Source: Candidatus Harrisonbacteria bacterium (GTDB lineage: Bacteria > Patescibacteriota > Minisyncoccia > UBA6257 > 1-14-0-10-44-23). From it: a stretch of DNA of 55,779 nt. The notes below the pieces were generated by a model. The model made no database searches, was not told the origin of the DNA, and was given only the letters and a program-made list of their open reading frames with translations. The stretch spans positions 1-55,779 of the forward strand of contig JAHFLF010000004.1 of NCBI GenBank assembly GCA_023255625.1, written 5' to 3'. Numbering within the stretch: position 1 is the first letter of the stretch; every line of letters starts with the position of its first letter. A program made the translations under genes and the position numbers. Below, in pieces: positions 1 to 55,779 of this stretch.

Positions 1-1100
1 GTCGGCCGATCACAGCGCGGCAGAGGCGAGCCACCATGGCTGACCTCAAGAATATAATAACCAGCTGCCAGAGGAGCGCTAAACTTGCCGGAGGCATCAG
101 TCATCAGCGTAGTCACCAGATAATTATTACTCTTGCGAATGACAATTTGAGCATTGGCATCGGGCCGGTCGGCACAGTTCGAATCCGGCGGCGTACGCTC
201 AACCGGACAGGTCGGGCCGATATGCACATAACCATTAATACCGCTTAAACCATTCCCTGTCGAATCAGCCGTAACAACAATGGTTGCCTGCGCAGTCGCA
301 GCACTTTGCAGCTTGATAGTGTAACCCTTTATTGCAACTGTCTGATGCGTAATCATGCCTAGCTGGACTTCCTGACTGCCGGGGTTAAATTCACTGTGAT
401 CAACGATCAGTAAAGGCGCGAGTTCGCCCGCCCAAATGCACTGTACATTTTGCTGACAGCGCGAATCATTTATTTTATCAAGACCCACAATCAGTCCGTC
501 TGGGAAAAGAACATTGTCGCGGATATTCAGCGTGACTGCCTTCCCAAAGACACCGTACTTATTTGAAACCTGATCCGCGCTAAACTTCACCGGAATGATG
601 ATCTGCTTGTCCTTCGCCGGATCGCCGGAGGGATTATCGTTTTTGAGAACCAGCGAACCGTCCACAAATGGTGCGGACTTAAAAGTCAAAACTACTTTGA
701 ACGGCACAAAATCATTAGTCATCCATTCGCCTTGCGCTTGCGCTGGAGCTTCCGCGATCACATTTCCCGTCGCGTCCAATAATTTTACCGGAAAACTTGC
801 TTCAAAATACCAGGTGCCGCGGGCCTTTCCGGTGACGACTAGCGGACTGGAAATAGTCGCCCCAGAAACCGGAGCGTTTACTTGAATAAGATCGTTTAAA
901 TCACCACTGATATCCCGTACAAAATGCTTACCGTCCGGCGTGTTGCATTGCTCGGGGTAACTCTCCATGACCGGATACTTGGCTGCGCATTCTTCAAATG
1001 TGGTTATCGGCACGCTACTGCGCGCCACCAAAAATACCCAAGCGCCAACAGCAATGGCCAGAACCGCTATCAATGCCGTAATTAACCGTTTTGTGCTCAT
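1..1100 (-). CDS. Signal-anchored Gmad2 Ig-like domain protein with a carboxypeptidase-regulatory-like C-terminal part; C-terminus cut by the window edge
   Basis: Not in the ORF track because there is no stop inside the window. ATG at 1100..1098. My translation is MSTKRLITALIAVLAIAVGAWVFLVARSS (TM anchor), then APVSGATISSPLVVTGKARGTWYFEASFPVKLLDATGNVIAEAPAQAQGEWMTNDFVPFKVVLTF (Gmad2-type pattern). The frame stays open to base 1. Confidence 0.7.
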   Translation of the reverse strand, partial: MSTKRLITALIAVLAIAVGAWVFLVARSSVPITTFEECAAKYPVMESYPEQCNTPDGKHFVRDISGDLNDLIQVNAPVSGATISSPLVVTGKARGTWYFEASFPVKLLDATGNVIAEAPAQAQGEWMTNDFVPFKVVLTFKSAPFVDGSLVLKNDNPSGDPAKDKQIIIPVKFSADQVSNKYGVFGKAVTLNIRDNVLFPDGLIVGLDKINDSRCQQNVQCIWAGELAPLLIVDHSEFNPGSQEVQLGMITHQTVAIKGYTIKLQSAATAQATIVVTADSTGNGLSGINGYVHIGPTCPVERTPPDSNCADRPDANAQIVIRKSNNYLVTTLMTDASGKFSAPLAAGYYILEVSHGGSPLPRCDRP

Positions 1101-1130
1101 AGAATAGAAGACGCTTATATTAATAATATA

Positions 1131-1514
1131 TTACCTCAACTGCAAAACATACCGCTTAAGCTGCGCGCGAACTTGTTTGGGGTTAGGAATAGTTTGCCCA
1201 ACCAGCGACCAAAAATTTTTAGAATGATTCATTTCAGCCAAATGACAAAGTTCGTGCACTATCAAATAATCCTGCAGCGCGCTCGGCAAAAATAAAATTT
1301 TGTAGTTAAAGCTTAAATTTCTTTTGAGAGAACAGCTGCCCCAACGAGTCTTTTGATTGCGGATAGTAACGCGGTTATAGCTAAAGCCGTAATGACGGTT
1401 AAATTCTTGCAAGCGCAGACGAATGACCTCCTCCGCCTGTCGCTTATGCTTTTTATAGTGCCCGCGTATCACCCTGCGTCTCACCTTCACCCGATGGACT
1501 TTCCAAAATATCAT
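1131..1514 (-). CDS. YgjP-like M48/DUF45 family metal-dependent hydrolase
   Basis: 127 aa. HExxH zinc motif in LIVHELCHLAEMNHSKNFW. WGSCS and the NYKILFLP context are typical of DUF45. Confidence 0.8.
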   Translation of the reverse strand: MIFWKVHRVKVRRRVIRGHYKKHKRQAEEVIRLRLQEFNRHYGFSYNRVTIRNQKTRWGSCSLKRNLSFNYKILFLPSALQDYLIVHELCHLAEMNHSKNFWSLVGQTIPNPKQVRAQLKRYVLQLR

Positions 1515-1846
1515 TTTTTATATTTGTCCGGCAGGCCCCACTGCCAGCGCGGCTTTTCACCGGTCTTGTAGCAGATGTAGAGCAGGATAGCCACGAGTGC
1601 AACCGTTTTTACAATGAACCACAAAGGAGGCGCGCCGGTCGTCTCAACCTCATCGCCGATGATGATCCCATTCGCCACGATAAGAGCGACAAAAACAAGA
1701 AGCGTAACCCAGCCCTGCCAGCGTGCCGGCGTCCAACCCCAGCCATATAGTTTGGCCTTAAACCAGTACTTCTGCGGATTATCCTTTAGATAAGCGATAT
1801 ATTCTTTGATCATTATTCTTATTGTAACATGCCCTAGCCAATACAC
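1511..1846 (-). CDS. Small membrane protein, unknown function
   Basis: 111 aa with two hydrophobic segments (GWVTLLVFVALIVANGIIIG, FIVKTVALVAILLYICY). Its stop overlaps the downstream start by 4 nt (ATGA). Confidence 0.55.
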   Translation of the reverse strand: MYWLGHVTIRIMIKEYIAYLKDNPQKYWFKAKLYGWGWTPARWQGWVTLLVFVALIVANGIIIGDEVETTGAPPLWFIVKTVALVAILLYICYKTGEKPRWQWGLPDKYKK

Positions 1847-1874
1847 GGTTATACAAGTCCTGATATTCGCTTTT

Positions 1875-1904
1875 TTGCTATTCTTTCGTCTACTGTCGTA
1901 TAAT
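1875..1904 (+). promoter_or_regulatory. Candidate sigma70-type promoter of the PP2C gene; leaderless geometry
   Basis: TTGCTA (1875-1880), 18-nt spacer, TATAAT (1899-1904). The ATG at 1911 is only 6 nt after the -10 box and there is no SD. Confidence 0.5.
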
Positions 1905-1910
1905 CAATCC

Positions 1911-2672
1911 ATGGTAGAGCAAGCCCCTGATCCAAACGAGATAACAAAAGAAATACCTCCGGAAGAGCTTGTGCAAACAGCGCAGCATCCTTTTGAACAT
2001 CCGCTAATCGTCGAGAACAAAGTCGGCACCTTAGTCGCTGCGACTGATATTGGTTTTGGTAGAGAAAGAAATGAAGATGTGGTTGTCGTAGTGCCAGGAA
2101 AAGGATTTGCGGTCGTTGATGGAATGGGCGGTCACGGCAAGGGCGATATCGCGGCTAAAATTCTAGCCGCAGAGTTGGAAAAGGCATTATCCGGACAGCA
2201 AACAATGACAGAGGCCAGGAGAGCGGCCAGCAGAAAAATGAAAGAGAGAGGGTTAAAGGCCGAAGGCGCTTGTTTTTTGAGCGTTCAAATTGTTGGCAAT
2301 AAACTACTTATTGATCGGGCTGGCGATCCCCGGCTGGTTGTTCTATCCAGAGACGGAAAAGTAAAATTCGAAACTGCCGATGAATCTGCCGGCAGAATAG
2401 TTTTCAATTCAGTCCAAGGCAAGAGCCCGGGTGATAAAACTCATGAAGAAATCGCGGTGGCCGTGGGCGACCGCGTCTATGCCGCCTCCGATGGGTTATG
2501 GGGCAACGATGATATAGAGAGTGAGCTAAAACTAGCCGGCACTATAGATCTAGTTGCCGCTGAAGCACTGCGTAAGCTATACCAGTCCGAGCTCGAAGAA
2601 ATGCGAAGTGGCAGAAGAAAGCCGGGCGACAATATCACGATAGTGATTCAAGAAATAACTAATCTGGACTAG
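1911..2672 (+). CDS. PP2C-family Ser/Thr protein phosphatase
   Basis: Motifs RERNEDVVVV, AVVDGMGGHGKGDIAA and YAASDGLWG. The ORF-track start at 1806 runs through the promoter, so the internal ATG at 1911 (MVEQAPDP) is preferred. Confidence 0.8.
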   Translation: MVEQAPDPNEITKEIPPEELVQTAQHPFEHPLIVENKVGTLVAATDIGFGRERNEDVVVVVPGKGFAVVDGMGGHGKGDIAAKILAAELEKALSGQQTMTEARRAASRKMKERGLKAEGACFLSVQIVGNKLLIDRAGDPRLVVLSRDGKVKFETADESAGRIVFNSVQGKSPGDKTHEEIAVAVGDRVYAASDGLWGNDDIESELKLAGTIDLVAAEALRKLYQSELEEMRSGRRKPGDNITIVIQEITNLD

Positions 2673-2737
2673 AACCCGGGGCGGTTGGGAAAAAACACAA
2701 CAAATGAAAGATTGATCGATATTGATCACAATAATCT

Positions 2738-2757
2738 ATTTACCTATTCGTACGAAT
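2738..2757. repeat. Second copy of the 20-nt ArsR-box repeat containing the palindrome ATTCGTACGAAT
   Basis: atttacctattcgtacgaat is identical to 3109-3128. The 12-bp perfect palindrome is at 2746-2757. It lies between the convergent PP2C and arsR stops. Confidence 0.6.
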
Positions 2758-2793
2758 TAGACAATAAGAAAATTTGAGCAAAAAATTAACTTA

Positions 2794-3060
2794 CTAGAGA
2801 GAGTCTATAGCTGTCTTTGCGGTTGCGGGCAATTGCGAGGCAAGCCGATAGTGCATGCTTAAGTCCACCTGATCGCGCTCCACAAGTCCGGCTGCCGAAA
2901 GTACACCTATATGTTTCGAAGTTGACTTGAACGAAAGTGAAATAAATCCCGCGATATTACCCACCGTCGCACCGGGCCGTTTTTTCAAGTACTGCAAAAT
3001 TGCAAGACGCCGCCGATTTGCCAATGCTTTGTGTATCTTTTCTAAATCTTTAAGATTCAT
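2794..3060 (-). CDS. ArsR/SmtB-family winged-helix transcriptional regulator
   Basis: 88 aa. HKALANRRRLAILQYLKKRPGATVGNIAGFISLSFKSTSKHIGVLSAAGLVERDQ matches the ArsR HTH pattern. Confidence 0.85.
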   Translation of the reverse strand: MNLKDLEKIHKALANRRRLAILQYLKKRPGATVGNIAGFISLSFKSTSKHIGVLSAAGLVERDQVDLSMHYRLASQLPATAKTAIDSL

Positions 3061-3098
3061 AAAAAATGGAAAGTGCTAAGAATATTCCTCATGCTTTT

Positions 3099-3128
3099 AT
3101 TATACACCATTTACCTATTCGTACGAAT
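3099..3128 (-). promoter_or_regulatory. arsR promoter (extended -10) with an overlapping palindromic operator
   Basis: The minus strand reads TTCGTA-17 nt-TGtTATAAT (-10 at 3104..3099). The perfect palindrome ATTCGTACGAAT (3117-3128) overlaps the -35 position, 57 nt upstream of the ATG at 3060. Confidence 0.6.
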
Positions 3129-3160
3129 AAGGGTATAAGAGAATTCGGCATGCCCTTGTT

Positions 3161-3745
3161 CTACAGCGCGTGCGCTTGCCTGACAGCAACTCGTATCTCA
3201 TCCATTAATTCTTGCCATAGCGCATAGCCAGGTTCCGAGGCGACACAACGGTCCTGCGGACTTTCCCACACGAGGTATTTCCCGTTAGCCAATTGAACGA
3301 CTATAGTACTTTCAAAGATTTTCTCGCCGGTATCAGAAATCTGTAAAAGCCCCAATGCGCCACGCTGCGGCCGGCAATCCCCGTCTCCATCATTTTTCAC
3401 GGCTTCAAGCAACGATCCCGTCGAAAGGCCGTATACATTGCTTTCATAATCGCGATATGTTGGAAAGCGGCTATAGACCAAATCCTGAAGGACTCCGGTG
3501 GCGGGCACGGAAACACCAAGTTCAGCTATGGTCAAGACACCATTGGCCGAATTTGTAATCGGTTGGTCCGGATACTCGTATCCAACTGTTGGTAAATTCT
3601 CATTAGACAACGGCACTTCGTAGGTATCAAGGGGCAACGACGGCGCATTCTTAAGCAAAGACATCCGATGAATCGCATATGCTACCACAAGGAGCGCAGC
3701 CAGCCCCGCCGCCGCAAAAAAATATGTCGCTATCTTCTTAATCAT
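3161..3745 (-). CDS. Signal-anchored hypothetical protein
   Basis: 194 aa with an N-terminal hydrophobic anchor (MIKKIATYFFAAAGLAALLVVAYAI). No family recognised. Confidence 0.6.
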   Translation of the reverse strand: MIKKIATYFFAAAGLAALLVVAYAIHRMSLLKNAPSLPLDTYEVPLSNENLPTVGYEYPDQPITNSANGVLTIAELGVSVPATGVLQDLVYSRFPTYRDYESNVYGLSTGSLLEAVKNDGDGDCRPQRGALGLLQISDTGEKIFESTIVVQLANGKYLVWESPQDRCVASEPGYALWQELMDEIRVAVRQAHAL

Positions 3746-3772
3746 ATAGAGCCATCATACTCCTTATGCCCC

Positions 3773-4282
3773 TCATAAACTACGGCTGTCGTAAGCCCAA
3801 TGAAGAAGTGCTTGTCGCTGACGAGGTCGGCAAGAAAAATCACCCGGCCGGCAATTATGCGAAACGGCTGCTACATGACGGACTATCGCCTTCCACCGCT
3901 TGATTTGCCGCTCATCCTCTTTTGGAATCCGCCTGCCCATATAGTAGCGGCAATACCACTGGAACCAGCCGCGCGGGTCATCCTTATAAATCCATCCTTT
4001 GTGCCTCCATGCCCAGAGCGGCAAACTCGCGTTCACTTTGAAATAATTTAACTTCGGGTCATGCTTTTCGTGGCACAGCTTCGCATGAGTAAACCAATCC
4101 GCAGGAAACTCATCACGACAATCTGTCATGTATTTTCCGCCAAACACGCCAAGTTCAAGCATTTCTTTTGGCGTAAGATCCGGCTTAAAATCCGGATGAA
4201 AATTCTGCCCTGCCGGCTCGGTAAGTTCGTATGTATACCTTTTCTGAAATGTATCGTTCACTCTTACCGTATTTTTTCTCAC
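3773..4282 (-). CDS. Conserved-looking hypothetical protein (Trp/Tyr/Arg-rich)
   Basis: 169 aa, GWFQWYCRYYMGRRIPKEDERQIKRWKAI. The start overlaps the tspO stop by 4 nt. I cannot name the family. Confidence 0.55.
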   Translation of the reverse strand: MRKNTVRVNDTFQKRYTYELTEPAGQNFHPDFKPDLTPKEMLELGVFGGKYMTDCRDEFPADWFTHAKLCHEKHDPKLNYFKVNASLPLWAWRHKGWIYKDDPRGWFQWYCRYYMGRRIPKEDERQIKRWKAIVRHVAAVSHNCRPGDFSCRPRQRQALLHWAYDSRSL

Positions 4283-4779
4283 GGGTTTAATATCCAGATG
4301 GAGTAGTTAAGATAGGCAGCAAAACTGACCCAAAGGATGTAGGGCGCCAGAAGCCAAGCGGCCGGCTGAGAGATTTTCGCAAAGGCAATGATTGTAGTGA
4401 GAATGGCGAGCCAAAGGAATACGATCTCAACGAGCGCACCGCCCGGACTGTGTAGGCCGAAAAAAATAATTGACCAGAGCGTATTCAAAACCAGCTGTAC
4501 AAAAAACAACCCAATTGCCCACCTCCTCCACCGAAACATTATGACATTATTGCTAATATCATAATGTTGTTTCCACACCAACCACAGCGAGATTCCCATC
4601 AGCAGATAAAGTGTCGTCCACACCGGCCCAAACACCCACGCCGGAGGATTAATGGCCGGCTTCACAATCCCTGCATACCAACCGTCAATAGACGGTGTCG
4701 TAAACACCGAGCCAATAATTCCGGCAAGCTCGCACGCTACGATAGCGATGACGAGCTTGAGGGTGTTATTGATTCTCAT
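4279..4779 (-). CDS. tspO: TspO/MBR tryptophan-rich sensory protein
   Basis: 166 aa, five TM segments, GWYAGIVKPAINPPAWVFGPVWTTLYLLMGISLWLVW is the TspO signature region. Confidence 0.9.
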   Translation of the reverse strand: MRINNTLKLVIAIVACELAGIIGSVFTTPSIDGWYAGIVKPAINPPAWVFGPVWTTLYLLMGISLWLVWKQHYDISNNVIMFRWRRWAIGLFFVQLVLNTLWSIIFFGLHSPGGALVEIVFLWLAILTTIIAFAKISQPAAWLLAPYILWVSFAAYLNYSIWILNP

Positions 4780-4826
4780 ATGTCACCATTATACTCCTAA
4801 CGGCGACAAAATGGCGGCGAACCCTA

Positions 4827-5705
4827 TTACTTTCTCAAACCAATTTTCCAAATTCCTTTTTCCAAAAATGCCTCGACGGTCTGCCGATTCGCTTTGTTGA
4901 TTAAGTTTGAATGCGACAGTTTATGCTTTTTTCCGTACTCAGCGAGGGTAACGATTTCAGCCCCCTCCAAATACGCCAACCGTTTATGATAACTATTCGT
5001 AAGCGATTTACCCACTATCTCCTCCATTATTGCAGTCGTGCCCTTTGATTCAAATTCCTTGAATGCCTCATAGTACATTTTTCGATCAATAAATTTGATA
5101 TTAACCGGCACAAAACCTTCTCGTAAAAGAAGATAATTATTAATCACTCTTCCAATGCGACCATTCCCGTCTCCAAATGGATGAATATATTCAAAGGTAA
5201 GATGAAGCCGGGCGATACGCTTAATGATATTTTCGTGGCTTGCCGAGTTGTATCCCGCCAACATTTTTTCCAATCGCTCAATAACCTCTTCGGGGCGGGA
5301 GCCGATATGATTGGCAACGCGAACATACTCCTTCTCGATGCGAAATCTTCCCGCAATATCATCGCGAATATTAGACATTAACATCTTATGTAAAGACAAA
5401 ATCATCTCTAAGGTAAGCTCTTGCTGTTTAGCTTTTGAATCTATATACGAAACGACGCGTGCCAAATTTTTTGCCTCAAAAATTTCCCTTTGGCCAACAA
5501 ACCGATCCAAGTCAATTTGAAGCAGAATTTTTTCGGTTTCCTCAAGACTCAAAGTGCTATCTTCAATGGCATTTGAGTTATATACTTGCTCTGCAACTTC
5601 AGTTTCAGCAATCAACTTAATAAGCGCCTCCTTACCGGTGACGGATTTATAGTATCGCTCACGAAGTGAATTCACCTTTTTGAAGACATTCAGTGTTTTC
5701 GCCAT
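4827..5705 (-). CDS. Fic-family protein (AMPylase-type) with an N-terminal inhibitory-motif-like SNAIED
   Basis: Fic motif HPFGDGNGRIGR. The ORF-track start at 5729 lies inside the promoter, so the ATG at 5705 (MAKTLNVFKK) is preferred because it sits 7 nt after a consensus -10. Confidence 0.88.
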   Translation of the reverse strand: MAKTLNVFKKVNSLRERYYKSVTGKEALIKLIAETEVAEQVYNSNAIEDSTLSLEETEKILLQIDLDRFVGQREIFEAKNLARVVSYIDSKAKQQELTLEMILSLHKMLMSNIRDDIAGRFRIEKEYVRVANHIGSRPEEVIERLEKMLAGYNSASHENIIKRIARLHLTFEYIHPFGDGNGRIGRVINNYLLLREGFVPVNIKFIDRKMYYEAFKEFESKGTTAIMEEIVGKSLTNSYHKRLAYLEGAEIVTLAEYGKKHKLSHSNLINKANRQTVEAFLEKGIWKIGLRK

Positions 5706-5712
5706 ATATTGA

Positions 5713-5752
5713 ATTATACTCCTATTCACGATTTTGTCAAGATAATCGTGAA
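5713..5752 (-). promoter_or_regulatory. Consensus promoter of the Fic gene, bracketed by an inverted repeat (candidate operator); leaderless geometry
   Basis: The minus strand reads TTGACA (5740..5735)-16 nt-TATAAT (5718..5713), then 7 nt, then ATG 5705. Inverted repeat TTCACGATT (5725-5733) / AATCGTGAA (5744-5752) flanks the -35. A third partial copy cgatttttcacg is at 5769-5780. Confidence 0.65.
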
Positions 5753-5818
5753 AATATGCAATAAAAAACGATTTTTCACGGTTATGAGCTCATTAGCAAG
5801 AGATGTAAACATCCTCAA

Positions 5819-6070
5819 TTACGGAATGAAACCTCCTGAAGCGGCGCTGGGCGTACTGCCCCCGCTAATGAGATAGAGCTGTTCCACCTTCTCCCGCGCC
5901 CACGGCGTTTTGCGCAAAAATGTCAGGCTCGACTTGATACTCGGGTCTTTCAAAAAGCAATTAATCTTAATCCGCGCGCCAAGCTTCTCCCACCCATACT
6001 TCTCAACTAAAAACTCCAATATCACCTGCAGCGTCTTCCCATGCAACGGATCATTTGATTTCGTCTCCAT
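5819..6070 (-). CDS. VF530/DUF2132-family small DNA-binding-like protein
   Basis: 83 aa, [61 protein letters not shown] matches my memory of the DUF2132 pattern. Confidence 0.7.
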
Positions 6071-6100
6071 CCCCTCAGTCTAGCACTCCTAATGGTGGCT

Positions 6101-6141
6101 GCTTGCCCGTCCGTAGTCCGCATTAGAAGGACGAAGGAGGG
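6101..6141. repeat. Short GC-rich hairpin repeat (cttgccc.tccgtag ... cgaaggaggg), related to 48306-48339
   Basis: gcttgcccgtccgtagtccgcattagaaggacgaaggaggg compared with the reverse complement of ccaccctccttcgctaaagctacggagggcaagc. Confidence 0.45.
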
Positions 6142-6162
6142 AACCCGTTATTCCGTAACAAG

Positions 6163-6495
6163 TCATTTAATAAATGACTTATAATAAATTTTGTAAGCTA
6201 CGATAACTGTGCCTAGGCCGATTGCAATGAATACAACCCATCGCGCTAAGTTATCTTGTGGCGGGAATAGGCTAACAGCAATCTGAGAAAAAGTCATAAA
6301 AAACATCGCAAATGAAAGAGATGTCGCAACCTGATTGAATCTGTCGGTGCTCTTATTGGACTTTTCAATCGTATCTTTAAGTCGCCGCATCATTTCAACC
6401 TGCGCCTGCTGGGCTGGAAGGCCGCTAGGCGTACCGATCACACCCCTACCAGCATCGTCGACTAATTCATTATCTGATTTAATATTTTCATTCAT
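6163..6495 (-). CDS. Small two-TM membrane protein downstream of the ATPase-DUF4435 gene
   Basis: 110 aa. Soluble N-terminal half, then SLSFAMFFMTFSQIAVSLF and WVVFIAIGLGTVIVAYKIYY. Same strand as the upstream gene and 48 nt after its stop. Confidence 0.5.
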   Translation of the reverse strand: MNENIKSDNELVDDAGRGVIGTPSGLPAQQAQVEMMRRLKDTIEKSNKSTDRFNQVATSLSFAMFFMTFSQIAVSLFPPQDNLARWVVFIAIGLGTVIVAYKIYYKSFIK

Positions 6496-6543
6496 ATCAA
6501 TAGTCGCTGAATCAGTATCCTCTCAATCCCTGAGGACGATTCA

Positions 6544-8007
6544 TCAAGTAATAAGAAATTTAAACTCCGAAAAATATTTTCCTAACAAATCATCTTGAGG
6601 AATTTTTTCCAAAATTTCGACCATTAAATCATATTTCTTTTTCCTATCTCCCTTTTTATCTTCAACTAATCTGACAAAAACTTCGGATCCATCAATGTAG
6701 TCAATAAGCTCAGCCACGGTGGCACTTTTCCCAAGAGCAACTTGGATGGGCTTGATTGCTGGCTTAGTCTTAACTTCAATTAAATTTATAAGTGCTTTAA
6801 TCTTCGCTTCCCAATCAGTCACTTCATACAAATTTAAAATTTCTGGATTAAGCAAATAATTTTCAATACAATACTTCTCTAATTGTATTAAATTTTTATA
6901 CTCAACCTTCTCGATATCTGTCAGGGGTTTATTGTCTCCATCTATCAAGAAATAAACATTCTGAACTGGTATATTTTTAAAAACTTTTGAAAAACTTTTC
7001 ACAAACTCTGAACCCCCATTAACAATTTGTACGCTTATATCTAGCTTTAATATTTTTGCAATCTCCTCTAATACTGTCTTATGAGATTCATCTTCAACAT
7101 AGACAAGCTTGCCCTTCGTAGTAATCCCTTGAATAATTTTTATCGTATCCCCAGCCAAATCGCTTATCATAGCCGGAGTAAAATTTTTATCAACTAAAAC
7201 CTTCTCATTGTCCCAGAACAAAAATTTAGTCCTCGGCCTAAATTTATCTAAAGCAATAACACGAGAGTGAGTAACAGTTATTATCTGCTTCTCATATTGA
7301 GTGGAGAAAAAATCAAGAAAATCAAAAAGTTTTTCCTCGAGAGACCAATTGAGATGAACTTCAGGTTCATCGATAAGGTAGATATCCGTAAAATCTCTAG
7401 AAAAATAAATTGCGAATACAAGGGAAATTATAGCATTTTCGCCTTCACTTAATTTATTTAAAGATAAACTTTTTTTATTTTTTACTATTTGTGATTGATA
7501 TTTTGAATTCTCAGCATCCCAGCTAAAAATTAGTTGATAGTTAAAAATCCTTTTAAGAACTTTATCGTATTCTTCCTGAACAGCCTTAGCAGCGTCTGCT
7601 TTTAAGTGAGTACTCTTATTAACAAGGAGCTCTGCACTTTCTACAAGGTATTCGGCAATAGACTTTATTATTTGTACATTTTGATCTTCAATTTGTTGAT
7701 TTAAAATTTGATTAATTTCTTGAGCCTGCTTACTTTTATCGTATCCAAACTGTGTCTTAAGATTTTCAACTAAAACTTTCTGAGCATTACGTTTCGGACT
7801 AAAAACAATGACATCCTTTTTCCCAGCAGGATCGCTAAAAAAAACTTTTCCGCTATCTCCTCTATGACAAGAAATCCAGTTCAGCAACTGACTCTTACCT
7901 GTCCCGTTAGTTCCAGAAATCAAATTTAATCCGACAATAAAGTCCATGTCTTGCTGGAATACGCCTTCCCATAAACTAATTTTAATTTGCTTGATATAAT
8001 TTTTCAT
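6544..8007 (-). CDS. ABC/AAA_21-type ATPase fused to a DUF4435/Toprim-like domain (OLD / PARIS AriA-AriB-like single polypeptide)
   Basis: Walker A GTNGTGKS, signature LSEGE, Walker B IYLIDEPEVHLN, H-loop TVTHS. The C-terminal part has LVYVEDESHK, GGSEFV, YFLIDGDNKP and KYCIENYLLNPE (Toprim/DUF4435-like acidic motifs and the IENYL motif). Visibly more AT-rich than its neighbours. Confidence 0.78.
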   Translation of the reverse strand: MKNYIKQIKISLWEGVFQQDMDFIVGLNLISGTNGTGKSQLLNWISCHRGDSGKVFFSDPAGKKDVIVFSPKRNAQKVLVENLKTQFGYDKSKQAQEINQILNQQIEDQNVQIIKSIAEYLVESAELLVNKSTHLKADAAKAVQEEYDKVLKRIFNYQLIFSWDAENSKYQSQIVKNKKSLSLNKLSEGENAIISLVFAIYFSRDFTDIYLIDEPEVHLNWSLEEKLFDFLDFFSTQYEKQIITVTHSRVIALDKFRPRTKFLFWDNEKVLVDKNFTPAMISDLAGDTIKIIQGITTKGKLVYVEDESHKTVLEEIAKILKLDISVQIVNGGSEFVKSFSKVFKNIPVQNVYFLIDGDNKPLTDIEKVEYKNLIQLEKYCIENYLLNPEILNLYEVTDWEAKIKALINLIEVKTKPAIKPIQVALGKSATVAELIDYIDGSEVFVRLVEDKKGDRKKKYDLMVEILEKIPQDDLLGKYFSEFKFLIT

Positions 8008-8125
8008 AAAAATACCCCACTCCCCCGGCTTGGAAGGTTACGGGTGTAAAGTCCTAAGTCATCGGGCTCGTGTGCGCCCACCAACTATTAATTTATCTCA
8101 ATTATACCAATTTTTAAGCCAAAAA

Positions 8126-8359
8126 TCAATTGAGAGCCTTAATAATAGCTTTAAAAATTTCTTCTGGGGCGTCTTTAAGTTGATGTTCCCAAATTTGTAT
8201 GACCTGCCAACCCTTATCACGAAGATTGCGAGTAGTCTTTAAGTCTCGCCGCCTATTTGCTTCTATCTTGGCGCGCCAAAAATCATTTTTAAGCAGATGT
8301 TTCCATCGTGGATATTGCCAGCCGTGCCAAAAATCGCTATCCAAAAAATATCGAGCTTC
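8126..8359 (-). pseudogene. vsr: Remnant of a Vsr very-short-patch-repair endonuclease (C-terminal half only)
   Basis: DSDFWHGWQYPRWKHLLKNDFWRAKIEANRRRDLKTTRNLRDKGWQVIQIWEHQL matches the Vsr C-terminal half (FWHG ... FW..KI..N..RD ... GW.V...WE). An in-frame TAA at 8362..8360 removes the N-terminal half, and there is no ATG start. Confidence 0.7.
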
Positions 8360-8431
8360 TTACTAATTATCTGAATTAAATCAAATTTTGAATCAAAAAT
8401 CACTGTGGATAACTTTCGGTTTAGTTTCGGC

Positions 8432-8437
8432 TATAAT
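8432..8437 (+). promoter_or_regulatory. -10 box (TATAAT) 7 nt upstream of the LexA-MTase ATG; leaderless geometry
   Basis: TATAAT at 8432-8437, ATG at 8445, no SD. Direct repeat TTTCGG-tttag-TTTCGG (8414-8430) abuts the -10. No good -35 was found. Confidence 0.4.
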
Positions 8438-8444
8438 AAAGTAT

Positions 8445-9878
8445 ATGGAAATGACTCCGCGAAAACAACAACTTCTAGATTTCGTAAATACCTATCGCTT
8501 GCGCCGTGGTTTTGCGCCATCAATTCCGGAAATTGCCAAAAAACTCAAACGCGCGCCATCTACAATTCACCAGCACTTGGAAGAGTTGCAAGCCGGCGGG
8601 CACATTAATAGAGAAAAAAATCAGCCCCGTAGTGTTGCTGTTGTGGAGCGGCAGCAAATGGTCAGCGTTCCCCTGCTGGGCACTATCGCAGCTGGTGCAC
8701 CTCTGACTTTATTCGATATTCCTAAAGAAACCATTGCTGTTCCAAAAAATAAAATACCAGCAGCATCAACAATCTATGCTCTCCGTGTATCTGGAAACAG
8801 CATGATTGACGAAAATATTAACGACGGAGATATCGTTCTAGTTAAACAGCAAGAAACCGCCGAGAACGGACAGAAGGTGGTCGCGTTAATCGACAATCAA
8901 GAGGCCACACTGAAAAAATTCTATAAAGAGAATGGCCGCATACGACTTCAACCGGCGAACAAAACCATGGAGCCATTAATCTTCAGGAACGGTCGGGATG
9001 TTTCGATACAAGGCATCGTGCTTGATGTTATCCGTGAAGAAATAAGACCGACCGTACAAATTTATGCGCATCAAGAGACTAAAAAATATAAAGAATTGCC
9101 GCTAAATAAGATTCTTTGCGGTGATGCAGTTGAAATTTTGAAAAAAATCCCATCAAACTCCATAGACTTAGTTGTCACTTCTCCACCCTACGATGATATC
9201 AGAATGTATAACGGTTTTTCCATAAACCTACCAGCGGTAGGAAGGGAACTGAATCGTATTTTAAAAAATGGCGGAATTGCCGCGATGGTAATTCAAGATG
9301 CAACTCGTAATTTCGGGAAAACATTAACATCTTTTAAGACAATCATAGATTGGTGCGACAATGCGGGCTTTAAACTCTTTGAAACTGCAATCTATAGAAA
9401 ACACGGCACGGAAGGGGCCTGGTGGACAAAACGATTCCGTGTTGATCATGAATATATGCCAATTTTTCTGAAAGGCGACCGTCCTGGCTACTTTAATAAA
9501 GAACCGCTGAAAATACCTTCTAAGCATGGGGGTAAAACAATGACTGGCAGCGGCAATCGACGAACAGATGGGACGACAACAAAAACAGTTAGGAGAGAAA
9601 TAAATAGCATGAAGTGCAGGGGCACAGTCTGGGATTATCTGAATGCTGGGGACAAAAACCCGCTCAAAAGAAAACACCCGGCAACCTTCCCGGATAAAAT
9701 TCCAACTGACTTTATACAATGCTTCTGTCCGCCGGGAGGGGTTGTGCTTGACCCATTTATCGGATGCGGATCAACCGCTGTTACAGCGAAAAAATTAGGA
9801 AGGAATTATATCGGCATTGATATATCCCAAGAATACTGTGATCTTGCTAAAGAGCGCCTTAGCACAGACGCTAGCTAA
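8445..9878 (+). CDS. LexA (wHTH + S24 autopeptidase) fused to a beta-class N4/N6 DNA methyltransferase
   Basis: N-terminal part: LexA wHTH IPEIAKKLKRAPSTIHQHLEELQAGGHI, cleavage site GTIAAGAPL, Ser in RVSGNSM, Lys in EATLKKF. C-terminal part: motif IV DLVVTSPPYDD, then motif I LDPFIGCGSTAVTAKKLGRNYIGIDI. The frame is continuous. The ORF-track start at 8388 is TTG, so ATG 8445 is preferred. Confidence 0.85.
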   Translation: MEMTPRKQQLLDFVNTYRLRRGFAPSIPEIAKKLKRAPSTIHQHLEELQAGGHINREKNQPRSVAVVERQQMVSVPLLGTIAAGAPLTLFDIPKETIAVPKNKIPAASTIYALRVSGNSMIDENINDGDIVLVKQQETAENGQKVVALIDNQEATLKKFYKENGRIRLQPANKTMEPLIFRNGRDVSIQGIVLDVIREEIRPTVQIYAHQETKKYKELPLNKILCGDAVEILKKIPSNSIDLVVTSPPYDDIRMYNGFSINLPAVGRELNRILKNGGIAAMVIQDATRNFGKTLTSFKTIIDWCDNAGFKLFETAIYRKHGTEGAWWTKRFRVDHEYMPIFLKGDRPGYFNKEPLKIPSKHGGKTMTGSGNRRTDGTTTKTVRREINSMKCRGTVWDYLNAGDKNPLKRKHPATFPDKIPTDFIQCFCPPGGVVLDPFIGCGSTAVTAKKLGRNYIGIDISQEYCDLAKERLSTDAS

Positions 9879-10893
9879 GTTCGTCGGGATGTTCGATAGT
9901 GAATTCTATATTCTGACTACCCGTCATAGCAAACGAAAGTGGATTTTTTGCTATAAAAGCATCAAAGGACCTATTACTTAGCGAAGTACCGGTAAAATCG
10001 CCCTTTGTAAACTGCGAAAGTTGCCATTTGTTCCAAGACCAGTTTGCGATATTGTAGCTCCATCCGGTTAACTTTGATAAAAGTGCTAAGAATCTTTCAG
10101 CCCGTTTCTTTGCATCCTGATTAAGCAGATAAAAATTTTCTTCTTCAAGCACAAGGTTGTGGGGTGTTCCTTCACCGCCCCGTAGAGTAATAGTCACCCT
10201 ATCTCCTCGCTCACGCGGGATACTGATAGCGTCTCGCGCTCTAAGAAAATCATTCATCGCAAGCATAAGCTCATGAACCGAATAGTGTTTATTCAAAAAT
10301 ATTTTATTTAGAGCAGTACCCTTCTCCTCTGCACGCAAATATTTTAACCAACTTAAAGAATTTTCAGTATATTGAACCATAGTCATCCAAGTCCCATCGG
10401 CAAAAAGAATTGGCGCGATAGCTCTCTTCGATATTTCTATATTCTGAATGCTGCCAATAAGTCCGACAAGAAAATGAATTGTAGCGAAAGGATATTTTAG
10501 TCGAAAATCATGATATCCGTCATGGCCACGAAGATTATTAATCGATATACAATTATCAAAATTATTCCAGTTAGGAGGTAAGCGGCGATGGTTGTACATA
10601 ACCATATGCTGCCCCACGCTTTTAATCTCCTTGCGAAAAATTTCCATATCCAAAAATACACAATCTCTTGCCTTGAATCCTTTCTGAAGAACTAAAATTT
10701 TCCCATCATAAAAACCTCTCACTTTCCAATTGAGATGATGTGACATAAACAAACCACAAAGCAAGCCATCACTATCTGGGCTTAAAATACAATCCTGATC
10801 GCGCTCAACAATCCAAGGATATTTCTTGATGACCGCAGCATAATCAATAACATCATTACGACCCTCTAACATCTCCTGAATTTTTGAAGACAT
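9871..10893 (-). CDS. Hypothetical protein, candidate cognate nuclease of the LexA-MTase module
   Basis: 340 aa. Convergent with the MTase gene, with 3' ends overlapping by 8 nt. Acidic/Lys patches SPDSDGLLCG and FLDMEIFRKEIK could form a nuclease-type site. No family recognised. Confidence 0.55.
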   Translation of the reverse strand: MSSKIQEMLEGRNDVIDYAAVIKKYPWIVERDQDCILSPDSDGLLCGLFMSHHLNWKVRGFYDGKILVLQKGFKARDCVFLDMEIFRKEIKSVGQHMVMYNHRRLPPNWNNFDNCISINNLRGHDGYHDFRLKYPFATIHFLVGLIGSIQNIEISKRAIAPILFADGTWMTMVQYTENSLSWLKYLRAEEKGTALNKIFLNKHYSVHELMLAMNDFLRARDAISIPRERGDRVTITLRGGEGTPHNLVLEEENFYLLNQDAKKRAERFLALLSKLTGWSYNIANWSWNKWQLSQFTKGDFTGTSLSNRSFDAFIAKNPLSFAMTGSQNIEFTIEHPDELS

Positions 10894-11016
10894 GAAACTC
10901 TAAATAGAAAAATTAAATTGTACCTATCATCGCACTTCTAGGGGCTTTTTTCAACTAAATACAGCAAACTGCTCAACGATGCCGCCATTGAGTCGTTACC
11001 TTTGGTAGAGAAATTA

Positions 11017-11259
11017 TTAAAAATCTGTCTTGGAACTTCCTGCTTTAAATACTTTCCCGGTTTGTAAATCTTTATACTGACCCTTGCGATAAACGAACCG
11101 ATACTTAGCAGTGTCGCTTTTTATCCATTTTTGTTCGCTTTTTGTAGCATACTCTTTTTTATCGACATAGGCATGTCCACGCATAATAGTCTCGCCCTTT
11201 TGGTGATCAAAAAATATTTCGGCCAGTCTTTTATTAACAACCGCAAAGCTCCAACTCAT
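11017..11259 (-). CDS. Small hypothetical protein
   Basis: 80-aa ORF, Lys-rich, no recognisable motif. Supported only by ORF length and strand context. Confidence 0.35.
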   Translation of the reverse strand: MSWSFAVVNKRLAEIFFDHQKGETIMRGHAYVDKKEYATKSEQKWIKSDTAKYRFVYRKGQYKDLQTGKVFKAGSSKTDF

Positions 11260-11329
11260 GCAAAATATAACGGCAGAGCCACAGCAATCGTTACTGCGGG
11301 TCTTTGAGTTTCATCGTAAATTACTTAAA

Positions 11330-11608
11330 TCATCCTATTTCCGGATGCATAGTAGTAAATACTAAAAATATCCAAATAATTATCGGTGCGCAATATCCAA
11401 CGAAAAAAGATATTAGGGAAGGTGTGATGCTAATTTTTTTAGGACGACGGAAATAGGAAAAATAACCGCTGAAAAGTAGCAAAAAAACTATGAATTCATA
11501 GGCCCAATCCTTCCAAGAGCTAATGTCGGGCCCAGCGAACATAGCTAGTATCAATAAAAATATCCCAAGCCCCAATCCGACAAAAAAATCTGGTAAATAT
11601 TTTTTCAT
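11330..11608 (-). CDS. Small membrane protein
   Basis: 92 aa with three hydrophobic segments. It begins 2 nt after the stop of the 1041-aa gene. Confidence 0.5.
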   Translation of the reverse strand: MKKYLPDFFVGLGLGIFLLILAMFAGPDISSWKDWAYEFIVFLLLFSGYFSYFRRPKKISITPSLISFFVGYCAPIIIWIFLVFTTMHPEIG

Positions 11609-11609
11609 A

Positions 11610-14600
11610 TTAATTATTCATCATCCATTCTACATCTTCTTTGAGTAGATTGTAAGCTTCTAGAGTAACCAGATTTTGCTTGCGCTTCTTCTCCAGTTCG
11701 TTGATAAAATTTCGGCCGATAATTTTATCGACTCTGGCCTCCAACTTTTCTATCTGACGCTGAATCCTCTGCTGGGGCGTCAGCTTCTTAGCGACCGCCG
11801 GCGGTAGTTTCGCCTGCAATTTAATAATTTTCTTTTCCAGTTTGATGACCGCTTTCAAATCGTTGACCAGATCATTGCGGATGCTGGCCTTTTTAATCCA
11901 GCCCAGGGAGAAGGCGCGATGAATATCAGCGATAGAGCTAGTTGCATCCGCGTAGCTGGTAAAATCCTGGTTAACTTCAGTCGGATTGCCGGCTTTGTCG
12001 TAGGCCAAAAAATCCAGTGTGTGCGTGCCAAGTGGCTGATAAAATAAATCAATTGTAGAAGTAGTGGAAGTTGATATAACCATCCCGTCAAGCGTAATCT
12101 TAGAGAATGCAATACCTGATCCACTGTCAGATAAATTCATTGAAATCGGAACAATTTCGTTGCGGCCAAATTCAAGTTCATCCGGCGACTGGACATCAAT
12201 GGTTGGCGGTGTCGCATCAACCGCGGCCGTACCGCTAATGACTGCGCTTGGCGCAATATTCGCGTCAACCACACCATCTCCTTGCCGATCAAGCTCTAAA
12301 GTTCCGGCAGTGTTCGCACTGGTAAATTGCATCTGGGCAGTCGTGCTGATACTCGACAATGGCACGGCTAAATAGCTGGTAACACTTTTAACTGCAATGC
12401 CGCCATATACCTTTGCCTTCAAATCAAAACTACCGCTTGCCGTTGCCCTGGCAACAACCTTATATGCAGTCCCGCCAGGCACAAAGGCAAAACTGTTGTC
12501 ACCGATTAATTCATAATCACCACCAGGAATGCCCATTTCAATATCGCCGTTAGCGCCCGGGCCAAGGTGCCGGTTCTGCGCATCATAAATATGCAGTGTT
12601 ACAGGGCTGTGCGTGCTGAATGAGATCGTTGTTTCGTTTGGCGCATTGGGCAGTATTAAACCGCAGTCAGATTGGTTTGTAGAAATTCCTGTAGCAAGCG
12701 ACGGAGTAGTTGAGGTAGCGACAATATCACGAATTAAATTTACTGTACGACTATCGCCCACCAAACCCATATGGTCAATGCCGGTTTGGCTGTACAGGGC
12801 AAAATAGTCATGGCCGCTAATGCTGTAAGTTGCACTTTTCAGCGGCACAGTACCGTCCCCGTCAATCGAGTCAATATCAAAATTATTATTTGCTTGTACG
12901 CGAATATCGCCGATAGTTTTTGGATTTTGGCATCCGCTTACACGGTAGATTGAGCTAATTGGTACATTAAATCCGGCTGAATCAAGCGTTTGGTGGAAAC
13001 TGTCGGCCCGAGTAAGCAAAGTTGGATTGCGGCTATCGTTTGTATCACGCAACATGAAACCACGCGACTGGTCGTAATCCAGCAAACCCGCAGTCGAGGA
13101 GGTATAATCGGCAATATATCCGCCAACTCTAGAAATATAACTTCGGCTTGGCAGTAGTTGGTAAACCGCGGGCATGTTTTGAGAGATGATTTTAATTCTC
13201 TGTTGATTAAGAATATCGAAAAGACCGTATACTATTTCGAAACTAAAATTATCACCATAGGTTAATCCTTTGAATGCCTTCGGCGAGCCAAGTTCCGGAA
13301 TGCCAGCAAGCACGAGCTTATCAACAAAACTTGTGCTGGTGGCAGTTCGTAAATACTGCTTAACTAACAGCCCGCCCAAGCTGTGGGCGATAATATTAAC
13401 TTTGCCTGTTGGCGAATTGATGATTGCCGATTTAACGATCGTATCTAGGCGCTGAGTTGAACTGGCTATATCCAAACGCCAGTCATATGGAAAAGCGAAA
13501 AAATCAGTCCCTGACGCATAACCAGATGTAACAAATGAATTAATAAAATTACCATATACATCATTTGAAAAAGCAGAATCTAATAATAAAGTCGGATTCA
13601 TCGAACTGATCAAAGTTTGATTGCCAAAGCCGTCTAAAATCAAATCATTAAGATAAATATCTCCATTAAATCCTTTTTCGAAAAACATCTTCGCCGTATT
13701 CGGCCAAACCTCTTCTCCATCAGAAGTCCGATTCAACTTCGTCCCCAAAATCCCCGGCACGATAATGACCGGTTCGCGATGAACTCGGAAATCAACCGTT
13801 GAAGACGCGCCAAAAGGAATCCACGCGGATTGATAGCCGTCTTCGTCAACCGCCCGTGCCTGCCAAAAATAATCACCATCCGCCAGATTAGCAAGCGCAA
13901 CTGTCGCGGTTGTGCTGGAATTCACCAATGAACTAGTCGCATTTGGCTGATTGGTTAAAGTCGTGCGCGCCTCAACTTCTAGTTTGACTCTCCTGCCCGT
14001 CGGACTGGCAAGCTGTGCCGAAAAAATCACCGCATCTGGTGTTACAAGACCACCCTCGCTGATTGAAGTTGCACCGTCTGACTTCAATTGGCGAAGATTA
14101 GTCATTGTAGGAATCGGATCAGGTGCTTCCAGTTTTATTCCCCATTCTCGGTTGGTATCCTCAATCCATCTATAATTTGGAATGCAGGCGGAACAACTTC
14201 TGTACCAAAATGAAGAGTAGCTGAATTGATTACTGTTGCGATACGCTGAAAGATAGTTACCAAAAGAAAGCGTATAGACAGGATCATAATTTTCAAAGGT
14301 GAACCAATAAGTTGTGCCGCTTGAAAGCGAAATGCAACTTGGCAATGCAAATGCCGTGTAGCTGAGGGATGGGTTGGCGAGCGATAAACTAGAGGCCGGC
14401 ACAGAGCTCGAACTAACTTGCGTACCGTTTCCCGGATCGCTGCCGCCCGCCATTACGCGCAGAACTATACTGGCACTAGCCGAGACGGTACCAGCGAGGG
14501 AAACTCTTAAATACAGAGTGCAAAGTGTTTGATTCGCAGGAGCGGTATATTTTTGCGAAATCTTATCTGAAACTGTACCAGAATTACCGCCATAAATATT

Positions 14601-14735
14601 GCCGGTTGGAATCGCGTTCGTTACCTCATAAAAAGTTACCGCGGCCAGCGCCGGTTGCGCGAAAACAAAAATCGAAAAAACTAAAATACTTAAAAATGCG
14701 AACCTCCGCGAAATCCAAAAAAATTGGAAAACCAT
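11610..14735 (-). CDS. Secreted large protein with an LCAT/PGAP1-like alpha/beta-hydrolase (lipase/esterase) domain
   Basis: Signal peptide MVFQFFWISRRFAFLSILVFSIFVFAQPALA. PVIIVPGILGTKLN and the nucleophile elbow NIIAHSLGGLLVKQYL (GxSxG) are present. Ig-like beta-rich regions flank the hydrolase domain. Confidence 0.75.
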   Translation of the reverse strand: MVFQFFWISRRFAFLSILVFSIFVFAQPALAAVTFYEVTNAIPTGNIYGGNSGTVSDKISQKYTAPANQTLCTLYLRVSLAGTVSASASIVLRVMAGGSDPGNGTQVSSSSVPASSLSLANPSLSYTAFALPSCISLSSGTTYWFTFENYDPVYTLSFGNYLSAYRNSNQFSYSSFWYRSCSACIPNYRWIEDTNREWGIKLEAPDPIPTMTNLRQLKSDGATSISEGGLVTPDAVIFSAQLASPTGRRVKLEVEARTTLTNQPNATSSLVNSSTTATVALANLADGDYFWQARAVDEDGYQSAWIPFGASSTVDFRVHREPVIIVPGILGTKLNRTSDGEEVWPNTAKMFFEKGFNGDIYLNDLILDGFGNQTLISSMNPTLLLDSAFSNDVYGNFINSFVTSGYASGTDFFAFPYDWRLDIASSTQRLDTIVKSAIINSPTGKVNIIAHSLGGLLVKQYLRTATSTSFVDKLVLAGIPELGSPKAFKGLTYGDNFSFEIVYGLFDILNQQRIKIISQNMPAVYQLLPSRSYISRVGGYIADYTSSTAGLLDYDQSRGFMLRDTNDSRNPTLLTRADSFHQTLDSAGFNVPISSIYRVSGCQNPKTIGDIRVQANNNFDIDSIDGDGTVPLKSATYSISGHDYFALYSQTGIDHMGLVGDSRTVNLIRDIVATSTTPSLATGISTNQSDCGLILPNAPNETTISFSTHSPVTLHIYDAQNRHLGPGANGDIEMGIPGGDYELIGDNSFAFVPGGTAYKVVARATASGSFDLKAKVYGGIAVKSVTSYLAVPLSSISTTAQMQFTSANTAGTLELDRQGDGVVDANIAPSAVISGTAAVDATPPTIDVQSPDELEFGRNEIVPISMNLSDSGSGIAFSKITLDGMVISTSTTSTIDLFYQPLGTHTLDFLAYDKAGNPTEVNQDFTSYADATSSIADIHRAFSLGWIKKASIRNDLVNDLKAVIKLEKKIIKLQAKLPPAVAKKLTPQQRIQRQIEKLEARVDKIIGRNFINELEKKRKQNLVTLEAYNLLKEDVEWMMNN

Positions 14736-14776
14736 GGGTTATTTTGAAAATGATAATTTCAAAAATGTCTAAGTTT

Positions 14777-14785
14777 ATTATACCA
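14777..14785 (-). promoter_or_regulatory. Extended -10 element (TGgTATAAT) upstream of the lipase-like gene
   Basis: The minus strand reads tatggtataat, the same 11-mer as at 47807-47817. It lies about 40 nt upstream of the ATG at 14735. No clear -35. Confidence 0.4.
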
Positions 14786-14818
14786 TAATGCCCCGCGCCC
14801 AAACTTCTATAAATAGTA

Positions 14819-14824
14819 TATAAT
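14819..14824 (+). promoter_or_regulatory. -10 box (TATAAT) 6 nt upstream of the xfp ATG; leaderless geometry
   Basis: TATAAT at 14819-14824, ATG at 14831, no SD, no convincing -35. Confidence 0.35.
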
Positions 14825-14830
14825 TAACTA

Positions 14831-17203
14831 ATGAAGCCCACAACCGAGGCCATCCGCCAATATGTGCGGGCGGCAAACTATTTGTCAGCGGCGCAAATCT
14901 ATCTGCAAGACAATGTCCTGCTAGAAAAACCGCTCTCTTTTGCCGACATCAAACCGCGTCTGCTCGGCCACTGGGGAACCTGCCCAGGGATTAATTTTAC
15001 CTACGCGCACTTAAACGCGCTGATTACCGAACATAACCTGGAGATGCTCTTTGTTCTTGGCCCTGGCCACGGCTTTCCGGCCCTGCAGGCCAATCTATTT
15101 TTAGAAAAAACACTGGAAAAATATTACCCAGATGCAACCCAGACCGAATCCGGCATAAAACATATTGCTCAAAAATTCAGCTGGCCATACGGTTACCCCA
15201 GCCACTCCAATCCGGGAGCGCCGGGCGTAATTTTAGAGGGCGGAGAACTCGGCTATTCGCTTTCGACCAGTTACGGCGCGGCACTGGATAATCCAAATCT
15301 GATTGTTAGCTGTCTAATCGGAGACGGCGAGGCCGAGACCGGCGCGCTGGCCACAAGTTGGCATTTGAATAAATTTTTAAACCCGAAAACCGACGGTGCC
15401 GTCCTGCCGATTTTACACCTGAACGGATACAAAATCTCCGGCCCGACTATTTTTGGTCGAATGAGCAGGTCGGAACTTAAAGCGCTTTTTACCGGCTACG
15501 GGTACAAACCGTATTTTGTTGGTGGAAAAGATCCGTATGAAAGCATGATGACGACGCTCGAAAGCGCTTACGCAGACATCAAAAAAATCCAGCACGAATA
15601 TCGTGATGAGCAGCGTGGCGGTTTGCCGCCATCCGGCGTCCAAAAACCGCCCAACTTCCCCATGATTATCCTGCAAACTCCAAAGGGCTGGACCGGCATC
15701 GCAAAAATGCACGGCAAAAAACTGGAGGGCAACTGCCTCTCACATCAAGTAACCGCGCCAAACGCAAAAACGAGCAAAATAGAACTCAAGCAGTTAGAAA
15801 TTTGGCTGCGCTCATACAACTTCAACGAACTTTTTTCGCCAAAGACCGGTTTTTCTGACACTATCAAATCAGTGCTGCCAAGCGAAGAACTCCGCATGGG
15901 CCGCTCCCGACATACTTACGGCGGCGAAATAGTAAAACCGCTGAATCTACCGGACATTAAAAACTTTTTCGAGGACGCAACCAAACCGGGCACTATTGGC
16001 TCTTCGAGCATGCGCAGAGCCGGCGCATATCTGGCCGAGGTCTTTCGCCAAAGTGAACAGGAAAGAAATTTCCGTTTTTTCTCCCCCGATGAAACCTATT
16101 CCAACAAACTAGAAGAGGTCTTCTCTGCAACAACCCGGGTCTGGCAGTGGCCGATAAAAAAATGGGATAAGGATCTTGGCGGCGACGGCCGGGTCGTCGA
16201 GATGCTCTCGGAACATTCTCTCCAGGGATTATTGCAGGGTTATGTCCTGACCGGCCGGCACGGAATTTTTGCCTCATACGAAGCGTTTATTCAAGTTGTG
16301 GCCAGCATGGTTGATCAGTATGCAAAATTTCTAAAAGTCGCCAGAGAAACACCATTCCGCGGTTCAGTCCCATCACTCAACTACATCCTAACCTCTTCCG
16401 GCTGGCGCCAGGATCACAACGGCTTCTCGCATCAAAACCCCTCCTTCATTGATAATGTTCTGCAAAAACACGGCTGCTATGTGCATGTCTACTTCCCGCC
16501 CTGCGGCAATGCAACTTTGGCGGTTCTCAAAAAATGCCTGGCCAGCCGTAATGAAATCAATATCATCTGCGCCGGCAAAACGCTCGAGCCGCGCTGGCTT
16601 ACTCCGGAGCTTGTCCAAAAAGAAATGGAGCGCGGGCTGCTGACCTGGGAATTTGCCAGCGACGAAAAACCGGATATTGTTTTTTGCGGAATCGGCGATT
16701 ACCTGACTAAGGAATGCTTGGCGGCAATCGACCTGATTAAAAACGAGTTGCCGGAGGTAAAAATCCGGTTTGTGAATGTGATAGAGCTCTGCGCGCTGGG
16801 CATTGGTAATTCTGATTGCCATGTGCCGCTTAACGACTTCGCTAATTATTTTACCCACGAAAAACCGGTCATCTTCAATTTCCATGGCTACCCAGAGACA
16901 TTGAAACCATTTTTATTTGACGCCGCTCACGACTCACGCCGTTTTGCCGTCTTCGGTTATATCGAGAACGGCTCGACGACCACTCCGTTTGATATGCATG
17001 TTCGTAACAAAACAGATCGTTTCCATTTAGTACAATCGGCGGCGCGTCTTTTGGCCCGCTACGGCGCAATCACAGAAGAGCAGGCCGCCATTGTCATAAA
17101 AAAGTACGAGGACAAGCTGGCCGCGCATAGTGAATACATTAAAGAGCACGGCGTTGATCCAGAGGAAATTGAAAATTGGCAGTGGAAAAATATACGACCA
17201 TGA
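14831..17203 (+). CDS. xfp: Xylulose-5-phosphate/fructose-6-phosphate phosphoketolase
   Basis: 790 aa. LLGHWGTCPGINFTYAHLN, GPGHG, EGGELGYSLS, GDGEAETG (ThDP motif) and the overall length are typical of Xfp. Confidence 0.95.
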   Translation: MKPTTEAIRQYVRAANYLSAAQIYLQDNVLLEKPLSFADIKPRLLGHWGTCPGINFTYAHLNALITEHNLEMLFVLGPGHGFPALQANLFLEKTLEKYYPDATQTESGIKHIAQKFSWPYGYPSHSNPGAPGVILEGGELGYSLSTSYGAALDNPNLIVSCLIGDGEAETGALATSWHLNKFLNPKTDGAVLPILHLNGYKISGPTIFGRMSRSELKALFTGYGYKPYFVGGKDPYESMMTTLESAYADIKKIQHEYRDEQRGGLPPSGVQKPPNFPMIILQTPKGWTGIAKMHGKKLEGNCLSHQVTAPNAKTSKIELKQLEIWLRSYNFNELFSPKTGFSDTIKSVLPSEELRMGRSRHTYGGEIVKPLNLPDIKNFFEDATKPGTIGSSSMRRAGAYLAEVFRQSEQERNFRFFSPDETYSNKLEEVFSATTRVWQWPIKKWDKDLGGDGRVVEMLSEHSLQGLLQGYVLTGRHGIFASYEAFIQVVASMVDQYAKFLKVARETPFRGSVPSLNYILTSSGWRQDHNGFSHQNPSFIDNVLQKHGCYVHVYFPPCGNATLAVLKKCLASRNEINIICAGKTLEPRWLTPELVQKEMERGLLTWEFASDEKPDIVFCGIGDYLTKECLAAIDLIKNELPEVKIRFVNVIELCALGIGNSDCHVPLNDFANYFTHEKPVIFNFHGYPETLKPFLFDAAHDSRRFAVFGYIENGSTTTPFDMHVRNKTDRFHLVQSAARLLARYGAITEEQAAIVIKKYEDKLAAHSEYIKEHGVDPEEIENWQWKNIRP

Positions 17204-18351
17204 TCTTAACCGCCAACATCGGCAGTGCCTCGAAAAAATACTCGCTCTTTCGCGATGCGCAAGAGATGATAAGCGCCCATTTTGAAAAATCCGGCCAAGA
17301 CTTTATCGTCAGCTGGAAAAAAGATGGCGCGGTTTCGCAGGAGGTTATCACGCCTGATCAATATGAAATGGCGGCGGAACTGGTTACCACGCACGCCAAA
17401 CAACACGGCACACTAATCGGCATCGGCATTCGCGTCGTGGCCCCAGGAAAATACTTTCAAGAGCACAGGCGCATTGATGATGAGTATTTAACAAAACTGG
17501 CCAAAGCGCAGGAATTCGCACCGCTCCATATCTCTGCCACGCTAGCGGAAATTCAGGAAATGAAAAAACTCTTTCCGCAAACTTTGCTTTTTGCCATAAG
17601 CGATAGCAACTTTCACAAGACATTGCCGGAGGTCGCTAGCTGCTATGCCCTGCCGAGAGAATTCGTAAACCAGTTTGAGCTGCGCCGTTTTGGTTATCAT
17701 GGTCTTTCGCTGCAATCAATTGTAAAAAAACTCCGTGGAACGGACGGCGCAATCCCGGAAAAAGTTATCGTCTGCCACCTCGGTAGCGGCTGCAGCATCA
17801 CCGCGCTTAAAAACGGCCAGAGCATCGAGACATCAATGGGCTTTAGTCCGCTCGAAGGGCTGGTTATGGCCACTCGCAGCGGCTCAATTGATCCCTCGGT
17901 CATCCTGCTTCTGGCCGAAAAATCCGGACTCTCCCTGCGCGATCTGGAAAAAAAGCTGAACAATGAATCCGGTCTTCTGGCTATCGGCGGCAGCAGCGAT
18001 ATCCGCGAACTGCTGAAGCTCGAAAAGAAAGGTGATGCCGCAGCAAAACTCGCCCTCGAACTCTTCAGCTACCGCGTCCGTCAGTATATTGGTGCTTATG
18101 CAGCGACGCTCGGCGGAGTTGATGCACTCGTTTTCACCGGCACAGCCGGTGAACGCTCGGCAATAATGCGGGCCAGAATCTTGGCTGGTTTAGAATTTTT
18201 AAAACTGAAACCAGCCGCGCGGGCTAATAATAAAATCCTCGGCGGAACCGACGGGCAAATCAGCAAACCAGAATCGAAAATACCAATTTATGTTTTTACC
18301 ACAAACGAAGCGGAAGAAATTAGGCAAATAGCGAAGGGTCTTTCGTCGTAA
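17200..18351 (+). CDS. ackA: Acetate kinase
   Basis: MILTANIGSASKKYSLF, RRFGYHGLS, CHLGSGCSITA, ATRSGSIDP and FTGTAGERS. The ATG overlaps the xfp stop (ATGA at 17200-17203). The ORF-track start at 17176 lies inside xfp. Confidence 0.93.
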   Translation: MILTANIGSASKKYSLFRDAQEMISAHFEKSGQDFIVSWKKDGAVSQEVITPDQYEMAAELVTTHAKQHGTLIGIGIRVVAPGKYFQEHRRIDDEYLTKLAKAQEFAPLHISATLAEIQEMKKLFPQTLLFAISDSNFHKTLPEVASCYALPREFVNQFELRRFGYHGLSLQSIVKKLRGTDGAIPEKVIVCHLGSGCSITALKNGQSIETSMGFSPLEGLVMATRSGSIDPSVILLLAEKSGLSLRDLEKKLNNESGLLAIGGSSDIRELLKLEKKGDAAAKLALELFSYRVRQYIGAYAATLGGVDALVFTGTAGERSAIMRARILAGLEFLKLKPAARANNKILGGTDGQISKPESKIPIYVFTTNEAEEIRQIAKGLSS

Positions 18352-18363
18352 GAAAATCTGCAA

Positions 18364-18618
18364 CTACACTTTCGGGAGAGTTCTGTTCTGCGCTCGCTTC
18401 TGCAATGCCAGAATGAGCCAAAGTGTGCCGGTTAGGAAAGTTGTCGCTGTACTCATCCAAAGTGAGAGCGTTGCGTATACAAACGAGAATAAATACAAAA
18501 AGAAAAAAGTCGGGATGCTGGTAGAAAGCGGCGGCTTATCTTTGGCGATTATGGCCGGAATGAGCGCAATTGAAAACACGATGGACCCGGTCGTTAGAAC
18601 ATAATCTTGCCAGAGCAT
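18364..18618 (-). CDS. Small three-TM membrane protein
   Basis: 84 aa and hydrophobic throughout. No motif recognised. Confidence 0.5.
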   Translation of the reverse strand: MLWQDYVLTTGSIVFSIALIPAIIAKDKPPLSTSIPTFFFLYLFSFVYATLSLWMSTATTFLTGTLWLILALQKRAQNRTLPKV

Positions 18619-18663
18619 ATGAATAGTCAGTAAAGTATATCATAAAATATTAATTAAAATTCT

Positions 18664-18912
18664 GTGCCCTACCTCGTCTATATCCTCCGGTGCAAAGACC
18701 AAACACTCTACACCGGAATTACCAATGACCTCAAAAAGCGGCTGGCCGCTCATCGGGCCGGAACTGGAGCAAAATACACCCGTTCGCATCCGCCGGACAA
18801 AGTGGTTCACACTGAAAAATTTCCGGCTAAGGCCGGAGCGCTTAGTCGGGAGTCGGAGATAAAAAAACTTTCCCGGGCAAAAAAATTATTACTGATTAGC
18901 AATTCAGGGTAG
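18664..18912 (+). CDS. GIY-YIG nuclease-family small protein (UPF0213-like)
   Basis: YLVYILRCKDQTLYTGITNDLKKRLAAHRAGTGAKYTRSH. GTG start. Confidence 0.85.
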   Translation: MPYLVYILRCKDQTLYTGITNDLKKRLAAHRAGTGAKYTRSHPPDKVVHTEKFPAKAGALSRESEIKKLSRAKKLLLISNSG

Positions 18913-19001
18913 CTGCGGGATAGCTGCAAGACGGTTGTAAGTATTTCGCGAGTAGCGCGTCTTGTTTAAAGTACCATCACCAAAATAACTATCTTCTTCC
19001 T

Positions 19002-19154
19002 ATGCTTGAAACTATTGCTGTAATCCTTTTGATACTCTGGCTGCTCGGCGTCGTCGGCGTCTACACGATCGGCAATTTCATCCACATCCTACTGGTTGTC
19101 GCCATCATCATGTTTCTTATTCGCATCATTCAGGGACGCAACCCCATCTCCTAA
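19002..19154 (+). CDS. Lmo0937-family tiny membrane protein
   Basis: Not in the ORF track (50 aa). My translation is MLETIAVILLILWLLGVVGVYTIGNFIHILLVVAIIMFLIRIIQGRNPIS, which matches the remembered pattern of this family (ILLILWLLG ... HILLV.AI). Confidence 0.6.
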   Translation: MLETIAVILLILWLLGVVGVYTIGNFIHILLVVAIIMFLIRIIQGRNPIS

Positions 19155-19171
19155 CCTATCCTGCTATAAAA

Positions 19172-19876
19172 CTACTGCACCGTAAGCGTGCCTTTCATGC
19201 CCATCGCCCGGTGGCTGCCGACGGAGCAATAGTATTCGAATGAACCGGTCTTGTCGGCGGTGAATTCGACGGTCTCCGAACCGCCTGCTTTAAGCACTTT
19301 TGTCGCCACGCCGAACTCATCTATTCGCAAATCATGATTGCCGCCCGCGTCGGTGAAGGTAATCTTTACGCGATCCCCTTTCTTCACTGTCATGGTACTC
19401 GGCGCAAAGGAAAAATTAGAGCCGGTAACAGCGAATTCCTTGACCGCCGAGTTGGCAGAGACCGGGCTATTCACCGCCGTCTCTGGACGCAACTGAATAG
19501 TGCTAGCCGTAACACTACCGTCCGTATTTGTAGTACCCGAAACTGTAACGCGCTTACCAACCGACAGGTCGCTGGCTGAACCGGTCGCTATTTTTCCAAT
19601 CGCGGTGCTGCCGGAGAAAAATACTATTTTAGAACCACCGTCCTGCACCTTGACCGTGATGCTGTTTGCGTCCTTGCTTAAGATATCACCGCTCACTAAT
19701 CCGCCGCCCGCGCCCATACCGGTGCGCACCCGCACCCCGCCTATCTGCCCGCCGAACTGCCCGGGAACGCGCATTCCGGCAACCGATGTTGATGATGCAC
19801 CATAACTGCTGCCTGCCCAAAAACCCAAACCTGCTGCCACCACCGCAATCACTACCAAAACAATTTTTTTGTTCAT
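19172..19876 (-). CDS. Secreted cupredoxin (plastocyanin/azurin-like copper-binding) domain protein
   Basis: Signal anchor MNKKIVLVVIAVVAAGLGFWAG. The C-terminal part has GNHDL ... YYCSVGSHRAMGMKGTLTV, the His/Cys/His/Met type-1 copper ligand pattern. Confidence 0.8.
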   Translation of the reverse strand: MNKKIVLVVIAVVAAGLGFWAGSSYGASSTSVAGMRVPGQFGGQIGGVRVRTGMGAGGGLVSGDILSKDANSITVKVQDGGSKIVFFSGSTAIGKIATGSASDLSVGKRVTVSGTTNTDGSVTASTIQLRPETAVNSPVSANSAVKEFAVTGSNFSFAPSTMTVKKGDRVKITFTDAGGNHDLRIDEFGVATKVLKAGGSETVEFTADKTGSFEYYCSVGSHRAMGMKGTLTVQ

Positions 19877-19940
19877 ATGAATAAGTTATTAAAGTTTATA
19901 AAGTTCGTAAAGTCCATCAAGTACAAACCGCGGACGAATA

Positions 19941-21164
19941 CTACTCGTACCGCAACGCCTCGATGGGGTTGAGTCCCGCCGCGCGGCGAGCGGGGTAGTA
20001 GCCGAAAATAATGCCGATGGCCGCGGAGACGGCAAAGGCCAAAAGCATGGCTGTTGTAGAAACAGTTGTAGCTAGTCCGGCGAAACTACTCACACCCAGC
20101 GCAAGAAGCCAACCCAAAAGAACGCCAAAGACTCCGCCAAGAAGAGTGAGCATAACCGCCTCGGCTAAAAATTGCAAACTAATATCACGGCGTTTAGCGC
20201 CGATGGCTTTTCGTAAACCAATCTCCCGAGTCCGTTCGGTAACGGTTGTGAGCATCATGTTCATAATACCGATACCGCCAACAACCAGCGAGATGCCAGC
20301 GATTGCACCAAGAAGAATCGTAAAGGTTCCGGTAACCGAAGAAGCCGTTGCAACGATATCGGCCTGGTTCAGCACCTGAAAGTCCGCCAGCTGCGGATTA
20401 TCAATATGATGCCGATCCAGCAAAAGATCCGTAACCTGCTGCTGCACCTGCGTCATCTGATCCGCGCTTTGCGCCTGAATACTGATTGTCGTAACATAAG
20501 TATCTCCAGCTAAAAATCGCTGCGCAGTCGAAAGAGGCACAAAAATCACATCATCCTGACTGCCAAAACCGGTACCGCCCTTTGCCTTTGTAACACCAAC
20601 AACCTTGAAATCAACTTTATTAATCCGAATTGATTGACCTATGGCACTCCCATCCTGTCCGAACAAATCATCTCTTGCGGTTGGCCCAAGCACGGCAACT
20701 TTGGACAGAGAACGAACATTTTGATCAGTGATAAACGAACCTTCTTCAACAGCGATATTCCGAACAGTCGGATAGCTGGCGATCGTGCCAATCACCTGCG
20801 TATTTGTATTCGTCCCCCGGGCCGTAACCTGGTAGCGCCGCGAAACCTCCGGTGCAGTCGCAGTAATCCCGATCGGCTGATTGCTAATCGCATCTGCATC
20901 CTCCTTGGTTAGCGTCTGCGCCGAACCGCGCCCGGCTGAAACCTGCACACCGGCACCGCGCTGTGCACCAGGCGTAACAATCAGCAAATTTGAACCGATC
21001 GACTGAATACTGGCCTCAATCGTTCCCTGTGCTCCCTGGCCGATAGAAACCATCGCGATGACCGAGCCAATGCCGATCACGATACCCAAAATTGTCAGTC
21101 CGGAACGAACCTTATTTACCGTGAGCGCAAAATATGTTTCCTGGATTATATCGATAGTTTTCAT
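19941..21164 (-). CDS. ABC transporter permease, MacB/FtsX family
   Basis: 407 aa. N-terminal TM, a large periplasmic domain, and a C-terminal FtsX-type region with TERTREIGLRKAIGAKRRDI. Confidence 0.9.
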   Translation of the reverse strand: MKTIDIIQETYFALTVNKVRSGLTILGIVIGIGSVIAMVSIGQGAQGTIEASIQSIGSNLLIVTPGAQRGAGVQVSAGRGSAQTLTKEDADAISNQPIGITATAPEVSRRYQVTARGTNTNTQVIGTIASYPTVRNIAVEEGSFITDQNVRSLSKVAVLGPTARDDLFGQDGSAIGQSIRINKVDFKVVGVTKAKGGTGFGSQDDVIFVPLSTAQRFLAGDTYVTTISIQAQSADQMTQVQQQVTDLLLDRHHIDNPQLADFQVLNQADIVATASSVTGTFTILLGAIAGISLVVGGIGIMNMMLTTVTERTREIGLRKAIGAKRRDISLQFLAEAVMLTLLGGVFGVLLGWLLALGVSSFAGLATTVSTTAMLLAFAVSAAIGIIFGYYPARRAAGLNPIEALRYE

Positions 21165-21877
21165 AATTCTGGATGACTATGCACAATTCTTTTCTGATCA
21201 TTTTTTTTGTCCGACAAAATCTTGCCGTCCTGAATATGAATTATCCTGTCGGCATGCTGCGCAACATACGGCTCATGCGTGATAAGAATAATTGTATGCT
21301 GATGATCGCGGTTCAGTTGCTGAAAAGTCCCGAGAACAATTTCGCCGGTTGCCGTATCTAAATTGCCGGTCGGCTCATCGGCCAGAATAATACTCGGATT
21401 ATTGACCAGCGCCCTGGCAATAGCCACGCGCTGCATTTGCCCGCCGGAAAGCTGATTCGATTTATGACTCCAACGATCTTCATCGAGCCCGGCAGAACGC
21501 AGGGCTTTTTCAACAAGTGGACGGCGTTTGTCTGCACCAACCTCCGCATACACAAGCGGCAAAGTAACATTCCGGAGAACTGTTGCCCGTGAAAGCAAAT
21601 TAAATGACTGAAAAACAAAACCGATTTTGTTCCGGCGAATGTCGGCCAGCTCATTATCAGACAGCGAAGAAACATCGTGATTATCCAGTTTATACTCGCC
21701 GGAAGTTGGCGTATCCAGGGCGCCCAAAATATGCATGAGCGTTGACTTGCCGCTGCCGGATGGGCCCATAATGGCCACGAACTCGCCTTTTTTGATCGAG
21801 AAAGAAACCCCCTTCAAAACCGCGGTCTCCACCCCGCCGTTTGTATATATTTTCACTATATCCTTGCATTCGATCAT
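21161..21877 (-). CDS. ABC transporter ATP-binding protein, MacB/LolD-type
   Basis: [36 protein letters not shown] and ITHE. Overlaps the permease start by 4 nt. Confidence 0.93.
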
Positions 21878-21886
21878 ATTACCCGC

Positions 21887-22141
21887 CTAAATTTTTAGAA
21901 AATTATGAAGCATCTTTTGGACTTGGTTACGACCCCAGCCAGTCTTCAACCATTGTTCGCGCGTAAAGGCATCGCGTTGATTCAAAAATGCTTCATAAAA
22001 AATTAAATGTAGCGGTCTACGATTCTTCGTAGACTCAACTTTCCCGAGCGTATGGAGCGACATACGCGCACGTAAGTCCTTGGTGCAACCAACATACAGC
22101 TCGTGATCTTTTTGGCTTTCCAATATATATACATAGTGCAT
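21887..22141 (-). CDS. GIY-YIG nuclease-family small protein inserted between efflux adaptor and ATPase genes
   Basis: MHYVYILESQKDHELYVGCTKDLRARMSLH ... REQWLKTGWGRN. Confidence 0.85.
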   Translation of the reverse strand: MHYVYILESQKDHELYVGCTKDLRARMSLHTLGKVESTKNRRPLHLIFYEAFLNQRDAFTREQWLKTGWGRNQVQKMLHNFLKI

Positions 22142-22168
22142 ATTTTCTAAAAATTTTGGCGGGTGAAT

Positions 22169-23842
22169 TTAACGGCCAACAGCACGATTCCCGCCCCCGG
22201 TTACACCAGGAATGCGAATTCCGCCGATGCCGCCGGTTGCCGGTGCGGCTGCCGCAGTCGATGAAGCAATAGTCCGGGACACGACCTGGTCACCCTCTTT
22301 AAGTCCGCTAATAATTTGAGTAAAGGTATCGTTACTGACACCAATCTCGACTGGCTGCCGACTGGGCGGGACAGCAGAGGTAACCCCGGCTGAAGCGCTG
22401 GTAGAATCAACCGCTGCCAGCATCGGCAAAATTTCAACATATGAATCCTGACCGGCTGCTTTGAGGGCACTATTAGGAATCAGCAAAACATCCGGACGAA
22501 CATCGGTGATAACGGCCGCCGACACGCTCATGCCCGGCTTAATCCCGGAGCTCGCACTTTGTATATCAAAGGCAATCTGAACTTTATAGGTTACAACTCC
22601 CTGGGAAACTGTTCCGAGCGAATCAATCTGCTTAACGGTGCCACTAATCGTTAGTTCTGGGGCCGCGTCAAAAGTCAGAGTCGCCTTCTGACCAAGCGCT
22701 ATCTTGGCTATATCAACTTCGTTCAGTGCGATCTCGGCAATATATTGCGGGCTGATCAAATTAGCAAGGATGGTTCCGGAGGAGACATTGTCACCCTTTT
22801 TAACATCCAGCGAGGCAATCACGCCGCCAAAAGGCGCCCGCACAGTGTAATCAGATAGCGCCGCCTGTAAATCCTCTAACGAAGTTTCTCGCTGCTTGAT
22901 CGTTATCTCCTGCGCCCGGATATCAAATGGCGCATTCTCAATCGCATTACTCTGCGTGGCTAAATTAGAAATATGCGAATTGATCTGGCCGATATAAGTT
23001 CGCAGGGAACTTTTGTAGCCGACCACAACCGAGGAAAGCTGCTTGCGTGATCCGCTGGCATAGTCAGTCAAAAAATCAAAAAGATTTTGCTCACTCTTGA
23101 GTACCTGCGCCAAGGATTTAGCCGTGGCCAGAGTCTGCGTCAACAAATCTTCAATAATTTTTTGTCCTGAAGACCGAGTTGCATTTTTATAAGCTAGCAG
23201 TGCCGCGTCATAATCCTTGCGAGCCGCCCGATAATCTGCATCCGCCGAAGCAACAAACTGTTCAATCTTCTTGGTATTTTCGTAATCGCTGGAGGGCACA
23301 AAGTTAAAATAATATCCTTGATTATCCTGACCAGTCCCGCTAACAGTGTTACCCATTATCACATCGTGAGTCGTAGTAATCACCGCGGGAAAATCAAGAA
23401 ACCCGTTGGAAATATCCGCGAAAGCATCATCTAAAATACGGTCTATCGAACCGCTGGAGCGCTTGATTTTATCAAAGTTCAGCTCCGCCGTCTCTAGTTC
23501 AATCTGCGCATCTCTCACCGCCCGCTCTGCATCTGTTCTATCTATTTGTGCTATAACCGCACCGGCTGCAACTCGCTGTCCCTCTGCGACGCTCACCGCA
23601 ACAATCTCGCCGGCAGTTTTTGGTTTAACTTCAACTTGATCGCTAACCGAAACCTGACCGCTACCGGAGACGGAGACAACCAAAGTACCCTTATTAACTG
23701 ACGCCAGAACATACCGAGTTTGCGCCGGTACGGTTGTAGCTCTTTTATAGATAAAATACCCGCCGGATAAAATCATTAGCAGAATAAACCCGGCAAGAAA
23801 CTTGTGTCGGAGAATCTTTGTAATAAAGTGTGATGTCGCCAT
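22169..23842 (-). CDS. Efflux transporter periplasmic adaptor (HlyD/MacA family)
   Basis: 557 aa. N-terminal TM, a lipoyl-like domain (GEIVAVSVAEGQRVAAGAVIAQID), a long coiled-coil middle, and beta-barrel/MPD regions (VRAPFGGVIASLDVKKGD). Confidence 0.85.
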   Translation of the reverse strand: MATSHFITKILRHKFLAGFILLMILSGGYFIYKRATTVPAQTRYVLASVNKGTLVVSVSGSGQVSVSDQVEVKPKTAGEIVAVSVAEGQRVAAGAVIAQIDRTDAERAVRDAQIELETAELNFDKIKRSSGSIDRILDDAFADISNGFLDFPAVITTTHDVIMGNTVSGTGQDNQGYYFNFVPSSDYENTKKIEQFVASADADYRAARKDYDAALLAYKNATRSSGQKIIEDLLTQTLATAKSLAQVLKSEQNLFDFLTDYASGSRKQLSSVVVGYKSSLRTYIGQINSHISNLATQSNAIENAPFDIRAQEITIKQRETSLEDLQAALSDYTVRAPFGGVIASLDVKKGDNVSSGTILANLISPQYIAEIALNEVDIAKIALGQKATLTFDAAPELTISGTVKQIDSLGTVSQGVVTYKVQIAFDIQSASSGIKPGMSVSAAVITDVRPDVLLIPNSALKAAGQDSYVEILPMLAAVDSTSASAGVTSAVPPSRQPVEIGVSNDTFTQIISGLKEGDQVVSRTIASSTAAAAPATGGIGGIRIPGVTGGGNRAVGR

Positions 23843-23860
23843 AGAATAAAAATATTAAAA

Positions 23861-24601
23861 TTATTTAAGCATCATCCGTACATGTCGCCCAGACCAGCCA
23901 TGGTTTTCCAATTTACGAATGCCAAAGGCCTGAATAGTGCCGGTTGCCGGCTCGCCGAAAACAACAACCATGTCGCTGGTGGCAAACTGTGTTCCGACTG
24001 AAAACATGGTTTCCGGTGAAATCAGCACCTCTACAGTATCACCCCGCCGGCCTTCAAGCAAAAAACTATGCTGCATCAGCTGGACTATCTGACCCGGGTA
24101 AATCTCCGGCAGCTGCTGCTCCTCAACATTTTCATACAATTGATCAAAAAATGGAACGCGGTGCTGATAAGCATAATTGGAAATCCGCCGATGCAGCAAT
24201 GTGCCCGCAACACCAACGCCGCTTAAAATAGAAAGCGCGACAATGCCCAGCATTGAGTAAAGCAGCGGTCGGCGGTAGGCAAAAGCATAGCGACGCACCA
24301 ATACCTCGAGAACAATGATGAAGGCGACCGCAAGCAGAATCATCAGCCACGGCAAAGAACGCGCAAAGGCCAGCCAGCCGCGCGATCCAAAGGCCGGCAC
24401 AAAACCGGCGCCGGTTTCAGACATCATGAATAAAATGAGACTAATCAGATAAATCAGCGCGAGCATCAGAATCGCCAGACCAACCACCGCCAGCATTGTG
24501 CGCAAAATAAACTGCCACCTGGGACGCATCTTAATATCACCCTGCTTGATAGCGGATAATACCGACTCGTGCACCTGTTTTTCCTGATCCTGACTATCCA
24601 T
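23861..24601 (-). CDS. Multi-pass membrane protein, possible anti-sigma partner of the adjacent ECF sigma
   Basis: 246 aa with about four TM segments. It starts 2 nt after the sigma-factor stop. The function is inferred from position only. Confidence 0.5.
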   Translation of the reverse strand: MDSQDQEKQVHESVLSAIKQGDIKMRPRWQFILRTMLAVVGLAILMLALIYLISLILFMMSETGAGFVPAFGSRGWLAFARSLPWLMILLAVAFIIVLEVLVRRYAFAYRRPLLYSMLGIVALSILSGVGVAGTLLHRRISNYAYQHRVPFFDQLYENVEEQQLPEIYPGQIVQLMQHSFLLEGRRGDTVEVLISPETMFSVGTQFATSDMVVVFGEPATGTIQAFGIRKLENHGWSGRHVRMMLK

Positions 24602-24602
24602 T

Positions 24603-25181
24603 TTAGCTGATATTTTGGTGGTTAATTATTTTTCTAAGAATTTGTTTGCCGCGTGTTAAACGCACGCCGACCGTAGAAACCGGAATTTGCAAAATCTCGG
24701 CAATCTCTCGGTAATCCATCTCCTCAAAGTAATACAAAACCAGCGGCTCCCGATATTTCGAACTGACCTGGCCAAGATATCGGTCCAGCATCGCCCGCAT
24801 CTCCTTACCCTGCATATCTTGGTCTGCGGTTTCTTTGGCGGCCAGGTGCGGAAAAAGTGCGTCTAAATCAAAAGTAAAAACCGGTAGCGATAACTTTTTC
24901 CGGCCCGCATTGATAAACTCATTGTGGGCTATACGGTAAAGCCAGGGAGAAAAACGCCGCTTTGTATCAAAACTTTGGATATTAATATACGCCTTTAAGA
25001 ATACCTCCTGAACCATGTCTTTAACATCCTCACCCTGAAATAAAAATTTGCGGGCATACCGCGTCATTTTACCTTCATAACGGCTAACTAAAATACCGAA
25101 CGACTCCACATCGCCGCCCTGAACCTGCTTTGCTATTTCTTCATCTGTTTTTGGGGACGAAACAGCCGCAGATCCTGGCAT
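24603..25181 (-). CDS. ECF-type sigma-70 family RNA polymerase sigma factor
   Basis: Region 2 (MVQEVFLKAYINIQSFD ... FSPWLYRIAHNEFINAGRK) and region 4 HTH (LVLYYFEEMDYREIAEILQIPVSTVGVRLTRGK). Confidence 0.9.
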   Translation of the reverse strand: MPGSAAVSSPKTDEEIAKQVQGGDVESFGILVSRYEGKMTRYARKFLFQGEDVKDMVQEVFLKAYINIQSFDTKRRFSPWLYRIAHNEFINAGRKKLSLPVFTFDLDALFPHLAAKETADQDMQGKEMRAMLDRYLGQVSSKYREPLVLYYFEEMDYREIAEILQIPVSTVGVRLTRGKQILRKIINHQNIS

Positions 25182-25230
25182 GTAAATTTACTACAGTTAA
25201 ACTCGTCTAAATATTTCAATCCTGAATTAA

Positions 25231-26766
25231 CTATTTTTTATCACTTTTCGAGAGCAATTCGCCCAAATCAAGCTCGTGAGTAACTTTAATCTGTTTGACA
25301 AACTCGGCCATGTGGCTGACAAAGACCAGTACGCCCTCGAAACGATCCAGCGCCCGCGCAATCACCGGTAAATGGCGAAAATTAATATGATTAGTCGGCT
25401 CATCCATGATTAAAATACCCGGCTTGGCCAGAACTAGTTGCGCAAAGGCCAATAATCCTTTTTGCCCTTCGGACAGCGAGCCAACTTTTGCATTCATGAG
25501 TGAATGCGTCAGCATAAAGCGGGCAGCCACACCGCGCAACTCGTGATCGCTGCAATCAAAGGCGGATGCGGCCAAGGTTTTATAGACCGACTCCTCAAAA
25601 TCCAAACCGGAAAAATCCTGGCGATAATAGCCGACTCGCGCACCTTTAATGATTGAAACGCCGGTCGCTCGGCCGGTAGCCAGAGCGTTTAATAAAGTAC
25701 TTTTGCCTATTCCATTCGGTCCTTTGATCAGCAATTTGTCGCCACGGCGCAAAGCAATTTCAATCTTTTTACTGATCGGCTTAGCATGAGAAGCCCCTTT
25801 GTGCGCAGAGCCATGTGGCGGAATAATATTCACTTGAGTAAATTTCATAATCGGCCCGGTATCAGCAAGTTCGGTCGCGTCAAGCACCTGCGCCGGAATC
25901 CCAAATTCCGGAATTGTCTTATCCTCCTGCCGGCTATCAACCACCTCCTCCTCCAATTCCTCAATTTTTTCGCGCATCTTTCTGGCCACATCGCGCATGT
26001 GTCCGCCTTTTTGCGCGAAAAAATTAAACTGCTCCTTTCGATTGGTAATATCCCGAGCGAGCCGGGCATTTTCTCGCCGATCCCGCTCAATCCTAGCGCT
26101 AATTTCTTTCACCACATCAGCATAGTTGCCGACATACTGCTCAACCTTATGCTGGTAAACATCCAGATACAGCACACCGTGCGTAAAAGAATTTAAAAAA
26201 TCCGCCTCGTGCGAAATCACGATGCAGGTCTTATCGTACTCCAGCAAAAACTTAGTTAGATGATCTATGCCGGCGTGATCTAAATTATTGGTCGGCTCGT
26301 CCAAAAGCAAAATATCCGGCTTACTAATCAAGGCAAAGGCCAGCAGTAGACGCGCCTGCTGTCCGCCGGAAAATTCACTGACCTTTCTGGTGAGTGGCGC
26401 GTGCAGATTGACGATCTCCATTACCTCTTCGATCCGCGGCTCAATGTTGTAAATTTTCTGACCGGGAAAAGCGCTTTCAAAAAATTCGCGTACAGTCAGC
26501 TGGTGCTCCTCACGCCGCAAAACCTGGCGGCCGATAGAAATTGTCGCGCCTTTTTTAATCACAATCTCCCCATCCTCCGGCTGTTTTTCGCCCAGAATCA
26601 GCTGGAACAAGGTCGTCTTGCCTGCGCCATTTTGCCCCATTAAAGCCATTTTCGCGCCCTCACGCATACTAAAATCAACCTGATCTAAGACCGGCTTATT
26701 ATGTCCGTATTCAAAGGACACGTCATTAAAGCGCAAAATTACATCTCCATGTTCGTAAGTAGCCAT
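25231..26766 (-). CDS. ABC-F family ATPase (two tandem ABC domains, no TM region)
   Basis: Two Walker A motifs (GQNGAGKTTL, GPNGIGKSTLL), two signatures (FSGGQQARL, LSEGQKGLL), two Walker B motifs (LLLDEPTNNLD, LIMDEPTNHIN), and a charged linker. Confidence 0.92.
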   Translation of the reverse strand: MATYEHGDVILRFNDVSFEYGHNKPVLDQVDFSMREGAKMALMGQNGAGKTTLFQLILGEKQPEDGEIVIKKGATISIGRQVLRREEHQLTVREFFESAFPGQKIYNIEPRIEEVMEIVNLHAPLTRKVSEFSGGQQARLLLAFALISKPDILLLDEPTNNLDHAGIDHLTKFLLEYDKTCIVISHEADFLNSFTHGVLYLDVYQHKVEQYVGNYADVVKEISARIERDRRENARLARDITNRKEQFNFFAQKGGHMRDVARKMREKIEELEEEVVDSRQEDKTIPEFGIPAQVLDATELADTGPIMKFTQVNIIPPHGSAHKGASHAKPISKKIEIALRRGDKLLIKGPNGIGKSTLLNALATGRATGVSIIKGARVGYYRQDFSGLDFEESVYKTLAASAFDCSDHELRGVAARFMLTHSLMNAKVGSLSEGQKGLLAFAQLVLAKPGILIMDEPTNHINFRHLPVIARALDRFEGVLVFVSHMAEFVKQIKVTHELDLGELLSKSDKK

Positions 26767-26892
26767 GGGGGAAGGTTGTAGTTATTAGTTGGTAGGTTGT
26801 AGCTAATAGAAACTCGGAAACAAAAACGGGCTTGAGCCCTGATTACTAAATAATATACGCTTTTCCCCTTCCCGTCAAAGAATCGTCATTTC

Positions 26893-27717
26893 CTACAAGC
26901 CAATTGATGCTAAGAATTCCAGGAGTTCTTTTCCTTGAATCTGGCGATTTGCACCGGCTTGTAAATCGCCAATCTCCATATTCATAATCCGTACCCGTTT
27001 CAAATCGGCGACCTCATTGCCCACGGCCGTAACCATCCGGCGGATCTGATGCCGTTTCCCTTCGGTTATCACAATATGAAAAATATAGTCGCTCTCGGCC
27101 CAAACTTCGGCCGGTTTGGTAATATAGCCATCTTCCAGTTTCACACCCCTGGCCAGCCAGGTCAGCATGCTCTGTTTCAGCGGCTTTGTAACTTTAATCT
27201 CGTATTCTTTTTCGTGATCGTGCTCCGGGGAAAGCAAACGATCCGTAACTCGTCCGTCGTTAGTCAGTAAAATTAGCCCATGAGAATCTTTATCTAACCG
27301 GCCGATTGGACTGCAGGATAAAATTCCGGAGCGCGTCGGTTTAGCCGGGATTGACCGAGAAGACACAACTTCCTCTTTGGCTAAATTAGTTTGCTCAATC
27401 GAATCAAGAATGTCCTTTTCTCCTTTCTGCGCCGAGTGCGTAACAATACCAACCGGTTTATTGTAAACATAATACAAAAGTTGCTGGCGACTCTCCTTTA
27501 CCGCCTTGGTATTCACCTCAACTTTGTCAGTTGGATTTACCTTATCGCCAAGCACGGCAATCCGGCCATTAATATGCACTTTTCCGGCAGCAATCAGGGC
27601 GTCAGCGCCGCGACGGGTAGCCAAACCCTGCGTAGCAATATATTTATTGATGCGCATCGGAAACTCGTCTTTTTTGATTTCTGTCGGCTTCGGCTTCATC
27701 AAATCAGCATACGGCAA
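26893..27717 (-). CDS. RsuA/RluB-family pseudouridine synthase with an N-terminal S4 domain
   Basis: S4 domain MRINKYIATQGLATRRGADALIAAGKVHINGR. Catalytic motif GRLDKDSHGLILLTNDG, plus GKRHQIRRM. The start may instead be the internal MRINKY. Confidence 0.9.
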   Translation of the reverse strand: MPYADLMKPKPTEIKKDEFPMRINKYIATQGLATRRGADALIAAGKVHINGRIAVLGDKVNPTDKVEVNTKAVKESRQQLLYYVYNKPVGIVTHSAQKGEKDILDSIEQTNLAKEEVVSSRSIPAKPTRSGILSCSPIGRLDKDSHGLILLTNDGRVTDRLLSPEHDHEKEYEIKVTKPLKQSMLTWLARGVKLEDGYITKPAEVWAESDYIFHIVITEGKRHQIRRMVTAVGNEVADLKRVRIMNMEIGDLQAGANRQIQGKELLEFLASIGL

Positions 27718-27745
27718 TAATCGGCAGAAGTCGAATGGCTAAACC

Positions 27746-27777
27746 ATTCGGGGCGGGCCAGCTGGCCCGCCCCGAAT
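27746..27777 (-). terminator. 32-nt perfect GC-rich palindrome just downstream of the 2330-aa gene (terminator-like hairpin, no U-tract)
   Basis: attcggggcgggccag|ctggcccgccccgaat, 28 nt after the stop at 27805. Confidence 0.45.
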
Positions 27778-27804
27778 CCTCCCGCAAAATCTTTCCGCAC
27801 CCAA

Positions 27805-30800
27805 CTATCGGCCGGTGTTTAGCGCCGCCCGAGTCCCCGGGCCAACATAGCCAACTGCTTCCAGGCCAACGCTCTCTTGATACTTCATGAGCGCCTGCTT
27901 GGTCGCGTTACCGAAGTACCCTTTCGCAGTTCCAGCCGGTATCTTCAAGAATCCTTTGGCTTCTAGGATGTTCTGAAGAGCGATGACATCGGCGTTTTCT
28001 GCCCCCGTCTTGATCATCACCGTAAAGGTGTATGAGCCGGATACAGTTGCCGCAGGTGCAGGAGCGCTAACAGAGGTACTGCCACCAGCTTCAGTACTCA
28101 ACGCTGCCCGAGTCCCCGGACCAGCATAGCCAACGGCTTCCAGGCCGACGCTAGTCTGGTATTGCATCAGCGCTTTCATAGTCGCATTACCGAAGTATCC
28201 TTTGGCAATTCCAGCCGGCATCTTCAGGAATCCTTTGGCTTCGAGAATGTTCTGAAGGGCTACGACATCGTTACCTTCGGAGCCGGTCTTGAGCATGCGC
28301 GTAAAGATACCGGCACTAACCGCTCCAACCTGCTGTCTAGCTTGTAACTGCAACTGCAGAGTTGCAAGCTGCTGGGCCAGCGAAACTGCTGAAGGAGTAT
28401 TTGCAGTTACTGATGGGCTAGTCGGTATAGTAACAGCCGTACCATAACTTCCTCCACCGCCACCACCGCCACTAGTGCTACCACCGCCACCGATAGAGGC
28501 CGCGGTTAAGGTTACGGAAACTGCCGAACTGGCCGCAGATTCATTGCCGCCGGCATTTAACGCCGAAACCTTAAAGTAGTAGGTGCTGCCGTTAGTTAAT
28601 CCGGTTACATCATAACCATTCTGGTTGCCAACCGTCGGCTCCGAACCAACCCGGGCATAGGTGCCGCCCTGGCTGGAACTTTGATACACATCATAACTAT
28701 TTGCACCCGAGACAGAATCCCAGGCCAACCGAACAGTTGTGGCATTAAGTGCCGTCGCGGTGATGCTAGCCGGAGTCTCTGGCGCAGTTGGATCACTTGG
28801 AATTAACGGGGCAAAATCCGAGAAGTGGGAGACCGTTGCCGTCAGCACATCATTAACTGTGTCCACGGTTGTCGGCAAAGTCGTCCAGGAATTAGCCGAC
28901 TCGTTCCAATAACCAAGCTGGATGCTGCTCTCCGAAACTCCAGTCGGCAGATCCGCGGCTGTATATGGCACGGTAATTGTCACATCGCTGTTCAAGCTGG
29001 AGACCTCCTGACCAGATGAGTTGGTAACATTCACGGTTACAGCATTCTTGGTTAGCACACTACCAGTCGTCGGCTTCGGCACATTGGTCGTTGGCTTAGT
29101 CGCAATTGTGGACGGATTAGTATCCGAGCCGGCAGAAGCCGGAGGCATAGTTAACTTGAATCCACTACCAATGTCGTTGTTGGTAAACTGTCCGCCGGAG
29201 GCCGGGGTAAAGGTCTGCTGCTGAAGCGGCTTTGGCGTGTAACCGCTGATTGCAGTAAGCGCCACTGCAATTCCGCTCGGGCTGTTGCTGTTCACTGTAA
29301 CTGGTACGCCGTCAGAATTGTATCCGTCTGCGTGGCCACGAACCGTCCAAGTGCCATTATCAACTGCCAGCGAATAAGCACCGGTTGAGTCAGTTTGGCT
29401 GACCGCAAATCCACCAGCTCCGTCAGTAGCGTCAACGAAGGCCTGGCTCACGCCGGATCCGCCGATGGTAACCGTTCCCGTAATCGTCCGAGAGGCGGTT
29501 GTGAGCACAACATTCTGCGCGGTCAAATTTGCACCAGCTACCGTTACTGAACTTTCTGCCGGTGATTTCAGCCCTTGTTTATCAGCACGCAGATCATAAC
29601 TACCGTCTGGAACCGTGAGAGTATAAGTTCCATTCGAAGCGGTCTGGGTACCAATGTGAATCTTGTTGGTCTGGCCAGCCGGCGTACCGGTCAGCGAGAC
29701 CCAAGCACCCTCCACATTGCTGGCGTTGGCGGTAACTGTTCCGGCAACTGTCCGCTGCGTACCGGCGGTAGCTGTGAAACTTAATGTGGTGCTCGTATTG
29801 ACATTCGATTGCGCTCCAATCGGACCAAAGGCCGGGTGAGCCGCGCGAATCGTGTAAGTACCTGGCGACAACTGAAGAGTGTAGACGGCAAGAGTACCCG
29901 AAGCCACACTGACATTCGTTCCATTACCTCGCCCATTTGTATCGCGAGCATCAACAAAGGCATTAGTGATACCAGTTGTGCCGTCTGTGAGTCCAACCAC
30001 AACCGTGAGCGAGGCGCCCGGAGCACAGTTCTTGCCGGAGGTTGTGGTGTTCGCAGAAACAGTGACGCTACCGGTTACAACCGAATCACCTACACCAGGG
30101 ATAAAGCAGCTGACGGTGTAGGAGCCCGGCGGAACCTTGATGCTGTATGCGCCGCTGGCATCAGTCGTCGCCATGTTGCCGCCGTTATCTCCTTCGGCTC
30201 GAACATTCGCACCCTGCTGGGCAACGCCGCCCTTAGTAACAGAGCCGGTGATTGTGCCAAAGGTAACTGTCGCCGCGCTAAAGTCCTGACCGGTTACCGC
30301 GGTTGTACCAACGGTAATTGTCTTTGTGCCAAGTTTTCCAAACCCAGGCGCAAAGGCAGAAACTCTCCAGGTTCCGGCACTAACATACAATGTATAGCTT
30401 CCAGCACTATCAGTCGGCCCGCCGACAAAGTTTTGCGCACCGCCACCGAGTGAGGTCGTGTCGCTAGTAGAGGTAATCTTTTCCGCAGAAACACCGGCGT
30501 AGGAAATTGCGTTACCACCGTCATCTTTAACTGTTCCACTAATCGTAAGCCCAGAGGTACTGATGGCCATGACAAAGCTCAAGCTAGCCGGAACATTTGT
30601 TCCAGAGGTCGGCACGCTGATAGCCAGGTCTGGTACAAACGGCATACCCGGCTTGTTCGCGTTCACCAGATAATTACCGGCGACCACATTCAATGTAAAG
30701 CTGCCGTCAGTCTGCGTTTGCGCGCTGGTACCAAAACCAACGCTGCTACCGCCGCCGCCAGTTGTAGATCCTTCAGTTGGCCGGGCAAAAACTTGTACGC

Positions 30801-33800
30801 CGCTAATACCAGTACCGGCGCTGTCGCGAACATACCCGGTGATGGTCTTACCGGCCGCCGTTAAAGTAAAGTTCTTACCGGTAATGTTTGCTCCAAGAAC
30901 CTGGACGGTGATATTTGGCGGAGGCATAAAGGTAAATGTCGGCGCAGGCGGAGCGGCCTGACCAGGAGTCATTGGCGGCATAGCCGGGCCAACGCCCACC
31001 TGATAAGTCGTGCTGGCATTTACCGGCAGACTATAAGCGAAAGTGCCGCCGCCATTGGTCGTTCCCGTCTTCTTAGTAAACCCGCTCGGGCTGGAAGCGA
31101 AGACATCAACTTTCGTGTTAGCCGGACCAGTAATCGTGCCGGCGATCGTGAATGCGGCCGCCGTTAAACCAAGGTTTTTAGTGGTTGTACCGCTACTGAT
31201 TGAGATTGGCTGGGGCGCACTGTTAAAAACATAGTCGCCGGCCGCAGCCACGCTGTCTGGTGCAATGCCAAGCATGTAATCTCCGACGGCCAGACCAGAG
31301 AAGGTAGTCGTACCATTGGCACCGCTGGTTGCCTCAATACCGCCAGATGCCGGGCTACCTAAGAAGGCGCGGATGTTGGCCACGCCGGCTTCTGTTCCGC
31401 TCTTGATATTGTCTCCAGCCGTAGCGCCGCCAGCACCGTTATCTACAAAGACATTGAGTACTACGACAGCAGAGCCAGACTGACCAAGATAGAACGGATT
31501 CGAGGTCATATTTTCTTTCGTCACGCTGCTCGTGTCCTGGGTCAAAATCGTAACCGTGTAACCGTTGCTGGACGGCGCGGTAGAGTTCACGATTCCTTTC
31601 AGGGTAAAGCGCAGGAAGTCATTCGCCGTTGAGGCAGCACCGGCTGTCGTAACAGTAATCGTTCGCGCCGAGGCGTTTACCGCAACTGAACCAATCGTAA
31701 TCGTGCCGGTATTTGGGCCGTTCAGGTCACCGTTTGCAAAGCTCTCGGTACCAACCGTTGCGGCAACCGCGTTTGTAACATCAAAGCCGACCGGAAAAGT
31801 TACAAGAATCTTACCGCCAAGCGGCACAACCTGCGATACCGGAAATTCAAACTCGTAGTTGGAGGTGGCGCCGGCAGATCGGTTAGTCGGCGTAGCACGA
31901 ATCGGCATTGTACCGGCCTGATTCGGATTCTGCTGCGAAGTGCCGCAGTTTAAGCAGCCGCCGGTCGTGTTGGAGTTCGCCACCGTGAACTGCGTGGTGT
32001 TTGCCGCCGGAGTACCCGTAGTGAGTATTGCGTTACCGGCTAAATCCTGCAAAGCAGTGCTGGCAGTAATCTTAATTGTCGCGCCGGTTGTCAGCGACAA
32101 ACCGCTGATGCGGGCCGCCATCATCATGCCGTCATAAGTAACGGTTTTGCCGGAGAGCGAGATCGAAGTTCCAACCGGACTCTCGACTGTGTAATTCGAG
32201 ATATTATCTGCGGCATTTGCACCACCGCCGGACTGCATCGGCTCGGAGAAGGTTATGGCCGCGCCAAAGTTATCGGCGTTACCAAAGGTTACCGACGGGC
32301 CGGTGCTGTCGGTGGCACTGTCGGTGGTAAAGGTCGAAGTAAAATTCTGGTTACCGCCGGTACCCGAATCAGCATCCAGCGCATTGCCAATAATGTCTGT
32401 AACACCGGAGGTAATAGTGAAGGTATAGGTTGTGTTGCTGGCAAGCTGGCTAGTCGGACTGGCGCAGATTGTCCGGCTGTTCGGACTGTAGCTCACATTG
32501 ACCGCAATGCTGCCAGAAAGCGTAACGGTGGAAGCGGTTACAGTGGAAGCGTCGATGTCTTTCGACATACCAGAACAAACAATCGTATTGCGCTTGACCG
32601 CGGTCGCTCCGGCACTTGGGAAGACGCCATTTGCAGTCGGATGAGACGAATCGGCAGATCCGGCCGGAGTTTTAAAGTTCAGGAAGTAGGTATTGTTCAG
32701 AGCGGTGCCAGTATAACTCAAAGTGGTTGTACCGACTTTCAGAATGTAACCGGTTGAGGCGGTTAAATTTGAAGATGGAGTAACCGTTAGCGTAGTCGAA
32801 GCAGCATCGAGCGATCGCGTTGCAGTTATTGGCGTACCTGGAGCACCAAAGTTATCAGTATAAAGAGTAACATTGGAGCTGCTCAAAGCCGAACTGCCCA
32901 TCGCCTGTGAGAATGTGAGTTTTATCGGCGCGTTTATCGGATGCGATTGCGATCCGGAATTTGGCGCGGTTGATTGAACAAATGGCGGCGCAATGTTCGT
33001 ACCGCCGGTGGCACCGGTAGTAAAGCTAACTGTCGAGGTGGTGCCCAAAGCGTTACCGGCCTTGTCGCTAACCGCCGGACCAACCGTAACTACATAAGCC
33101 GTATTTGTCGTGAGCGGACTCACCGAATTATCAAAGCGCAGGTTGGCGCTGCTAATCGTGCCCGGACCGGAAACCAGGTGGAACGAATAGGTATTTAGCG
33201 GACTAGCATTTGCCGTGGCTTTCGCAAAGACGATATCGCCATTTGCCAGCGCAAGAACATTGTCAGTGACTGCCGCTTGCACTGTAGTTGCTAGCCGGAC
33301 CATCACCGAGCCGCCAGCCACGCGCGAGGTCGTCGTAGAGTTTCCGTCTAAAACTGCTGTGCTTGTCGCATCAGCCGAGAGATCACCCGCGGTAGTCGCC
33401 AGATGCCAGCTATAGGTCGTTGTGCCGACATTGGCAAAGACTAAGTCTCCTTGGCTGACCGCCAGAACGCTAGTCGAAGAAGCTGTCGAAGCCGCCAAAC
33501 TGTAGCGGGCGGCGGTCGGATAAGTCGGCGCGCCGGAGCCGCCATCAAAACGCAAAGTACTGCTGGAGATAGCTCCGGCGGTAGTTACAACATGCCAGTT
33601 GGTACGGGTTGTGTCGCCGGAATTTGTCGCCGTTTTGACTACAACTAGATCACCGACTTTGAAAGCGGGGTCAATCGCTGTTACTAAACCGGTCTGCGTT
33701 GCGGCCGCAACTTTAATCAGCTGCTGTCCGCCAAAAAGAGTTGTGCCGTTGACCGAAAAGGTTCCAGAAGTCTGCGTCGCATTAGTAACAATACCAAGCT

Positions 33801-34797
33801 CGGCCGGGAATGACTCGTGCTGGAAATAAATAATATCGCCAAGAGCGGGCCCAAAATAACTTCCATTAAAGAAGATTGGATTGGTGGCGCTAGAAAACAT
33901 GAAACTACTGACGCCAGCGGTCGGGAATTTGGCGAAGCGGGAGCTGGCGGCATAGGTCGGGGCAGAAGAAGGCACGATGTTGACATTGTTGAAGTTCGGA
34001 TTAACGGCGATCGAAACCGGCGAGCCGGCCGCAGTCATAGTGATATTGCTCGGCGTAAGCGTCGAAGGATCCATCTGTTCGGAGAAGCCGACACCGATGA
34101 AAGCACTAATCGGAACATTCGTGGAGTTATTCTGCGGTCCGGTCATACTGAAGTCCACTGTCGGCGCGGCAGTATCAACCGTAATCATACTGCTAGTTGC
34201 CGCCAAAATAGTCGGAGAGCTGGTGCTGGTAATAATGCCATCTGCCGGAATTGTTGCTTTGAAAGTTGTACTGTTGGTCAAACCGGAACTATCGGGTTTA
34301 ACTACAACATAAAAAATCTGACCGGTAGCCAGGGTCGTTGTGCTGCCCGGGGTTAGAGTGAAAACATTGGATGCAGCATAGACCGGACTGGCGGCCAAAG
34401 TTATCTGCGTATCGGCTGCGGCCGAAAAACCGGTGCCGGCGGTCTCTCGCCAAAGTTGCACGCCGCCATTTGTCGTTGCCAGGTCGGCCAATTCAGAAGA
34501 GCTAGCGGCAGTATTGTTCCAGGTCGGTGAACCGCTTTGGCCGGTAAACCGAACTTTGACTCCGGTCAGCGCCTGCGTATCTTCGTCGCTACCAATCGTA
34601 ACTTTCAAAACTGCGGCAGAGCTACCACCCTGCTTAAAGAAGACACCGCCAAAGGTCGGATCTGAAACTACCGAGACCGCTGCTCCAGCAAAATGAACGG
34701 CGACCAAACTACTAATAAAAAGAGCGGACACTAAAATTAAAAGTGCCGCCCTGACTACCGAGTAACGAGAAACACCAAACGCATTTTGCGTGTCCAT
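27805..34797 (-). CDS. Giant (2330 aa) cell-surface protein: SbsA/Big_5 Ig-like repeats, carboxypeptidase-regulatory-like repeats, FN3, and two C-terminal peptidoglycan-binding domains
   Basis: N-terminal signal anchor. Big_5-type segments (DTAAPTVDFSMTGPQNNSTNVPISAFIGVGFSEQMDPSTL). At least five CarboxypepD_reg-like units (ITGYVRDSAGTGISGVQVFARP and others). FN3 (VRLAWDSVSGANSYDVYQS ... YYFKVSALN). Tandem PG_binding_1 (NDVVALQNILEAKGFLKMPAGIAKGYFGNATMKALMQYQ, two copies). Confidence 0.9.
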   Translation of the reverse strand: MDTQNAFGVSRYSVVRAALLILVSALFISSLVAVHFAGAAVSVVSDPTFGGVFFKQGGSSAAVLKVTIGSDEDTQALTGVKVRFTGQSGSPTWNNTAASSSELADLATTNGGVQLWRETAGTGFSAAADTQITLAASPVYAASNVFTLTPGSTTTLATGQIFYVVVKPDSSGLTNSTTFKATIPADGIITSTSSPTILAATSSMITVDTAAPTVDFSMTGPQNNSTNVPISAFIGVGFSEQMDPSTLTPSNITMTAAGSPVSIAVNPNFNNVNIVPSSAPTYAASSRFAKFPTAGVSSFMFSSATNPIFFNGSYFGPALGDIIYFQHESFPAELGIVTNATQTSGTFSVNGTTLFGGQQLIKVAAATQTGLVTAIDPAFKVGDLVVVKTATNSGDTTRTNWHVVTTAGAISSSTLRFDGGSGAPTYPTAARYSLAASTASSTSVLAVSQGDLVFANVGTTTYSWHLATTAGDLSADATSTAVLDGNSTTTSRVAGGSVMVRLATTVQAAVTDNVLALANGDIVFAKATANASPLNTYSFHLVSGPGTISSANLRFDNSVSPLTTNTAYVVTVGPAVSDKAGNALGTTSTVSFTTGATGGTNIAPPFVQSTAPNSGSQSHPINAPIKLTFSQAMGSSALSSSNVTLYTDNFGAPGTPITATRSLDAASTTLTVTPSSNLTASTGYILKVGTTTLSYTGTALNNTYFLNFKTPAGSADSSHPTANGVFPSAGATAVKRNTIVCSGMSKDIDASTVTASTVTLSGSIAVNVSYSPNSRTICASPTSQLASNTTYTFTITSGVTDIIGNALDADSGTGGNQNFTSTFTTDSATDSTGPSVTFGNADNFGAAITFSEPMQSGGGANAADNISNYTVESPVGTSISLSGKTVTYDGMMMAARISGLSLTTGATIKITASTALQDLAGNAILTTGTPAANTTQFTVANSNTTGGCLNCGTSQQNPNQAGTMPIRATPTNRSAGATSNYEFEFPVSQVVPLGGKILVTFPVGFDVTNAVAATVGTESFANGDLNGPNTGTITIGSVAVNASARTITVTTAGAASTANDFLRFTLKGIVNSTAPSSNGYTVTILTQDTSSVTKENMTSNPFYLGQSGSAVVVLNVFVDNGAGGATAGDNIKSGTEAGVANIRAFLGSPASGGIEATSGANGTTTFSGLAVGDYMLGIAPDSVAAAGDYVFNSAPQPISISSGTTTKNLGLTAAAFTIAGTITGPANTKVDVFASSPSGFTKKTGTTNGGGTFAYSLPVNASTTYQVGVGPAMPPMTPGQAAPPAPTFTFMPPPNITVQVLGANITGKNFTLTAAGKTITGYVRDSAGTGISGVQVFARPTEGSTTGGGGSSVGFGTSAQTQTDGSFTLNVVAGNYLVNANKPGMPFVPDLAISVPTSGTNVPASLSFVMAISTSGLTISGTVKDDGGNAISYAGVSAEKITSTSDTTSLGGGAQNFVGGPTDSAGSYTLYVSAGTWRVSAFAPGFGKLGTKTITVGTTAVTGQDFSAATVTFGTITGSVTKGGVAQQGANVRAEGDNGGNMATTDASGAYSIKVPPGSYTVSCFIPGVGDSVVTGSVTVSANTTTSGKNCAPGASLTVVVGLTDGTTGITNAFVDARDTNGRGNGTNVSVASGTLAVYTLQLSPGTYTIRAAHPAFGPIGAQSNVNTSTTLSFTATAGTQRTVAGTVTANASNVEGAWVSLTGTPAGQTNKIHIGTQTASNGTYTLTVPDGSYDLRADKQGLKSPAESSVTVAGANLTAQNVVLTTASRTITGTVTIGGSGVSQAFVDATDGAGGFAVSQTDSTGAYSLAVDNGTWTVRGHADGYNSDGVPVTVNSNSPSGIAVALTAISGYTPKPLQQQTFTPASGGQFTNNDIGSGFKLTMPPASAGSDTNPSTIATKPTTNVPKPTTGSVLTKNAVTVNVTNSSGQEVSSLNSDVTITVPYTAADLPTGVSESSIQLGYWNESANSWTTLPTTVDTVNDVLTATVSHFSDFAPLIPSDPTAPETPASITATALNATTVRLAWDSVSGANSYDVYQSSSQGGTYARVGSEPTVGNQNGYDVTGLTNGSTYYFKVSALNAGGNESAASSAVSVTLTAASIGGGGSTSGGGGGGGSYGTAVTIPTSPSVTANTPSAVSLAQQLATLQLQLQARQQVGAVSAGIFTRMLKTGSEGNDVVALQNILEAKGFLKMPAGIAKGYFGNATMKALMQYQTSVGLEAVGYAGPGTRAALSTEAGGSTSVSAPAPAATVSGSYTFTVMIKTGAENADVIALQNILEAKGFLKIPAGTAKGYFGNATKQALMKYQESVGLEAVGYVGPGTRAALNTGR

Positions 34798-34930
34798 GGA
34801 AAATTAAATAATTAAATAATATTAATAAATTCGTAGCGAAAAATATTTCAATCAGGAGCACGATGCTCCTTGTAATTAGTATAGCTCCGTTTTCATGGCC
34901 GCTTGACAAGCGATGTGGATAACTTTCGAG

Positions 34931-34995
34931 AAACACCGCTCCGCTGTTTTGCGAGGAACGGGGTTCTATCCTCGCAAAACAGCGGAGCGGTGTTT
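34931..34995. repeat. Family-1 hairpin D: perfect 26-bp stem around the conserved core cgagg-aacggggttctat-cctcg
   Basis: Arms 34931-34956 / 34970-34995 are exact reverse complements. The core is the reverse complement of the core in hairpins E and F. Confidence 0.85.
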
Positions 34996-35010
34996 ATTTT
35001 TGGAGGGATT

Positions 35011-35081
35011 AGAAAAACCGGGGCCAGCTCTGCACGAGGATAGAACCCCGTTCCTCGTGCAGAGCTGGCCCCGGTTTTTCT
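35011..35081. repeat. Family-1 hairpin E: perfect 29-bp stem around the conserved core cgagg-atagaaccccgtt-cctcg
   Basis: Arms 35011-35039 / 35053-35081 are exact complements. The arm sequence is unrelated to D and F, and A/T runs at both ends resemble a bidirectional terminator. Confidence 0.85.
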
Positions 35082-35106
35082 GCTGAAATATATTTTGAAA
35101 AAATTC

Positions 35107-35168
35107 AAAACAAAACAGGCGGTTCGCGGGGATAAATCTTCTTTCCCGTGAACCGCCTGTTTTGTTTT
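35107..35168 (-). terminator. Intrinsic terminator of the 35178..36464 gene
   Basis: 24-bp stem (35107-35130 / 35145-35168, one G-T pair) 9 nt after the stop. On the minus strand it is followed by gaatttttt. Confidence 0.7.
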
Positions 35169-35177
35169 ATTTTCTCT

Positions 35178-36464
35178 TTATTGATGCGGCACTGAAAGCA
35201 TCGGAATCTCTCCTGGAGCACCGTGATCAATGTAGCCAGCCGAAGCAACCGCAGCCGCAGGCACCGGCTGCTTCTGCGCTTTCCAGTTAGCGGGCCGATC
35301 AACATTGAAGTGACGCAGAATACGATAACCAATATAACCCAAGACGGCCACAATCAGTAAAATCCAGAGCACCGGCTGATTCAATAACCGCCCGAGCTGT
35401 CCAAGCAATGAGGTAGAACCAACAGTCGTAGCCAATACAGAACCAACACCACTGTCAGAGCCAACCGTGGTCGGAATCTGGGTACGAACAGTAAAGGGCA
35501 GGATCATCTGCTCACCGCTATTGGCCGTGGCGTCCGTAGAAAATGCACCGATTCGGAAGAAATAAGTTTTATTCTCCAGACAACCCAACTTAACCTGGTG
35601 ATTTTTCTGATAAGAATTTCCCTCTGGCGCACTGGCTGCGTACTGGAAACTATCATTCAATGGCTGCGATGTCGGGCCATACATAACCTGGCCGACGGTC
35701 GCGACACTAGTCTGCCAATTCACTAAAACTTCACAATTACGATCTTCGCGGTCATTGATATTTTTCGGCCCGCTAATCACATTAATATTCGAGAAGGTTA
35801 TTTCTTTCGGAGTTTTCTTACCGCCGAAAAATGCGCCCAGTGCCGAGCCGCTGTAACCAGTTGTCTTTTCGTTAGAATTTGGATTAATCGAATTTGAACC
35901 GCTGGAATTACCGGTCGCACCGCCATAACCATATTGACGAACAGTAATTGTGTAGCTTTGCGTTACGACCGGCGAACGGCCATCGGTAGCTCCGACAACC
36001 ACCGGAAAACTCTGGCCGATTTTTCCCGAAGTTCCGCTCCAGCGAATCAGCCCCGTCGCTGAATCAATAGTCATTCCGACCGGGCCGGAGATTAGCTGAT
36101 AAAAAATCTGATCATGATCCGGATCGGTGGCATTAATTCCGGCGACATAAGTGTTGCCATCAATAGCATCTCGAACCGGCGTAGAAAAGATAACCGGCGG
36201 CCGGTTTATTGAGTTATTGTAGTTTGAGCCAGAATAGTTGTTGTAACCATAAGAACCGCCATAAACAACCGCTTGGCTGCCATAACCATTATAGTTATAC
36301 TGAACCGGATAATATTGGCTGCGCTGGACTGTATAAGTATCGTAATAGATCGGCTGTCCCTGTTGATCCAGGTAATATGCGGCAGATGCTGGAAAAGCGA
36401 CCGCCAGGGCCGTCAAACCAACAGAAATCGCGATAGCAAGCTTAGAAACGGTAAGGTTTTTCAT
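35178..36464 (-). CDS. Surface protein paralog 1: signal peptide, N/Y-rich region, cadherin-like (He_PIG-type) Ig domain, FN3-like domain, C-terminal TM anchor
   Basis: MKNLTVSKLAIAISVGLTALAVAFPASA. PPVIFSTPVRDAIDGNTYVAGINATDPDHDQIFYQLISGPVGMTIDSATGLIRWSG. VLVNWQTSVATVGQVMYG ... HQVKLGCLENKTYFFRIGAFS. Anchor VLWILLIVAVLGYIGYRIL. The ATG at 36464 is preferred over the TTG at 36512. Confidence 0.85.
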   Translation of the reverse strand: MKNLTVSKLAIAISVGLTALAVAFPASAAYYLDQQGQPIYYDTYTVQRSQYYPVQYNYNGYGSQAVVYGGSYGYNNYSGSNYNNSINRPPVIFSTPVRDAIDGNTYVAGINATDPDHDQIFYQLISGPVGMTIDSATGLIRWSGTSGKIGQSFPVVVGATDGRSPVVTQSYTITVRQYGYGGATGNSSGSNSINPNSNEKTTGYSGSALGAFFGGKKTPKEITFSNINVISGPKNINDREDRNCEVLVNWQTSVATVGQVMYGPTSQPLNDSFQYAASAPEGNSYQKNHQVKLGCLENKTYFFRIGAFSTDATANSGEQMILPFTVRTQIPTTVGSDSGVGSVLATTVGSTSLLGQLGRLLNQPVLWILLIVAVLGYIGYRILRHFNVDRPANWKAQKQPVPAAAVASAGYIDHGAPGEIPMLSVPHQ

Positions 36465-36527
36465 ATAAGTATATAATAGCATACCTATTGAATTTGTCAA
36501 GCCCAAACACAATGATAGGGGGAATTA

Positions 36528-36593
36528 CCCCAAACTTCTCCCCAAGATGAGCAGGGATACCTTTTACTGCTCCCTATGGGGAAAAGTTTGGGG
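36528..36593. repeat. Family-2 nested hairpin A (inverted orientation): 17-bp outer stem around the conserved ~30-nt core
   Basis: Arms ccccaaacttctcccca / tggggaaaagtttgggg (one mismatch). The core agatgagcagggataccttttactgctcccta is the reverse complement of the core of B and C. Confidence 0.8.
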
Positions 36594-36615
36594 ATTAGCC
36601 GATATACATCCTGGA

Positions 36616-36687
36616 GGAAACTCCGAAGTCCCGCCAAAGGGAGCACTAAATCTTCTGTGCTCATCTTGGCGGGACTTCGGAGTTTCC
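36616..36687. repeat. Family-2 nested hairpin B: perfect 22-bp outer stem around the core agggagcac..gtgctcatc
   Basis: Arms ggaaactccgaagtcccgccaa / ttggcgggacttcggagtttcc. The inner stem gagcac/gtgctc carries a compensatory change relative to gagcag/ctgctc in A and C. Confidence 0.85.
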
Positions 36688-36708
36688 AAAACTATAAAAT
36701 AAAATTGA

Positions 36709-36739
36709 GTGGCCAACCAGGAGATTCCTGGTCGGCCAC
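36709..36739 (-). terminator. Terminator of the GC-rich orphan gene 36776..37267
   Basis: 13-bp stem gtggccaaccagg/cctggtcggccac (one wobble). On the minus strand it is followed by tcaattttattttatag. Confidence 0.6.
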
Positions 36740-36775
36740 GCGCTCGACGGGGCGAGCTTTGTGATTCGGCAGTGA

Positions 36776-37267
36776 CTAAGCCACCGCCCTCTTCCCCTCA
36801 CCCTCCGCTTCGGAAACTGCCGCCTTCTTCGTGCCCGGCCTCGCCTCTCCCAAGCCACTGCGGTAGGAGTTGATCAGCTCCCGCCAATCGGCCAGGTCCT
36901 CAAGCACGACGACGATGCCCTGCATGTACCGCATCGTTGCGGCACGCACCCGAGATCCGCCGGATGGATTTCCCACTGGAATCGTAATGCTGGTCCGCAG
37001 CACCACGACAAGACCGGTGTCAGACCGAGAAAGCTCGATCTTGCTTGGCCGTTCCTCGTCAGAACAACTGGCCAGTACCTGGGCTCGCTTGTCCACCCAG
37101 AGCTGGCCGATCTGGTGCGTCCGCGGACCCTTGACGACAAGGGCGTCGCTTGCGAACACGAACCCGACCTCTCCGTGTCGTGTGTCAGCCAACCACTCTT
37201 CGAGCGTGGGATAGAGCTCGAGTGGCAACAGGTCATCGAGATGACCATTCTCTGAACCATCACTCAT
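36776..37267 (-). CDS. GC-rich orphan protein 1 (163 aa, cytoplasmic, no recognisable family), probably horizontally acquired
   Basis: ATG at 37267 is preceded by AGGAGG at 6 nt. G/C-biased third positions in this frame only. It has its own terminator. It is flanked by family-2 hairpins B and C. Confidence 0.6.
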   Translation of the reverse strand: MSDGSENGHLDDLLPLELYPTLEEWLADTRHGEVGFVFASDALVVKGPRTHQIGQLWVDKRAQVLASCSDEERPSKIELSRSDTGLVVVLRTSITIPVGNPSGGSRVRAATMRYMQGIVVVLEDLADWRELINSYRSGLGEARPGTKKAAVSEAEGEGKRAVA

Positions 37268-37346
37268 GACCACCTCCTGGAAACGGACACCACCGACGCG
37301 GCGGTATCACCATGTCTTAATATACACCTGCTAAAATATTTTGGCC

Positions 37347-37422
37347 AGAAACCTAAAAGTTCCCGCCAAAGGGAGCAGTAAAAGGTACCCCTGCTCATCT
37401 TGGCGGGAACTTTTAGGTTTCT
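37347..37422. repeat. Family-2 nested hairpin C: perfect 23-bp outer stem around the core agggagcagtaaaaggtacccctgctcatc
   Basis: Arms agaaacctaaaagttcccgccaa / ttggcgggaacttttaggtttct. Same orientation as B, and it shares cccgccaa|core|ttggcggg with B. Confidence 0.85.
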
Positions 37423-37430
37423 GTTTTACA

Positions 37431-37462
37431 CCCAAAACCCGCCAGAAAAGGCGGGTTTTGGG
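37431..37462 (-). terminator. Hairpin downstream of the 37483..39342 gene
   Basis: cccaaaacccgcc-agaaaa-ggcgggttttggg, 20 nt after the stop. Weak U-tract. Confidence 0.55.
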
Positions 37463-37482
37463 TTGATTACTAAACTTTGCGT

Positions 37483-39342
37483 TTACTGATTCCCGTTAGA
37501 TCCATTCTCGCTCATATGCAATTCCGGCAAGTACTCTTCTTGCGGCCGGCGGCCGGCAAAAAACCGATAAATAATATAGAGCAGAAGTGCAATCGCGACT
37601 AAACCAAGAATAATTAGGAAACCTGTCGAGGTCAGGAAACTGCCGGCCGAGTCAATCGCCGAAGCAGCTCCATCATACTGCTGCACCGACGGAGTCCCCT
37701 GTGCGGTCTGCATCGGGATAAAGATAATTTCGCGGCTGATGTCGGTCTCGCTACCGGTGCGCGAGATAGCCCGCATATAGTAAGTGCGGCCAATCTCCAG
37801 CTTGCCGAGCGAAAGCTCATGCTTTGTAGAAGGGCTGCTCTGCTCGCCGGTCGTAAAGTCATAATTGAGAATCGTGTTCCAGGAATCAGAGCGCGGATTC
37901 GAACTGTATCCGTAAACTACCTCGCCGCGACTCGGCTTGCTGGTATCCCAGGAGACCATCAAATCACCTTTTGGCTGCACCCGAACTGCCAGATTAAAAG
38001 AACGAAATGCGCTCGCACCATATGCACTACCGGTGTAAGTATCATAAGAAGCATAATTTGCAGTTGCACCTGACACGGCATATGAAGAAACCGGATAGGT
38101 CGGTACGGTTCGGCCGGCGTTAATCACGATGGCTTGACCCGGGTAATAATTACTGTTTGCAACTGTCGTGTTTTGCACCGGGGAAGCAGTCACATATTTT
38201 ACAGTTGGCGTAGCATCACGGTAAACATATTTAATTTCCGAAGCCGAAGACGGATAATAGACAATATTGGTAGCGGCCGCGCCGGAAATCGTAACAGTAA
38301 AACTTTGCGTTGCCGGAGTAGTCCGACCGTCAGCCGCAGTTACAGTAAACTGATATGACTGGCCGCTGTAAGCAGAGGCGGGCACAACCCAAACTATTCG
38401 GCCGGTACTCTGATTAATCACGGCGCCGACCGGCGCGCTTACCAGCTGATAATTTAACTGGTCGCGATCCGAATCAAAAGCAACTGCGTCGTAGATATAT
38501 GTCTCCCCGGCCCGAGCCGAAGTCGGCGCAACACTGGTAAAGTATGGCTGGCCATAAGTGCTGTAATTGTATGCACCTGGATAATACGAGTTGTATACAC
38601 CGTTATTGTAGCCGTAGCCAAAATTACCGCTGTAGTTCTGATCTGCGTCCACCACAATCGTAACCATAAACGCCGGGCTGTTCATAAACCCGTCGCTGGC
38701 AAAAAACTGTAGCGACTGGGTGCCGCGCTGCGCCTGGCTTGGCGTCCAGCGGAAAATGCCGCGCTCCTGGTCAAAGGTCGCTCCGATCGGCAAATTGGTA
38801 ACGGTGTAATAAACGCTGCTGTTTTCCGGATCAATGGCCTTAACCGTAAACTCAAACTGCTGGTTGGATTGCACGGCATAATATGAACGCGTGCTGCTAA
38901 AATACGGAGCGCTGTTGTAAGAATAGTTTGGGTCGTTGTACGGATAATTAACGCGATTGTAATCCGTGTAAACGCTGACATAAAAAGTTTTATACACTGG
39001 CGCGCTCTTGTTGTCGGTTACACCGAGAGTTACCGGAAAAGTGCCGGTCTGGTTGTACTGCGGGCTGAAGAAAAAGGCCCGGGTCGCCGGATTAAAGCTG
39101 GCATTATCTGGCAGACGAACGCCGCTATAAGTAAGTGAGTCATTGTTGTTGTCCTGCGCGCGAACCACGAGCGACAAGGTGTTGCCCTGGGCAACTGAAG
39201 TGTTGGCAATCTCGTCCCAAATCGGCGGCGTGTTGTAGCTGCCATAATAGACCTGCTGGCCGAAAGCCGGCAGCGCGACCGAGGTTAAGCCGATAATCAC
39301 TGCACCAACTGCAACTGCTGTTTTTGTAAAAATGTTTTTCAT
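37483..39342 (-). CDS. Surface protein paralog 2: signal peptide, three cadherin-like (He_PIG-type) Ig domains, N/Y-rich linkers, FN3-like domain, C-terminal TM anchor
   Basis: 619 aa. Three units of the type D..D.L.Y......P.GA.......G...W.P (for example DSDRDQLNYQLVSAPVGAVINQSTGRIVWVVP). LMVSWDTSKPSRGEVVYG ... HELSLGKLEIGRTYYMRAISR. Anchor FLIILGLVAIALLLYIIYRFF. Confidence 0.85.
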   Translation of the reverse strand: MKNIFTKTAVAVGAVIIGLTSVALPAFGQQVYYGSYNTPPIWDEIANTSVAQGNTLSLVVRAQDNNNDSLTYSGVRLPDNASFNPATRAFFFSPQYNQTGTFPVTLGVTDNKSAPVYKTFYVSVYTDYNRVNYPYNDPNYSYNSAPYFSSTRSYYAVQSNQQFEFTVKAIDPENSSVYYTVTNLPIGATFDQERGIFRWTPSQAQRGTQSLQFFASDGFMNSPAFMVTIVVDADQNYSGNFGYGYNNGVYNSYYPGAYNYSTYGQPYFTSVAPTSARAGETYIYDAVAFDSDRDQLNYQLVSAPVGAVINQSTGRIVWVVPASAYSGQSYQFTVTAADGRTTPATQSFTVTISGAAATNIVYYPSSASEIKYVYRDATPTVKYVTASPVQNTTVANSNYYPGQAIVINAGRTVPTYPVSSYAVSGATANYASYDTYTGSAYGASAFRSFNLAVRVQPKGDLMVSWDTSKPSRGEVVYGYSSNPRSDSWNTILNYDFTTGEQSSPSTKHELSLGKLEIGRTYYMRAISRTGSETDISREIIFIPMQTAQGTPSVQQYDGAASAIDSAGSFLTSTGFLIILGLVAIALLLYIIYRFFAGRRPQEEYLPELHMSENGSNGNQ

Positions 39343-39453
39343 ATAATGTTATGACAGTATTCGCCAACATGCTAATCCGGACTAATATGCGAATAAAATA
39401 TTTGAATTAATTAGTATATTAGTTTTAATTAGCGTGTTAGTGATTGCTGTAGG

Positions 39454-41418
39454 TTAGTGATTACTCTTGCGTTTAGCAATCATCGCTGCAAAAATTACGA
39501 TGGCTAAAATCAAAATCGCAAGCAGCACATAACGGCCCATCGAACCCACGGTACTAAAAGCGCTGGCCACCGTAGTTGGCTCTGAAGGTGTAACTGAAGG
39601 CACGATATTTTTACCTGGCACCGGAATATAGGCAATCTCCGGAGTAATGTCGTTACCGGTTGTAGTACGCGAGACAATCCGCAGATAGTGCGGGCGGTTT
39701 AGTTCCAACCGGCCCAAATTCACTTCGTGGTGCGCCGAAATGCCCGCGAGCGGCCCGGTCGTAAAGTCATAACTGTATTGCGGCAGATTATCGGTGGGCT
39801 GACTGGTCAGACCGAAGACCACCTCGGCATAAGTTGGCACATTGTTTTCCCAGGTAACAATCGTATTGCTATTTTCGTCAGTCCGAATCGTGATGTTGTA
39901 AGTATCGATTAAATTGCTGCTGGCAACGACAATATTGCTGGCCGGTTCAGTCACAACGGTCTGGGCTGGCCGGTCAATTACTACGGTTTGCGTGCTTGGC
40001 CGCTCAACATAAACCGTCTGCGGCTGGCTCGGCTGAACTATAGTTTGCGGCTGGCTGGGATAATAATACGAAGGAATATTGGTGTAACTCTGCTGATAAT
40101 ACGGGTAGCTGTAGCCAACTTGGGTATAGTTCTGCGGATAGGAATAATTTGGCCGACCAGTCCGGTATGGATAACAAGTATTGGTAACTGTGTCGTAAGA
40201 ATAACCGTCGCCGCAGCCCCGGAAGGTCGGCGGGTTGTAGACAACATTCGGCCGGCAGGTGCTGGTTGTAGTTTCAAAAGAATATCCGGCCGGACAGACA
40301 TTGGTCGTGGTTGGATAAAGCACGCAGGTATTGTTTTGTAAGGTGTAGCCGGCTGGGCAAATTGTAGTTGGATTTGCCACACACTGATTATTGCGGACGC
40401 TGTATCCGGTTGGACACGAGGTCAGCGTAGAGCCAATAATATTTTGCGGATTGCGGCTAGAGCCAACTACAACAACCGGCGTTCGAGTTGAGCCAATCAC
40501 GGAAATTTTATTCTGCGACGAGGAAATATATCCGCTATTAGACGGATGTGAGCTGATAATGCCACTGCTAGTAACTGCAGTAGAACCAATTATTCCATTG
40601 TTAACCGGCGAGGAGTTGATGTAACCGCTTGTAGCGCGAGACGAGGTAATAACCAAAGAATTTGCTGGAGCTGCTCCAATCATCGGATTACCATTCGGGC
40701 TGGAAGAGACATAGCCAGATGTTCCGGAACCAATAATGCCGGAACGCTGTGCGCTTGAACCAATCATTGTAGAATTATTCGCAGACGAACCGACAAAAGA
40801 CAAAGAAGAGTTAGCCGGCGAGGAATTAATCACTGCTGACCCGTTCGGGCCGGAACTAATATAAGCACTACCGGCACGAGATGAACCGACTGTTTGAAAA
40901 CCGGCGCCAGTTGAACCAATGACATATCCCCCATTTGCACTCGAGGAAATATAACCTGATTGAGTAGAATTAATAACTCCGGTCCGGACCGCGGTAGAAC
41001 CAATTGTGCTATGCCCTGCATTTGGATTTGAAGAAATGATCAAACTACCGGTCTGGGAAGACCCAATAGTTTGGGCCGGCGCAGAGCCAACGATATAGCC
41101 GCCGTAGGGACTAGAAGAAATTGAACCAACGGGTTGTGGCTTTGAACCCACAAAAACTCCACTCGGAGAAGAACCAATCACGCCCCCAGTGCTGGCACTG
41201 CCGATAACATTAGATATAGAAACGGGTCGCGAACCCACAAAAATTCCGCTCGGAGAAGAGGAAATACTAGCGGCCGGATGCGAGGAAATATAACCACTTG
41301 TCGGGCTCGAAGAGATAGCAGCAAAAGAAACAGCCGGCGCTAAAACAAGCGCACAGATAATGGCAACAAATGCGTTTATTTTAAGGACGGTATTTATTTT
41401 TTGCATTGAGCTTTTCAT
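39454..41418 (-). CDS. Surface protein paralog 3: signal peptide, about 20 degenerate Ser/Gly/Ile repeats, four Cys-pair CxxGY modules, FN3-like domain, C-terminal TM anchor
   Basis: 654 aa. Repeats of the type GYISSSP.G..VIGS. CPTGYSVRNNQCV / CPAGYTLQNNTCV / CPAGYSFETTTSTC / CGDGYSYDTVTNTC. TIVTWENNVPTYAEVVFG ... HEVNLGRLELNRPHYLRIVSR. Anchor YVLLAILILAIVIFAAMIA. Confidence 0.85.
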   Translation of the reverse strand: MKSSMQKINTVLKINAFVAIICALVLAPAVSFAAISSSPTSGYISSHPAASISSSPSGIFVGSRPVSISNVIGSASTGGVIGSSPSGVFVGSKPQPVGSISSSPYGGYIVGSAPAQTIGSSQTGSLIISSNPNAGHSTIGSTAVRTGVINSTQSGYISSSANGGYVIGSTGAGFQTVGSSRAGSAYISSGPNGSAVINSSPANSSLSFVGSSANNSTMIGSSAQRSGIIGSGTSGYVSSSPNGNPMIGAAPANSLVITSSRATSGYINSSPVNNGIIGSTAVTSSGIISSHPSNSGYISSSQNKISVIGSTRTPVVVVGSSRNPQNIIGSTLTSCPTGYSVRNNQCVANPTTICPAGYTLQNNTCVLYPTTTNVCPAGYSFETTTSTCRPNVVYNPPTFRGCGDGYSYDTVTNTCYPYRTGRPNYSYPQNYTQVGYSYPYYQQSYTNIPSYYYPSQPQTIVQPSQPQTVYVERPSTQTVVIDRPAQTVVTEPASNIVVASSNLIDTYNITIRTDENSNTIVTWENNVPTYAEVVFGLTSQPTDNLPQYSYDFTTGPLAGISAHHEVNLGRLELNRPHYLRIVSRTTTGNDITPEIAYIPVPGKNIVPSVTPSEPTTVASAFSTVGSMGRYVLLAILILAIVIFAAMIAKRKSNH

Positions 41419-41459
41419 AGGATTTTTAAGTTAATATACTTTCCAGCAAAAAGTCCTTT

Positions 41460-41494
41460 CTGTCTCGGCGGCGCGCAGGGCGCCGCCGAGACAG
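41460..41494 (-). terminator. GC-rich terminator hairpin of the orphan gene 41517..42290
   Basis: Perfect 15-bp stem ctgtctcggcggcgc / gcgccgccgagacag with a 5-nt loop, 23 nt after the stop. On the minus strand it is followed by aaaggacttttt. Confidence 0.6.
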
Positions 41495-41516
41495 TGGATG
41501 CTGGGACACCTGGGCC

Positions 41517-42290
41517 TTACTTCGGCCCGTATGTCCCGTCTCCTTTCTGTACGAACACGATCGTCCGCGTCTTGCTGTCCGCGGACATCGTCCCCGTACC
41601 AGCCCCCGCCGTCACCGTGACTGCGGGGTTCGAGAGCACCGTGATCTTCACGGTGTACGACGGAAGGTCGGCAGTCGGCGGGACTGCCGACGCGACCGCC
41701 AGGTTCGGTACCTGGCTTGCGAAGGTGTAGCCGAGCTCACCTCCGCCGAGATACGACGGGGAACTGAGCGAGAAGCTCGTCCCCCAAGTCGTTCCCGTGT
41801 TGTTGACCATCAGGATCTCCGCCGTCGTAGACGGCGGCGGCATGACCTGGTCCCCGATGTGGACCACGTAGTCATGTCGCGCCCGAATCCAGTACGACTG
41901 CTTCTCGAGCAGATCGCCGTTCGGACTCCGGACGACCAGCCAGTAGCGTCCCGGCTGCCGGACCTCGAAGAAGAAGCCATCACCGGCCGGGATCGGGGTG
42001 TTCTCCCTGATCCGGACGATACGGGCCCCGGCGTCGGTGACGCCGCGCAGCCCGATCCAGAAGACGCCGTCCGCGCCGGTGTCGTTCTGGTAGACGGCCC
42101 GCCGAGCAGCCAGGGCAGCCTTCGCCCCACCAGTGGAGCGGACGGACCCCCCGTCGCGCTCGTAGGTCGGGCGCGAGGAGATGACCCTCTCCTTGCCCGC
42201 GGCGAGGGCCGACGAGACCGTGAGGCCGGCGCCCACGAGGGCGGCGAGAACGGAGAGAAGCAAACTGCGAACGAACGAGGGGGTCCGCAT
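41517..42290 (-). CDS. GC-rich orphan protein 2: secreted beta-rich protein (257 aa), probably horizontally acquired from a high-GC donor
   Basis: ATG at 42290 (MRTPSFVRSLLLSVLAALVGAGLTVSSALAAG, a signal peptide) is preceded by GGAGG. Third positions in this frame are very strongly G/C. Several shadow ORFs in other frames are typical of high-GC DNA. Confidence 0.7.
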   Translation of the reverse strand: MRTPSFVRSLLLSVLAALVGAGLTVSSALAAGKERVISSRPTYERDGGSVRSTGGAKAALAARRAVYQNDTGADGVFWIGLRGVTDAGARIVRIRENTPIPAGDGFFFEVRQPGRYWLVVRSPNGDLLEKQSYWIRARHDYVVHIGDQVMPPPSTTAEILMVNNTGTTWGTSFSLSSPSYLGGGELGYTFASQVPNLAVASAVPPTADLPSYTVKITVLSNPAVTVTAGAGTGTMSADSKTRTIVFVQKGDGTYGPK

Positions 42291-42546
42291 GGTAGCGGCC
42301 TCCGGGCAATGGACTATGACAAGGTGGTTTTGCCCATATTTCCACCCTGATACCCCATTTCCAACCACACATGTGGCCAGATTCATGAGTTACAAGACAC
42401 TAACACATGACGATTCAAATGTCAATATATTACATAAATAGTCAAATTTGCTCCGGTTTATTCGTGCAAGCCAAAGTTATTTGACTTTCATCAACAAAAG
42501 AAGTATTTGCTTATTGCAACTTAGTTGCACCTGCCGGCAACCGAGC

Positions 42547-42576
42547 TTGACCTTGAAATCCCCTATTTGCTATACT
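42547..42576 (+). promoter_or_regulatory. Promoter of RNase P RNA
   Basis: TTGACC (42547-42552), 18 nt, TATACT (42571-42576). The predicted RNA 5' end is about 6 nt downstream. Confidence 0.6.
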
Positions 42577-42581
42577 GTGCA

Positions 42582-42947
42582 GGTACCCGGACGATCGCGT
42601 CCCGCTTTGCGGGATGAGGAAAATCGGGACACTCAACTTGCCGCAAGGCGGGTAGTCGCAGTGGGTAACGCCCATCAGTTGTAAAACAGCGGTGCGAACA
42701 GTGACGCGCGTGGCGAAAGCTTACGCGGGACCCTATCCCAACGTAGAAGGTCTAACTCCACTATAGGGAGACAAGGTGGAGGTGAAACGGCTAAATCCGT
42801 GCGAGAGTGCAAGGCCGCGCCTGCCGATAATTTGCAAAAATTATTGACGGGAGTGCCGCTTGAGCCCGCGAGTAATTGCGGGCCTAGACAAATGATTGTC
42901 GCGCCGATTCAAAATCGGTGCAACAGAATCCCGTTTATGAGGTACCA
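42582..42947 (+). ncRNA. rnpB: RNase P RNA, bacterial type A-like
   Basis: Conserved blocks: gaggaaaatcgggac (compare GAGGAAAGUCCGGGC), gtgggtaacgcc, ggaggtgaaacgg, gcttgagcc..gcg.gtaattgc..ggcctagacaaatgattgtc, acagaatcccgtttat. The 5' ggtacc pairs with the 3' ggtacc (P1). Ends are approximate, within about 5 nt. Confidence 0.88.
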
Positions 42948-42950
42948 AAA

Positions 42951-42976
42951 AATTCCGCTGCAAAGCGGAATTTTTT
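42951..42976. terminator. Bidirectional intrinsic terminator between rnpB and the convergent 792-aa gene
   Basis: aattccgc-tgcaaa-gcggaatt, flanked by an A-run on the left and a T-run on the right. Confidence 0.75.
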
Positions 42977-43010
42977 GTTGTCACGAACAAAAAGCAAGTT
43001 TAGAACCAGT

Positions 43011-45389
43011 CTATTGATAACTAACACTGGCAATCTGCAACGAACCAACCAAAGAGGTATCCGCGCCGGCACTTAGTCCGATGTCAGACGGTTGAGCAAT
43101 TGAAATTGCGAGCGTATCCGCTGCATTAGCTTGGTTTTTGAATTTCGTTGAGTTGACTAACACGCGCATATTCACCGACTGACCCTTGCCAAGAGCCAGG
43201 TTGGTGTCAAAAGTTACCGCGCAGACAGAATTTTCATCTGGCGTACAAAATTCCGTACCTGCACTACCGACCGCACTACCATTCGCCGTTTTTAAAACTA
43301 CACCGAAGGGCGCGCCGACGGCGGTACCGGAAAAGGTCAGAGTTAACTGCTCTAATTTTGTCGCCTGCTGTGCTGATCCAAAGAATGAAATACTGGCGAC
43401 CTCGTCTCCGGTCTTTCGAACCCGATTGGTCGTTGGCGAAATTGCGGTTCCATTCATGCTGACTCGCAGCGACTCAATCCTTAATGTTTGTCCCGGCGCG
43501 TTGCCATTCACAATCACCGGCTCGTCTGCTCGGCCGATGGCATCTATGTCCGAATTATTTGCGACGCTAAACGCGTGTTGCGAGCCAAGAATCGGCGCAG
43601 CGGCTACCGAGCCACGCAAAATTAGTGTTCGACTCTGACTTTTGCCAACAATAAACTGCTTGGCAAACTTAAATGGGATTCGATTTCCGGTCGCTTTTAA
43701 ATCGGTGCCGGCGACCATGCTGCCTACCTGCCCACTCCCCTCCCACAAACCATAGTTTGTAAATGATTCCAATGTATTGGCTCCGGTCATGGCGTCAGTT
43801 AGTGTGATACTCCGGACAATCACATCGCCATTACTGTCTGCCGCCAGCTTAATCCACAAAAGATCAATATTGCTGGTGCCGGCGATTAACTTGGGAGTTG
43901 TGCCGATCTGGATTGCAGAAACCGAAAGGGTTGGTGAAACTGGCGTTGGCCGTGAACCGCTGGACACCGCTCCGGCCGGACTCTGACCGACTTGCGTATT
44001 AACATTAGTTGACGAACCAATAGGAACTGTTGAACCCGAAGATGAGCCGGATGCCGTGGCCGACAAAATTGTTACGGTCTGGCCATGAATCGTCTGAATA
44101 AAATTCGGCTCACTGACGGTACTACCAGACACATTCAAGTACCAACCCTCCAAATGCAGCAGAGAAGGATATGTGCCGGAAACTGATGCCGGCGCGATAT
44201 TGGCAAATGCTTCAATCGTTATAGAACGACCGCGGCTGACAGTTATCGGCGGCTGCGTAAAACCGATGGATATGTCGCCGTTATTAACCACCGGCTCAAT
44301 CTGACCGAACTGTTTTCCATCTACCTTCAAAATTAAATTTTCCAATTTAGCTCCATTCGATTCATCTAGTTTACGCAAGATCAGCTTGCCAATCGTAATA
44401 TCCGAGTCCGCCGAATTTGTAATCGAATAACTGGCCAATTTTTGGTTAGAAGCACCGATTTTCACTGAAACCGGACCAAAACTTTTCTGTAAAAATGCGG
44501 TTGGCCTGACCGGCGCGTTTAAAACAATCAGTCCTTTGTAATTTAAACCGAAAGGGTATCCTCCGCTACCTCCGGCGCGTTGGGTCAGTTCAAATCTAAA
44601 CTCATTGTCGCCTTGCTTTAAAAATTTAGCGATATCCAACGAATTATTCTGCCGTGACTTAGCAGTTGCACTAAAGACCTCCTGCTTATTAATAAGCAAC
44701 TTAGTCGGTAAATTGGGGGCTTCAAAATTAATGTTCGCGGAACTGACTGTTCCACTTATGCGAACATTCTTAGTAAAAACAATCTGCTGATTCGCAACGA
44801 TCTTATTGGCCGACTGGCTGGTGTTTCGAACACTGATCCATTTTGCTCCGGCCATCGGCTCGTTTGCTCCTTGTAGTTTTACCATCGTCACACCGGTGCC
44901 TTCAATCGCCCGAGAAAGCGCCGTAGCTCTTGTCATTTCCTTGTTGACAGAAAATTCCCTGCCGCCAACCGTAATCCTAGCTCTCGCCGATGGAGCCACT
45001 ACCTTTTCTCCGCTGACCGGATTTATGACAAAATACTTGAAACCCTCGGAATGTCCATCGTTGTCAGAAACTGACTCCTTGTTTATCGGCAATACAGAAA
45101 TTGAATATTTTTCCCTTCCGTCGCTGACCAAATCAATGACCATTGGTTCGGTGCTGGCTGATCCGATCGACAAGCTAGTTGCAGGCGCAAAATAAGCCGC
45201 CTGCGACTGCTCGAAATTAGCCGAACGGTTAGCGACATAAACGATGCCCAGCCCCATGCCAGCAACGATACCCACTATCGCCCAAGCATACCAACTGTGA
45301 ACGCGATGTTTACCGACGAGTGTAAAATCCTTATGTATCTCTCTAACTACTGCGTCGGTTAAATTTTCTGAATTATGAGAATTGCTCAT
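43011..45389 (-). CDS. Large N-terminally anchored surface protein, beta-rich, no recognisable domain
   Basis: 792 aa. TM segment WYAWAIVGIVAGMGLGIVYVA after about 35 cytoplasmic residues. The remainder is Ser/Thr/Asn/Gly-rich and looks extracellular. Confidence 0.8.
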   Translation of the reverse strand: MSNSHNSENLTDAVVREIHKDFTLVGKHRVHSWYAWAIVGIVAGMGLGIVYVANRSANFEQSQAAYFAPATSLSIGSASTEPMVIDLVSDGREKYSISVLPINKESVSDNDGHSEGFKYFVINPVSGEKVVAPSARARITVGGREFSVNKEMTRATALSRAIEGTGVTMVKLQGANEPMAGAKWISVRNTSQSANKIVANQQIVFTKNVRISGTVSSANINFEAPNLPTKLLINKQEVFSATAKSRQNNSLDIAKFLKQGDNEFRFELTQRAGGSGGYPFGLNYKGLIVLNAPVRPTAFLQKSFGPVSVKIGASNQKLASYSITNSADSDITIGKLILRKLDESNGAKLENLILKVDGKQFGQIEPVVNNGDISIGFTQPPITVSRGRSITIEAFANIAPASVSGTYPSLLHLEGWYLNVSGSTVSEPNFIQTIHGQTVTILSATASGSSSGSTVPIGSSTNVNTQVGQSPAGAVSSGSRPTPVSPTLSVSAIQIGTTPKLIAGTSNIDLLWIKLAADSNGDVIVRSITLTDAMTGANTLESFTNYGLWEGSGQVGSMVAGTDLKATGNRIPFKFAKQFIVGKSQSRTLILRGSVAAAPILGSQHAFSVANNSDIDAIGRADEPVIVNGNAPGQTLRIESLRVSMNGTAISPTTNRVRKTGDEVASISFFGSAQQATKLEQLTLTFSGTAVGAPFGVVLKTANGSAVGSAGTEFCTPDENSVCAVTFDTNLALGKGQSVNMRVLVNSTKFKNQANAADTLAISIAQPSDIGLSAGADTSLVGSLQIASVSYQ

Positions 45390-45430
45390 ATGCTTTGGTT
45401 ATAGCGTTAAATAATAATTGATTCATTTAA

Positions 45431-45826
45431 TTATAGCGCATCGAGAACTCGATTAACAGCCGCGTCGGCCTCTTTATTCTGTTCGCGTGGCACATGGGTA
45501 AATGAAACTGATTTGAACTGACCGCAAAGCCGCCGGACTGATTCAAAAATCGGCCTTAAGCCGGCATTTTTAACTTTGTAACGGCCGGTCAGTTGCCGCT
45601 GTGCCAGCTCGCTATCCAGTCGAACCTCTACTGCCGCGTCTAACGCATTGTCGCCGGCTTCAGCAAGTGCCTTTTCGAGCGCCAGTTGAATCGCGGTATA
45701 TTCAGCGACATTGTTCGTGGTTTTACCCAAATACTTTCCATAAGATTTACCATTCACAGTATAACCGGCAGCAGCCGGTCCGGGGTTACCTCGGCTACCC
45801 CCATCGGTATAGATTAGGAAATGCAT
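45431..45826 (-). CDS. rnhA: Ribonuclease HI
   Basis: MHFLIYTDGGSRGNPGPAAAGY ... TNNVAEYTAIQLALE ... REQNKEADA. The ATG at 45826 is preferred because the TTG at 45835 lies inside repeat T1. Confidence 0.88.
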   Translation of the reverse strand: MHFLIYTDGGSRGNPGPAAAGYTVNGKSYGKYLGKTTNNVAEYTAIQLALEKALAEAGDNALDAAVEVRLDSELAQRQLTGRYKVKNAGLRPIFESVRRLCGQFKSVSFTHVPREQNKEADAAVNRVLDAL

Positions 45827-45937
45827 AATTTTCAATTTCTAATTTTTAATTTTCAAACAATGACTTAATGTCTAATTTCAAAATTTTTAAATTGAAAATT
45901 GTTTAGAAATTAGAAATTGAAAATTAGAAATTTATTT
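45827..45937. repeat. T element copy 1 (AT-rich, about 100 nt, imperfect long hairpin)
   Basis: aattttcaatttctaatttttaattttcaaacaatg ... attgtttagaaattagaaattgaaaattagaaattt. It fills the whole spacer from the exonuclease stop (45938) to the rnhA ATG (45826). Confidence 0.85.
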
Positions 45938-46486
45938 TTAAAATTCCAATAATTTTAAAAATACCCGGTAGGTTGTCCGCGCATCATCCAGCGCGCGGTG
46001 CTGCGTGCCCGGATCAATCTGGAAATGCGACGACATCTCGGAAAGCGAAAATCTTTTAAACTTCGAATTATTTCGAAGTTTGCTCCAGCCGAGCGAAAAT
46101 GTATCCAGTCCTTTGTAGAAATAGTTTGGTTTTAATCCGCACTCCTCTAAAGATTTTTTTAAAAACATCATGTCTACGGCCAAATTTTGGCCAACCAGCA
46201 TACAACCCTCTGTGTGCTGTAAAAATTGCTCCAAGCCGGTTTTTAGATCTACCGCCTCGGCCCAATCCGGTTTATTGTATCCGGAAATCGCCAGCGCCTC
46301 TGAATTAGCATCCGCCAACCGCACGGGCTTTATCTTAATCACACCCTCCTCAATGACTTCAAAAGTGCCGGCCCGCGCTTTAACAAAACCAATCTCAACT
46401 ATTTCGTGTTTCAAATCCAAACCGGTTAGTTCAGTATCGAAAAAAACCAAGTCCATTTCCTTTACATCAATTTTGTCTTTTTCCAT
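45938..46486 (-). CDS. DnaQ-like 3'-5' exonuclease (DEDDh)
   Basis: ExoI LVFFDTELTGLD, ExoII MLVGQNLAVDMMFL, ExoIII HRALDDARTTYRVF. Confidence 0.85.
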   Translation of the reverse strand: MEKDKIDVKEMDLVFFDTELTGLDLKHEIVEIGFVKARAGTFEVIEEGVIKIKPVRLADANSEALAISGYNKPDWAEAVDLKTGLEQFLQHTEGCMLVGQNLAVDMMFLKKSLEECGLKPNYFYKGLDTFSLGWSKLRNNSKFKRFSLSEMSSHFQIDPGTQHRALDDARTTYRVFLKLLEF

Positions 46487-46500
46487 TTTGTTATCTGTCT

Positions 46501-46538
46501 TAACTAACTAACCAACTAACTAATTAACCAACTAACTC
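46501..46538. repeat. Stop-codon-rich (aactaacc)n-like spacer containing the pgk stop
   Basis: taactaactaaccaactaactaattaaccaactaactc. The 13-mer aaccaactaactc is identical to 48433-48445. The minus strand reads TAG/TAA in all three frames. Confidence 0.6.
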
Positions 46539-47653
46539 TTAGTACCCTTGAGTGCCTCCACCCCAGGCAACTTCTTGCCGCCGAGCACGGCTAGCATAGC
46601 TCCGCCGCCGGTTGAGAGAAAATCAAACTTGTCCGTCATTCGCGACTGCACAATAAATTGGATAGTCTCGCCCCCACCAACTACTGAAAACGCTTTACTT
46701 TTTGCAATTGCTTTTGCGATTAGTGCCGTTCCGGCTCGATACCGGGGATCTTCAAATACACCCATTGGCCCGCTCCAGATAATAGTCTTTGCACCCTTGA
46801 TAACCTCTGTAAATTGCCGAACGGTTAATGGCCCAATATCACAAATCTTACCGGTTTCGCCAACGATCCAGTCTACCGGGACGATGACCTTTTTATCATG
46901 CAAGCTTTTTTTAACTGCCGGCAAAATCGAGGTGTCAATTTTTGAATAACCGATATCAACTCCGCGGGCGTGCAAAATAGTATTGGCGGCTACGCCGCCA
47001 ACCAAAAAATGCTCCGCCTGGCTGTGCAAATTTTTGATGACCATAAACTTATCGTCGGCCTTGCCGCCACCGATAATAACTACCAGTGGCTTGGCCGGAT
47101 TTTTCATCACCCGATTCAGCTGTTCCATCTCCTTGAGCAACAAAAAACCGGCGTAGGAGGGCAGCAATTTGGGTAGTTCGGTTATTGAGGCGCTCGGATG
47201 ATGGTTGACGGCAAATGCATCATTAACATAGATATTGCCAAGCGAAGCGAGCTGTGCGGCAAATGCCTTCTGCGCGCCTGGCTGCGTAGACTGTTCTCCG
47301 GATAGAAACCTCATATTCTCCAGCATAAATAAACTGCCGGGCCGGGCGGCCCCAACCTGGGCTCGGATATGATCAAAATTAAAATGGTCAAAGAGCATAA
47401 TGCTCTGGCTGGCCCGCCGGCGCAAAAAAGGGATCATTGCGCGCAAACTTAGCTCTGGCATAACCGTGCCATCAGGCCGGCCGCGATGACTTAATAGAAT
47501 GACGCGTGCTTTTTGTGCAAGTAAATATTTGATCGTAGGCAGCGAACGCTCCAAACGCAGCACCTCTTTAGGCGTTTCAACATTAAAATCAACCCGTACT
47601 AGAACGGTCTTACCAGAAAGATTTTTCAGTGTTTCAACAGATTTAAGAGCCAT
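46532..47653 (-). CDS. pgk: Phosphoglycerate kinase
   Basis: GKTVLVRVDFNV, ILLSHRGRP, VIIGGGKADDKF, GGVAANT and FLSTGGGAMLAVLGGKKLPGVEAL. Confidence 0.95.
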   Translation of the reverse strand: MALKSVETLKNLSGKTVLVRVDFNVETPKEVLRLERSLPTIKYLLAQKARVILLSHRGRPDGTVMPELSLRAMIPFLRRRASQSIMLFDHFNFDHIRAQVGAARPGSLFMLENMRFLSGEQSTQPGAQKAFAAQLASLGNIYVNDAFAVNHHPSASITELPKLLPSYAGFLLLKEMEQLNRVMKNPAKPLVVIIGGGKADDKFMVIKNLHSQAEHFLVGGVAANTILHARGVDIGYSKIDTSILPAVKKSLHDKKVIVPVDWIVGETGKICDIGPLTVRQFTEVIKGAKTIIWSGPMGVFEDPRYRAGTALIAKAIAKSKAFSVVGGGETIQFIVQSRMTDKFDFLSTGGGAMLAVLGGKKLPGVEALKGTKS

Positions 47654-47787
47654 GAGTAATCGCTAATACGCGAATAGCTAATAATGCAAATCGGACTATT
47701 GATAGTATAGCAAATCATATTCAAAAAGTCGTCAAAAATATCAAAAAACATGCAAAATAGGCGTTTCTAACTACTTGACAGCTTTAC

Positions 47788-47817
47788 TTGACAAATGAGC
47801 ATAAAGTATGGTATAAT
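47788..47817 (+). promoter_or_regulatory. Near-consensus promoter with extended -10, driving the GC-rich unit 47824-48192
   Basis: TTGACA (47788-47793), 18 nt, TGgTATAAT (TG 47809-47810, TATAAT 47812-47817). A second TTGACA is at 47775-47780. Confidence 0.65.
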
Positions 47818-47888
47818 ATATAAACGCCGAGTAAGCACTGTGCTGAACGGCAAGGTGGGGCTTATGCCCCCTCTCGGAGGGCTCGCTC

Positions 47889-48131
47889 ATGACGAAGTTC
47901 GGATGGCTCGTCTTCGCCGTCGCTGCGACGGCGCTCGTTCTCCCGTTCAACAAGACCGCCTTCCTGGCGGCAGTCGCGGTGGCGCTTGCGTGCGCCGCGA
48001 TCGCGGGCGCCACGAAGCGCCGGCTCCCGGCGAGCAGAAACACGATGGAGCTGGCTTTCGCGGGGTTCATCCCGCTGGCCTGCTACATCGCGGGCTCCTT
48101 GCCCACGGCCCTACCGGTATTCATCCGGTAG
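47889..48131 (+). CDS. GC-rich orphan protein 3: 80-aa hydrophobic membrane protein
   Basis: ATG preceded by GGAGGG at 7 nt. Strong G/C third-position bias in this frame only. Sequence MTKFGWLVFAVAATALVLPF ... AVAVALACAAIAG ... FIPLACYIAGSL. Followed by a canonical terminator. Confidence 0.55.
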   Translation: MTKFGWLVFAVAATALVLPFNKTAFLAAVAVALACAAIAGATKRRLPASRNTMELAFAGFIPLACYIAGSLPTALPVFIR

Positions 48132-48156
48132 CGTCAGCGCCACGACACGGCGCAGT

Positions 48157-48192
48157 TCTGGTCGGTCTCCGCGAGGAGACCGACCAGATTTG
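48157..48192 (+). terminator. Canonical intrinsic terminator of the GC-rich unit
   Basis: 14-bp perfect stem tctggtcggtctcc / ggagaccgaccaga, GCGA loop, then tttgtttat. Confidence 0.8.
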
Positions 48193-48209
48193 TTTATATT
48201 AAAACAGAT

Positions 48210-48391
48210 GAGATTCCTCGGCTTCGGAATGACGGCAAAGATGGATTGCCGCGGAGTACCTCGCAATGACAAGCGGGGCGAGATTCTTCGCTGCGTTCAG
48301 AATGACCACCCTCCTTCGCTAAAGCTACGGAGGGCAAGCATGAAAATGGGTTGCCAAAAACATTCCCGGGCGCGCCAGTCGGCGCGCCCGG
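48210..48391. repeat. Cluster of short hairpin repeats (gagattc.tcg...ggaatgac type, ccctcc...ggaggg type, and an 11-bp GC palindrome)
   Basis: gagattcctcggcttcggaatgac (48210-48233), gagattcttcgctgcgttcagaatgac (48280-48306), ccctccttcgctaaagctacggaggg (48309-48334), ccgggcgcgcc-agtc-ggcgcgcccgg (48366-48391). Confidence 0.55.
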
Positions 48392-48410
48392 ACATTGATT
48401 TATCTTTTTA

Positions 48411-48445
48411 CCAACTAACCAAATAACTAAGCAACCAACTAACTC
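48411..48445. repeat. Stop-codon-rich (aactaacc)n-like spacer downstream of secY
   Basis: ccaactaaccaaataactaagcaaccaactaactc. Shares the 13-mer aaccaactaactc with 46526-46538. Confidence 0.55.
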
Positions 48446-48453
48446 CCCCCCCT

Positions 48454-49725
48454 CTACCCGATGGCATCGTACTCTCTTATCGTTAACTGTGAATTAACCT
48501 GACGGGCGATTTCCAGCGCAACTGAAACCACAATTAAGAGTGCCGTACCGCCGATAGTAAAGCTCTGGATGCCGCTAAAAATCTGCACCAGGTTCGGCAG
48601 AATGGCCACGATGCCCAAAAAGATTGCTCCAAAAAAAGTAATCTTTCCGCTCGTGCTCTTTAAAAAGTGTTCGGTCGGTTCACCCGGGCGGATGCCTGGT
48701 ATGAAACCGCCGGACTGCTGCAGGTTCTTGGAAAGTTCGCCCGGATTAAAGGTGATCGAGGTGTAAAAATAAGTGAAGGCAACCACGAGCACGAAATAGA
48801 TCGCAGCGTAAATGCTCTGATTGTTGAAAATGCCCGAAACAAAATTTTGTAAGGTGATTGAAAGATCCACGGAAAAAACCGAAATTAACTGGGCAAATAG
48901 TTGCGGGAAAAGCATAATCGAAATCGCGAAAATAATTGGAATTACGCCGGCCTGGTTAACTTTGAGCGGCAGATAGCTAGTTACGCCGCCATACATTTTG
49001 TTACCCCGGACCCGTTTGGCATAGGTAACCGGCACCTTGCGCTCGCCCTCGCTAACAAAGACTACGCCGGCGATTACGACTACGGCGATTAAAGCAAAGA
49101 TAATATAAGTAACCAGCATCTCGTCGGTATAGCTGAAAAAAAGTTTTTGAATGACCTGCGGCAAACGGGAAACAATGCCGGCAAAGATAATCAAAGAAAT
49201 GCCGTTGCCAAGTTTCTGCTCGCTAATCAGCTCACCGATCCACATTAATATGCAGGAGCCGGCGGTAATCACGACCAAACTGGCAATTAACTGAAAACCG
49301 GCCAAAGTCGGTAGTACTCCCTGATTCGCCAGCAAATTTAAAAACGCATAACCCTGAACTAAAGCCAGCGGCACAGTTAAATAACGAGAGTATTGATTAA
49401 ATTTCTGACGGCCGAGCGCGCCCTCCTCGTAGTAAAGCTGCTTCATGCGCGTCGACATCATGGTCATGAGCTGCATGATAATCGAACCGGTAATATAGGG
49501 GCCCACGCCAAGCATCATAATCGAAAGGTTGGAAAGACCGCCGCCGGAGAAAAGGTTCAAAAAACCAAGCAACTGGTTCTGGCCAAGTACCGAGGCCAGC
49601 TGGGCCGCGTCAATACCCGGAACCGGAATGGTTGCTAAAAGACGAAAGCCGATCAAAAGTCCGGCCACAATGAAAACTTTTTTGCGGAGCTCGGGAATTC
49701 GGAAGAGTTGGAGGAATTTATTCAT
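48454..49725 (-). CDS. secY: Preprotein translocase subunit SecY
   Basis: 423 aa, 10 TM segments, GIDAAQL, LFSGGGLSNLSIMMLGVGPYITGSIIMQL, GGFIPGIRPGEPT. Confidence 0.97.
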   Translation of the reverse strand: MNKFLQLFRIPELRKKVFIVAGLLIGFRLLATIPVPGIDAAQLASVLGQNQLLGFLNLFSGGGLSNLSIMMLGVGPYITGSIIMQLMTMMSTRMKQLYYEEGALGRQKFNQYSRYLTVPLALVQGYAFLNLLANQGVLPTLAGFQLIASLVVITAGSCILMWIGELISEQKLGNGISLIIFAGIVSRLPQVIQKLFFSYTDEMLVTYIIFALIAVVVIAGVVFVSEGERKVPVTYAKRVRGNKMYGGVTSYLPLKVNQAGVIPIIFAISIMLFPQLFAQLISVFSVDLSITLQNFVSGIFNNQSIYAAIYFVLVVAFTYFYTSITFNPGELSKNLQQSGGFIPGIRPGEPTEHFLKSTSGKITFFGAIFLGIVAILPNLVQIFSGIQSFTIGGTALLIVVSVALEIARQVNSQLTIREYDAIG

Positions 49726-49824
49726 AAATTTTCAATTTCTAAGTTTCAATTTTCAAACAATGATTTAATTTCGGAATTTCTAAATTGGAAATTGTTTAGA
49801 AATTAGAAATTGAGAATTAGAAAT
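49726..49824. repeat. T element copy 2
   Basis: aaattttcaatttctaagtttcaattttcaaacaatgatttaatttcggaatttctaaattggaaattgtttagaaattagaaattgagaattagaaattta. It spans exactly from the L15 stop (49825) to the secY ATG (49725). Confidence 0.88.
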
Positions 49825-50241
49825 TTATTGCACTTTCCCGCCGGCCGTCTCAATCGCCTTCTGGGCCGACTTCGAAACAGAAATTCCGGCCAAAGTAACT
49901 GGCTTCTTTAGCTCACCATTGGCTAAAACCTTAACCGGTTGGCCACGCTTTGCATAACCAGCCGCAACGATTGACGCCAATGTTACCGGCGATGCCTTAA
50001 TTTTTCCCAGCATCGGTAATGTCAGGATGGCAGCCGGAAGCTCCATCGGCTTATTGGCATATCCGCGCAGTTTCGGCAGCCGCTGAATATATTCGCGCAT
50101 GGCCGGACGAATTCGGTGACCGGAGCGCGACTTTTGACCCTTAGTACCCTTGCCGGCGGTTGTCCCGCGTTTACCACCTCGGCCCACGCGGGCTCTTTTG
50201 TCTGCGTTCGCGTTTTTTGGTTTTAACTGGTGAAGTTGCAT
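49825..50241 (-). CDS. rplO: 50S ribosomal protein L15
   Basis: MQLHQLKPKNANADKRARVGRGGKRGTTAGKGTKGQKSRSG. Confidence 0.93.
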   Translation of the reverse strand: MQLHQLKPKNANADKRARVGRGGKRGTTAGKGTKGQKSRSGHRIRPAMREYIQRLPKLRGYANKPMELPAAILTLPMLGKIKASPVTLASIVAAGYAKRGQPVKVLANGELKKPVTLAGISVSKSAQKAIETAGGKVQ

Positions 50242-50256
50242 AGAATTTTAAAAAAC

Positions 50257-50284
50257 TTAGAACTGATAACTAAGAACTGATAAC
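50257..50284. repeat. Tandem 14-nt repeat spanning the rpsE stop
   Basis: ttagaactgataac / taagaactgataac. Inverted relatives gttctaagttctaagttcttag at 50319-50340 encode the S5 C-terminal tail (KNLELRTK). Confidence 0.55.
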
Positions 50285-51067
50285 TTTTGTTTCGACTTTT
50301 CCTGCTTCCCCGTCCTTTGTTCTAAGTTCTAAGTTCTTAGTTTGTTTGCGCGGCTTGAGCATCTTTAGCGCCTCATAAGTTGCGAGCGCGTTAGTAACCT
50401 GGTTCGGCGTGCGCCCGAGCGTCTTAGCCGTAATGTCTTTGATACCGGCTAGCGCCAAAACCGCCCGAGCCGCACCACCGGCGACTAATCCGTGTCCATC
50501 CTTAGCGGGCTTTAAACGGATGCAGGCAGCTGAATATTTTGCCTCAACTTCATGCGGGATTGTCCGCTTAGAAAGTGGCACGGTAATCACATGCTTACGC
50601 GCATCCCGCTGTGCCTTCGCGAGTGCCTGCTGCAGGTCGATTCCCTTACCCATGCCAACTCCTACTCGGCCTCGTAAATCACCAATGACGATAGTTGCCC
50701 GGAAACGAAATCTTTTACCGCCGGCCATAACACGAGCAACGCGACGCATATCTAAAGTCTGCTCCTGGAATTCATCTTTTTTCACAAATGGCCGATTGCC
50801 GCCCGGACCACCCGGACGACGCGAACCGCCTGCTCCACCGCCAGGACCGCGACCTGCGCCGCGCCCGCCTCCGGCTTGCCCGCCTCTGGCGGGACCACGG
50901 CCGCTGGCTTGCCCGCCTCTGGCGTGGCCAAAAGCTGGCCGTGCTGCAGGGGCTGCAGGCGCAGAAGAAGCTGCGGCGGGGACGGCTGACTGCTGGACTT
51001 GCCCTCCTAAATTTCCTCCGGAAACTTTGGCGGGTGAAGTATTCTGTTGTGGGTTAACATCTTCCAT
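50270..51067 (-). CDS. rpsE: 30S ribosomal protein S5 with a Gly/Arg/Pro/Ala-rich N-terminal extension
   Basis: Core RVARVMAGGKRFRFRATIVIGDLRGRVGVGMGKG ... GLVAGGAARAVLALAGIKDITAKTLG. The ATG at 51067 (MEDVNPQQ) is preferred because the TTG at 51193 runs through repeat R1 and into rplR. Confidence 0.92.
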   Translation of the reverse strand: MEDVNPQQNTSPAKVSGGNLGGQVQQSAVPAAASSAPAAPAARPAFGHARGGQASGRGPARGGQAGGGRGAGRGPGGGAGGSRRPGGPGGNRPFVKKDEFQEQTLDMRRVARVMAGGKRFRFRATIVIGDLRGRVGVGMGKGIDLQQALAKAQRDARKHVITVPLSKRTIPHEVEAKYSAACIRLKPAKDGHGLVAGGAARAVLALAGIKDITAKTLGRTPNQVTNALATYEALKMLKPRKQTKNLELRTKDGEAGKVETKVISS

Positions 51068-51073
51068 ATTTTT

Positions 51074-51114
51074 TATTCGTACTTTCGTGATTTGATTCGT
51101 TATTCGTAGCTCTC
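51074..51114. repeat. R element copy 1 (L18 to S5 spacer)
   Basis: tattcgtactttcgtgatttgattcgttattcgtagctctc. The adjacent cta at 51114-51116 is the rplR TAG stop. Confidence 0.85.
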
Positions 51115-51482
51115 TAAAACTGTAGCCCTCCCGCTCGAGCTCCTTCGGCGAGTGCCCGAACCTGTCCATGGTAAGCATATCGTCCGCGATCAAACACGAC
51201 TGTCTTTACTCCCTGCTTAATTGCGCGTTCGGCAACAATCTTGCCAAGCTCAACTGCGCGATCAACTCGCGCACCCGGAACTTTTGATTTGACGGCTTTA
51301 ATCTCGGAAAGTTTGGCCGAAGCAACCGTCTTGCCCAAAGAGTCATCAATGACCTGCGCGTACAAATTCTGATTGCTGCGATAAACAGAAAGACGCGGGC
51401 GACGCGCAAAACCCTTAAGATGCCCGCGAATGCTGTGGGCGCGCCGAGCTCGAGTCTGATTTTTTTTGATGCTTCTTTTCAT
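51114..51482 (-). CDS. rplR: 50S ribosomal protein L18
   Basis: RARRAHSIRGHLKGFARRPRLSVYRSNQNLYAQVIDD ... VVFDRGRYAYHGQVRALAEGARAGGLQF. Confidence 0.95.
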   Translation of the reverse strand: MKRSIKKNQTRARRAHSIRGHLKGFARRPRLSVYRSNQNLYAQVIDDSLGKTVASAKLSEIKAVKSKVPGARVDRAVELGKIVAERAIKQGVKTVVFDRGRYAYHGQVRALAEGARAGGLQF

Positions 51483-51517
51483 GTTTCTTGTTTATCTTTT
51501 TATTTTATAGCTTATGC

Positions 51518-51578
51518 GATATGCTGACCAGTTGTGCGAGGATAGAACCCCGTTCCTCGCGCGACTGGCCAGCATATC
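51518..51578. repeat. Family-1 hairpin F in the L6 to L18 spacer: 24-bp stem (3 mismatches) around the core cgagg-atagaaccccgtt-cctcg
   Basis: Arms gatatgctgaccagttgtgcgagg / cctcgcgcgactggccagcatatc. The 25-nt core gcgaggatagaaccccgttcctcgc is identical to the reverse complement of the D core. Confidence 0.8.
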
Positions 51579-51587
51579 AGCGTTCCG

Positions 51588-52130
51588 CTATGCTGCTCCC
51601 GCCACCTTCTTACCTTCCTTACGCCGGACCTGTTCGCCAAGATAACGGATACCCTTACCCTGATACGGCTCCGGTTTTTTAAATTGACGAATCTTCGCTG
51701 CGGTCTGTCCGACAACCTGCCGATCAATTCCGGAAATTGTAATAAAACTTTTTTCCAAAACGATTGTAATTCCGGCCGGCGGGACAAATTTGATCGGATG
51801 AGTAAAACCGAGCGCCAGAACGAGCGTCTTCCCCTCCATCGCCGCTTTGTAGCCAATACCCTGCACATCCAGCTTCTTTTCAAAACCGGTAGTAACGCCA
51901 GTAACAGCATTGCTCAAATGCGCAGCCATTGTACCCCAATTTGCCCGTGCTTGCACCTGCGTCGTGGCAACCGTCAAGGTCAGCACTCCACCCTCAAGAT
52001 GTACTTTGACATAAGGAAGAATCGGCACGACGAGTGAGCCGTTCTTACCTTTGATAGTAACCGCCGTTTCGTTAACGGTTGCGGTTACGCCCTCGGGCAA
52101 TGCAATTGGTTTTTTTCCGATCTTACTCAT
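51588..52130 (-). CDS. rplF: 50S ribosomal protein L6
   Basis: MSKIGKKPIALPEGVTATVNETAVTIKGKNG ... KKPEPYQGKGIRYLGE. Confidence 0.95.
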   Translation of the reverse strand: MSKIGKKPIALPEGVTATVNETAVTIKGKNGSLVVPILPYVKVHLEGGVLTLTVATTQVQARANWGTMAAHLSNAVTGVTTGFEKKLDVQGIGYKAAMEGKTLVLALGFTHPIKFVPPAGITIVLEKSFITISGIDRQVVGQTAAKIRQFKKPEPYQGKGIRYLGEQVRRKEGKKVAGAA

Positions 52131-52140
52131 ATACTTTTTT

Positions 52141-52179
52141 TATTCGTACTTTCGTAAAAATTCGTTATTCGTAGCTCTA
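52141..52179. repeat. R element copy 2 (S8 to L6 spacer)
   Basis: tattcgtactttcgtaaaaattcgttattcgtagctcta. Its terminal cta is the rpsH TAG stop. Confidence 0.85.
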
Positions 52180-52557
52180 CCAGATTTCAAATAGCAACTG
52201 TCCTCCAACCTTTTGCTTGCGCGCCTGGCTACCGGTCATAATCCCCTTTGGGGTAGAGATAACCGACATGCCAAAACCCTGCTTGACCGGGCGCAAATCT
52301 GCATAACCAGAATACAGACGACGGCTGGGCAGACTCAAAAACTTCATACCGCCAATCGCCCCTTTCTCGCTATCATATTTCAAATCAACTTCCAGGACGC
52401 GCTTGGGTGTGCGCCCTTTCTTAGCGACACCGGCGACAAAACCACGAGCAGACAGAAGTTCGGCAATTTCAAAATCCATATTCGAATAAGGGAGCTTCAC
52501 GCTCTGCTTCTTTGCCTTCTGGGCATTCTTCAATTTTGTAAGGAGATCGATATACAT
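52177..52557 (-). CDS. rpsH: 30S ribosomal protein S8
   Basis: MYIDLLTKLKNAQKAKKQSVKLPYSNMDFEIAELLSARGFV ... GGQLLFEIW. Confidence 0.95.
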   Translation of the reverse strand: MYIDLLTKLKNAQKAKKQSVKLPYSNMDFEIAELLSARGFVAGVAKKGRTPKRVLEVDLKYDSEKGAIGGMKFLSLPSRRLYSGYADLRPVKQGFGMSVISTPKGIMTGSQARKQKVGGQLLFEIW

Positions 52558-52666
52558 AGTGTAAAATTTTCAATTTCTAATTTTCAATTTTCAAACAATG
52601 TTTTTAAACATTGGGAAATTTTCAAATTAGTTCATTGTTTAGAAATTAGAAATTAATCATTAGAAA
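52558..52666. repeat. T element copy 3 (S14 to S8 spacer), central part divergent
   Basis: ..aaaattttcaatttctaattttcaattttcaaacaatg ... cattgtttagaaattagaaattaatcattagaaa. It spans from the rpsZ stop (52667) to the rpsH ATG (52557). Confidence 0.85.
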
Positions 52667-52852
52667 TTACCAAGAAGCTTTCTTAACTCCCGGAATCTGA
52701 CCGCGGCTGGCAAGCTCGCGAAAACAGATACGACAGATACCGAAGAGCCGCATGAAACCATGTTTACGCCCGCAACGAAAACAACGCCGCACAATCCGGC
52801 TGCTAAACTTGGGCGTCTTATTTGCTCTTGCAATAACTGATTTCTTAGCCAT
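52667..52852 (-). CDS. rpsZ: 30S ribosomal protein S14, type Z (zinc-binding)
   Basis: 61 aa with [23 protein letters not shown] (CxxC ... CxxC). Confidence 0.93.
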
Positions 52853-52862
52853 ACTTGTTTAC

Positions 52863-53390
52863 TTACTTGTTTGCACTTGTGCTACTTTTTACTTTTTTTA
52901 CCTCCTTCTCAAACGGTATGCCTAATCCCTTATAGAAGACAACGGCCGCCGCATTGTCCATGCGCTGTTTCGGAACTACGGTAACCTCTATTCCAAATGG
53001 CGCACGAACCTTCTCCAGCACAATCTCCGGATATACTGTGTGCTCTCTAATGCCAAAGGTCAAGTTGCCATCCCGATCAATTCCAGAAATTTTGATACCA
53101 TGAAAATCGCGGACACGCGGCAAAACTATCGATACGGTACGCGCCACAAACTGACGGGCCCGAGCTCCACGCAAAGTACTCTTCAAACCAATGACAACGC
53201 CTTCGCGCAGCTTGAAACCGGAAATAGAAATACGCGCAGGCCGCTGCTCGCCCTTCTGCCCGGTGATAGCCGCAAACTGCTCTTCAATTTCCGGAAGAAG
53301 TTTGCCAACAAAGTCGGGCGTGTTGGTAGCCAGCTTGCCAAAGCTGCTGTTCACGACCACCTTTTCAATTGTATTTTGAATCGTTTTCAT
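52863..53390 (-). CDS. rplE: 50S ribosomal protein L5
   Basis: KVVVNSSFG ... ITGQKGEQRPARISISGFKLREGVVIGLKSTLRG ... LPRVRDFHGI ... GNLTFGIREHTVYPEI. Confidence 0.95.
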   Translation of the reverse strand: MKTIQNTIEKVVVNSSFGKLATNTPDFVGKLLPEIEEQFAAITGQKGEQRPARISISGFKLREGVVIGLKSTLRGARARQFVARTVSIVLPRVRDFHGIKISGIDRDGNLTFGIREHTVYPEIVLEKVRAPFGIEVTVVPKQRMDNAAAVVFYKGLGIPFEKEVKKVKSSTSANK

Positions 53391-53414
53391 AATCTCTTTC
53401 TTATATTCGCGGAA

Positions 53415-53642
53415 CTATTTAACCATGACATTACTTCGATCAATCGGCCTGGCAATGCTAACCATCTGACCCTTCTCGCCCTGCTTAGTCGCCCGCTTGT
53501 GTCTCTTGACCATATTAATCCCCTCAACGAGCACTTTATTTTCTTTTGGAAAAACACGAATTACCTTACCGCTCTTGGTGCGGTCTTTTCCTTTCAGAAT
53601 AAGGACGGTGTCTCCTTTTTTAATGCTCATTTTCATATTCAT
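53415..53642 (-). CDS. rplX: 50S ribosomal protein L24
   Basis: KOW motif IKKGDTVLILKGKDRTKSGKVIRV. Three in-frame ATGs (53642, 53636, 53630) exist, and the true start may be 53630 (MSIKKGD). Confidence 0.9.
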   Translation of the reverse strand: MNMKMSIKKGDTVLILKGKDRTKSGKVIRVFPKENKVLVEGINMVKRHKRATKQGEKGQMVSIARPIDRSNVMVK

Positions 53643-53646
53643 ATTC

Positions 53647-53686
53647 TATTCGTACTTTCGTAATATATTCGTTATTCGTAGCTCTA
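53647..53686. repeat. R element copy 3 (L14 to L24 spacer)
   Basis: tattcgtactttcgtaatatattcgttattcgtagctcta. Its terminal cta is the rplN TAG stop. Confidence 0.85.
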
Positions 53687-54052
53687 CACTACCTCCTCCG
53701 CTAAAGTAAAAATCTGCTCAAACCCCTTCTCCTTGATCTCACGGGGAATTGGTCCGAAAACACGCGTGCCTTTCGGAACCTTCTTGTCGTCGACAATCAC
53801 AACTGCATTTTCATCAAAACGGATGACCGTGCCATCGGAACGGCGAAGCGGCGCAGCCGTCCGTACAACAATACACTTCACGATATCCTTCTTCTTAATG
53901 GCCTTGCGCGGTTCTGCCTGCTGCACCGAAGCATTAACCATGTCGCCCAGTTTTGCATAACGCTTGCGGCTGCCGCCGTAAACCGTAAATACACGAATAA
54001 GTTTCGCGCCGGTGTTATCTGCAACTTTTACAACTGAACGAATTTGAAGCAT
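53684..54052 (-). CDS. rplN: 50S ribosomal protein L14
   Basis: MLQIRSVVKVADNTGAKLIRVFTVYGGSRKRYAKLGDMV ... IRFDENAVVIVD. Confidence 0.96.
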   Translation of the reverse strand: MLQIRSVVKVADNTGAKLIRVFTVYGGSRKRYAKLGDMVNASVQQAEPRKAIKKKDIVKCIVVRTAAPLRRSDGTVIRFDENAVVIVDDKKVPKGTRVFGPIPREIKEKGFEQIFTLAEEVV

Positions 54053-54058
54053 ATCTTT

Positions 54059-54328
54059 TTAGTTTGCTAAATTATCAACTTCCGCAGAGACTGCTTTCTT
54101 AACTAAGCTCACAATCTTAAAATACTTATCTTTCGATAACGGACGCGTCTCCTCTATAACCACTTGATCGCCAGTCTTGTATTCGTTTTTCTCATTGTGT
54201 GCCTTAAAACGCCGAGTTACCGTATAGTATTTAAGATACTTCGGGTGCTTTTTTTGATAAGAAACCGCGACTACCGCAGTTTTCATCATTTTATCGGAGA
54301 CGACAGTTCCGTTCAATTGGCGCTTCAT
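54059..54328 (-). CDS. rpsQ: 30S ribosomal protein S17
   Basis: LNGTVVSDKMMKTAVVAVSYQKKHPKYLKYYTVTRRFKAHNEKNEYKTGDQVVIEETRPLSKDKYFKIV. Confidence 0.94.
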   Translation of the reverse strand: MKRQLNGTVVSDKMMKTAVVAVSYQKKHPKYLKYYTVTRRFKAHNEKNEYKTGDQVVIEETRPLSKDKYFKIVSLVKKAVSAEVDNLAN

Positions 54329-54379
54329 ATAAGTTTTCTATATTAACCTAGAATGAGGATTTTTTCAAGTTTTCTGATG

Positions 54380-54622
54380 TTATTTAACTTTTTTTGCTGC
54401 CCGTGATGGCAAAACAGAAAGCTCACCCTGGCTTTTCGAGTTGGCTGCGGTCAGGATGCGGGCCAAATCCCTGCGTAAAGTCAGACGGGCTTTGACATTC
54501 TTAATCTTGCCGCCGGCAACTTCGCGGCGCACCTGCCAAATTTTCTCACGCATTTCACCGGCCTCTTTCTGCAATTCAGCCGCCGATCGGTTATTCAATT
54601 TTGTGATATCCTGTTTTTTCAT
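54380..54622 (-). CDS. rpmC: 50S ribosomal protein L29
   Basis: MKKQDITKLNNRSAAELQKEAGEMREKIWQVRREVAGGKIKNVKARLTLRRDLARILT. The ATG at 54622 is preferred because the upstream ATG at 54661 lies inside repeat R4. Confidence 0.9.
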   Translation of the reverse strand: MKKQDITKLNNRSAAELQKEAGEMREKIWQVRREVAGGKIKNVKARLTLRRDLARILTAANSKSQGELSVLPSRAAKKVK

Positions 54623-54633
54623 ATTCTTATTTT

Positions 54634-54672
54634 TATTCGTACTTTCGTACAGATTCGGCATTCGTAGCTCTA
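54634..54672. repeat. R element copy 4 (L16 to L29 spacer)
   Basis: tattcgtactttcgtacagattcggcattcgtagctcta. Its terminal cta gives a second in-frame TAG immediately after the rplP stop. Confidence 0.85.
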
Positions 54673-55086
54673 CTAATCTTTCTTAATAAATCGCGTCCGT
54701 AGCGGCAACTTAAAACCAGCCAATCGAAGTGCGGCGCGGGCCTGTGTTTCAGTAACACCGTCCATTTCAAAAAGAATTCGGCCGGGACGAACCGGGAAAA
54801 CATAGTGATCAACAGAGCCCTTACCGCCACCCATTGTAACCTCCGGCGGCCGCTCCGTAATCGGCTTATCTGGAAAAATACGAATAAACACCTTGCCGGC
54901 GCGCTTAACCGAATTAGTAATCGTGCGCCGCGCGGCCTCAATCTGACGAGAATTAACCCAAGCCGAAGAAGTGGCCTTAAGCCCAAAAGTACCGTAAGCC
55001 AGCCGCGTACCGCGCACCTCAATCTGGCGTGTCTTGCGACGGCCTTTCATCCACTTACGATGTTTTACTTTTTTAGGAACTAACAT
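54673..55086 (-). CDS. rplP: 50S ribosomal protein L16
   Basis: [56 protein letters not shown]. Confidence 0.96.
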
Positions 55087-55187
55087 ATGGATAAATTAAT
55101 TTTCAATTTCTAATTTTCAATTTTCAAACAATGATTTAATTTAGGAATTTCTAAATTGGAAATTGTTTAGAAATCGAAAATTGGAAA
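55087..55187. repeat. T element copy 4 (S3 to L16 spacer)
   Basis: ..aattttcaatttctaattttcaattttcaaacaatgatttaatttaggaatttctaaattggaaattgtttagaaatcgaaaattggaaa. It spans from the rpsC stop (55188) to the rplP ATG (55086). Confidence 0.88.
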
Positions 55188-55779
55188 TTATTTTTTCTGT
55201 TTATCTTTCGAAAAAATTAGCCCTTTATATATCCAAACTTTGATGCCAACTGTTCCGTAAGTACAGTTCGCAGTCGCCGTGCCGTAGTCAATGTCAGCGC
55301 GCAGAGTTGTAAGCGGTAATGTCCCCTTGGCCAAAAATTCAGTTCGAGAAATTTCGTTCCCGTCCAAACGGCCACCCATTTTGACCTTAATTCCCTTAAC
55401 ATCCCGATTCTGAAGGGCATTCTCGATCGCCTTCTTCATGGTGCGACGAAATGGCATGCGTTTTTCGATTTCCCAGGCAATACTCTGGGCAACATACGCC
55501 GAAGCAATTTCAGTGCGCTTCAGCTCTTCGATAGTTACGGAAAGATGAATCTTCGGAGCTTTCGGACTCTTCACTTTCTGCAATTTAGAAAGTTCACCGG
55601 TGATTTGTTTGGTCAAATCTTCGATACCGGTACCGCCGCGGCCGATAATAAAACCGGGCCTGGCCGCCTTGATCGCAACTCGATAAGCATTGTTGGCGCT
55701 GCGCTCAATGATCACACTCACAACCCCGGCCAGCTTAATTTTCTCTTCAATAACTCGCCGAATCAAAACATCCTCCTGC
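55188..55779 (-). CDS. rpsC: 30S ribosomal protein S3, N-terminus beyond the window edge
   Basis: KH domain (IIERSANNAYRVAIKAARPGFIIGRGGTGIEDL) and the S3 C-terminal domain (GIKVKMGGRLDGNEISRTEF ... GTVGIKVWIYKG). The frame is open to the window end, so the M at 55766 in the ORF track is internal. Confidence 0.93.
   Translation of the reverse strand, partial: QEDVLIRRVIEEKIKLAGVVSVIIERSANNAYRVAIKAARPGFIIGRGGTGIEDLTKQITGELSKLQKVKSPKAPKIHLSVTIEELKRTEIASAYVAQSIAWEIEKRMPFRRTMKKAIENALQNRDVKGIKVKMGGRLDGNEISRTEFLAKGTLPLTTLRADIDYGTATANCTYGTVGIKVWIYKGLIFSKDKQKK

What the first reader, a model, noticed from the sequence alone, without database searches (positions are those of the whole stretch)
6163..8007. 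Single-polypeptide ABC ATPase plus DUF4435/Toprim-like domain (fused PARIS/OLD-like candidate defence gene) with a small membrane partner
The 487-aa protein has a complete ABC-type ATPase:
- GTNGTGKS
- LSEGE
- IYLIDEPEVHLN
- TVTHS

Its C-terminal part carries acidic Toprim-like motifs and the IENYL motif I associate with DUF4435:
- LVYVEDESHK
- YFLIDGDNKP
- KYCIENYLLNPE

Established knowledge: OLD-family nucleases and PARIS (AriA ABC ATPase plus AriB DUF4435 nuclease) combine exactly these two modules. They act in anti-phage defence.

This protein is unusually short for a fusion. It is followed 48 nt later on the same strand by a 110-aa protein with two C-terminal TM helices. It sits in visibly AT-richer DNA next to an R-M-like module and a Fic gene. 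The membrane partner could be an effector or could be unrelated.
Basis: partly seen in the sequence, partly recalled or inferred. Interest (0 to 1): 0.7.

Follow-up and report, generated by a model that had tools for sequence, protein, structure and literature searches.

The report
Compact fused PARIS-like ATPase–Toprim defence gene
The 487-residue gene is a real, intact, horizontally acquired single-protein relative of the PARIS anti-phage system (an ABC ATPase joined to an AriB-type Toprim nuclease). It is an unusually short form whose relatives often sit inside restriction-modification operons, and the small membrane gene next to it is not its partner.

Summary
A 487-aa ORF (6544-8007, minus strand) has every quoted motif. 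A 110-aa ORF follows 48 nt downstream. The large gene has 32% GC against 48% for the window.

- The N-terminal half is an AAA_15/AAA_21 ABC ATPase. Its closest solved structure is AriA.
- The C-terminal half is a DUF4435/AriB-type Toprim domain. This protein scores just below Pfam's cut-off, but 16 of 27 relatives hit DUF4435.
- A profile-profile comparison with AriB-like proteins gives 98.9% probability. AriB is the only significant PDB fold match.
- E305, D356, D358 and E382 align with the AriB-type acidic residues.

Fused PARIS (AriAB) and a validated compact ATPase-TOPRIM protein (HEC-04) are already described, so the kind is known.

This family forms a separate clade of about 75 clusters. 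It is about 190 aa shorter than the long fused AriAB-like forms recovered here. Most of the loss is in the AriA helical insert that builds the hexamer and binds Ocr.

Relatives, including the 76% and 74% identical ones, sit between hsdS and hsdR in type I R-M operons, which is the PrrC position. Others sit beside type II or III R-M genes.

The 110-aa ORF has only two homologues, and neither lies next to a relative. It is not a conserved partner.

The parts
6544..8007 (-). 487-aa single-polypeptide ABC ATPase + DUF4435/Toprim protein (compact fused PARIS-like gene); stop codon at 6544-6546
   Evidence: ORF. PADLOC AriAB 3.2e-21. Pfam AAA_15 9e-13, AAA_21 7e-11, DUF4435 2e-5. More than 235 homologues, mostly full-length at about 480-540 aa with some shorter fragments. 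GC 0.32.
7243..8007 (-). ABC ATPase domain (residues 1-255): Walker A at 7891-7914, signature LSEGE at 7438-7452, Walker B at 7360-7383, H-loop at 7264-7278
   Evidence: Motifs translated and invariant. Best PDB sequence match is AriA (2.3e-18 with the profile). Best fold matches are AriA, Ts OLD and GajA.
7681..7773 (-). Residues 79-109: short, low-confidence remnant of the helical insert between Walker A and the signature motif. This insert is 120-190 aa longer in long AriAB-like forms and AriA-like proteins.
   Evidence: pLDDT below 50 for residues 79-96 and 98-109. Walker A to signature distance is 148 aa against 271 and 338 aa.
7111..7242 (-). Linker (residues 256-299): two strands plus one helix between the ATPase and Toprim domains
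   Evidence: Secondary structure. H247 to E305 spacing is fixed at 58-59 aa in the family.
6838..7110 (-). Toprim/DUF4435 core (residues 300-390) with E305-D306 (7090-7095), D356-G-D358-N (6931-6942) and C-I-E382-N-Y (6856-6870)
   Evidence: hhalign against AriB-like proteins: 98.9%, E 3e-17, with the acidic residues aligned. These residues are invariant across compact, long fused and split forms. Fold match is to AriB only. DUF4435 is hit by 16 of 27 family members.
6547..6837 (-). C-terminal all-helical region (residues 391-487), about 65 aa shorter than in AriB-type proteins
   Evidence: Model pLDDT above 90. The tail after E382 is 110 aa against 172-177 aa.
8101..8129 (-). Promoter-like site (TTGATT, 17-nt spacer, TATAAT, with TG) about 94 nt upstream of the start codon
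   Evidence: Consensus scan, 10 of 12 matches. This is pattern evidence only; the number of sites found equals the number expected from shuffles.
6163..6495 (-). 110-aa small membrane-type ORF 48 nt downstream. It is probably co-transcribed but is NOT a conserved partner. It is listed because the finding included it.
   Evidence: Only 2 homologues, both in other contexts. Absent from all relatives' loci. No terminator-like site between the two genes.

Best explanation
The gene encodes a stand-alone, single-protein abortive-infection-type defence enzyme of the PARIS/OLD superfamily. An ABC ATPase acts as sensor and switch. It is fused to an AriB-type (DUF4435) two-metal Toprim nuclease that acts as effector.

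Shown:
- the domain identity
- intact catalytic residues in both domains
- homology to AriA and AriB
- horizontal acquisition
- membership of a distinct compact clade
- recurrent residence of relatives in R-M operons

Inferred:
- The protein is latent as an ATP-regulated homo-oligomer.
- A phage-derived cue changes the ATPase state. By analogy with PARIS and PrrC, the cue would be an anti-restriction factor or loss of R-M function.
- This brings two Toprim domains into an active arrangement. AriB must dimerise to be active (PMC11464382).
- The nuclease then cuts nucleic acid, most likely tRNA, as shown for AriB (PMC11464382) and P2 OLD (PMC12445682). Translation stops and the phage does not propagate.

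The effector is covalently attached, and the AriA insert that forms the hexameric scaffold and Ocr-binding pores is largely missing. Activation therefore cannot work by release of the nuclease from an AriA6 scaffold. It must be conformational. The 110-aa membrane ORF plays no conserved role.
For: - Domains. Solved-structure relatives are AriA and AriB.
- The catalytic residues K38, S187, D213, H247, E305, D356 and D358 are invariant in compact, long fused and split forms. E382 is E in 28 of 32 compact sequences and in all long and split forms.
- The C-terminal domain is homologous to AriB-like DUF4435 proteins encoded next to AriA-like genes.
- All 55 family members hit PADLOC AriAB best (best E 4e-38).
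- Patchy distribution across Patescibacteria, Acidobacteriota, Proteobacteria, Bacteroidota, Chloroflexota and archaea, plus GC 0.32 against 0.48, fit a mobile defence gene.
- Neighbours of relatives are R-M genes, recombinases, HTH regulators, Fic and relaxase.
- Six loci have hsdS-X-hsdR with gaps of -17 to +13 nt.
- In the related compact ATPase-TOPRIM protein HEC-04, Walker A and E/D/D mutations abolish defence (10.1101/2024.01.29.577857).
Against: - No experiment exists for this family.
- The DUF4435 score of this protein (24.9-25.6 bits) is below Pfam's gathering cut-off of 27. A sequence profile of the C-terminal domain does not find E. coli AriB in the PDB. The link to E. coli AriB itself rests on fold match, with TM-score only 0.44, and on intermediate sequences.
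- Substrate and trigger are inferred by analogy only. GajA, another ATPase-Toprim protein, cuts DNA.
- In this window the gene is not inside a type I operon, and no type I genes occur in the 55 kb.
- The excess of R-M neighbours over long or split PARIS-like forms is not statistically significant in this sample (Fisher p = 0.06-0.14).
Confidence: 0.75

Rival explanations
1. Two-gene system: the ATPase-Toprim protein senses infection, and the downstream 110-aa membrane protein is its effector (membrane disruption).
For: Same strand, 48-nt gap, no terminator-like site between the genes. One or two hydrophobic helices.
Against: The 110-aa protein has only 2 homologues in 5.8e9 proteins. One follows a ResIII gene in an MTase-ClpP-ResIII operon. 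The other lies between a CAP-domain gene and VF530. Neither is near a relative of the ATPase-Toprim gene. No homologue occurs in about 40 relatives' loci, including the 78%, 76% and 74% identical ones. GC differs (0.41 vs 0.32). The large protein already carries its own nuclease effector.
Confidence: 0.05
2. PrrC-like R-M guardian: the protein physically docks on an R-M complex and is held latent by it. The complex would be HsdMSR in relatives, and possibly the neighbouring type II system here. Activation follows when a phage disables restriction, rather than by direct recognition of a phage protein by the ATPase alone.
For: hsdS-X-hsdR order with tight or overlapping junctions occurs in six loci spanning 33-76% identity to the window protein, from bacteria and an archaeon. 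X and HsdR identities co-vary (Spearman 0.58, p = 0.02). Further copies follow type II (MTase-MutH-like) and type III (Mod-Res) genes, or sit between hsdM and hsdS. This is the position of prrC in EcoprrI (PMC3506569, PMC12707154). The AriA scaffold and pore insert is mostly absent.
Against: About 60% of compact-family loci have no adjacent R-M gene. The window copy has its own promoter-like site and is not inside an R-M operon. Embedding can also reflect co-regulation or co-transfer without physical interaction (10.1101/2024.01.29.577857). No interaction data exist.
Confidence: 0.3
3. Class 1 OLD-family nuclease (P2 Old / Thermus OLD type) rather than a PARIS relative.
For: It has the same overall ATPase-then-Toprim order in one polypeptide. 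The full-length model matches Ts OLD 6p74 at E 9.5e-9. The PADLOC retron I-B ATPase-Toprim model aligns almost end to end (6.8e-12). One homologue is annotated 'OLD family' by JGI.
Against: There is no Pfam Toprim_OLD hit at E<=1, whereas DUF4435 is hit. The C-terminal model matches only AriB significantly in the PDB and matches no OLD or GajA Toprim. AriA and AriAB models outscore GajA and OLD-type models for all 55 members. No reverse transcriptase or UvrD-like partner lies nearby.
Confidence: 0.1
4. Housekeeping ABC-type ATPase (transporter or DNA-repair subunit) mis-read as a defence gene.
For: Some sources name homologues 'ABC-type ... transport system ATPase subunit'. Weak hits to ABC_tran, SMC_N and Rad50.
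Against: No permease or substrate-binding neighbours. The fixed C-terminal Toprim domain has an invariant E/DxD. Phyletic distribution is patchy. Composition is foreign. All NCBIfam transporter hits are far below their cut-offs.
Confidence: 0.02

Closest known systems
PARIS, fused form (AriAB; 'merged' clades of Burman et al. 2024, PMC11464382; single-gene fusion noted by Rousset et al. 2022, PMC9122126)
   Same: AAA_15/AAA_21 ABC ATPase followed by a DUF4435 Toprim domain in one polypeptide. The catalytic residues are the same. PADLOC AriAB is the best model for every family member. AriA and AriB are the closest solved structures.
   Different: It is about 190 aa shorter than the 680-700-aa fused forms recovered here. 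The Walker A to signature insert is 148 aa against 271 aa, and the tail after the Toprim core is 110 aa against 172 aa. A sharp score gap separates the compact clade (above 320 bits) from longer forms (170 bits or less) in a 1.84-billion-protein search. The match covers only 46% of the PADLOC AriAB model. I could not test whether DefenseFinder's merged-PARIS profiles already include this clade.
PARIS, two-gene form (E. coli B185 AriA + AriB; PDB 8UX9, 8V46)
   Same: Same two modules and the same acidic Toprim residues. In AriB these are E26, D30, D88, E90 and E122. Here they are E305, D356, D358 and E382.
   Different: The effector is covalently fused, so the published release-and-dimerise activation cannot apply as such. 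The AriA region of about residues 48-294 holds the IS1/IS2 helices that make the trimer of dimers and the R116/R119/R168/R172 pores that bind Ocr (PMC11464382). It corresponds to only about 68 residues here. The family is not phage- or satellite-borne in IMG/VR.
HEC-04 (Hma-embedded ABC ATPase fused to TOPRIM; Payne et al. 2024, bioRxiv 10.1101/2024.01.29.577857)
   Same: Compact single protein (model length 494) with an ABC ATPase followed by TOPRIM. It was found embedded in a multi-gene methylase/helicase defence system. Walker A (K62) and E319/D375/D377 are required for defence, and these have direct counterparts here (K38, E305, D356, D358).
   Different: Similarity is only distant (PADLOC HEC-04 3.6e-9, 33.8 bits). 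AriAB scores much better, and HEC-04 is not among the 25 PADLOC families that the most members match. The HEC-04 Toprim was compared with OLD, whereas this one matches AriB/DUF4435.
PrrC anticodon nuclease of the EcoprrI type IC R-M locus
   Same: An ABC-type NTPase fused to a C-terminal nuclease. The gene lies between hsdS and hsdR in the same orientation, as in six relatives' loci. PrrC and PARIS are both classed as 'RM guardians' that cut tRNA-Lys (PMC12707154).
   Different: The nuclease domain is Toprim/DUF4435, not the HEPN-like PrrC ACNase domain (PMC3506569). There is no sequence-family membership. The window copy is not embedded in a type I locus.
OLD-family nucleases (class 1 P2/Ts OLD; class 2 GajA of Gabija; retron I-B ATPase-Toprim)
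   Same: ATPase-coupled Toprim architecture. Fold-level matches to 6p74, 8u7i and 8sm3. P2 OLD is also a tRNA nuclease (PMC12445682).
   Different: No Toprim_OLD Pfam hit. The C-terminal domain does not match OLD or GajA Toprim structures significantly. No GajB/UvrD or reverse transcriptase partner is present.

Membership tests
PARIS (AriA/AriB, including merged AriAB) | ABC ATPase of the AAA_15/AAA_21 type with intact Walker A, signature, Walker B and H-loop motifs | tested here: met
   Pfam AAA_15 49 bits (cut-off 32.1) and AAA_21 43.1 bits (cut-off 27). AriA is the best PDB sequence match, 2.3e-18 with the profile. Motifs are invariant.
PARIS (AriA/AriB, including merged AriAB) | DUF4435 (PF14491) Toprim nuclease domain with conserved acidic metal ligands | tested here: met
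   This protein scores 24.9-25.6 bits, just below the cut-off of 27. However, 16 of 27 family C-termini hit DUF4435 (best 1.6e-8). hhalign against DUF4435-positive AriB-like proteins gives 98.9% and E 3e-17 with E/DxD/E aligned. AriB is the only significant fold match.
PARIS (AriA/AriB, including merged AriAB) | AriA helical insertions (IS1/IS2) that build the hexameric propeller and the trigger-binding pores | tested here: not met
   The Walker A to signature distance is 148 aa against 271 aa (long fused) and 338 aa (split). AriA 48-294 corresponds to about 68 residues here. Residues 79-109 are modelled as disordered.
PARIS (AriA/AriB, including merged AriAB) | Activation by anti-restriction proteins (Ocr) and cleavage of tRNA-Lys | not testable with these tools
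   Needs genetics and biochemistry. Known only for the E. coli system (PMC11464382, PMC12409363).
PARIS (AriA/AriB, including merged AriAB) | Detection by the DefenseFinder PARIS_I_merge / PARIS_II_merge profiles | not testable with these tools
   The profiles are not available here. The PADLOC AriAB model hits at 3.2e-21 but covers only 46% of the model.
OLD family (class 1) | Toprim_OLD-type (PF20469) nuclease domain C-terminal to the ATPase | tested here: not met
   No Toprim_OLD hit at E<=1. The C-terminal model gives no significant match to OLD Toprim structures. The full-length match to 6p74 probably comes mostly from the ATPase half, because the C-terminal model alone does not match OLD structures.
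Gabija (GajA/GajB) | GajA ATPase-Toprim protein with an adjacent UvrD-like helicase GajB | tested here: not met
   GajA models score weakly (3e-9). No helicase gene is adjacent.
Retron type I-B effector (ATPase-Toprim) | Adjacent reverse transcriptase and msr/msd non-coding RNA | tested here: not met
   The PADLOC ATPase-Toprim_I-B model aligns nearly full length (6.8e-12). However, no RT domain occurs among neighbours within 10 kb.
HEC-04 | Membership of the HEC-04 sequence family (PADLOC PDLC04149) | tested here: inconclusive
   The hit is 3.6e-9 and 33.8 bits over residues 2-366. This shows distant homology and the same architecture, but AriAB scores much higher for all members.
PrrC/RloC anticodon nucleases | C-terminal PrrC-type (HEPN-like) ACNase domain | tested here: not met
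   The C-terminal domain is Toprim/DUF4435. No PrrC/RloC-type family appears among the Pfam, NCBIfam or top PADLOC hits.
PrrC/RloC anticodon nucleases | Gene embedded between hsdS and hsdR of a type I R-M operon | tested here: inconclusive
   Met for six relatives, including the 76% and 74% identical ones. Not met for the window copy, and no type I genes occur in the window.

The most novel reading that the evidence does not exclude
The compact clade may be a hybrid of the two classical 'R-M guardians'. It would combine a PARIS-type ATPase-Toprim nuclease, stripped of the AriA scaffold and Ocr-pore insert, with the PrrC niche and PrrC logic. Under this reading it docks on the restriction complex encoded around it and fires when restriction is disabled. 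This would be convergent recruitment of an unrelated nuclease fold to the same operon position. It would also give a naturally minimal, single-chain model for how an ABC ATPase gates a Toprim nuclease without subunit release.
Probability: 0.25. Interest if true: 0.6.

Novelty: new variant of a known kind. Interest (0 to 1): 0.4.

Why it matters
Fused PARIS genes are known but have not been studied mechanistically. The published mechanism is release of AriB from an AriA hexamer followed by dimerisation, and it cannot apply to a covalent fusion. It fits even less well for one that lacks most of the scaffold and trigger-binding insert.

A 487-aa single chain is an attractive minimal system for asking how ATP binding or hydrolysis switches on a Toprim nuclease. 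Its repeated placement between hsdS and hsdR offers a direct way to test whether PARIS-like proteins can guard a specific restriction enzyme as PrrC does.

It also adds a defence gene to the small genomes of Patescibacteria. For annotation, it shows that the adjacent small membrane ORF should not be called part of the system.

Tried and rejected
1. Membrane partner. I searched the 110-aa protein against 5.8e9 proteins and inspected the contexts of both homologues. I also searched all fetched loci for it. Rejected as a partner.

2. Direct sequence link to E. coli AriB. A profile of the C-terminal domain and an AriB-like ORF both failed to hit AriB in the PDB by sequence. The link had to be made by fold search and profile-profile comparison with intermediate AriB-like proteins.

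3. Regex-based motif spacing failed. I replaced it with an alignment-based measurement.

4. Is the R-M association specific to the compact clade? A Pfam census of neighbours gave Methylase_S 8, ResIII 6, HsdR families 5 and N6_Mtase 4 among 126 neighbours of compact loci. The 70 neighbours of long or split loci gave 1 each of Methylase_S, N6_Mtase and Mrr_cat. Fisher tests are not significant (p = 0.14 for type I, 0.06 for any R-M). I therefore claim only an association well above a crude genomic background assumed here (R-M genes as 1-5% of all genes), not clade specificity.

5. Is the 340-aa neighbour an ordinary restriction enzyme? It has no family hits. With 962 well-conserved homologues it first looked housekeeping. 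Context in L078-L082 then showed a conserved pairing with the LexA-MTase and a C-protein-like gene, so an R-M role is plausible but unproven.

6. Phage-borne origin. An IMG/VR scan found no close relative.

7. tRNA-flanked island. There are no tRNA genes in the window.

8. HEC-04 identity. I scanned all 55 family members against PADLOC. No model matches at family strength, so the clade is not simply HEC-04.
Full report
OBSERVATION

The window contains two ORFs on the minus strand: a 487-aa ORF at 6544..8007 and a 110-aa ORF at 6163..6495, separated by 48 nt.

The gene is compositionally foreign. Its GC is 0.32 (GC3 0.28) against 0.48 for the window. The downstream genes differ from it: the 110-aa ORF has GC 0.41, VF530 0.50 and Fic 0.40.

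A promoter-like site with an extended -10 element lies about 94 nt upstream of the start codon (8129..8101). This is pattern evidence only. No terminator-like site separates the two ORFs.

DOMAINS

The N-terminal 255 residues are an ABC-type ATPase.
- Pfam AAA_15 and AAA_21 both score above their gathering cut-offs.
- By sequence, the closest solved structure is AriA of PARIS: 5e-6 with the single sequence and 2.3e-18 with a family profile.
- An AlphaFold model built on 55 homologues (mean pLDDT 86) matches AriA best, followed by Thermus OLD and GajA.

The C-terminal half scores 24.9-25.6 bits against Pfam DUF4435, just under the cut-off of 27. The family-level evidence is nevertheless solid.
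- 16 of 27 relatives' C-terminal domains hit DUF4435, the best at 1.6e-8.
- A profile of the family recovers AriB-like ORFs lying directly downstream of AriA-like ORFs in other genomes, at E about 1e-11.
- Five of six of those ORFs are bona fide DUF4435 proteins, with scores up to 4e-22.
- A profile-profile comparison with them gives 98.9% probability and E 3e-17. It aligns E305, D356, D358 and E382 with their E31, D85, D87 and E110.
- A separate model of residues 276-487 (pLDDT 91) has only two matches at probability 1.00 in the whole PDB, both AriB: 8ux9_A at 5.5e-4 and 8v46_D at 1.9e-3. It has no OLD or GajA Toprim match.

Burman et al. list E26, D30, D88, E90 and E122 as the AriB metal ligands, and E26A abolishes defence (PMC11464382). 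The pattern here is the same type. PADLOC's best model for the protein is 'AriAB' (3.2e-21). AriAB is also the strongest-scoring of the families that all 55 aligned homologues hit (best E 4e-38).

THE FAMILY

The protein belongs to a coherent family of mostly full-length proteins of about 480-540 aa.
- An exhaustive profile search of 1.84 billion cluster representatives finds 139 clusters at E<=1e-30.
- About 75 of these are full-length, and all of those score above 320 bits.
- A sharp drop follows, to proteins of 578-686 aa at 170 bits or less.

A scan of species-representative genomes returned the compact form from Patescibacteria, Acidobacteriota, Gamma- and Betaproteobacteria, Bacteroidota, Chloroflexota, Myxococcota and archaea. 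This patchy distribution is typical of mobile defence genes.

The same scan recovered 680-700-aa fused forms, whose length matches the 694-position PADLOC AriAB model. It also recovered classical pairs of a roughly 455-aa AriA-like gene and a roughly 285-aa AriB-like gene.

In a joint alignment, K38, S187, D213, H247, E305, D356 and D358 are invariant in all three architectures. The differences are these:

| Measure | Compact | Long fused | Split pair |
|---|---|---|---|
| Walker A to signature (aa) | 148 | 271 | 338 |
| Tail after Toprim glutamate (aa) | 110 | 172 | 177 |

In AriA the missing region holds the IS1/IS2 helices that assemble the trimer of dimers, and the R116/R119/R168/R172 pores implicated in Ocr binding (PMC11464382). 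In the model of the window protein, what remains of it (residues 79-109) is predicted with pLDDT below 50.

CONTEXT OF RELATIVES

The closest named relatives, at 76% and 74% identity, lie between hsdS and hsdR of type I R-M operons. The same hsdS-X-hsdR order recurs at 41%, 39%, 37% and 33% identity. These loci include a gammaproteobacterium, a patescibacterium and an archaeon. Junctions range from -17 to +13 nt. HsdR and X identities co-vary modestly (Spearman 0.58, p = 0.02).

Other copies sit in the following positions:
- between hsdM and hsdS (L013, L020)
- after a type II MTase and MutH-like endonuclease pair, with 1-nt gaps (58% identity)
- after a type III Mod-Res pair (46% identity)
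- divergent from an m5C methylase (59% identity)

In all, 14 of 39 non-redundant compact loci have an R-M gene directly adjacent. Type I subunits are the commonest neighbour families in a Pfam census. The remaining neighbours are recombinases, HTH regulators, Fic, a relaxase or unrelated genes.

Among 19 long or split loci, only one is in a type I operon. The difference is not significant in this sample (p = 0.06-0.14). I therefore claim association with R-M, not clade specificity. Embedding of ABC ATPase defences in R-M, BREX and Hma systems is a described phenomenon (bioRxiv 10.1101/2024.01.29.577857).

CONTEXT IN THE WINDOW

In the window the gene is not inside a type I operon, and no type I genes occur in the 55 kb. 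Upstream of it lie a truncated Vsr remnant (8126-8344) and, divergently, a LexA-fused N6_N4 methyltransferase (8388-9878). That methyltransferase is convergent with a 340-aa ORF.

The gene pair recurs at 54% identity in other Patescibacteria. There it has a C-protein-like HTH gene and flanking serine recombinases.

THE 110-AA ORF

Only two homologues exist among 5.8 billion proteins. One is the last gene of an MTase-ClpP-ResIII operon. The other lies between a CAP-domain gene and VF530. No relative of the ATPase-Toprim gene is nearby in either case. VF530 also follows the 110-aa ORF in the window.

None of the relatives' loci contains a homologue of the 110-aa ORF. The 78%, 76% and 74% identical relatives are followed by a Trp-repressor-like gene or by hsdR. 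The partner hypothesis is rejected.

MECHANISM

Shown: an intact ABC ATPase is fused to an intact AriB-type two-metal Toprim nuclease. It was horizontally acquired and belongs to a defence-associated family.

Inferred from PARIS (PMC11464382, PMC12409363), P2 OLD (PMC12445682), HEC-04 (10.1101/2024.01.29.577857) and PrrC (PMC3506569, PMC12707154):
- The ATPase keeps the nuclease latent.
- A phage cue alters the ATPase cycle. The cue is probably an anti-restriction factor or the resulting loss of restriction.
- Two Toprim domains are brought into an active arrangement.
- tRNA is cleaved (DNA is less likely), which arrests translation.

Because the nuclease is covalently attached and the scaffold insert is missing, the release-from-hexamer step of canonical PARIS cannot operate.

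A PrrC-like model is the most interesting reading that the data do not exclude. In it the protein is tethered to, and silenced by, the R-M complex encoded around it. I give it about 0.25-0.3.

COMPARISON AND NOVELTY

The kind is known. Fused ariAB genes are recorded (PMC9122126; two 'merged' clades in PMC11464382). A compact ATPase-TOPRIM fusion, HEC-04, has been validated with Walker A and E/D/D mutants.

The present clade is not HEC-04: the hit is only 3.6e-9, and HEC-04 is not among the 25 PADLOC families that the most members match. No PADLOC v2 model matches the clade at family strength. Its nearest model, AriAB, is matched over only 46% of its length.

I could not test whether DefenseFinder's merged-PARIS profiles already cover it. 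I therefore rate it a new variant of a known kind: a compact, insert-less, frequently R-M-embedded fused PARIS. Interest is moderate (0.4).

Noticed in passing
window 8388-9878 (+) and 9871-10893 (-); also L078-L082: A complete LexA (DNA-binding domain plus S24 autopeptidase; TIGR00498 2e-51) is fused to an N6_N4 DNA methyltransferase. It is convergent with, and overlaps by 8 nt, a 340-aa ORF with no family hit but 962 homologues across Patescibacteria. The same pair recurs at 54% identity with a 73-aa HTH_3 (C-protein-like) gene 3 nt upstream and serine recombinases on both sides. It looks like a widespread mobile type II R-M system whose methylase carries a possibly SOS-cleavable LexA module.
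   Followed up: partly
window 8126-8344 (-): A 72-aa ORF matches only the C-terminal half of the Vsr very-short-patch repair endonuclease (TIGR00632 3.5e-10, model positions 64-118 of 119). It is a truncated remnant lying between the ATPase-Toprim gene and the methyltransferase. This suggests an earlier m5C-methylase/Vsr module at this site. A 59% identical relative (L012) sits next to an m5C methylase.
   Followed up: partly
window 6163-6495 (-) and 5819-6070 (-); L074, L076: The 110-aa small membrane-type protein has a conserved N-terminal soluble motif (DDAGxxVIGTPSGLxAQxAQxEMMRRLK). It has only two homologues in 5.8 billion proteins. One is again directly followed by a VF530 DNA-binding protein gene, as in the window. 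The other ends an N6_N4 MTase-ClpP-ResIII operon.
   Followed up: partly
window 4827-5729 (-): The Fic-domain protein (Pfam Fic 3e-22) hits the PADLOC candidate defence family PDC-S04 (1.2e-36) and SoFic (3.7e-27). It has GC 0.40, below the window mean. It may be a second defence-type gene in the same low-GC stretch.
   Followed up: no
L044 6713-7615, L049 6827-7681; P0332-P0355: Stand-alone proteins of 260-300 aa in Anaerolineae and other lineages consist of a short N-terminal CxxC (zinc-ribbon-like) region plus the same Toprim/DUF4435-like domain (E 1e-37 to 1e-46 against the family profile). They have no adjacent ATPase and lie in neighbourhoods that do not look defence-related.
   Followed up: no
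L045 6542-8260: A 572-aa fused ATPase-Toprim protein of intermediate length, from an alphaproteobacterial MAG, is also embedded in a type I R-M operon (hsdM, small ORF, X, hsdS, ORF, hsdR). R-M embedding is therefore not confined to the 487-aa clade.
   Followed up: partly
L069 3527-4369, L013 5899-6795, L071 3-791, L009 3876-4655: The type I R-M operons that carry relatives of the gene often hold further embedded genes between hsdM and hsdS (KilA-N, AntA, DUF3800). A Bro-N gene sits directly upstream of the relative on the short L071 contig, where no R-M genes are seen. These operons act as multi-gene landing pads.
   Followed up: no

Follow-up and report, generated by a model that had tools for sequence, protein, structure and literature searches.

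We found that positions 8404-10893 of the DNA analysed here (the window, a stretch of 55,779 nucleotides from Candidatus Harrisonbacteria) probably carry a two-gene type II restriction-modification (R-M) cassette, in which the methylase, LexA-M, bears an N-terminal LexA and its predicted partner is a protein of 340 aa, R340. This judgement applies jointly to the predicted cassette and to the damage-sensing autorepression proposed for it below. The cassette lies in a low-GC defence island that includes an AriAB/PARIS-like ATPase and a Fic protein (PADLOC), and an Rfam search of the window returned no RNA family.

The lexA-M gene (8445..9878, on the forward strand, as are all of its features) is a single open reading frame of 477 aa plus stop, counted from the ATG at 8445, and the frame is unbroken over 8388/8445..9878. 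It encodes a full LexA, a linker of about 20 residues and a beta-class N4/N6 DNA methyltransferase with an SPPY motif. The winged-helix DNA-binding domain (8448..8630, residues 2-62), with the recognition helix STIHQH, matched LexA_DNA_bind (PF01726; 42.8 bits, cut-off 23.7) and could be aligned to the LexA structures 3k2z and 7b5g and to E. coli LexA, while the S24 self-cleaving and dimerisation domain (8670..9020, residues 76-192) matched Peptidase_S24 (PF00717) at 101 bits. The protein scored 174 bits against the NCBIfam lexA equivalog TIGR00498 (cut-off 111), whereas its length, which includes the methylase domain, lies outside the size of a stand-alone LexA (about 200 aa). The linker between the S24 domain and the methylase (9033..9101, about residues 197-219) appears flexible, with pLDDT values below 50 for residues 199-214 in the AlphaFold2 model. 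The methyltransferase domain (9162..9854, residues 240-470) gave a full-length match to N6_N4_Mtase (PF01555) at 127.5 bits and matched the PADLOC MTase_II/oMTase models with an E value of 1e-43; its motif IV, SPPY (9180-9191, residues 246-249), is N-terminal to motif I, FIGCGST (9756-9776, residues 438-444), which is the beta-class order. The closest solved structures were 2zie, the N4C methyltransferases 8s9m and 8s9n (these two matching the C-terminal part of the methylase), CcrM and M.PvuII. Because SPPY is typical of N4C enzymes, the methylase may be specific for N4-cytosine. An in-frame fusion of a LexA with a beta-class methyltransferase, as proposed in a preliminary description made from the sequence, is therefore borne out by the single frame and by all three of the Pfam profiles suggested there.

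The fusion is a member of a large, unnamed LexA-methylase family and not an isolated case. At least 120 full-length homologues, sharing 64-79% identity with it, were found, and 313 GTDB species genomes, mostly of Patescibacteria, contain a relative; no contig record was found for the exact protein of the window. An assembly or frameshift artefact was considered and rejected, since 120 or more clusters, drawn from independent assemblies (ENA, JGI, NCBI and Logan), share the in-frame fusion. Almost all of the nearest LexA relatives carried a DNA methylase of the beta, gamma, Dam-like or C5 kind. All 42 of the long LexA relatives scanned had an N-terminal LexA, their C-terminal parts matching five kinds of DNA methylase family, and overall identity among the divergent fusions was only 27-47%. 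The presence of the same LexA head on all of these kinds of enzyme indicates strong selection for the coupling, and its recurrence with every major DNA methylase class in hundreds of CPR bacteria suggests that these organisms link the protective methylation of their own DNA to DNA damage. A viral origin was rejected, as the best 80 IMG/VR matches and all of the GenBank phage matches were confined to the methylase domain. An unfused version, in which repressor and methylase are separate, was also seen (L044-L046), and a cI gene adjoins rsrIM in an Acinetobacter phage. The preliminary description knew of no methyltransferase fused to a whole LexA; in our full-text literature searches, no paper describing such a fusion came up, and LexA is not mentioned in a 2026 preprint devoted to CPR methyltransferases, but the arrangement is far from unique, recurring as a large family with many kinds of methylase.

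The sequence upstream of lexA-M contains a -10 box, TATAAT (8432-8437), 7 nt before the ATG, which had been noted in the preliminary description and can be read directly; it would form a leaderless or near-leaderless promoter. A -10-like hexamer ending 4-9 nt 5' of the start codon was present in 36 of 63 fusion loci. Homologues begin at the equivalent of Met3 (8451) rather than Met1 (8445), but the geometry common to these loci, with the -10 box placed 6-7 nt ahead of the ATG, favours 8445 as a leaderless start. Adjoining the -10 box is the direct repeat TTTCGG-N5-TTTCGG (8414-8430), of the form TTTC-N7-TTTC with an 11-bp period. Its exact sequence occurs once in the 55.8 kb of the window, in which about 0.007 copies would be expected by arithmetic from its 12 fixed bases. 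Almost every fusion locus has a corresponding repeat, in a single copy, that overlaps the -10 box or lies directly against it. The half-sites covary with the recognition helix: STAH[FHY]H occurs with TTTC[T/G]AT, ST[IV]HQH with TTTCGG, STVHEH with TTTCGGG and, in L005 and L027, ST[TA]HEH with GCTCGGG (the latter repeat read by eye). From its conserved position and this covariation, the repeat behaves as the operator of LexA-M itself, which strengthens an earlier suggestion that it might be one. Direct-repeat LexA boxes have a precedent in the GTTC-N7-GTTC of Alphaproteobacteria (PMC8565304). No such operator was found upstream of the nuclease gene, or of the joint C-protein and nuclease genes, in about 45 loci scanned, and a TTTC...TTTC string ahead of the R340 ATG has the wrong spacing for an operator. 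Directly abutting the operator is a DnaA-box-like 9-mer, TGTGGATAA (8404..8412; reverse complement TTATCCACA), a perfect DnaA box by the consensus TT(A/T)TNCACA (PMC6015884). An exact 9-mer was located no more than 130 nt upstream in 42 of 66 fusion loci, and in 55 of the 66 when one variant base was permitted, against a background of 9 matches in the 478 kb of the same loci; its orientation and position vary among them, and just two exact copies occur in the window. DnaA may bind the box beside the operator, and its conservation hints at replication-coupled control.

The residues needed for self-cleavage are strictly conserved. The predicted cleavage site Ala83-Gly84 (codons 8691-8696) and the catalytic Ser119 (8799-8801) and Lys157 (8913-8915), which had led to the earlier reading of a cleavable LexA, were invariant in alignments of 34 orthologues and 42 divergent fusions. 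The pocket for RecA F203 in E. coli LexA (V79, V82, F111, L113, V146 and V153) corresponds to L78, I81, Y111, L113, V146 and A154 in the fusion, and all six of these positions are hydrophobic and conserved at 90% or more. The S24 domain as a whole was much better conserved than the winged helix, with median values of 70-78% and 41-42%, respectively. We infer from these alignments that the S24 domain is probably cleaved under RecA stimulation. It could instead be that cleavage has been lost and that the domain is a dimerisation module only, in which case the methylase would simply regulate its own synthesis, independently of DNA damage. Variants with a winged helix alone on the methylase do occur (L047 and L052), which implies that a cassette can work without the S24 part, and they retain both the operator and the DnaA box; nevertheless, we consider such a loss improbable, since invariance or near-invariance of the Ala-Gly, Ser, Lys and RecA-pocket residues across fusions with 27-47% identity would be unexpected of a domain kept for dimerisation alone.

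The operator data also bear on the possibility that LexA-M is a general SOS repressor, that is, a housekeeping LexA that gained a methylase tail, with the direct repeat serving as the SOS box of the phylum and controlling recA and repair genes as well, and with a secondary R-M link, for example one that makes the cassette hard to lose. Its score above the NCBIfam lexA equivalog cut-off would fit this possibility, as would the recurrence of one winged-helix type and its operator, TTTCGATTTATTTTCTAT, across many candidate phyla on two different methylases, and the finding that the nearest traceable stand-alone LexAs (47% identity) belong to non-CPR bacteria. The SOS network of Patescibacteria has been compared across genomes by Sanchez-Osuna, Barbe and Erill (Environ Microbiol 19:3465, 2017), whose paper may already contain the direct-repeat motif. 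However, a scan of about 600 kb of Patescibacteria DNA flanking the loci revealed no further operator. The exact operator 18-mer occurs at 120 or more places; of the 120 listed, 22 had a LexA gene at the site (tblastn), as did L170 (by reading). None of those inspected had an SOS gene: the other three labelled as CPR proved to be a pilin-like gene, a coding region and a position next to a likely tRNA. Most of the rest lie in AT-rich genomes outside the CPR and look like chance matches, from which a regulon cannot be defined. Furthermore, two MAGs, KR13_N2.mb.46 and SRP257756_co1_86, have two cassettes each, one MAG carrying two fusions and the other a fusion plus an unfused repressor-and-methylase cassette; rapid joint evolution of the winged helix and its operator is compatible with a small regulon; and the gene lies in the defence island, with a relative in just those 313 species genomes of the collection. 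A role as general SOS repressor is thus unlikely, although less so than a loss of cleavage.

The second gene of the cassette, R340 (9871..10893, reverse strand), is convergent with lexA-M and overlaps its 3' end by 8 nt. The preliminary description had reported it as an overlapping ORF of no recognisable family, in the position usual for a cognate nuclease, and R340 indeed gave no match in Pfam, NCBIfam or PADLOC and no sequence match in the PDB; none of its 962 homologues has a Pfam domain. R340 was found in 60 of 63 loci with a methylase at least 60% identical, the three exceptions being truncated by a contig edge, so that the co-occurrence sought in related genomes holds for 60 of 60 informative loci. 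The pairing spans Patescibacteria, Firmicutes, Planctomycetes and Bacteroidota, the two genes being convergent in some loci and co-directional in others, and R340 was absent from all 17 loci of a sister group in which the same LexA is joined to a different methylase. In the three sister-group loci examined, the partner was a Hpy99I-like His-Me type II nuclease (Pfam), including that of L065, which matched PADLOC REase_II with an E value of 5.5e-47, and two of the three were confirmed to have a C-protein gene. R340 is probably the cognate partner of the LexA-M methylase, and it is a putative restriction endonuclease of an undescribed family. Membership of the PD-(D/E)xK, HNH or GIY-YIG nucleases, the classes put forward for comparison at the outset, found no backing in sequence or in Foldseek matches. 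The AlphaFold2 model of R340 (pLDDT 91.9) gave RecJ, Cdc45 and DHH proteins as top hits in Foldseek searches of two independent libraries, at non-significant values (E 0.02-0.5, TM 0.2-0.3), and the invariant SPD40xD42G, FLD82, G-x-H96 and D166G resemble DHH motifs I-IV, while the Pfam DHH profile did not match even at E 10; the modelled fold may resemble DHH/RecJ folds, but only weakly. With about 960 members, the R340 family represents a candidate new restriction enzyme fold.

In about 30 related loci, the nuclease gene is preceded, 1-5 nt away, by a gene for a C protein (73-aa HTH_3) that converges on the methylase gene. In the window, the region upstream of R340 (10894..11016, reverse strand) contains neither a C-protein gene nor a LexA operator; no HTH_3 gene was found upstream of R340, the 80-aa ORF at 11017-11259 being unrelated, and a weak promoter-like site can be read at 10954-10926 (reverse strand). 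Searches for a recognition site singled out no sequence. ACGT is nearly absent from the window and was rejected because its observed/expected ratio was 0.76-1.0 in genomes with the closest R340 and methylase, and k-mer analysis revealed no palindrome consistently depleted across carriers.

In the mechanism that we propose, the S24 domain would dimerise LexA-M, and the dimer on the operator would keep its own synthesis low, a negative autoregulation of a kind known for HTH-headed methylases; M.SsoII and M.EcoRII, for example, bind their own promoters (PMC3874152). Once RecA filaments and single-stranded DNA form, one likely trigger being the cutting of under-methylated chromosomal sites by the partner nuclease, the S24 domain would cut Ala83-Gly84, severing the winged-helix head, opening the promoter and producing a burst of methylase that would restore protection; as the signal fades, intact LexA-M would repress again. 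Unbalanced type II R-M activity is known to induce SOS (PMC3874152). Together, these steps would form a homeostat that senses damage and limits self-restriction, a design that would also let the methylase be made at once on entering a naive cell. The nuclease would be expressed independently in this cassette, whereas many relatives place it under the control of a C protein. The same cut could conceivably act as a suicide switch, removing or destabilising the methylase through degradation of the S24-methylase fragment, so that phage damage would turn the nuclease on the host chromosome in an abortive infection. LexA cleavage fragments are protease substrates in E. coli, abortive-type defence genes (the AriAB/PARIS-like ATPase and the Fic protein) are nearby, and the nuclease gene, having no LexA operator, would stay expressed. 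However, in the model the cut leaves the methylase domain whole behind the flexible linker, and it would derepress the gene, so that methylase would be expected to go up, not down; we therefore place little weight on a suicide switch and favour the homeostat.

LexA-M shares features with several known systems. M.SsoII/M.Ecl18kI and M.EcoRII have an N-terminal DNA-binding head on the methylase that binds the promoter of the methylase gene (PMC3874152), as we propose for LexA-M, and the architecture of L047 and L052 is exactly that of these HTH-headed autoregulating methylases. LexA-M differs from them in that its head comprises an entire LexA, S24 domain included and intact, making repression breakable by proteolysis; its operator consists of a direct repeat at the -10 box; and none lies near the nuclease or C-protein and nuclease genes in the loci scanned, so that the head would not be expected to act on the nuclease promoter. 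With LexA (TIGR00498, or PF01726 plus PF00717), LexA-M has in common the two domains, the cleavage site, the dyad, the RecA-pocket residues and an operator at its own promoter, but it has in addition a C-terminal DNA methylase of 280 residues and belongs to a mobile defence cassette. C-protein-controlled type II R-M systems, such as PvuII, Esp1396I and AhdI, resemble many R340 relatives in having an HTH_3 controller just upstream of the nuclease and a leaderless regulator transcript, whereas the copy in the window has no C gene and its methylase is under the LexA head rather than a constitutive promoter. CapH/CapP of CBASS and type I restriction alleviation likewise couple immune genes to a DNA-damage signal, the latter protecting unmodified self DNA (PMC11109961); the former is a separate pair of HTH protein and metalloprotease, and in restriction alleviation it is the nuclease that is degraded, via ClpXP, whereas the sensor of LexA-M is built into the methylase polypeptide. 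Finally, UmuDAb, HdiR and phage CI are RecA-cleavable S24 repressors of one or a few operons (PMC8565304) and resemble the unfused L044-L046 and the phage cI beside rsrIM, but none of them is known to be covalently joined to an enzyme domain, as LexA-M is.

Public annotations call these proteins either 'transcriptional repressor LexA' or 'adenine-specific methyltransferase', and either name omits half of the fusion. The matched helix/operator pairs provide material for studying changes of LexA specificity. CPR bacteria reportedly seldom encode CRISPR-Cas and are considered to depend largely on R-M systems. Any R-M system has to spare its own host, but to our knowledge the safeguards known so far for the type II systems are transcriptional timing devices (C proteins and HTH heads); if the proposed mechanism is true, LexA-M would provide direct feedback from chromosome breakage to protection, a type II counterpart of restriction alleviation. 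More tentatively, and with somewhat less confidence than we place in the cassette itself, the fusions may represent a widespread, undescribed CPR invention, in which many R-M types are wired to RecA, and probably to DnaA, by a self-cleaving repressor built into the methylase, so that damage from a cell's own restriction would be sensed and answered with more methylation, with R340 as the first DHH/RecJ-like restriction endonuclease.

We found that LexA-M, in which LexA is joined to a beta-class N4/N6 DNA methyltransferase, is encoded in a single open frame at 8388..9878 (+) in the ORF listing, with 477 aa counted from the ATG at 8445. A profile check for the three domains named in the preliminary description found each of them in Pfam, far above cut-off, as LexA_DNA_bind (residues 2-62), Peptidase_S24 (76-192) and N6_N4_Mtase (240-470), and the NCBIfam lexA equivalog TIGR00498 scored 174 bits (cut-off 111). 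The key residues, Ala83-Gly84, Ser119, Lys157, SPPY at 246-249 and FIGCGST at 438-444, were confirmed, as were the TATAAT at 8432-8437 and the convergent 340-aa ORF, R340, at 9871..10893 (-), which overlaps the fusion ORF by 8 nt. The AlphaFold2 model of LexA-M consists of two folded halves with disordered residues 199-214 between them. A search of 5.8 billion proteins gave 4458 matches, and the best 120, which were inspected, were all 472-501 aa long, with 97-100% query coverage, 63-79% identity and the same three Pfam domains, and came from MAGs of Patescibacteria (candidate phyla radiation, CPR); relatives are encoded at 313 places when one genome per GTDB species is considered. Their source names are either 'transcriptional repressor LexA' or 'site-specific DNA-methyltransferase'. 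LexA-M, sought in related genomes, is thus a conserved protein, and an assembly artefact as the origin of the fusion was ruled out.

The suggestion that the LexA part is apparently cleavable was upheld: Ser and Lys aligned, and Ala-Gly, Ser and Lys were invariant in 34 LexA-M orthologues and also in 42 cluster representatives with merely 27-47% overall identity. The LexA part of the window aligned over its full length with Thermotoga LexA (3k2z, E 4.5e-33) and E. coli LexA. In addition, the RecA F203 pocket of E. coli LexA, formed by V79, V82, F111, L113, V146 and V153 (bioRxiv 10.1101/2023.10.30.564768), has counterparts in L78, I81, Y111, L113, V146 and A154 of LexA-M, each at least 90% conserved. 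Median identity to the window was 70-78% for S24, the self-cleavage domain, versus 41-42% for the winged-helix head (wHTH). On these alignments, the cleavage machinery of LexA-M is under selection, and, set beside the invariant residues, the alternative that S24 is a mere dimeriser seems very unlikely.

The direct repeat TTTCGG-N5-TTTCGG was found at 8414-8430, its sole exact copy in the window, and its suggested operator role was borne out, as its half-sites co-vary with the recognition helix. The fusion genes have a common upstream layout: an 11-bp-period direct repeat, most commonly ACTTTCGATTTATTTTCTATAAT, overlaps the -10 box or lies right beside it. The start codon lies 4-9 nt after the -10 hexamer in 36 of 63 fusion loci, implying a leaderless mRNA; fusion genes with a leader of about 40-60 nt (L001, L009, L013, L023, L028, L029, L032, L035, L038 and L074) carry a GTCAA motif 5-12 nt before the ATG, at the expected Shine-Dalgarno place. 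The two repeat units vary together, in step with the recognition helix. Specifically, helix S(V)STAH[F/H/Y]H accompanies the half-site TTTC[T/G]AT; ST[I/V]HQH (STIHQH in the window) accompanies TTTCGG(T); STVHEH and SSINER accompany TTTCGGG; KSTIHQH and SGVYEH accompany GTTCGG; and STTHEH and STAHEH (L005 and L027) accompany the repeat GCTCGGG, which was read by eye because the automatic repeat finder gave no report. Such co-variation of protein and DNA, drawn from sequence, strongly argues that the fused wHTH binds this repeat. In format, [G/T]TTC-N7-[G/T]TTC, it equals the direct-repeat LexA box known in Alphaproteobacteria (PMC8565304). Exactly one operator-type site was seen per locus, in the promoter of LexA-M; no site of the kind was found before the nuclease gene (R) or the controller-nuclease pair (C-R) in the loci examined, suggesting that the head autoregulates the methylase gene without acting directly on the nuclease gene. 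That LexA-M, with its full LexA head, is a global SOS repressor is the most serious of the rival explanations; with one operator-type site per locus, we regard it as unlikely.

Next to the operator, and touching it, lies a 9-mer at 8404-8412, TGTGGATAA, which reads TTATCCACA on the opposite strand and fits the DnaA-box consensus TT(A/T)TNCACA (PMC6015884) at every position. This 9-mer, whose usual form at fusion promoters is TGTGGATAAC (upstream regions of L001-L081), was present no more than 130 nt ahead of the fusion gene in 42 of 66 loci, or 55 of 66 allowing one variant base, in both orientations and at varying distances; the remaining 478 kb of the same loci held 9 copies. It also precedes wHTH-only variants and unfused repressor genes, and is absent before stand-alone methylases of other phyla. 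We infer that DnaA may bind the 9-mer at fusion promoters; E. coli uvrB is an earlier example of a gene under joint control by DnaA and LexA (PMC6015884). The second and last exact TGTGGATAA of the window lies within a 15-mer, TGTGGATAACTTTCG, at 34914-34928, which is shared with the fusion promoter and stands just after TTGACA. Behind it are two long near-perfect hairpins (about 34931-35007 and 35012-35082) with mutually complementary loop regions, upstream of a 2330-aa ORF (27805-34797, - strand); the whole region, 34905-35085, had no match in Rfam.

When the query was cut in pieces and compared with 80 loci by tblastn, an R340 homologue adjoined the methylase in 60 of the 63 loci with a methylase domain at least 60% identical; the other three, without R340, are on contigs that break off right at the stop codon of the methylase. 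R340 was absent, by tblastn, from all 17 loci carrying another methylase. Judged by this co-occurrence, R340 is the cognate partner of the methylase, as had been proposed, but the PD-(D/E)xK, HNH and GIY-YIG nuclease folds named for comparison with it were unsupported by sequence or by Foldseek matches of its predicted fold. The methylase and R340 are also paired where no LexA sequence is present, co-directionally with M before R in Eubacteriales and Clostridia and convergently in Pirellulales and Bacteroidota, suggesting a mobile M/R unit that has acquired different regulators in different lineages. A gene for a 73-aa HTH_3 protein ends 1-5 nt before R340 in about 30 loci of Patescibacteria, which is the arrangement of a classical controller-nuclease operon. 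All 962 R340 homologues are unnamed and without Pfam domains, and R340 matched nothing in Pfam, NCBIfam, the PADLOC REBASE-derived nuclease models or PDB sequences. Its AlphaFold2 model was confident (pLDDT 91.9, pTM 0.92), and Foldseek searches of the PDB and BFVD libraries gave no significant match, the top places in both being taken by RecJ, Cdc45/GAN and DHH phosphohydrolases at non-significant scores (E 0.02-0.5, TM 0.2-0.3). Invariant residues of R340 resemble DHH motifs I-IV (S-P-D40-S-D42-G after strand 1, F-L-D82 at a strand end, G-x-H96 and D166-G), and a DHH-like catalytic domain is, in our view, a working lead and no more.

An exhaustive HMMER search of 1.84 billion cluster representatives with the LexA part found its closest relatives to be mostly long proteins of 378-841 aa with LexA N-terminal. 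A few of 213-233 aa may be truncated fusions; these aside, proteins of about 200 aa that are clearly LexA alone appeared only at 47% identity or less, and the two traced came from non-CPR bacteria. All 42 long relatives scanned had both LexA domains, and their C-terminal matches, which overlap since a single protein may count under several families, were N6_N4_Mtase (30), Eco57I (6), D12/Dam (5), N6_Mtase (4), MmeI_Mtase (3), C5 DNA_methylase (2) and TaqI_C (1). Among P0241-P0389, proteins related to the LexA part, N-terminal LexA was seen on gamma-class (Eco57I/N6_Mtase/TaqI_C, up to 841 aa), Dam-like D12, C5-cytosine and permuted N6_N4 methylases, and a few were from Omnitrophota and Auribacterota, not Patescibacteria. 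Seventeen loci, group D (L050, L051, L054, L056, L057, L059-L061, L063-L066, L068, L070, L071, L073 and L079), have a LexA S24 73-81% identical, often with the same wHTH, on an N6_N4 methylase merely 35-40% identical. Three of them were examined (L050, L065 and L079), and there the convergent neighbour of the fusion encodes an Hpy99I-like type II nuclease with a His-Me finger, 190-194 aa long (the L065 protein matches PADLOC REase_II at E 5.5e-47); in the two loci where the ORF ahead of the nuclease gene was scanned (L050 and L065), it proved to be an HTH_3 C-protein gene. Two MAGs carry two cassettes each. Those of KR13_N2.mb.46 are both fusions, L018 and L086, whose methylases differ; in SRP257756_co1_86, a fusion of group D (L068) is accompanied by a cassette in which repressor and methylase are unfused (L046). 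Evolutionary intermediates are represented by L047 and L052, which lack S24 so that the wHTH adjoins the methylase directly, and by L044-L046, where a 205-aa S24 repressor has its own gene immediately before that of an unfused orthologous methylase; all five keep R340, and in each the repressor or fusion gene is preceded by a DnaA box. No LexA-methylase fusion turned up in viral collections, where the 80 best IMG/VR matches and every GenBank phage match spanned the methylase domain alone. In an Acinetobacter phage, MD-2021a (CAKLQF020000006.1, 95260-96485; H10/H11), a cI-type S24 repressor gene adjoins an rsrIM-type methylase gene, an unfused pair reminiscent of the CPR fusion.

The cassette lies within a 5-12 kb stretch of 35-42% GC, the rest of the window being 44-56%. 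Its neighbours at 4827-8007 (-) encode a Fic protein (PADLOC PDC-S04/SoFic, E 1e-36) and a 487-aa AAA_15+DUF4435 ATPase whose best matches are the AriAB (PARIS), PtuA and GajA models, AriAB first; together with a vsr remnant, they mark the region as a defence island. The remnant, a truncated very-short-patch repair gene, is a 72-aa ORF at 8126-8344 (-) holding the C-terminal half of Vsr alone (TIGR00632 positions 64-118 of 119), flanked by a 36-nt direct repeat of 81% identity (8093-8128 and 8367-8402), the second copy of which ends just before the DnaA box. ACGT occurs only 5 times in the whole window (7789, 22070, 26720, 41866 and 42741) versus about 92 expected (O/E 0.05, z -12.8). Because genomes carrying the nearest relatives of R340 and the methylase showed no such scarcity, the shortage probably stems from some other system that the genome has or once had.

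HTH-headed methylases, LexA and C-controlled R-M systems are already known, and the operator motif may already have been published. What is new is a whole, apparently self-cleaving LexA joined to a methylase as R-M regulation, recurring with several methylase classes. We found no description of such a fusion in the full-text literature, a scope that did not take in a 2017 paper on the Patescibacteria SOS network, the likeliest to touch on it.

By sequence and comparison, the window locus appears to be a type II R-M cassette with an independent putative nuclease gene, a methylase bearing a full, apparently competent LexA head, and a single matched operator over LexA-M's own -10 box. By analogy with LexA and autoregulated methylases, dimeric LexA-M would repress its own promoter, RecA filaments would trigger cleavage at Ala83-Gly84, and loss of the wHTH head would derepress the gene. 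That LexA-M, as a cleavable protein, is instead a suicide switch appears improbable. Since unbalanced type II R-M activity induces SOS (PMC3874152), the simplest purpose of the proposed derepression would be a feedback loop in which self-restriction drives up production of the methylase until the DNA is protected again, and the same circuit would allow immediate M expression in a naive host.

Follow-up and report, generated by a model that had tools for sequence, protein, structure and literature searches.

A small family of palindromic hairpins, each recognizable by its tip, is present in a Patescibacteria genome and in one of its relatives. In the window (the whole stretch of DNA that was analyzed, 55,779 nucleotides long), three long hairpins, D, E, and F, carry the same tip on different stems, and a fourth, L004F, occupies the position of F in another species. 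A member of the family is defined by the tip, a 13-nt loop AACGGGGTTCTAT closed by G-C pairs, and its stem need only pair; the shared extent of the tip is 17 nt between species and 23 nt within the window genome. Our best reading is that D, E, F, and L004F form a small, lineage-private family of discrete and duplicative palindromic inserts. We also propose, tentatively and at somewhat short of an even chance, that the tip is recognized by a putative factor and that template switching sculpts the stems.

The window organism is an uncultured member of the Patescibacteria (Parcubacteria group, near Harrisonbacteria). The window corresponds to the final 55.8 kb of a 126-kb ENA metagenome contig and, with ~15 kb of the source genome beyond it (L150 and L003), the analysis covered ~71 kb of that genome. 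All the genes around the three hairpins lie on the minus strand. In a preliminary description, D and E were placed between two surface-protein genes and F in the ribosomal operon, and the annotation agrees: D and E are flanked by a He_PIG gene and the gene of a 2330-aa surface protein, and F by rplF and rplR, in the spc operon. The features are the following:

27805-34797, minus strand: gene of the 2330-aa Big_5/CarboxypepD_reg/fn3/PG_binding surface protein (domain annotation)
34931-34995, plus strand: hairpin D, arms 34931-34957 and 34969-34995, 27 nt, 100% complementary
34952-34974, minus strand: copy of the 23-mer in D (exact-match scan)
35011-35081, minus strand: hairpin E, arms 35011-35040 and 35052-35081, 30 nt, 100% complementary
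35035-35057, plus strand: copy of the 23-mer in E (exact-match scan)
35107-35168, minus strand: hairpin I5, neighboring terminator, 24 bp with 1 mismatch, then a T-run
35178-36512, minus strand: gene of the He_PIG-domain protein (domain annotation)
51114-51482, minus strand: rplR (L18), spc ribosomal-protein operon
51483-51587, minus strand: rplF-rplR spacer, 105 nt, containing F
51518-51578, minus strand: hairpin F, arms 51518-51542 and 51554-51578, 25 nt, 88% complementary
51537-51559, plus strand: copy of the 23-mer in F (exact-match scan)
51588-52130, minus strand: rplF (L6), spc ribosomal-protein operon

The scan of the window for the 23-mer CGAGGATAGAACCCCGTTCCTCG returned three exact copies (0 mismatches), with none expected in shuffles, and no fourth match emerged from the whole window when up to three mismatches were allowed. 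The identical core at the tips of D, E, and F, as first described, was thus recovered, and so was its inversion in D: the copy in D is on the minus strand, those in E and F on the plus strand. The loop AACGGGGTTCTAT is read on the plus strand in D and on the minus, mRNA-sense strand in E and F. The stems of D and E are perfect and measure 27 and 30 bp (26 and 29 bp in the earlier count, the difference being the closing A-T pair), and that of F has 25 bp with 3 mismatches, all of them transitions. RNA folding gave minimum free energies of −54, −63.8, and −42.3 kcal/mol for D, E, and F, with z-scores of −11.5, −11.5, and −8.0. The A/T runs previously noticed in D and E do exist and are part of the stem base, whereas F has no T-run. 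The arms begin with AGAAAC in D, AGAAAA in E, and GATATG in F. The pattern of three hairpins with a shared tip is real and non-random.

The hairpins are not an assembly accident, since the sequences of D, E, and F recur in independent ENA and Logan assemblies of other samples and are also present in an unrelated MAG from a separate study. The other assemblies of the window organism are 100% identical across D, E, and F, and neither empty-site nor flipped-loop alleles were found among them. Sequencing hairpin adapters were rejected as the source of the tip, as each hairpin sits within unique sequence and recurs in assemblies made independently; to our knowledge, the 23-mer matches no such adapter.

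The strongest evidence on how these hairpins evolve comes from the same spacer in another species. L004 (CAZXKC010000001.1) is a Patescibacteria MAG among the closest sequenced relatives of the window organism, with ~81% ribosomal-protein identity. Its rplF-rplR spacer (103 nt) contains a hairpin, L004F (L004:10555-10609), which is the positional homolog of F and has the same orientation; like F, it has no T-run. The DNA identity of the flanks between L004 and the window is 69-74%, so the L004 hairpin is not a contamination from the window organism. Between F and L004F, the tip (13-nt loop plus two closing G-C pairs) is identical at 17/17 positions, whereas the stem is identical at 32 of 54 aligned columns (59%). 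Fourteen of the 27 pairs are unchanged and 6 of the 27 show clean double (compensatory) changes; one A:T pair is absent from both arms at once (a symmetric 1-bp indel), and the few remaining mismatches are transitions. At a stem identity of 0.59, the probability of 17 unchanged tip positions is 0.59^17, i.e., ~1e-4, which leads us to conclude that the tip is constrained, while the stem appears to vary freely as long as pairing is kept. The AT-rich tail of the spacer has ~62% identity and leads to the same conclusion as the stem rate. When D, E, F, and L004F were aligned together, 94% of the cells paired and 15 of 23 pairs changed on both sides, a result reached by 0/500 shuffles, and none of the slid alignment registers of the four members came near the observed pairing.

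The ordinary terminators of these genomes show the opposite pattern: their 12-16-bp stems are recognizably conserved from one genome to the next and their 4-6-nt loops are variable. The contrast that the preliminary description drew between a conserved apex on a free stem and the REP, CRISPR, and attC architectures is a fair one, and the comparison across species strengthens the conserved-tip, free-stem pattern itself. Two readings had been offered there, i.e., a loop recognized by a protein or RNA and presented on arbitrary stems, or a small element inserting into the tips of pre-existing terminators. The former is the better supported, given the 17/17 tip, the 59% stem, the six double changes, and the symmetric indel.

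The latter reading can be confronted with the comparison of orthologous spacers, one of the checks proposed at the outset. In four relatives (L143, GCA_964549935.1; L144, a Logan assembly; L145, a JGI contig; and the P0003 contig), the rplF-rplR spacer is 12-26 nt long, AT-rich, and contains neither arm and no hairpin. For F, the idea of an element entering a pre-existing terminator tip is therefore contradicted. Across the shared ribosomal proteins and SecY, the amino acid identity is 89.1% between L004 and L143, 80.8% between the window and L004, 80.6% between the window and L143, and 80.0% between the window and L144. The higher value between L004 and L143, compared with 80.6-80.8% to the window, identifies L143 as the sister of L004. 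The L143 spacer is 14 nt long, and the L004 hairpin aligns to it as a clean gap of ~68 nt. On this alignment, the rplF-rplR hairpin is best described as a discrete unit of gain and loss. As the sister genome has no hairpin, either the hairpin was gained once and then precisely lost at least once, or the spacer received two separate insertions.

This behavior extends to the rest of the operon. The window ribosomal operon has eight spacers of ~100 nt, each with a long imperfect hairpin, and six hairpin-bearing spacers of the operon differ between L004 and L143. The hairpin in the L15-secY spacer is present in the window genome, L004, and L144 and absent in L143. The eight include an AT-rich hairpin family of ~95 nt, with near-identical copies before at least five genes, so hairpins do spread in the window genome. 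In more distant CPR genomes, the rplF-rplR spacer holds long hairpins unrelated to these. Hairpin inserts of this clade plainly arise and disappear fast.

Then, we evaluated how widely the core is distributed. A 19-mer of the core was absent from the species-representative genome collection, and a 21-mer was absent from the viral contig collection. The 17-mer GGATAGAACCCCGTTCC gave 24 matches in 596 Gb of species-representative genomes and 35 in the metagenome collection; each is a single match in an unrelated taxon, and flanking complementarity was found only at the rplF-rplR site of L004, the others being chance matches outside hairpins. One of the matches, L111, was considered as a further member and rejected because it lies inside a coding region. 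The genome of L004 has one exact 17-mer, at rplF-rplR. The search of genome and relatives for the core, as suggested in the preliminary description, was run on the ~71 kb of source genome, where no other copy was found (including none in the ~15 kb beyond the window), and elsewhere only the L004 site lies in a hairpin. The covariance model advised at the same time (R1) was built from D, E, F, and L004F, and over 1.2 Mb of related CPR DNA it found only these four. No match to D, E, or F was obtained in Rfam 15 at the gathering score, and the E-value mode returned only sub-threshold matches to generic long hairpins (miRNA precursors). On the sequences searched, the family is confined to a single lineage of Patescibacteria (Parcubacteria, near Harrisonbacteria).

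The neighborhood of D and E contains further hairpins. After the stop codon of the He_PIG gene come I5, then E and D, and then the start of the 2330-aa gene. I5 does not belong to the family and scores only 29 bits with R1; its loop has AGAAGATTTA in common with a hairpin of a second family at 36616-36687. Loops are shared by otherwise different hairpins of this neighborhood, I5 with I3 and I1 with I6. The core of the second family had 21 matches in the genome collection, equal to the chance expectation, and none of them was in a hairpin. Genes for transposases, integrases, or RAYTs were not found in the window, nor were genes for Rep proteins, HUH nucleases, or relaxases in the 56-kb window or in the flanks analyzed.

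Several traits of the family could have a mutational origin. Three studies (PMC8794818, PMC8604942, and PMC7202029) describe replication template switching in inverted repeats, which the preliminary description left aside, as a process that produces perfect stems in one event, extends arms, and inverts the spacer; by copying one arm onto the other, it also fixes mismatches and generates multi-base "compensatory" changes. In our analysis, template switching could explain why the arms of D and E are perfect, why substitutions come in pairs, why the indel is symmetric, and why the loop of D is inverted, so that no special biology is needed for these. Arm homogenization, multi-base paired changes, and spacer inversion, all typical of repeats shaped in this way, are indeed found here, while de novo origin from a resident arm is not, as L143, L144, and L145 have neither arm. 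Since the mechanism needs a pre-existing arm, it cannot have created F at a site whose empty versions have none. Being local, it cannot move the tip over the 16 kb between F and D/E, and it leaves the constancy of the loop unexplained.

As for the strand on which the tip is read, AACGGGGUUCUAU is the loop displayed by the sense transcripts of F, L004F, and E, whereas in D it is the complement. Where F and L004F depart from Watson-Crick pairing, 4/5 events give C*A on the mRNA strand and G*U on the other. The antisense strand folds better, by 4.4 kcal/mol in F and 14.0 kcal/mol in L004F, values matched by 4/100 and 0/100 shuffles. When sense and antisense folding were compared for all the long spacers of the operon, the asymmetry was compositional for the AT-rich ones, and it went beyond composition only in F and L004F. 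These few events hint that the selected form is an antisense RNA or the template-strand DNA, or that selection weakens the mRNA hairpin inside the operon. No promoter-like site reading into F was found on the plus strand.

The stems of D and E probably have a different history from that of F. In the genome of L004 (contig L148) and in the relative L149, rluA directly follows the ortholog of the He_PIG gene; compared with both, the window genome has in addition the 2330-aa gene and, along with it, D. After the He_PIG ortholog, L148 has one long hairpin, a terminator at the following position:

L148:11253-11313: L148 terminator, outer stem 22 bp, perfect, tip CCGCCTTAGACGGGCAA

Its tip differs from the tip of the family and is shorter. 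The best local alignment of the right arm and 3′ flank of E is with this terminator (2/300 shuffles). In an apex-anchored comparison of the arms (500 shuffles), the strongest similarity was again between E and the L148 terminator (0/500), followed by D and E (p = 0.006), D and the L148 terminator (p = 0.016), and D and L004F (p = 0.03); other terminators showed no similarity. This test is weak, as the true positional homologs F and L004F reached only p = 0.13, and each of the arm similarities involves 20-25 nt, with modest statistical support. In the inner 14 bp, D is identical to F and to L004F at 11/14 positions, as read from the alignment. When the loops are set to one orientation, D and E both start with AGAAA and end with TTT(A/C)T, common ends which suggest that they are inverted copies of the whole unit.

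In these alignments, the stem similarity between members is seen to fade outward from the tip, with no stop at the edge of the 23-mer. The initial statement that the outer arms are unrelated holds insofar as the stems differ among D, E, and F; it does not hold for the inner part shared by D and F (11/14), for D and E (p = 0.006), or for E and the L148 terminator. The arms are not copies of another sequence (spacer-like), as blastn-short against all the DNA gathered gave nothing beyond chance. Among the members found, only 23-41 nt are common to the copies, and no longer conserved repeat, the outcome that would have spoken against the preliminary description, was seen. The outer stem of E is probably a remnant of the old terminator that belonged to the upstream He_PIG gene. 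The reading of an element entering a terminator tip, contradicted at F, receives moderate support for E and, by paralogy, for D, since the outer stem and 3′ flank of E align with a terminator that has a different tip.

Taken as a mechanism, the tip would be the recognition site of a putative trans-acting factor, which would either copy the element or use it for the host. Template switching would have produced as by-products, as expected from its known effects, arms that are perfect and specific to each locus, substitutions in pairs, a symmetric indel, and the flipped loop of D. The rplF-rplR copy F would be the older member, and D and E would be a young inverted pair produced by duplication. 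Their outer stems could come from the upstream He_PIG terminator and their inner part from the family, in effect a nested insertion or a tip replacement. The T-runs are present in D and E but not in F and L004F, which suggests that the tip module is independent of termination. Some observations sit uneasily with our best reading. The family has only four members, with ~71 kb of the source genome covered; the genes of the window include no transposase, HUH nuclease, or integrase; the single exact 17-mer in the genome of L004 is odd for a mobile family; and no full-length twin stems were seen, though simple copy-and-paste should leave recent ones. Furthermore, if F was inherited vertically, its long-intact tip needs selection at the level of the locus (i.e., of the host) and not selection for mobility, and if F was inserted twice, the same spacer was struck independently.

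The other explanations differ from this one mainly in who would read the tip, and whether anything moves. The loop of a host cis-regulatory RNA would be bound by a host protein or RNA, e.g., an endoribonuclease or a stability factor, punctuating the mRNA of the spc operon and marking the 3′ end of the He_PIG transcript; it would have been inherited vertically and lost in L143, with D and E as later duplications recruited for the same purpose. This is coherent with F and L004F lying in a transcribed spacer in the same orientation, with an identical loop and compensatory stem changes, with the orientation of the E loop in its sense transcript, and with the long hairpins in eight spacers of the spc operon; the L15-secY hairpin, missing only in L143 among the four genomes compared, makes L143 seem prone to lose hairpins. 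The strand asymmetry, with C*A pairs on the mRNA strand and an antisense strand that folds better, is however opposite to the outcome expected if the mRNA were under selection, the loop of D is the complementary one, the sister genome and other relatives lack the element, and no Rfam family matches; all considered, we hold this explanation to be rather unlikely, although it deserves consideration. The same asymmetry favors a site on single-stranded DNA or the antisense strand, where a DNA enzyme, e.g., a HUH-type nuclease nicking in or near the loop, a primase, or a recombinase, would act on the loop ATAGAACCCCGTT of the strand opposite to the mRNAs; alternatively, the hairpin would be part of an antisense transcript. 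Both orientations occur and gain and loss are discrete, as such a site would allow, and a conserved loop on variable stems is also found in rolling-circle Rep origins. The absence of Rep, HUH, and relaxase genes from the 56-kb window and the flanks analyzed, the lack of a promoter-like site into F on the plus strand, and an asymmetry that rests on about five substitution events make this improbable.

Mobility could instead concern the tip only, with a mini-hairpin of ~21-41 nt moving or gene-converting into other tips, the identity of the copies reflecting recent transfer and not selection. In one form, a mini-hairpin (13-nt loop plus 5-14 bp) would be copied by a loop-reading enzyme into AT-rich spacers and terminator tips, and template switching would then extend and perfect the stems. 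The 23 nt identical in D, E, and F on different stems would follow directly; the site orthologous to E in the genome of L004 has a related outer stem with a different 17-nt tip, that genome has the family tip only at rplF-rplR, which fits a spread from F in the window lineage, and the loops shared by I5 and I3 and by I1 and I6 could be of the same kind. On the other hand, the empty rplF-rplR sites offer no hairpin to invade, horizontal transfer of 17 nt between species would be required, and the direction at E could be a gain here or a loss in L004; moreover, we know of no enzyme that moves a unit this small. We consider both the general idea and its mini-hairpin form unlikely. Finally, the hairpins could be neutral palindromes or terminators, or an assembly artifact, with a meaningless shared tip. 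These genomes have many long perfect hairpins and terminators, and the family is tiny, but a 17/17 tip on a stem of 59% identity is incompatible with neutrality, and the recurrence in independent ENA and Logan assemblies and in an unrelated MAG speaks against an artifact, so we give this very little credence.

REPs and REPINs are among the most similar known systems: they are short intergenic palindromes, found in either orientation, often at gene 3′ ends or between cistrons, gained and lost among relatives, and their hairpins are thought to be recognized by a trans-acting enzyme (RAYT, a Y1 HUH transposase). What is conserved in REPs is the stem sequence, together with a 5′ GTAG/CGTC tag, while their loop varies freely (PMC3733652 and PMC3333891); in our hairpins, conservation covers the loop and the upper end of the stem, the rest is free, and there is no GTAG/CGTC tag. 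REPs typically exceed 100 copies per genome (PMC2817692); the present family has 3 copies in ~71 kb and 1 in the genome of L004, and no RAYT gene was seen among the window genes. MITEs are also a poor match, as only 23-41 nt are shared and no consistent direct repeats flank D, E, and F. Compared with integron attC sites, the stem bases differ, D and E have no extrahelical bases, and the window contains no integrase. CRISPR and TIGR loci are arrays, and here there are two adjacent units and a distant one, with no cas or tas genes in the window. The TIGR-Tas systems of CPR bacteria and phages do combine variable palindromic stems with conserved loop motifs, in tandem arrays by a Tas (Nop-domain) gene, with large loops that contain box C/D motifs and two spacers of 8-12 nt (PMC12045711). 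A TIGR-Tas array was rejected for our hairpins: the 13-nt loop contains neither RUGAUGA nor CUGA, the units are not arrayed, and no Tas gene lies close to them. As regards intrinsic terminators, D and E have A/T runs at the stem base and follow the He_PIG gene, while F and L004F, with no T-run, lie inside the spc operon. A simple terminator scan missed all four hairpins, as it allows only loops of 3-8 nt.

The tip of E on a terminator-like stem resembles a nested insertion of the kind made by insertion sequences in REPs, and IS1397 inserts into the loop itself. Extragenic palindromes are specific targets of IS1397 and ISKpn1 (in REP/PU) and of the IS110-family element ISPpu9 (in REPs) (PMC1525189 and PMC12288879). 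Those are kilobase elements with their own transposase, whereas here the unit would be 21-41 nt long and non-coding, and F entered no hairpin.

A sequence-specific loop on a sequence-free stem is also the design of lambda boxB and of the AGNN-capped Rnt1p substrates. With these and with the HUH Rep origins, the family shares the design only: here there is no associated Rep, N-like, or RNase gene and no common loop consensus, and the location differs, being chromosomal and intercistronic. Other candidates were set aside. Mimicry of a tRNA T-arm by GGUUCUAUCC was rejected by eye, as the flanks form no T-stem conserved in both species, and an invertible promoter switch between the cores of D and E was rejected because the segment is only 60 bp long, no recombinase gene was seen, and the scan of 34600-35400 returned no promoter-like site of the sigma-70 type. 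The plus-strand loop is 11/13 identical to the CR-V strand of the organism's own RNase P RNA; this was treated as a coincidence, 1.2 such matches being expected by chance in the window. By eye, there is also no more than a loose resemblance to the sarcin-ricin loop and to the 5S loop (mimicry of a ribosomal-protein binding site).

What is new here is a tip-defined variant of palindromic repeats, the perfect arms and the inverted core having a known mutational explanation. The pair of F and L004F, in which half of the stem was replaced and still pairs, one indel is symmetric, and the loop is untouched, is a case study of how a hairpin is maintained, and it separates selection (on the loop) from what template switching during replication can do (on the arms). 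More generally, the ribosomal-protein operons of this clade gain and lose hairpin inserts of ~70-115 nt between sister genomes, which affects operon annotation and terminator prediction in CPR MAGs. If the unlikely mini-hairpin reading were true, it would be an ultra-small, hairpin-nesting genetic element of an undescribed kind, and it would make sense of identical tips on outer stems that are not homologous, as well as of the mosaic of loops shared by I5 and I3 and by I1 and I6. If the tip is a recognition module, as we tentatively favor, this palindromic family would be built in the opposite way to REP, CRISPR, and attC, and it would point to a factor reading hairpin tips in Patescibacteria, where regulatory and mobile-element biology is almost unexplored.

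Three family-2 long hairpins were found among the surface-protein genes of the window:

36528-36593, family-2 long hairpin
36616-36687, family-2 long hairpin (I3)
37346-37423, family-2 long hairpin

Their mid-stem, CCAAAGGGAGCA / TGCTCATCTTGG, is conserved, an internal loop is present, and the outer stems are diverged but compensated. The family-2 core is private to the window genome. The search of the genome contigs returned 21 matches, which equals the chance expectation, and 0/21 formed hairpins. Loop sharing among the hairpins near the surface-protein genes is mosaic: TAAAAGGTAYCC is common, in inverted orientation, to the loops of the neighbouring hairpins I1 and I6, and AGAAGATTTA to those of I3 and the unrelated terminator I5 (35107-35168).

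The 2330-aa surface-protein gene (27805-34797) is an insertion with respect to the He_PIG to rluA gene order of two relatives (L148 and L149), and its G+C (0.53-0.55) is above the window's typical 0.44-0.50. Between its start and hairpin D we found a perfect DnaA-box consensus:

34914-34922, minus strand, DnaA box TTATCCACA

The probability of a single such box by chance in 56 kb is ~0.35, and no GC-skew switch was found at this site. Elsewhere in the window, we observed a low-G+C island (0.35-0.44) with defence or addiction-like genes:

~3000-10900, low-G+C island with Fic, an AAA_21/DUF4435 ATPase, and a LexA/S24 peptidase domain fused to an N6_N4 DNA methyltransferase

Two sequences with a resemblance to the family-1 loop were noted, an RNase P RNA gene and a hairpin insert specific to L004 (CAZXKC010000001.1, a related Patescibacteria MAG):

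window 42579-42953, plus strand, bacterial class A RNase P RNA gene (88.5 bits, E 1.8e-27)
L004 18008-18345, minus strand, its ortholog (75.4 bits)
L004 4369-4442, rplD-rplW spacer, hairpin insert CCCCGGTACTAGAACC TACT GGTTCAGTACGGGG

The window gene was missed by default annotation because its score is below the Rfam gathering score of 100 for this family. Its P4/CR-V strand ACAGAAUCCCGUU (42923-42935) is identical to the plus-strand family-1 loop at 11/13 positions; chance alone would give about 1.2 matches of this quality in the window, and therefore this likeness is probably a coincidence. The L004 insert holds the words TAGAACC and ACGGGG/GGTTC, which the family-1 loop arranges differently, and this sharing may reflect chance or a remote relationship.

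The ribosomal operon (L001, the window organism's operon sequence in its own coordinates) carries two kinds of repeated sequence in front of its genes, an AT-rich ~95-nt imperfect-hairpin repeat, AATTTCTAATTTCTAAACAAT ... ATTGTTTGAAAATTGAAAATTAGAAATTGAAAATTT, and short spacers with common words, AGCTACGAATAACGAAT....ACGAAAGTACGAATA:

L001 2456-2558, 6296-6396, 8817-8925 and 11659-11757 (window 49726-49824), near-identical copies of the repeat
L001 3486-3539 (part) and window ~45836-45937, further near-identical copies of the repeat
L001 6811-6860, 7800-7852 (window 53631-53683), 9307-9352 (52131-52176) and 10370-10415 (51068-51113), spacers with the words

Each repeat ends 0-18 nt upstream of a start codon (rplD, rplP, rpsH, secY, rplB, or RNase H gene), and its 3′ half is invariant among copies. 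The secY copy has a diverged counterpart at the same position in L004. The repeat may be a spreading 5′-UTR module or a MITE-like element. The words were found in 4/4 short spacers preceding rpmC, rplX, rplF, and rpsE, and other CPR genomes (L008, L038, L050, and L143) likewise have repeated (T)ACGAAT words in their operon spacers; these words may represent a conserved translation or processing signal.

In the rplF-rplR spacer, a promoter-like site overlaps the 3′ arm of hairpin F:

51502-51530, minus (sense) strand, promoter-like site (TGGTCA, 17 nt, TAAAAT)

L004 presents a perfect TATAAT (10621-10626) 8 nt past its own rplF-rplR hairpin. The hairpin insert may supply rplR and the downstream genes with an internal promoter. 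Two distant CPR genomes (L052 7270-7438 and L080 10549-10732) share here a long palindromic insert, CTGTCATTGCGAGAAG...ACGACGAAGCAATC..., which differs from F, and six more genomes carry unrelated long hairpins. The spacer looks like a hot spot for the insertion of palindromes.

Follow-up and report, generated by a model that had tools for sequence, protein, structure and literature searches.

T elements are small AT-rich palindromic insertion elements that are widespread in the ultra-small CPR/Patescibacteria. Four copies of about 100 nt are present in the window (the whole 55,779-nt stretch of DNA that we analysed), and each occupies a stop-to-start spacer. We consider it probable that T is a non-autonomous, MITE-like, ORF-less derivative of an element of the intervening sequence (IVS) type, a hairpin that has spread through these bacteria. 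T copies would then be the ORF-less counterparts of an element of about 460 bp that has the same arms and carries a PF05635 (23S_rRNA_IVP) gene in its loop. We did not find a description of T in the searchable literature.

T elements in the window

The original prediction placed four T copies in this DNA, and both T arms were indeed found exactly four times in the window, against an expectation of 0 in shuffled sequence. The coordinates given for them earlier hold for the whole spacers but not for the limits of the elements, which are listed in Table 1. All four copies lie on the minus (transcribed) strand with identical polarity (4 of 4), the TTGAAAA-rich B arm adjoining the downstream ATG. 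The flanking genes, for which the earlier names agree with Pfam, are all on the minus strand and form the pairs DEDDh exonuclease and rnhA, L15 and secY, S14 and S8, and S3 and L16. No in-frame T insertion inside an ORF was found within the window.

Table 1. T elements of the window and their arms (B, start-proximal; A, stop-proximal), with adjoining stop and start codons
Feature	Coordinates	Strand	Length (nt)	Spacer	Remarks
T copy 1	45827..45932	-	106	exonuclease/rnhA	nhmmer E 2e-18; hairpin z -4.7; exonuclease stop TAA 45938-45940, 5 nt away; rnhA ATG 45826 abuts (0 nt)
T copy 2	49727..49825	-	99	L15/secY	hairpin z -3.2; L15 stop 49825-49827, 1-nt overlap; secY ATG 49725, 1 nt after
T copy 3	52565..52668	-	104	S14/S8	hairpin z -3.4; S14 stop 52667-52669, 2-nt overlap; S8 ATG 52557, 7 nt after
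T copy 4	55098..55190	-	93	S3/L16	best hairpin of the four window copies, -25.1 kcal/mol, z -6.9; distal arm one heptamer short; S3 stop 55188-55190 inside element end; L16 ATG 55086, 11 nt after
B arm, copy 1	45827..45862	-			CATTGTTTGAAAATTAAAAATTAGAAATTGAAAATT on transcribed strand; 97% to 36-mer consensus
B arm, copy 2	49727..49762	-			97%
B arm, copy 3	52565..52600	-			100%
B arm, copy 4	55098..55133	-			100%
A arm, copy 1	45898..45932	-			AATTTCTAATTTTCAATTTCTAATTTCTAAACAAT on transcribed strand
A arm, copy 2	49791..49825	-			
A arm, copy 3	52634..52668	-			91%
A arm, copy 4	55162..55190	-			shortened, more diverged

In the 10 kb that directly follow the end of the window (L332), this genome has one more full copy (L3/L4), its fifth, and a solo arm (L23/L2). 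Copy 2, copy 4 and the L3/L4 copy have near-identical, genome-specific loops; sequence comparison shows T to have multiplied within this genome. The ribosomal-protein/secY region accounts for 6 T insertions, and none was found in the other ~45 kb (about 65 kb of the genome was seen). From S10 to rnhA, these 6 T-family insertions are accompanied by at least three other hairpin spacers.

The minus-strand RNA of each window copy is predicted to fold into one long AU hairpin (z -3.2 to -6.9 against dinucleotide shuffles), as had been proposed. In copy 2 the arms pair at 25 Watson-Crick and 4 G-U positions of 36, so that the earlier estimate of about 25 in 36 is exact; the other copies have 25 to 28 Watson-Crick pairs. 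A double change was seen at 1 of 19 consensus pairs in 55 sequences, the arms being too conserved in sequence to inform on covariation. Rfam covariance models gave no match to the T copies at the gathering threshold or at E<=5, and no terminator-like site (GC stem plus U-tract) was found at any of the copies.

Insertion in this lineage

The three closest syntenic relatives (L025-L027; SecY 82-83% identical) have no T in any of the four orthologous spacers. For three of these sites the spacers of the relatives measure 4-30 nt, with no compensating sequence; the exception is L15/secY, where L027 has an unrelated 84-nt palindrome instead of T. The comparison shows that the copies were inserted in this lineage. 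The original prediction had taken the close fit to stop and start codons to argue against a mobile element, which proved wrong, and it had named uncompensated absence from close relatives as contrary to its own reading; such absence is what we found at the three sites. T is also rare in the same operon among 80 relatives.

The T family across Patescibacteria

We found T at 24 loci plus more than 114 loci from many Patescibacteria lineages (more than 140 loci were fetched), and other MAGs also hold several copies each. Exact arm matches were used to find these loci, so that well-preserved copies are favoured, and genes in the fetched loci were called with a simple ORF caller. T was not found in viral contigs, among 2.9 million. 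The elements are 88-253 nt long (median 119) and contain no ORF. Two ~35-nt arms of AATTT(C/T)(T/C) heptamers enclose a loop that varies between copies, and short sub-terminal segments are conserved. Their ends are sharp, AATTT(C/T)...(A/G)AAATT, with conservation stopping abruptly there. The two arms differ systematically, CT/TC heptamers standing opposite GA/AG, and solo arms, heptamer indels and nested GC hairpins occur as variants.

These are in part the properties of a classical MITE, that is, a deletion derivative of an IS that shares its terminal inverted repeats and depends in trans on a DDE (or HUH) transposase gene located at another site of the genome. T is small, non-coding and multi-copy, it has sharp termini and inverted arms of ~35 nt, its presence is polymorphic between relatives (it is absent in L025-L027), and it recurs at hot-spot spacers. 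However, no consistent direct repeat flanks the element at ~85 junction pairs, where palindromic AATT ends could hide a duplication of 2-4 bp and for which no near-identical empty site turned up for comparison, and neither a transposase between T arms nor a transposase-bearing partner with the same ends was found in ~220 loci. The longer elements with T arms all carry a PF05635 gene in place of a transposase, and the systematic difference between the arms is unexpected for two sites of one transposase. We therefore regard descent from such an IS as improbable.

Orientation relative to transcription, described in the original prediction as always the same, is so for the four window copies but not across genomes, where it is biased without being fixed (37:15, or 71:29). 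Copies of opposite orientation even occupy orthologous spacers (L204/L214 and L125/L013), and these spacers are insertion hot spots. The orthologous copies of L124 and L184 are 99% identical, loop included, between flanks of 74-76% identity. Conservation above that of the coding flanks is contrary to what neutral junk predicts, and it could reflect either a function at the level of the host or very recent site-specific reinsertion. Further copies lie outside spacers altogether. One is in 16S rRNA (L106, 6788-6908), in a 165-nt insertion at a helix tip or loop at SSU model positions ~1159-1162, and others are in frame inside valS and tsaD (L110). The L110 valS ORF (756 aa) reads through T peptides, which are insertions relative to Thermus thermophilus ValRS (1GAX sequence). 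No stop or start codon is involved at these sites.

Longer elements with a PF05635 gene

The PF05635 gene was found inside the T loop at L015, L113, L161, L182, L187 and L205. T arms flank the gene on both sides at 42 of 80 loci found via the PF05635 protein alone, and 19 PF05635 loci without canonical arms still show T-like heptamer inverted repeats. Of 39 IVP-bearing versions, 34 share the orientation of the host operon. No IVP gene was found in the window or in the 10 kb beyond it. The encoded protein is of the 23S rRNA intervening-sequence type, an Avd-like four-helix bundle; to our knowledge these "23S rRNA IVS proteins" have had no function assigned to them for 30 years. Because the arms around PF05635 genes are those of the gene-less T copies, rRNA intervening sequences, the orphan PF05635/Avd-like family and MITE-like mRNA palindromes, hitherto treated apart, can be linked in a testable way.

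A more far-reaching proposal, in which we place little confidence, is that PF05635 is the mobility or maintenance factor of CPR-wide hairpin elements, that T copies are their protein-less derivatives, and that spread is possibly RNA-mediated. The elements would colonise transcribed sites that tolerate a folded-out stem, such as rRNA helix tips, stop-start junctions and protein loops, and hairpin RNA released by RNase III would be copied and then re-inserted into transcribed DNA. CPR genomes are rich in DGRs, and this richness, together with the likeness of PF05635 to a DGR component, is what suggests a route through RNA. The component is Avd, the partner of reverse transcriptases in DGRs, which PF05635 proteins resemble (PMC10053308). 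Spread of this kind would account for the missing target duplications and transposase, and would also explain why highly expressed operons are preferred.

Position relative to stop and start codons

T begins immediately behind the upstream stop codon or overlaps it, and the ~6-10 nt that precede the next ATG are left intact. Typically the stop overlaps the first 1-2 nt of the element and the ATG follows 5-12 nt past its end: of 53 tight co-directional contexts, 32 have a stop offset of -2 to 0 (overlapping or abutting T) and 33 have an ATG offset of 5-12 nt. The stop- and start-hugging geometry noted for the window is thus real and holds across the family. Within the window the distance to the next ATG spans the 0-11 nt first reported (Table 1). 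Each copy had also been said to begin at the upstream TAA, which is correct for the L15, S14 and S3 copies (at or overlapping the stop) but not for the exonuclease copy, which begins 5 nt after it.

The same geometry was seen in sequence-unrelated hairpin spacers of the same operon. Together with its family-wide occurrence, this makes a role in, or a consequence for, termination-reinitiation or RNA processing plausible. Shine-Dalgarno sequences are scarce upstream of the window genes. The copies are presumably co-transcribed with the operon, and folding back of the T RNA would bring the stop and the next start, ~100 nt apart in the sequence, together at the foot of the stem. In these operons, which are poor in Shine-Dalgarno sequences, the insertion would thereby leave translational coupling intact, and T may be tolerated because the folded hairpin rejoins stop and start codons, much as the ribosome is unharmed by an IVS at a helix tip and the protein by an in-frame T copy. 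The pyrimidine-rich arm would supply TAA in all three frames, so that insertions into the last codons of a gene would still terminate. By analogy with IVSs, the T stem is a likely RNase III substrate, and processing by this enzyme is plausible.

Does the host then retain T as an exapted cis-acting RNA, either for RNase III or other processing or for termination-dependent translation of the downstream gene? In the processing variant as proposed, a cleavage site would uncouple the stabilities of the cistrons. T is placed with striking regularity between stop and start, as are the sequence-unrelated hairpins of the operon, polarity is biased (71%), orthologous copies are conserved above their flanking genes, and copies cluster in the ribosomal-protein/secY region (6 against 0 in the other ~45 kb). 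We nevertheless think this reading unlikely. The three closest relatives do without T, with no substitute at three of four sites and only the L027 palindrome at L15/secY, and T is rare in this operon in the 80 relatives. Copies occur in both orientations, even at one orthologous site, and also in 16S rRNA and within ORFs. Furthermore, covariation is not seen because the arms are conserved in sequence and not merely in pairing.

The original prediction also raised an internal-promoter function; in the form considered here, the start-proximal arm (TTGAAA-17-GAAAAT) would drive leaderless or near-leaderless transcription of the downstream gene. This 9/12 match, the only sigma-70-like match in T, is on the transcribed strand in all four window copies and ends 1-2 nt before the end of the element; where the usual gap of 6-10 nt follows, a start site close to the ATG would be predicted. 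However, the match has a weak -10 hexamer and is misplaced for secY and rnhA, whose ATG lies 0-1 nt from T, so that transcription would begin inside the gene. The other arm is presented by 29% of copies, copies also lie in rRNA and inside ORFs, and the IVP versions are co-oriented with the operon (34 of 39) as if dependent on read-through. We consider a promoter function very improbable.

Implications

CPR genomes are supposed to be streamlined, yet many spacers within their most essential operon are occupied by ~100-nt hairpins from several families. The rule that the stop stands at the foot of the 5' arm and the ATG 6-10 nt past the 3' arm provides a clean natural experiment, which tests how termination-reinitiation tolerates intervening structure in hosts largely without Shine-Dalgarno sequences. 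In practice, short-read assemblies will break at T repeats, and gene callers will be misled by them (through TTG or ATG within the arms and ORFs reading in); the repeats can also inflate apparent 16S length.

Comparison with known systems

REP/BIME sequences resemble T in being intergenic palindromes just past stop codons, without target duplication and with a gene-relative polarity. However, REPs are 20-40 nt long, GC-rich and organised around a RAYT gene (IS200/IS605-like), whereas T is about three times longer and AT-rich, and no RAYT/TnpA gene was seen beside it. Correia/NEMIS elements (Neisseria) and ERIC/IRU elements (enterobacteria) are abundant imperfect palindromes of ~100-150 bp in transcribed intergenic regions and fold in mRNA. 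RNase III acts on Correia hairpins, which change the stability of transcripts; Correia elements have a TA duplication and IHF or promoter features. T shares with Correia and ERIC elements the character of MITE-type palindromes co-transcribed as hairpins, but it has no sequence relation to them, lacks the duplication, has a PF05635 ORF-bearing relative and hugs stop codons. Rickettsia palindromic elements (RPEs) are repeats of ~100-150 bp found in frame in genes, in RNA genes and between genes, and we know of no ORF-bearing form. The T copies in L110 valS and tsaD likewise leave the ORF undisrupted, although T has another host clade, another sequence and a mostly intercistronic location.

IVSs have a stem of terminal repeats, an optional S23p ORF and RNase III excision, are sporadic and horizontally spread, and are regarded as selfish (PMC4990558); IVP ORFs occur in CPR rRNA insertions (PMC11270868). 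T differs from them in its location, which for the window copies and the majority of the others is an mRNA spacer of a protein-coding operon or an in-frame site within an ORF rather than an rRNA helix tip, in that its arms are low-complexity heptamer arrays, and in its many copies per genome. The ~460-bp T-armed element has the architecture of the ORF-bearing rRNA IVSs (S23p/PF05635) of Leptospira and Coxiella. In both, complementary terminal inverted repeats form the stem, the loop is either short or carries a PF05635 gene, and insertion is where a folded-out hairpin is harmless, one T copy itself being at a 16S helix tip.

T elements fill stop-to-start spacers in the window

Both arms of the T element, the ~100-nt AT-rich hairpin repeat, were searched for with up to three mismatches, which recovered exactly four copies in the window (none expected from shuffles). 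A profile built from 55 family members returned the same four copies and no others in the 55.8 kb. By Pfam, the flanking genes encode a DEDDh exonuclease and RNase H (copy 1), L15 and SecY (copy 2), S14 and S8 (copy 3) and S3 and L16 (copy 4), on the minus strand throughout. Each of the four RNAs folded into a single long AU hairpin (z-scores −3.2 to −6.9), and the 25 of 36 complementary positions that had been counted for copy 2 proved exact. Arm search, profile, Pfam and folding thus bore out a four-copy hairpin repeat filling stop-to-start spacers. The original prediction placed the end of each element 0–11 nt before the next ATG, and we measured 0, 1, 7 and 11 nt. It also placed every start at the upstream TAA; this was correct for three copies, which overlap or abut the stop codon, but the start of the exonuclease copy is 5 nt past the TAA on the transcribed strand.

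The copies were inserted in this lineage

A SecY-based scan with one genome per species yielded 80 syntenic loci. The three closest (L025–L027, SecY 82–83% identical) also share the pgk-exonuclease-rnhA neighbourhood, and no T elements were found in them. In all three, the spacers at S3–L16, S14–S8 and exonuclease–rnhA are short, as is that at L15–secY in L025 and L026; they measure only 4–30 nt (for example TAAATTTATG). The S14 and L15 stop codons lie where they do in the window. The exception is the L15–secY spacer of L027, which is occupied by an unrelated 84-nt palindrome. The proposal of a function in these spacers had named, as the finding that would speak against it, close relatives that lack the element with no compensating sequence; since T is absent from L025–L027 and their spacers are 4–30 nt long, this is the situation at three of the four sites. 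At the level of sequence, the comparison shows that the T copies were inserted in this lineage.

The source genome was examined over ~65 kb. Past the window end, the same 126-kb contig carries a fifth full copy at L3–L4, within 10 kb, and a solo arm at L23–L2. The element has multiplied within the genome, and a loop common to copies 2 and 4 and the L3–L4 copy, not seen in other genomes, points to proliferation in situ. One metagenome scan for an empty site with a 21-mer from the 3' end of S14 gave matches in unrelated taxa only, and a search for near-identical strains with the exact S14 and L16 proteins recovered no genome but this one, at 100% identity.

Spread and anatomy of the family

Exact-pattern scans found the B arm (start-proximal on the window's transcribed strand) at 24 loci and the A arm (stop-proximal) at more than 114 loci among the matches listed. 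Family loci were ascertained by exact arm matches or by protein, and many of the MAG loci are mutually related. Hosts include Moran-, Falkow-, Buchanan-, Doudna-, Kuenen-, Harrison- and Zambryskibacteria, as well as Paceibacterota, Absconditabacterales and Peribacteria; a few records are labelled as non-CPR (WOR-1, 'Gammaproteobacteria' and 'Bdellovibrionales', labels as recorded). The NCBI labels Gammaproteobacteria, Bdellovibrionales and Saccharibacteria on 'binchicken' MAG records (L003, L012, L013, L025–L027 and others) are doubtful when set against their content. For instance, the closest SecY relatives of the window are labelled 'Saccharibacteria', yet the next relatives are Jorgensen- and Wolfebacteria, and the label looks unreliable. 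Because MAG labels fit content poorly, the host range of T should rest on re-classification.

Full elements numbered 89, with lengths of 88–253 nt (median 119), and a further 89 arms were apparently solo. Both ends are sharply defined, as AATTT(C/T)... and ...(A/G)AAATT, and the arms are heptamer arrays. The A arm (...TTTAGAAATTAGAAATTGAAAATTAGAAATT) differs systematically from the B arm (...TTTGAAAATTGAAAATT(A/G)GAAATTGAAAATT), and each heptamer pair therefore contains a tandem C.A/U.G mismatch. Some members have heptamer indels or nested GC-rich hairpins, and others are solo arms. Conservation of one arm only was rejected as an ascertainment artefact: B-arm bait made B invariant, and A-arm bait did the reverse. 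The 55-copy alignment held essentially no compensatory covariation and was uninformative in this respect. T matched no Rfam family, the junctions of ~85 transcription-oriented copies carried no consistent repeat that could be a target-site duplication, and three arm patterns had 0 matches in 2.9 million viral contigs. In one locus (L172, 4100–4296) the flanks of a T copy are perfect inverted repeats at the contig end (ccaaagaaaaatatgtgtca ... tgacacatatttttctttgg), most likely a fold-back assembly artefact produced by the palindrome and a caution for MAG assemblies.

Genomic context, polarity and conservation

Gene calls in the fetched loci came from our own simple ORF caller and are heuristic. 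By these calls, the two neighbouring genes are co-directional for 71 of 80 full elements; the baseline is 79%. Among 53 tight cases, the stop codon abuts the element or overlaps its first 1–2 nt in 32, and the ATG lies 5–12 nt past it in 33. The short leader between T and ATG is unconserved and is therefore a remnant of the native spacer. A few upstream ORFs run into the element and end at an internal TAA, a codon available in all three frames of the pyrimidine-rich arm.

A constant orientation relative to transcription, as first described for the window, does not extend across genomes: the start-proximal arm is B in 37 of 52 cases, a bias rather than a fixed rule (p about 0.003, with loci that are not independent). 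Orthologous spacers of different species carry T in opposite orientations (L204/L214 and L125/L013), which implies that these spacers are hot spots that would have been struck independently. Elsewhere, orthologous copies have clearly been inherited and show higher conservation than the adjacent genes. The atpA–atpG copy of L124 and L184 is 99% identical including its loop, compared with 74–76% for the flanks; no recombination tract was found around it, the adjoining 60 nt of atpA being ~60% identical. This conservation is the strongest point for some host-level constraint, and it is not explained away.

Copies within ORFs and rRNA

T-derived sequence is present in frame within valS and tsaD of one locus (L110), and its ValRS peptides ...ISNSQFLISKQLENLKFKIENS... 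and ...NSQFSILNFQKNSKFKIQ... are insertions relative to T. thermophilus ValRS (1GAX). Each of the two genes (valS, 3529–5799; tsaD, 5934–7112) carries a second low-complexity insert (YKIQNTKY in ValRS, NTKYQIP...QNTKS in TsaD), which suggests a further repeat family translated in frame. In another locus (L106), T lies inside a 165-nt insertion in a helix loop of 16S rRNA (SSU model positions ~1159–1162); by position, this copy is an rRNA intervening sequence (IVS).

A PF05635-bearing relative

Several 'solo' arm pairs bracket a gene for a 113–119-aa PF05635 (23S_rRNA_IVP) protein, located exactly where the T loop would be, and sub-terminal segments (…AAACAATTTTCAATGATTTAATTT…) are common to PF05635-bearing and ORF-less copies. 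A protein-only scan returned at least 363 PF05635 relatives. In the best 80 loci among these, T arms are present on both sides in 42 and on at least one side in 16 more, some of them cut by a contig end; the 19 without a canonical arm have T-like heptamer inverted repeats (scores 19–42 vs 10.2 ± 2.7 for controls). Judged from these sequences, T arms are linked with PF05635 genes. The composites (T-IVP) have a median length of 461 bp and lie just past stop codons, and in 34 of 39 cases they point the same way as the genes on either side, which suggests expression by read-through.

ORF-bearing IVSs consist of a terminal-repeat stem whose loop contains an S23p ORF; RNase III excises them, and they are considered selfish and horizontally acquired (PMC4990558). 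IVP ORFs have also been reported in CPR rRNA insertions (PMC11270868). The T-IVP composite has the same architecture, a repeat stem with the PF05635 gene in its loop. No IVP gene is present in the window or the adjacent 10 kb, and the local T copies are therefore non-autonomous with respect to anything in view.

Other hairpin spacers, repeats and features of the contig

Coordinates of further spacers, repeats and features (window positions unless marked L332, the same genome including DNA past the window end)
Feature	Coordinates	Remark
Hairpin spacer L2–S19	L332 7978–8077	past window end
Hairpin spacer S19–L22	L332 8426–8522	past window end
Hairpin spacer L22–S3	L332 9096–9212	past window end
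D5/D6 spacer repeat	52137–52180 / 53644–53687 / 54630–54673	fills S8–L6, L14–L24, L16–L29
D5/D6 weaker copy	51043–51090	
D7 spacer repeat	46488–46538 / 48395–48445	one upstream of exonuclease ATG, one downstream of secY
44-nt repeat	2731–2774 / 3102–3145	two copies
205-nt direct repeat	27823–28027 / 28102–28306	80% identity, 279-nt spacing
2330-aa ORF	27805–34797	further internal repeats at 30836/31139
Terminator-like hairpin	48365–48392	just downstream of secY
S5, L15	50270–51193, 49825–50241; L332 14020–15262	no L30 gene between
Shine-Dalgarno cluster	3161–6070	TAGGAGT 8–10 nt upstream of ATG in three genes

Three further ~100-nt hairpin spacers in the same operon belong to different low-complexity families unrelated in sequence to T (z −2.6 to −3.8). 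Their geometry is T-like: the stop codon lies at the base of the 5' arm, and 8–10 nt separate the end of the 3' arm from the AUG. Such shared geometry among unrelated hairpins is compatible with a common tolerance filter as well as with a common insertion mechanism. Yet other palindromes occur in the S14–S8 spacers of other metagenome contigs (L225, L233/L245, L234, L246 and L230/L247).

The spacer repeats D5/D6 and D7 were rejected as further hairpin families, their folding being no better than that of shuffles (z about 0). The transcribed-strand sequence of D5/D6 is GTAGAGCTACGAATAACGAAT...TACGAAAGTACGAATAA, with the ATG a few nt further on. D7, read on that strand, consists of (A/G)GTT tetramers (GAGTTAGTTGGTTAATTAGTTAGTTGGTTAGTTAGTT...) and is similar to one arm of the L027 palindrome (9917–10000). 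The 44-nt repeat contains the palindrome TATTCGTACGAAT and has a TACGAA motif in common with D5/D6.

S5 is followed directly by L15. Such absence of L30 has been reported from CPR bacteria, and here it agrees with the SecY-based placement near Jorgensen-, Wolfe- and Paceibacteria (60–66% identity). Most genes across the window (1–55779) have AT-rich leaders and no Shine-Dalgarno motif; the one exceptional cluster may be of foreign origin or differ in its expression. The 205-nt repeat inside the 2330-aa ORF probably corresponds to domain repeats in a giant surface protein. The strong GC-rich bidirectional terminator-like hairpin near secY has 11–12 pairs, almost all of them G-C, and T-runs on either strand. 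No other site in the 45–55.8-kb stretch is a convincing intrinsic terminator, and the hairpin suggests that the ribosomal-protein transcript ends there.

Mechanism and classification

The geometry held across the family, and T occurred in mRNA spacers, ORFs and rRNA. What the tolerated sites may share is that a self-folding insert would be structurally silent there, be the site the tip of a helix, a surface loop of a protein or the gap between a stop codon and a start codon that the stem would rejoin. Shine-Dalgarno sequences are largely missing from these genomes, and the preserved last 6–10 nt and the stop-start proximity are therefore probably what matters. By analogy with IVSs, and also with Correia elements, the T stem would probably be cleaved by RNase III. 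No terminator signature was found at T copies. The internal-promoter function raised in the original prediction was not supported, and the idea is a weak one.

A full-text literature search covering the sequence, palindromes or MITEs in CPR, and PF05635 in elements of this kind found no prior description, an absence that is not proof of novelty. No transposase, target duplication or phage vector was found for T. In its behaviour the element resembles IVSs, Correia/ERIC-type MITEs and Rickettsia palindromic elements. Compared with MITEs, it shows neither of two defining features, a target duplication and a partner that encodes a transposase; compared with IVSs, the window copies do not lie where an IVS by definition lies. 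We therefore class T as an IVS-type hairpin element family with MITE-like, ORF-less derivatives that colonise operon spacers.
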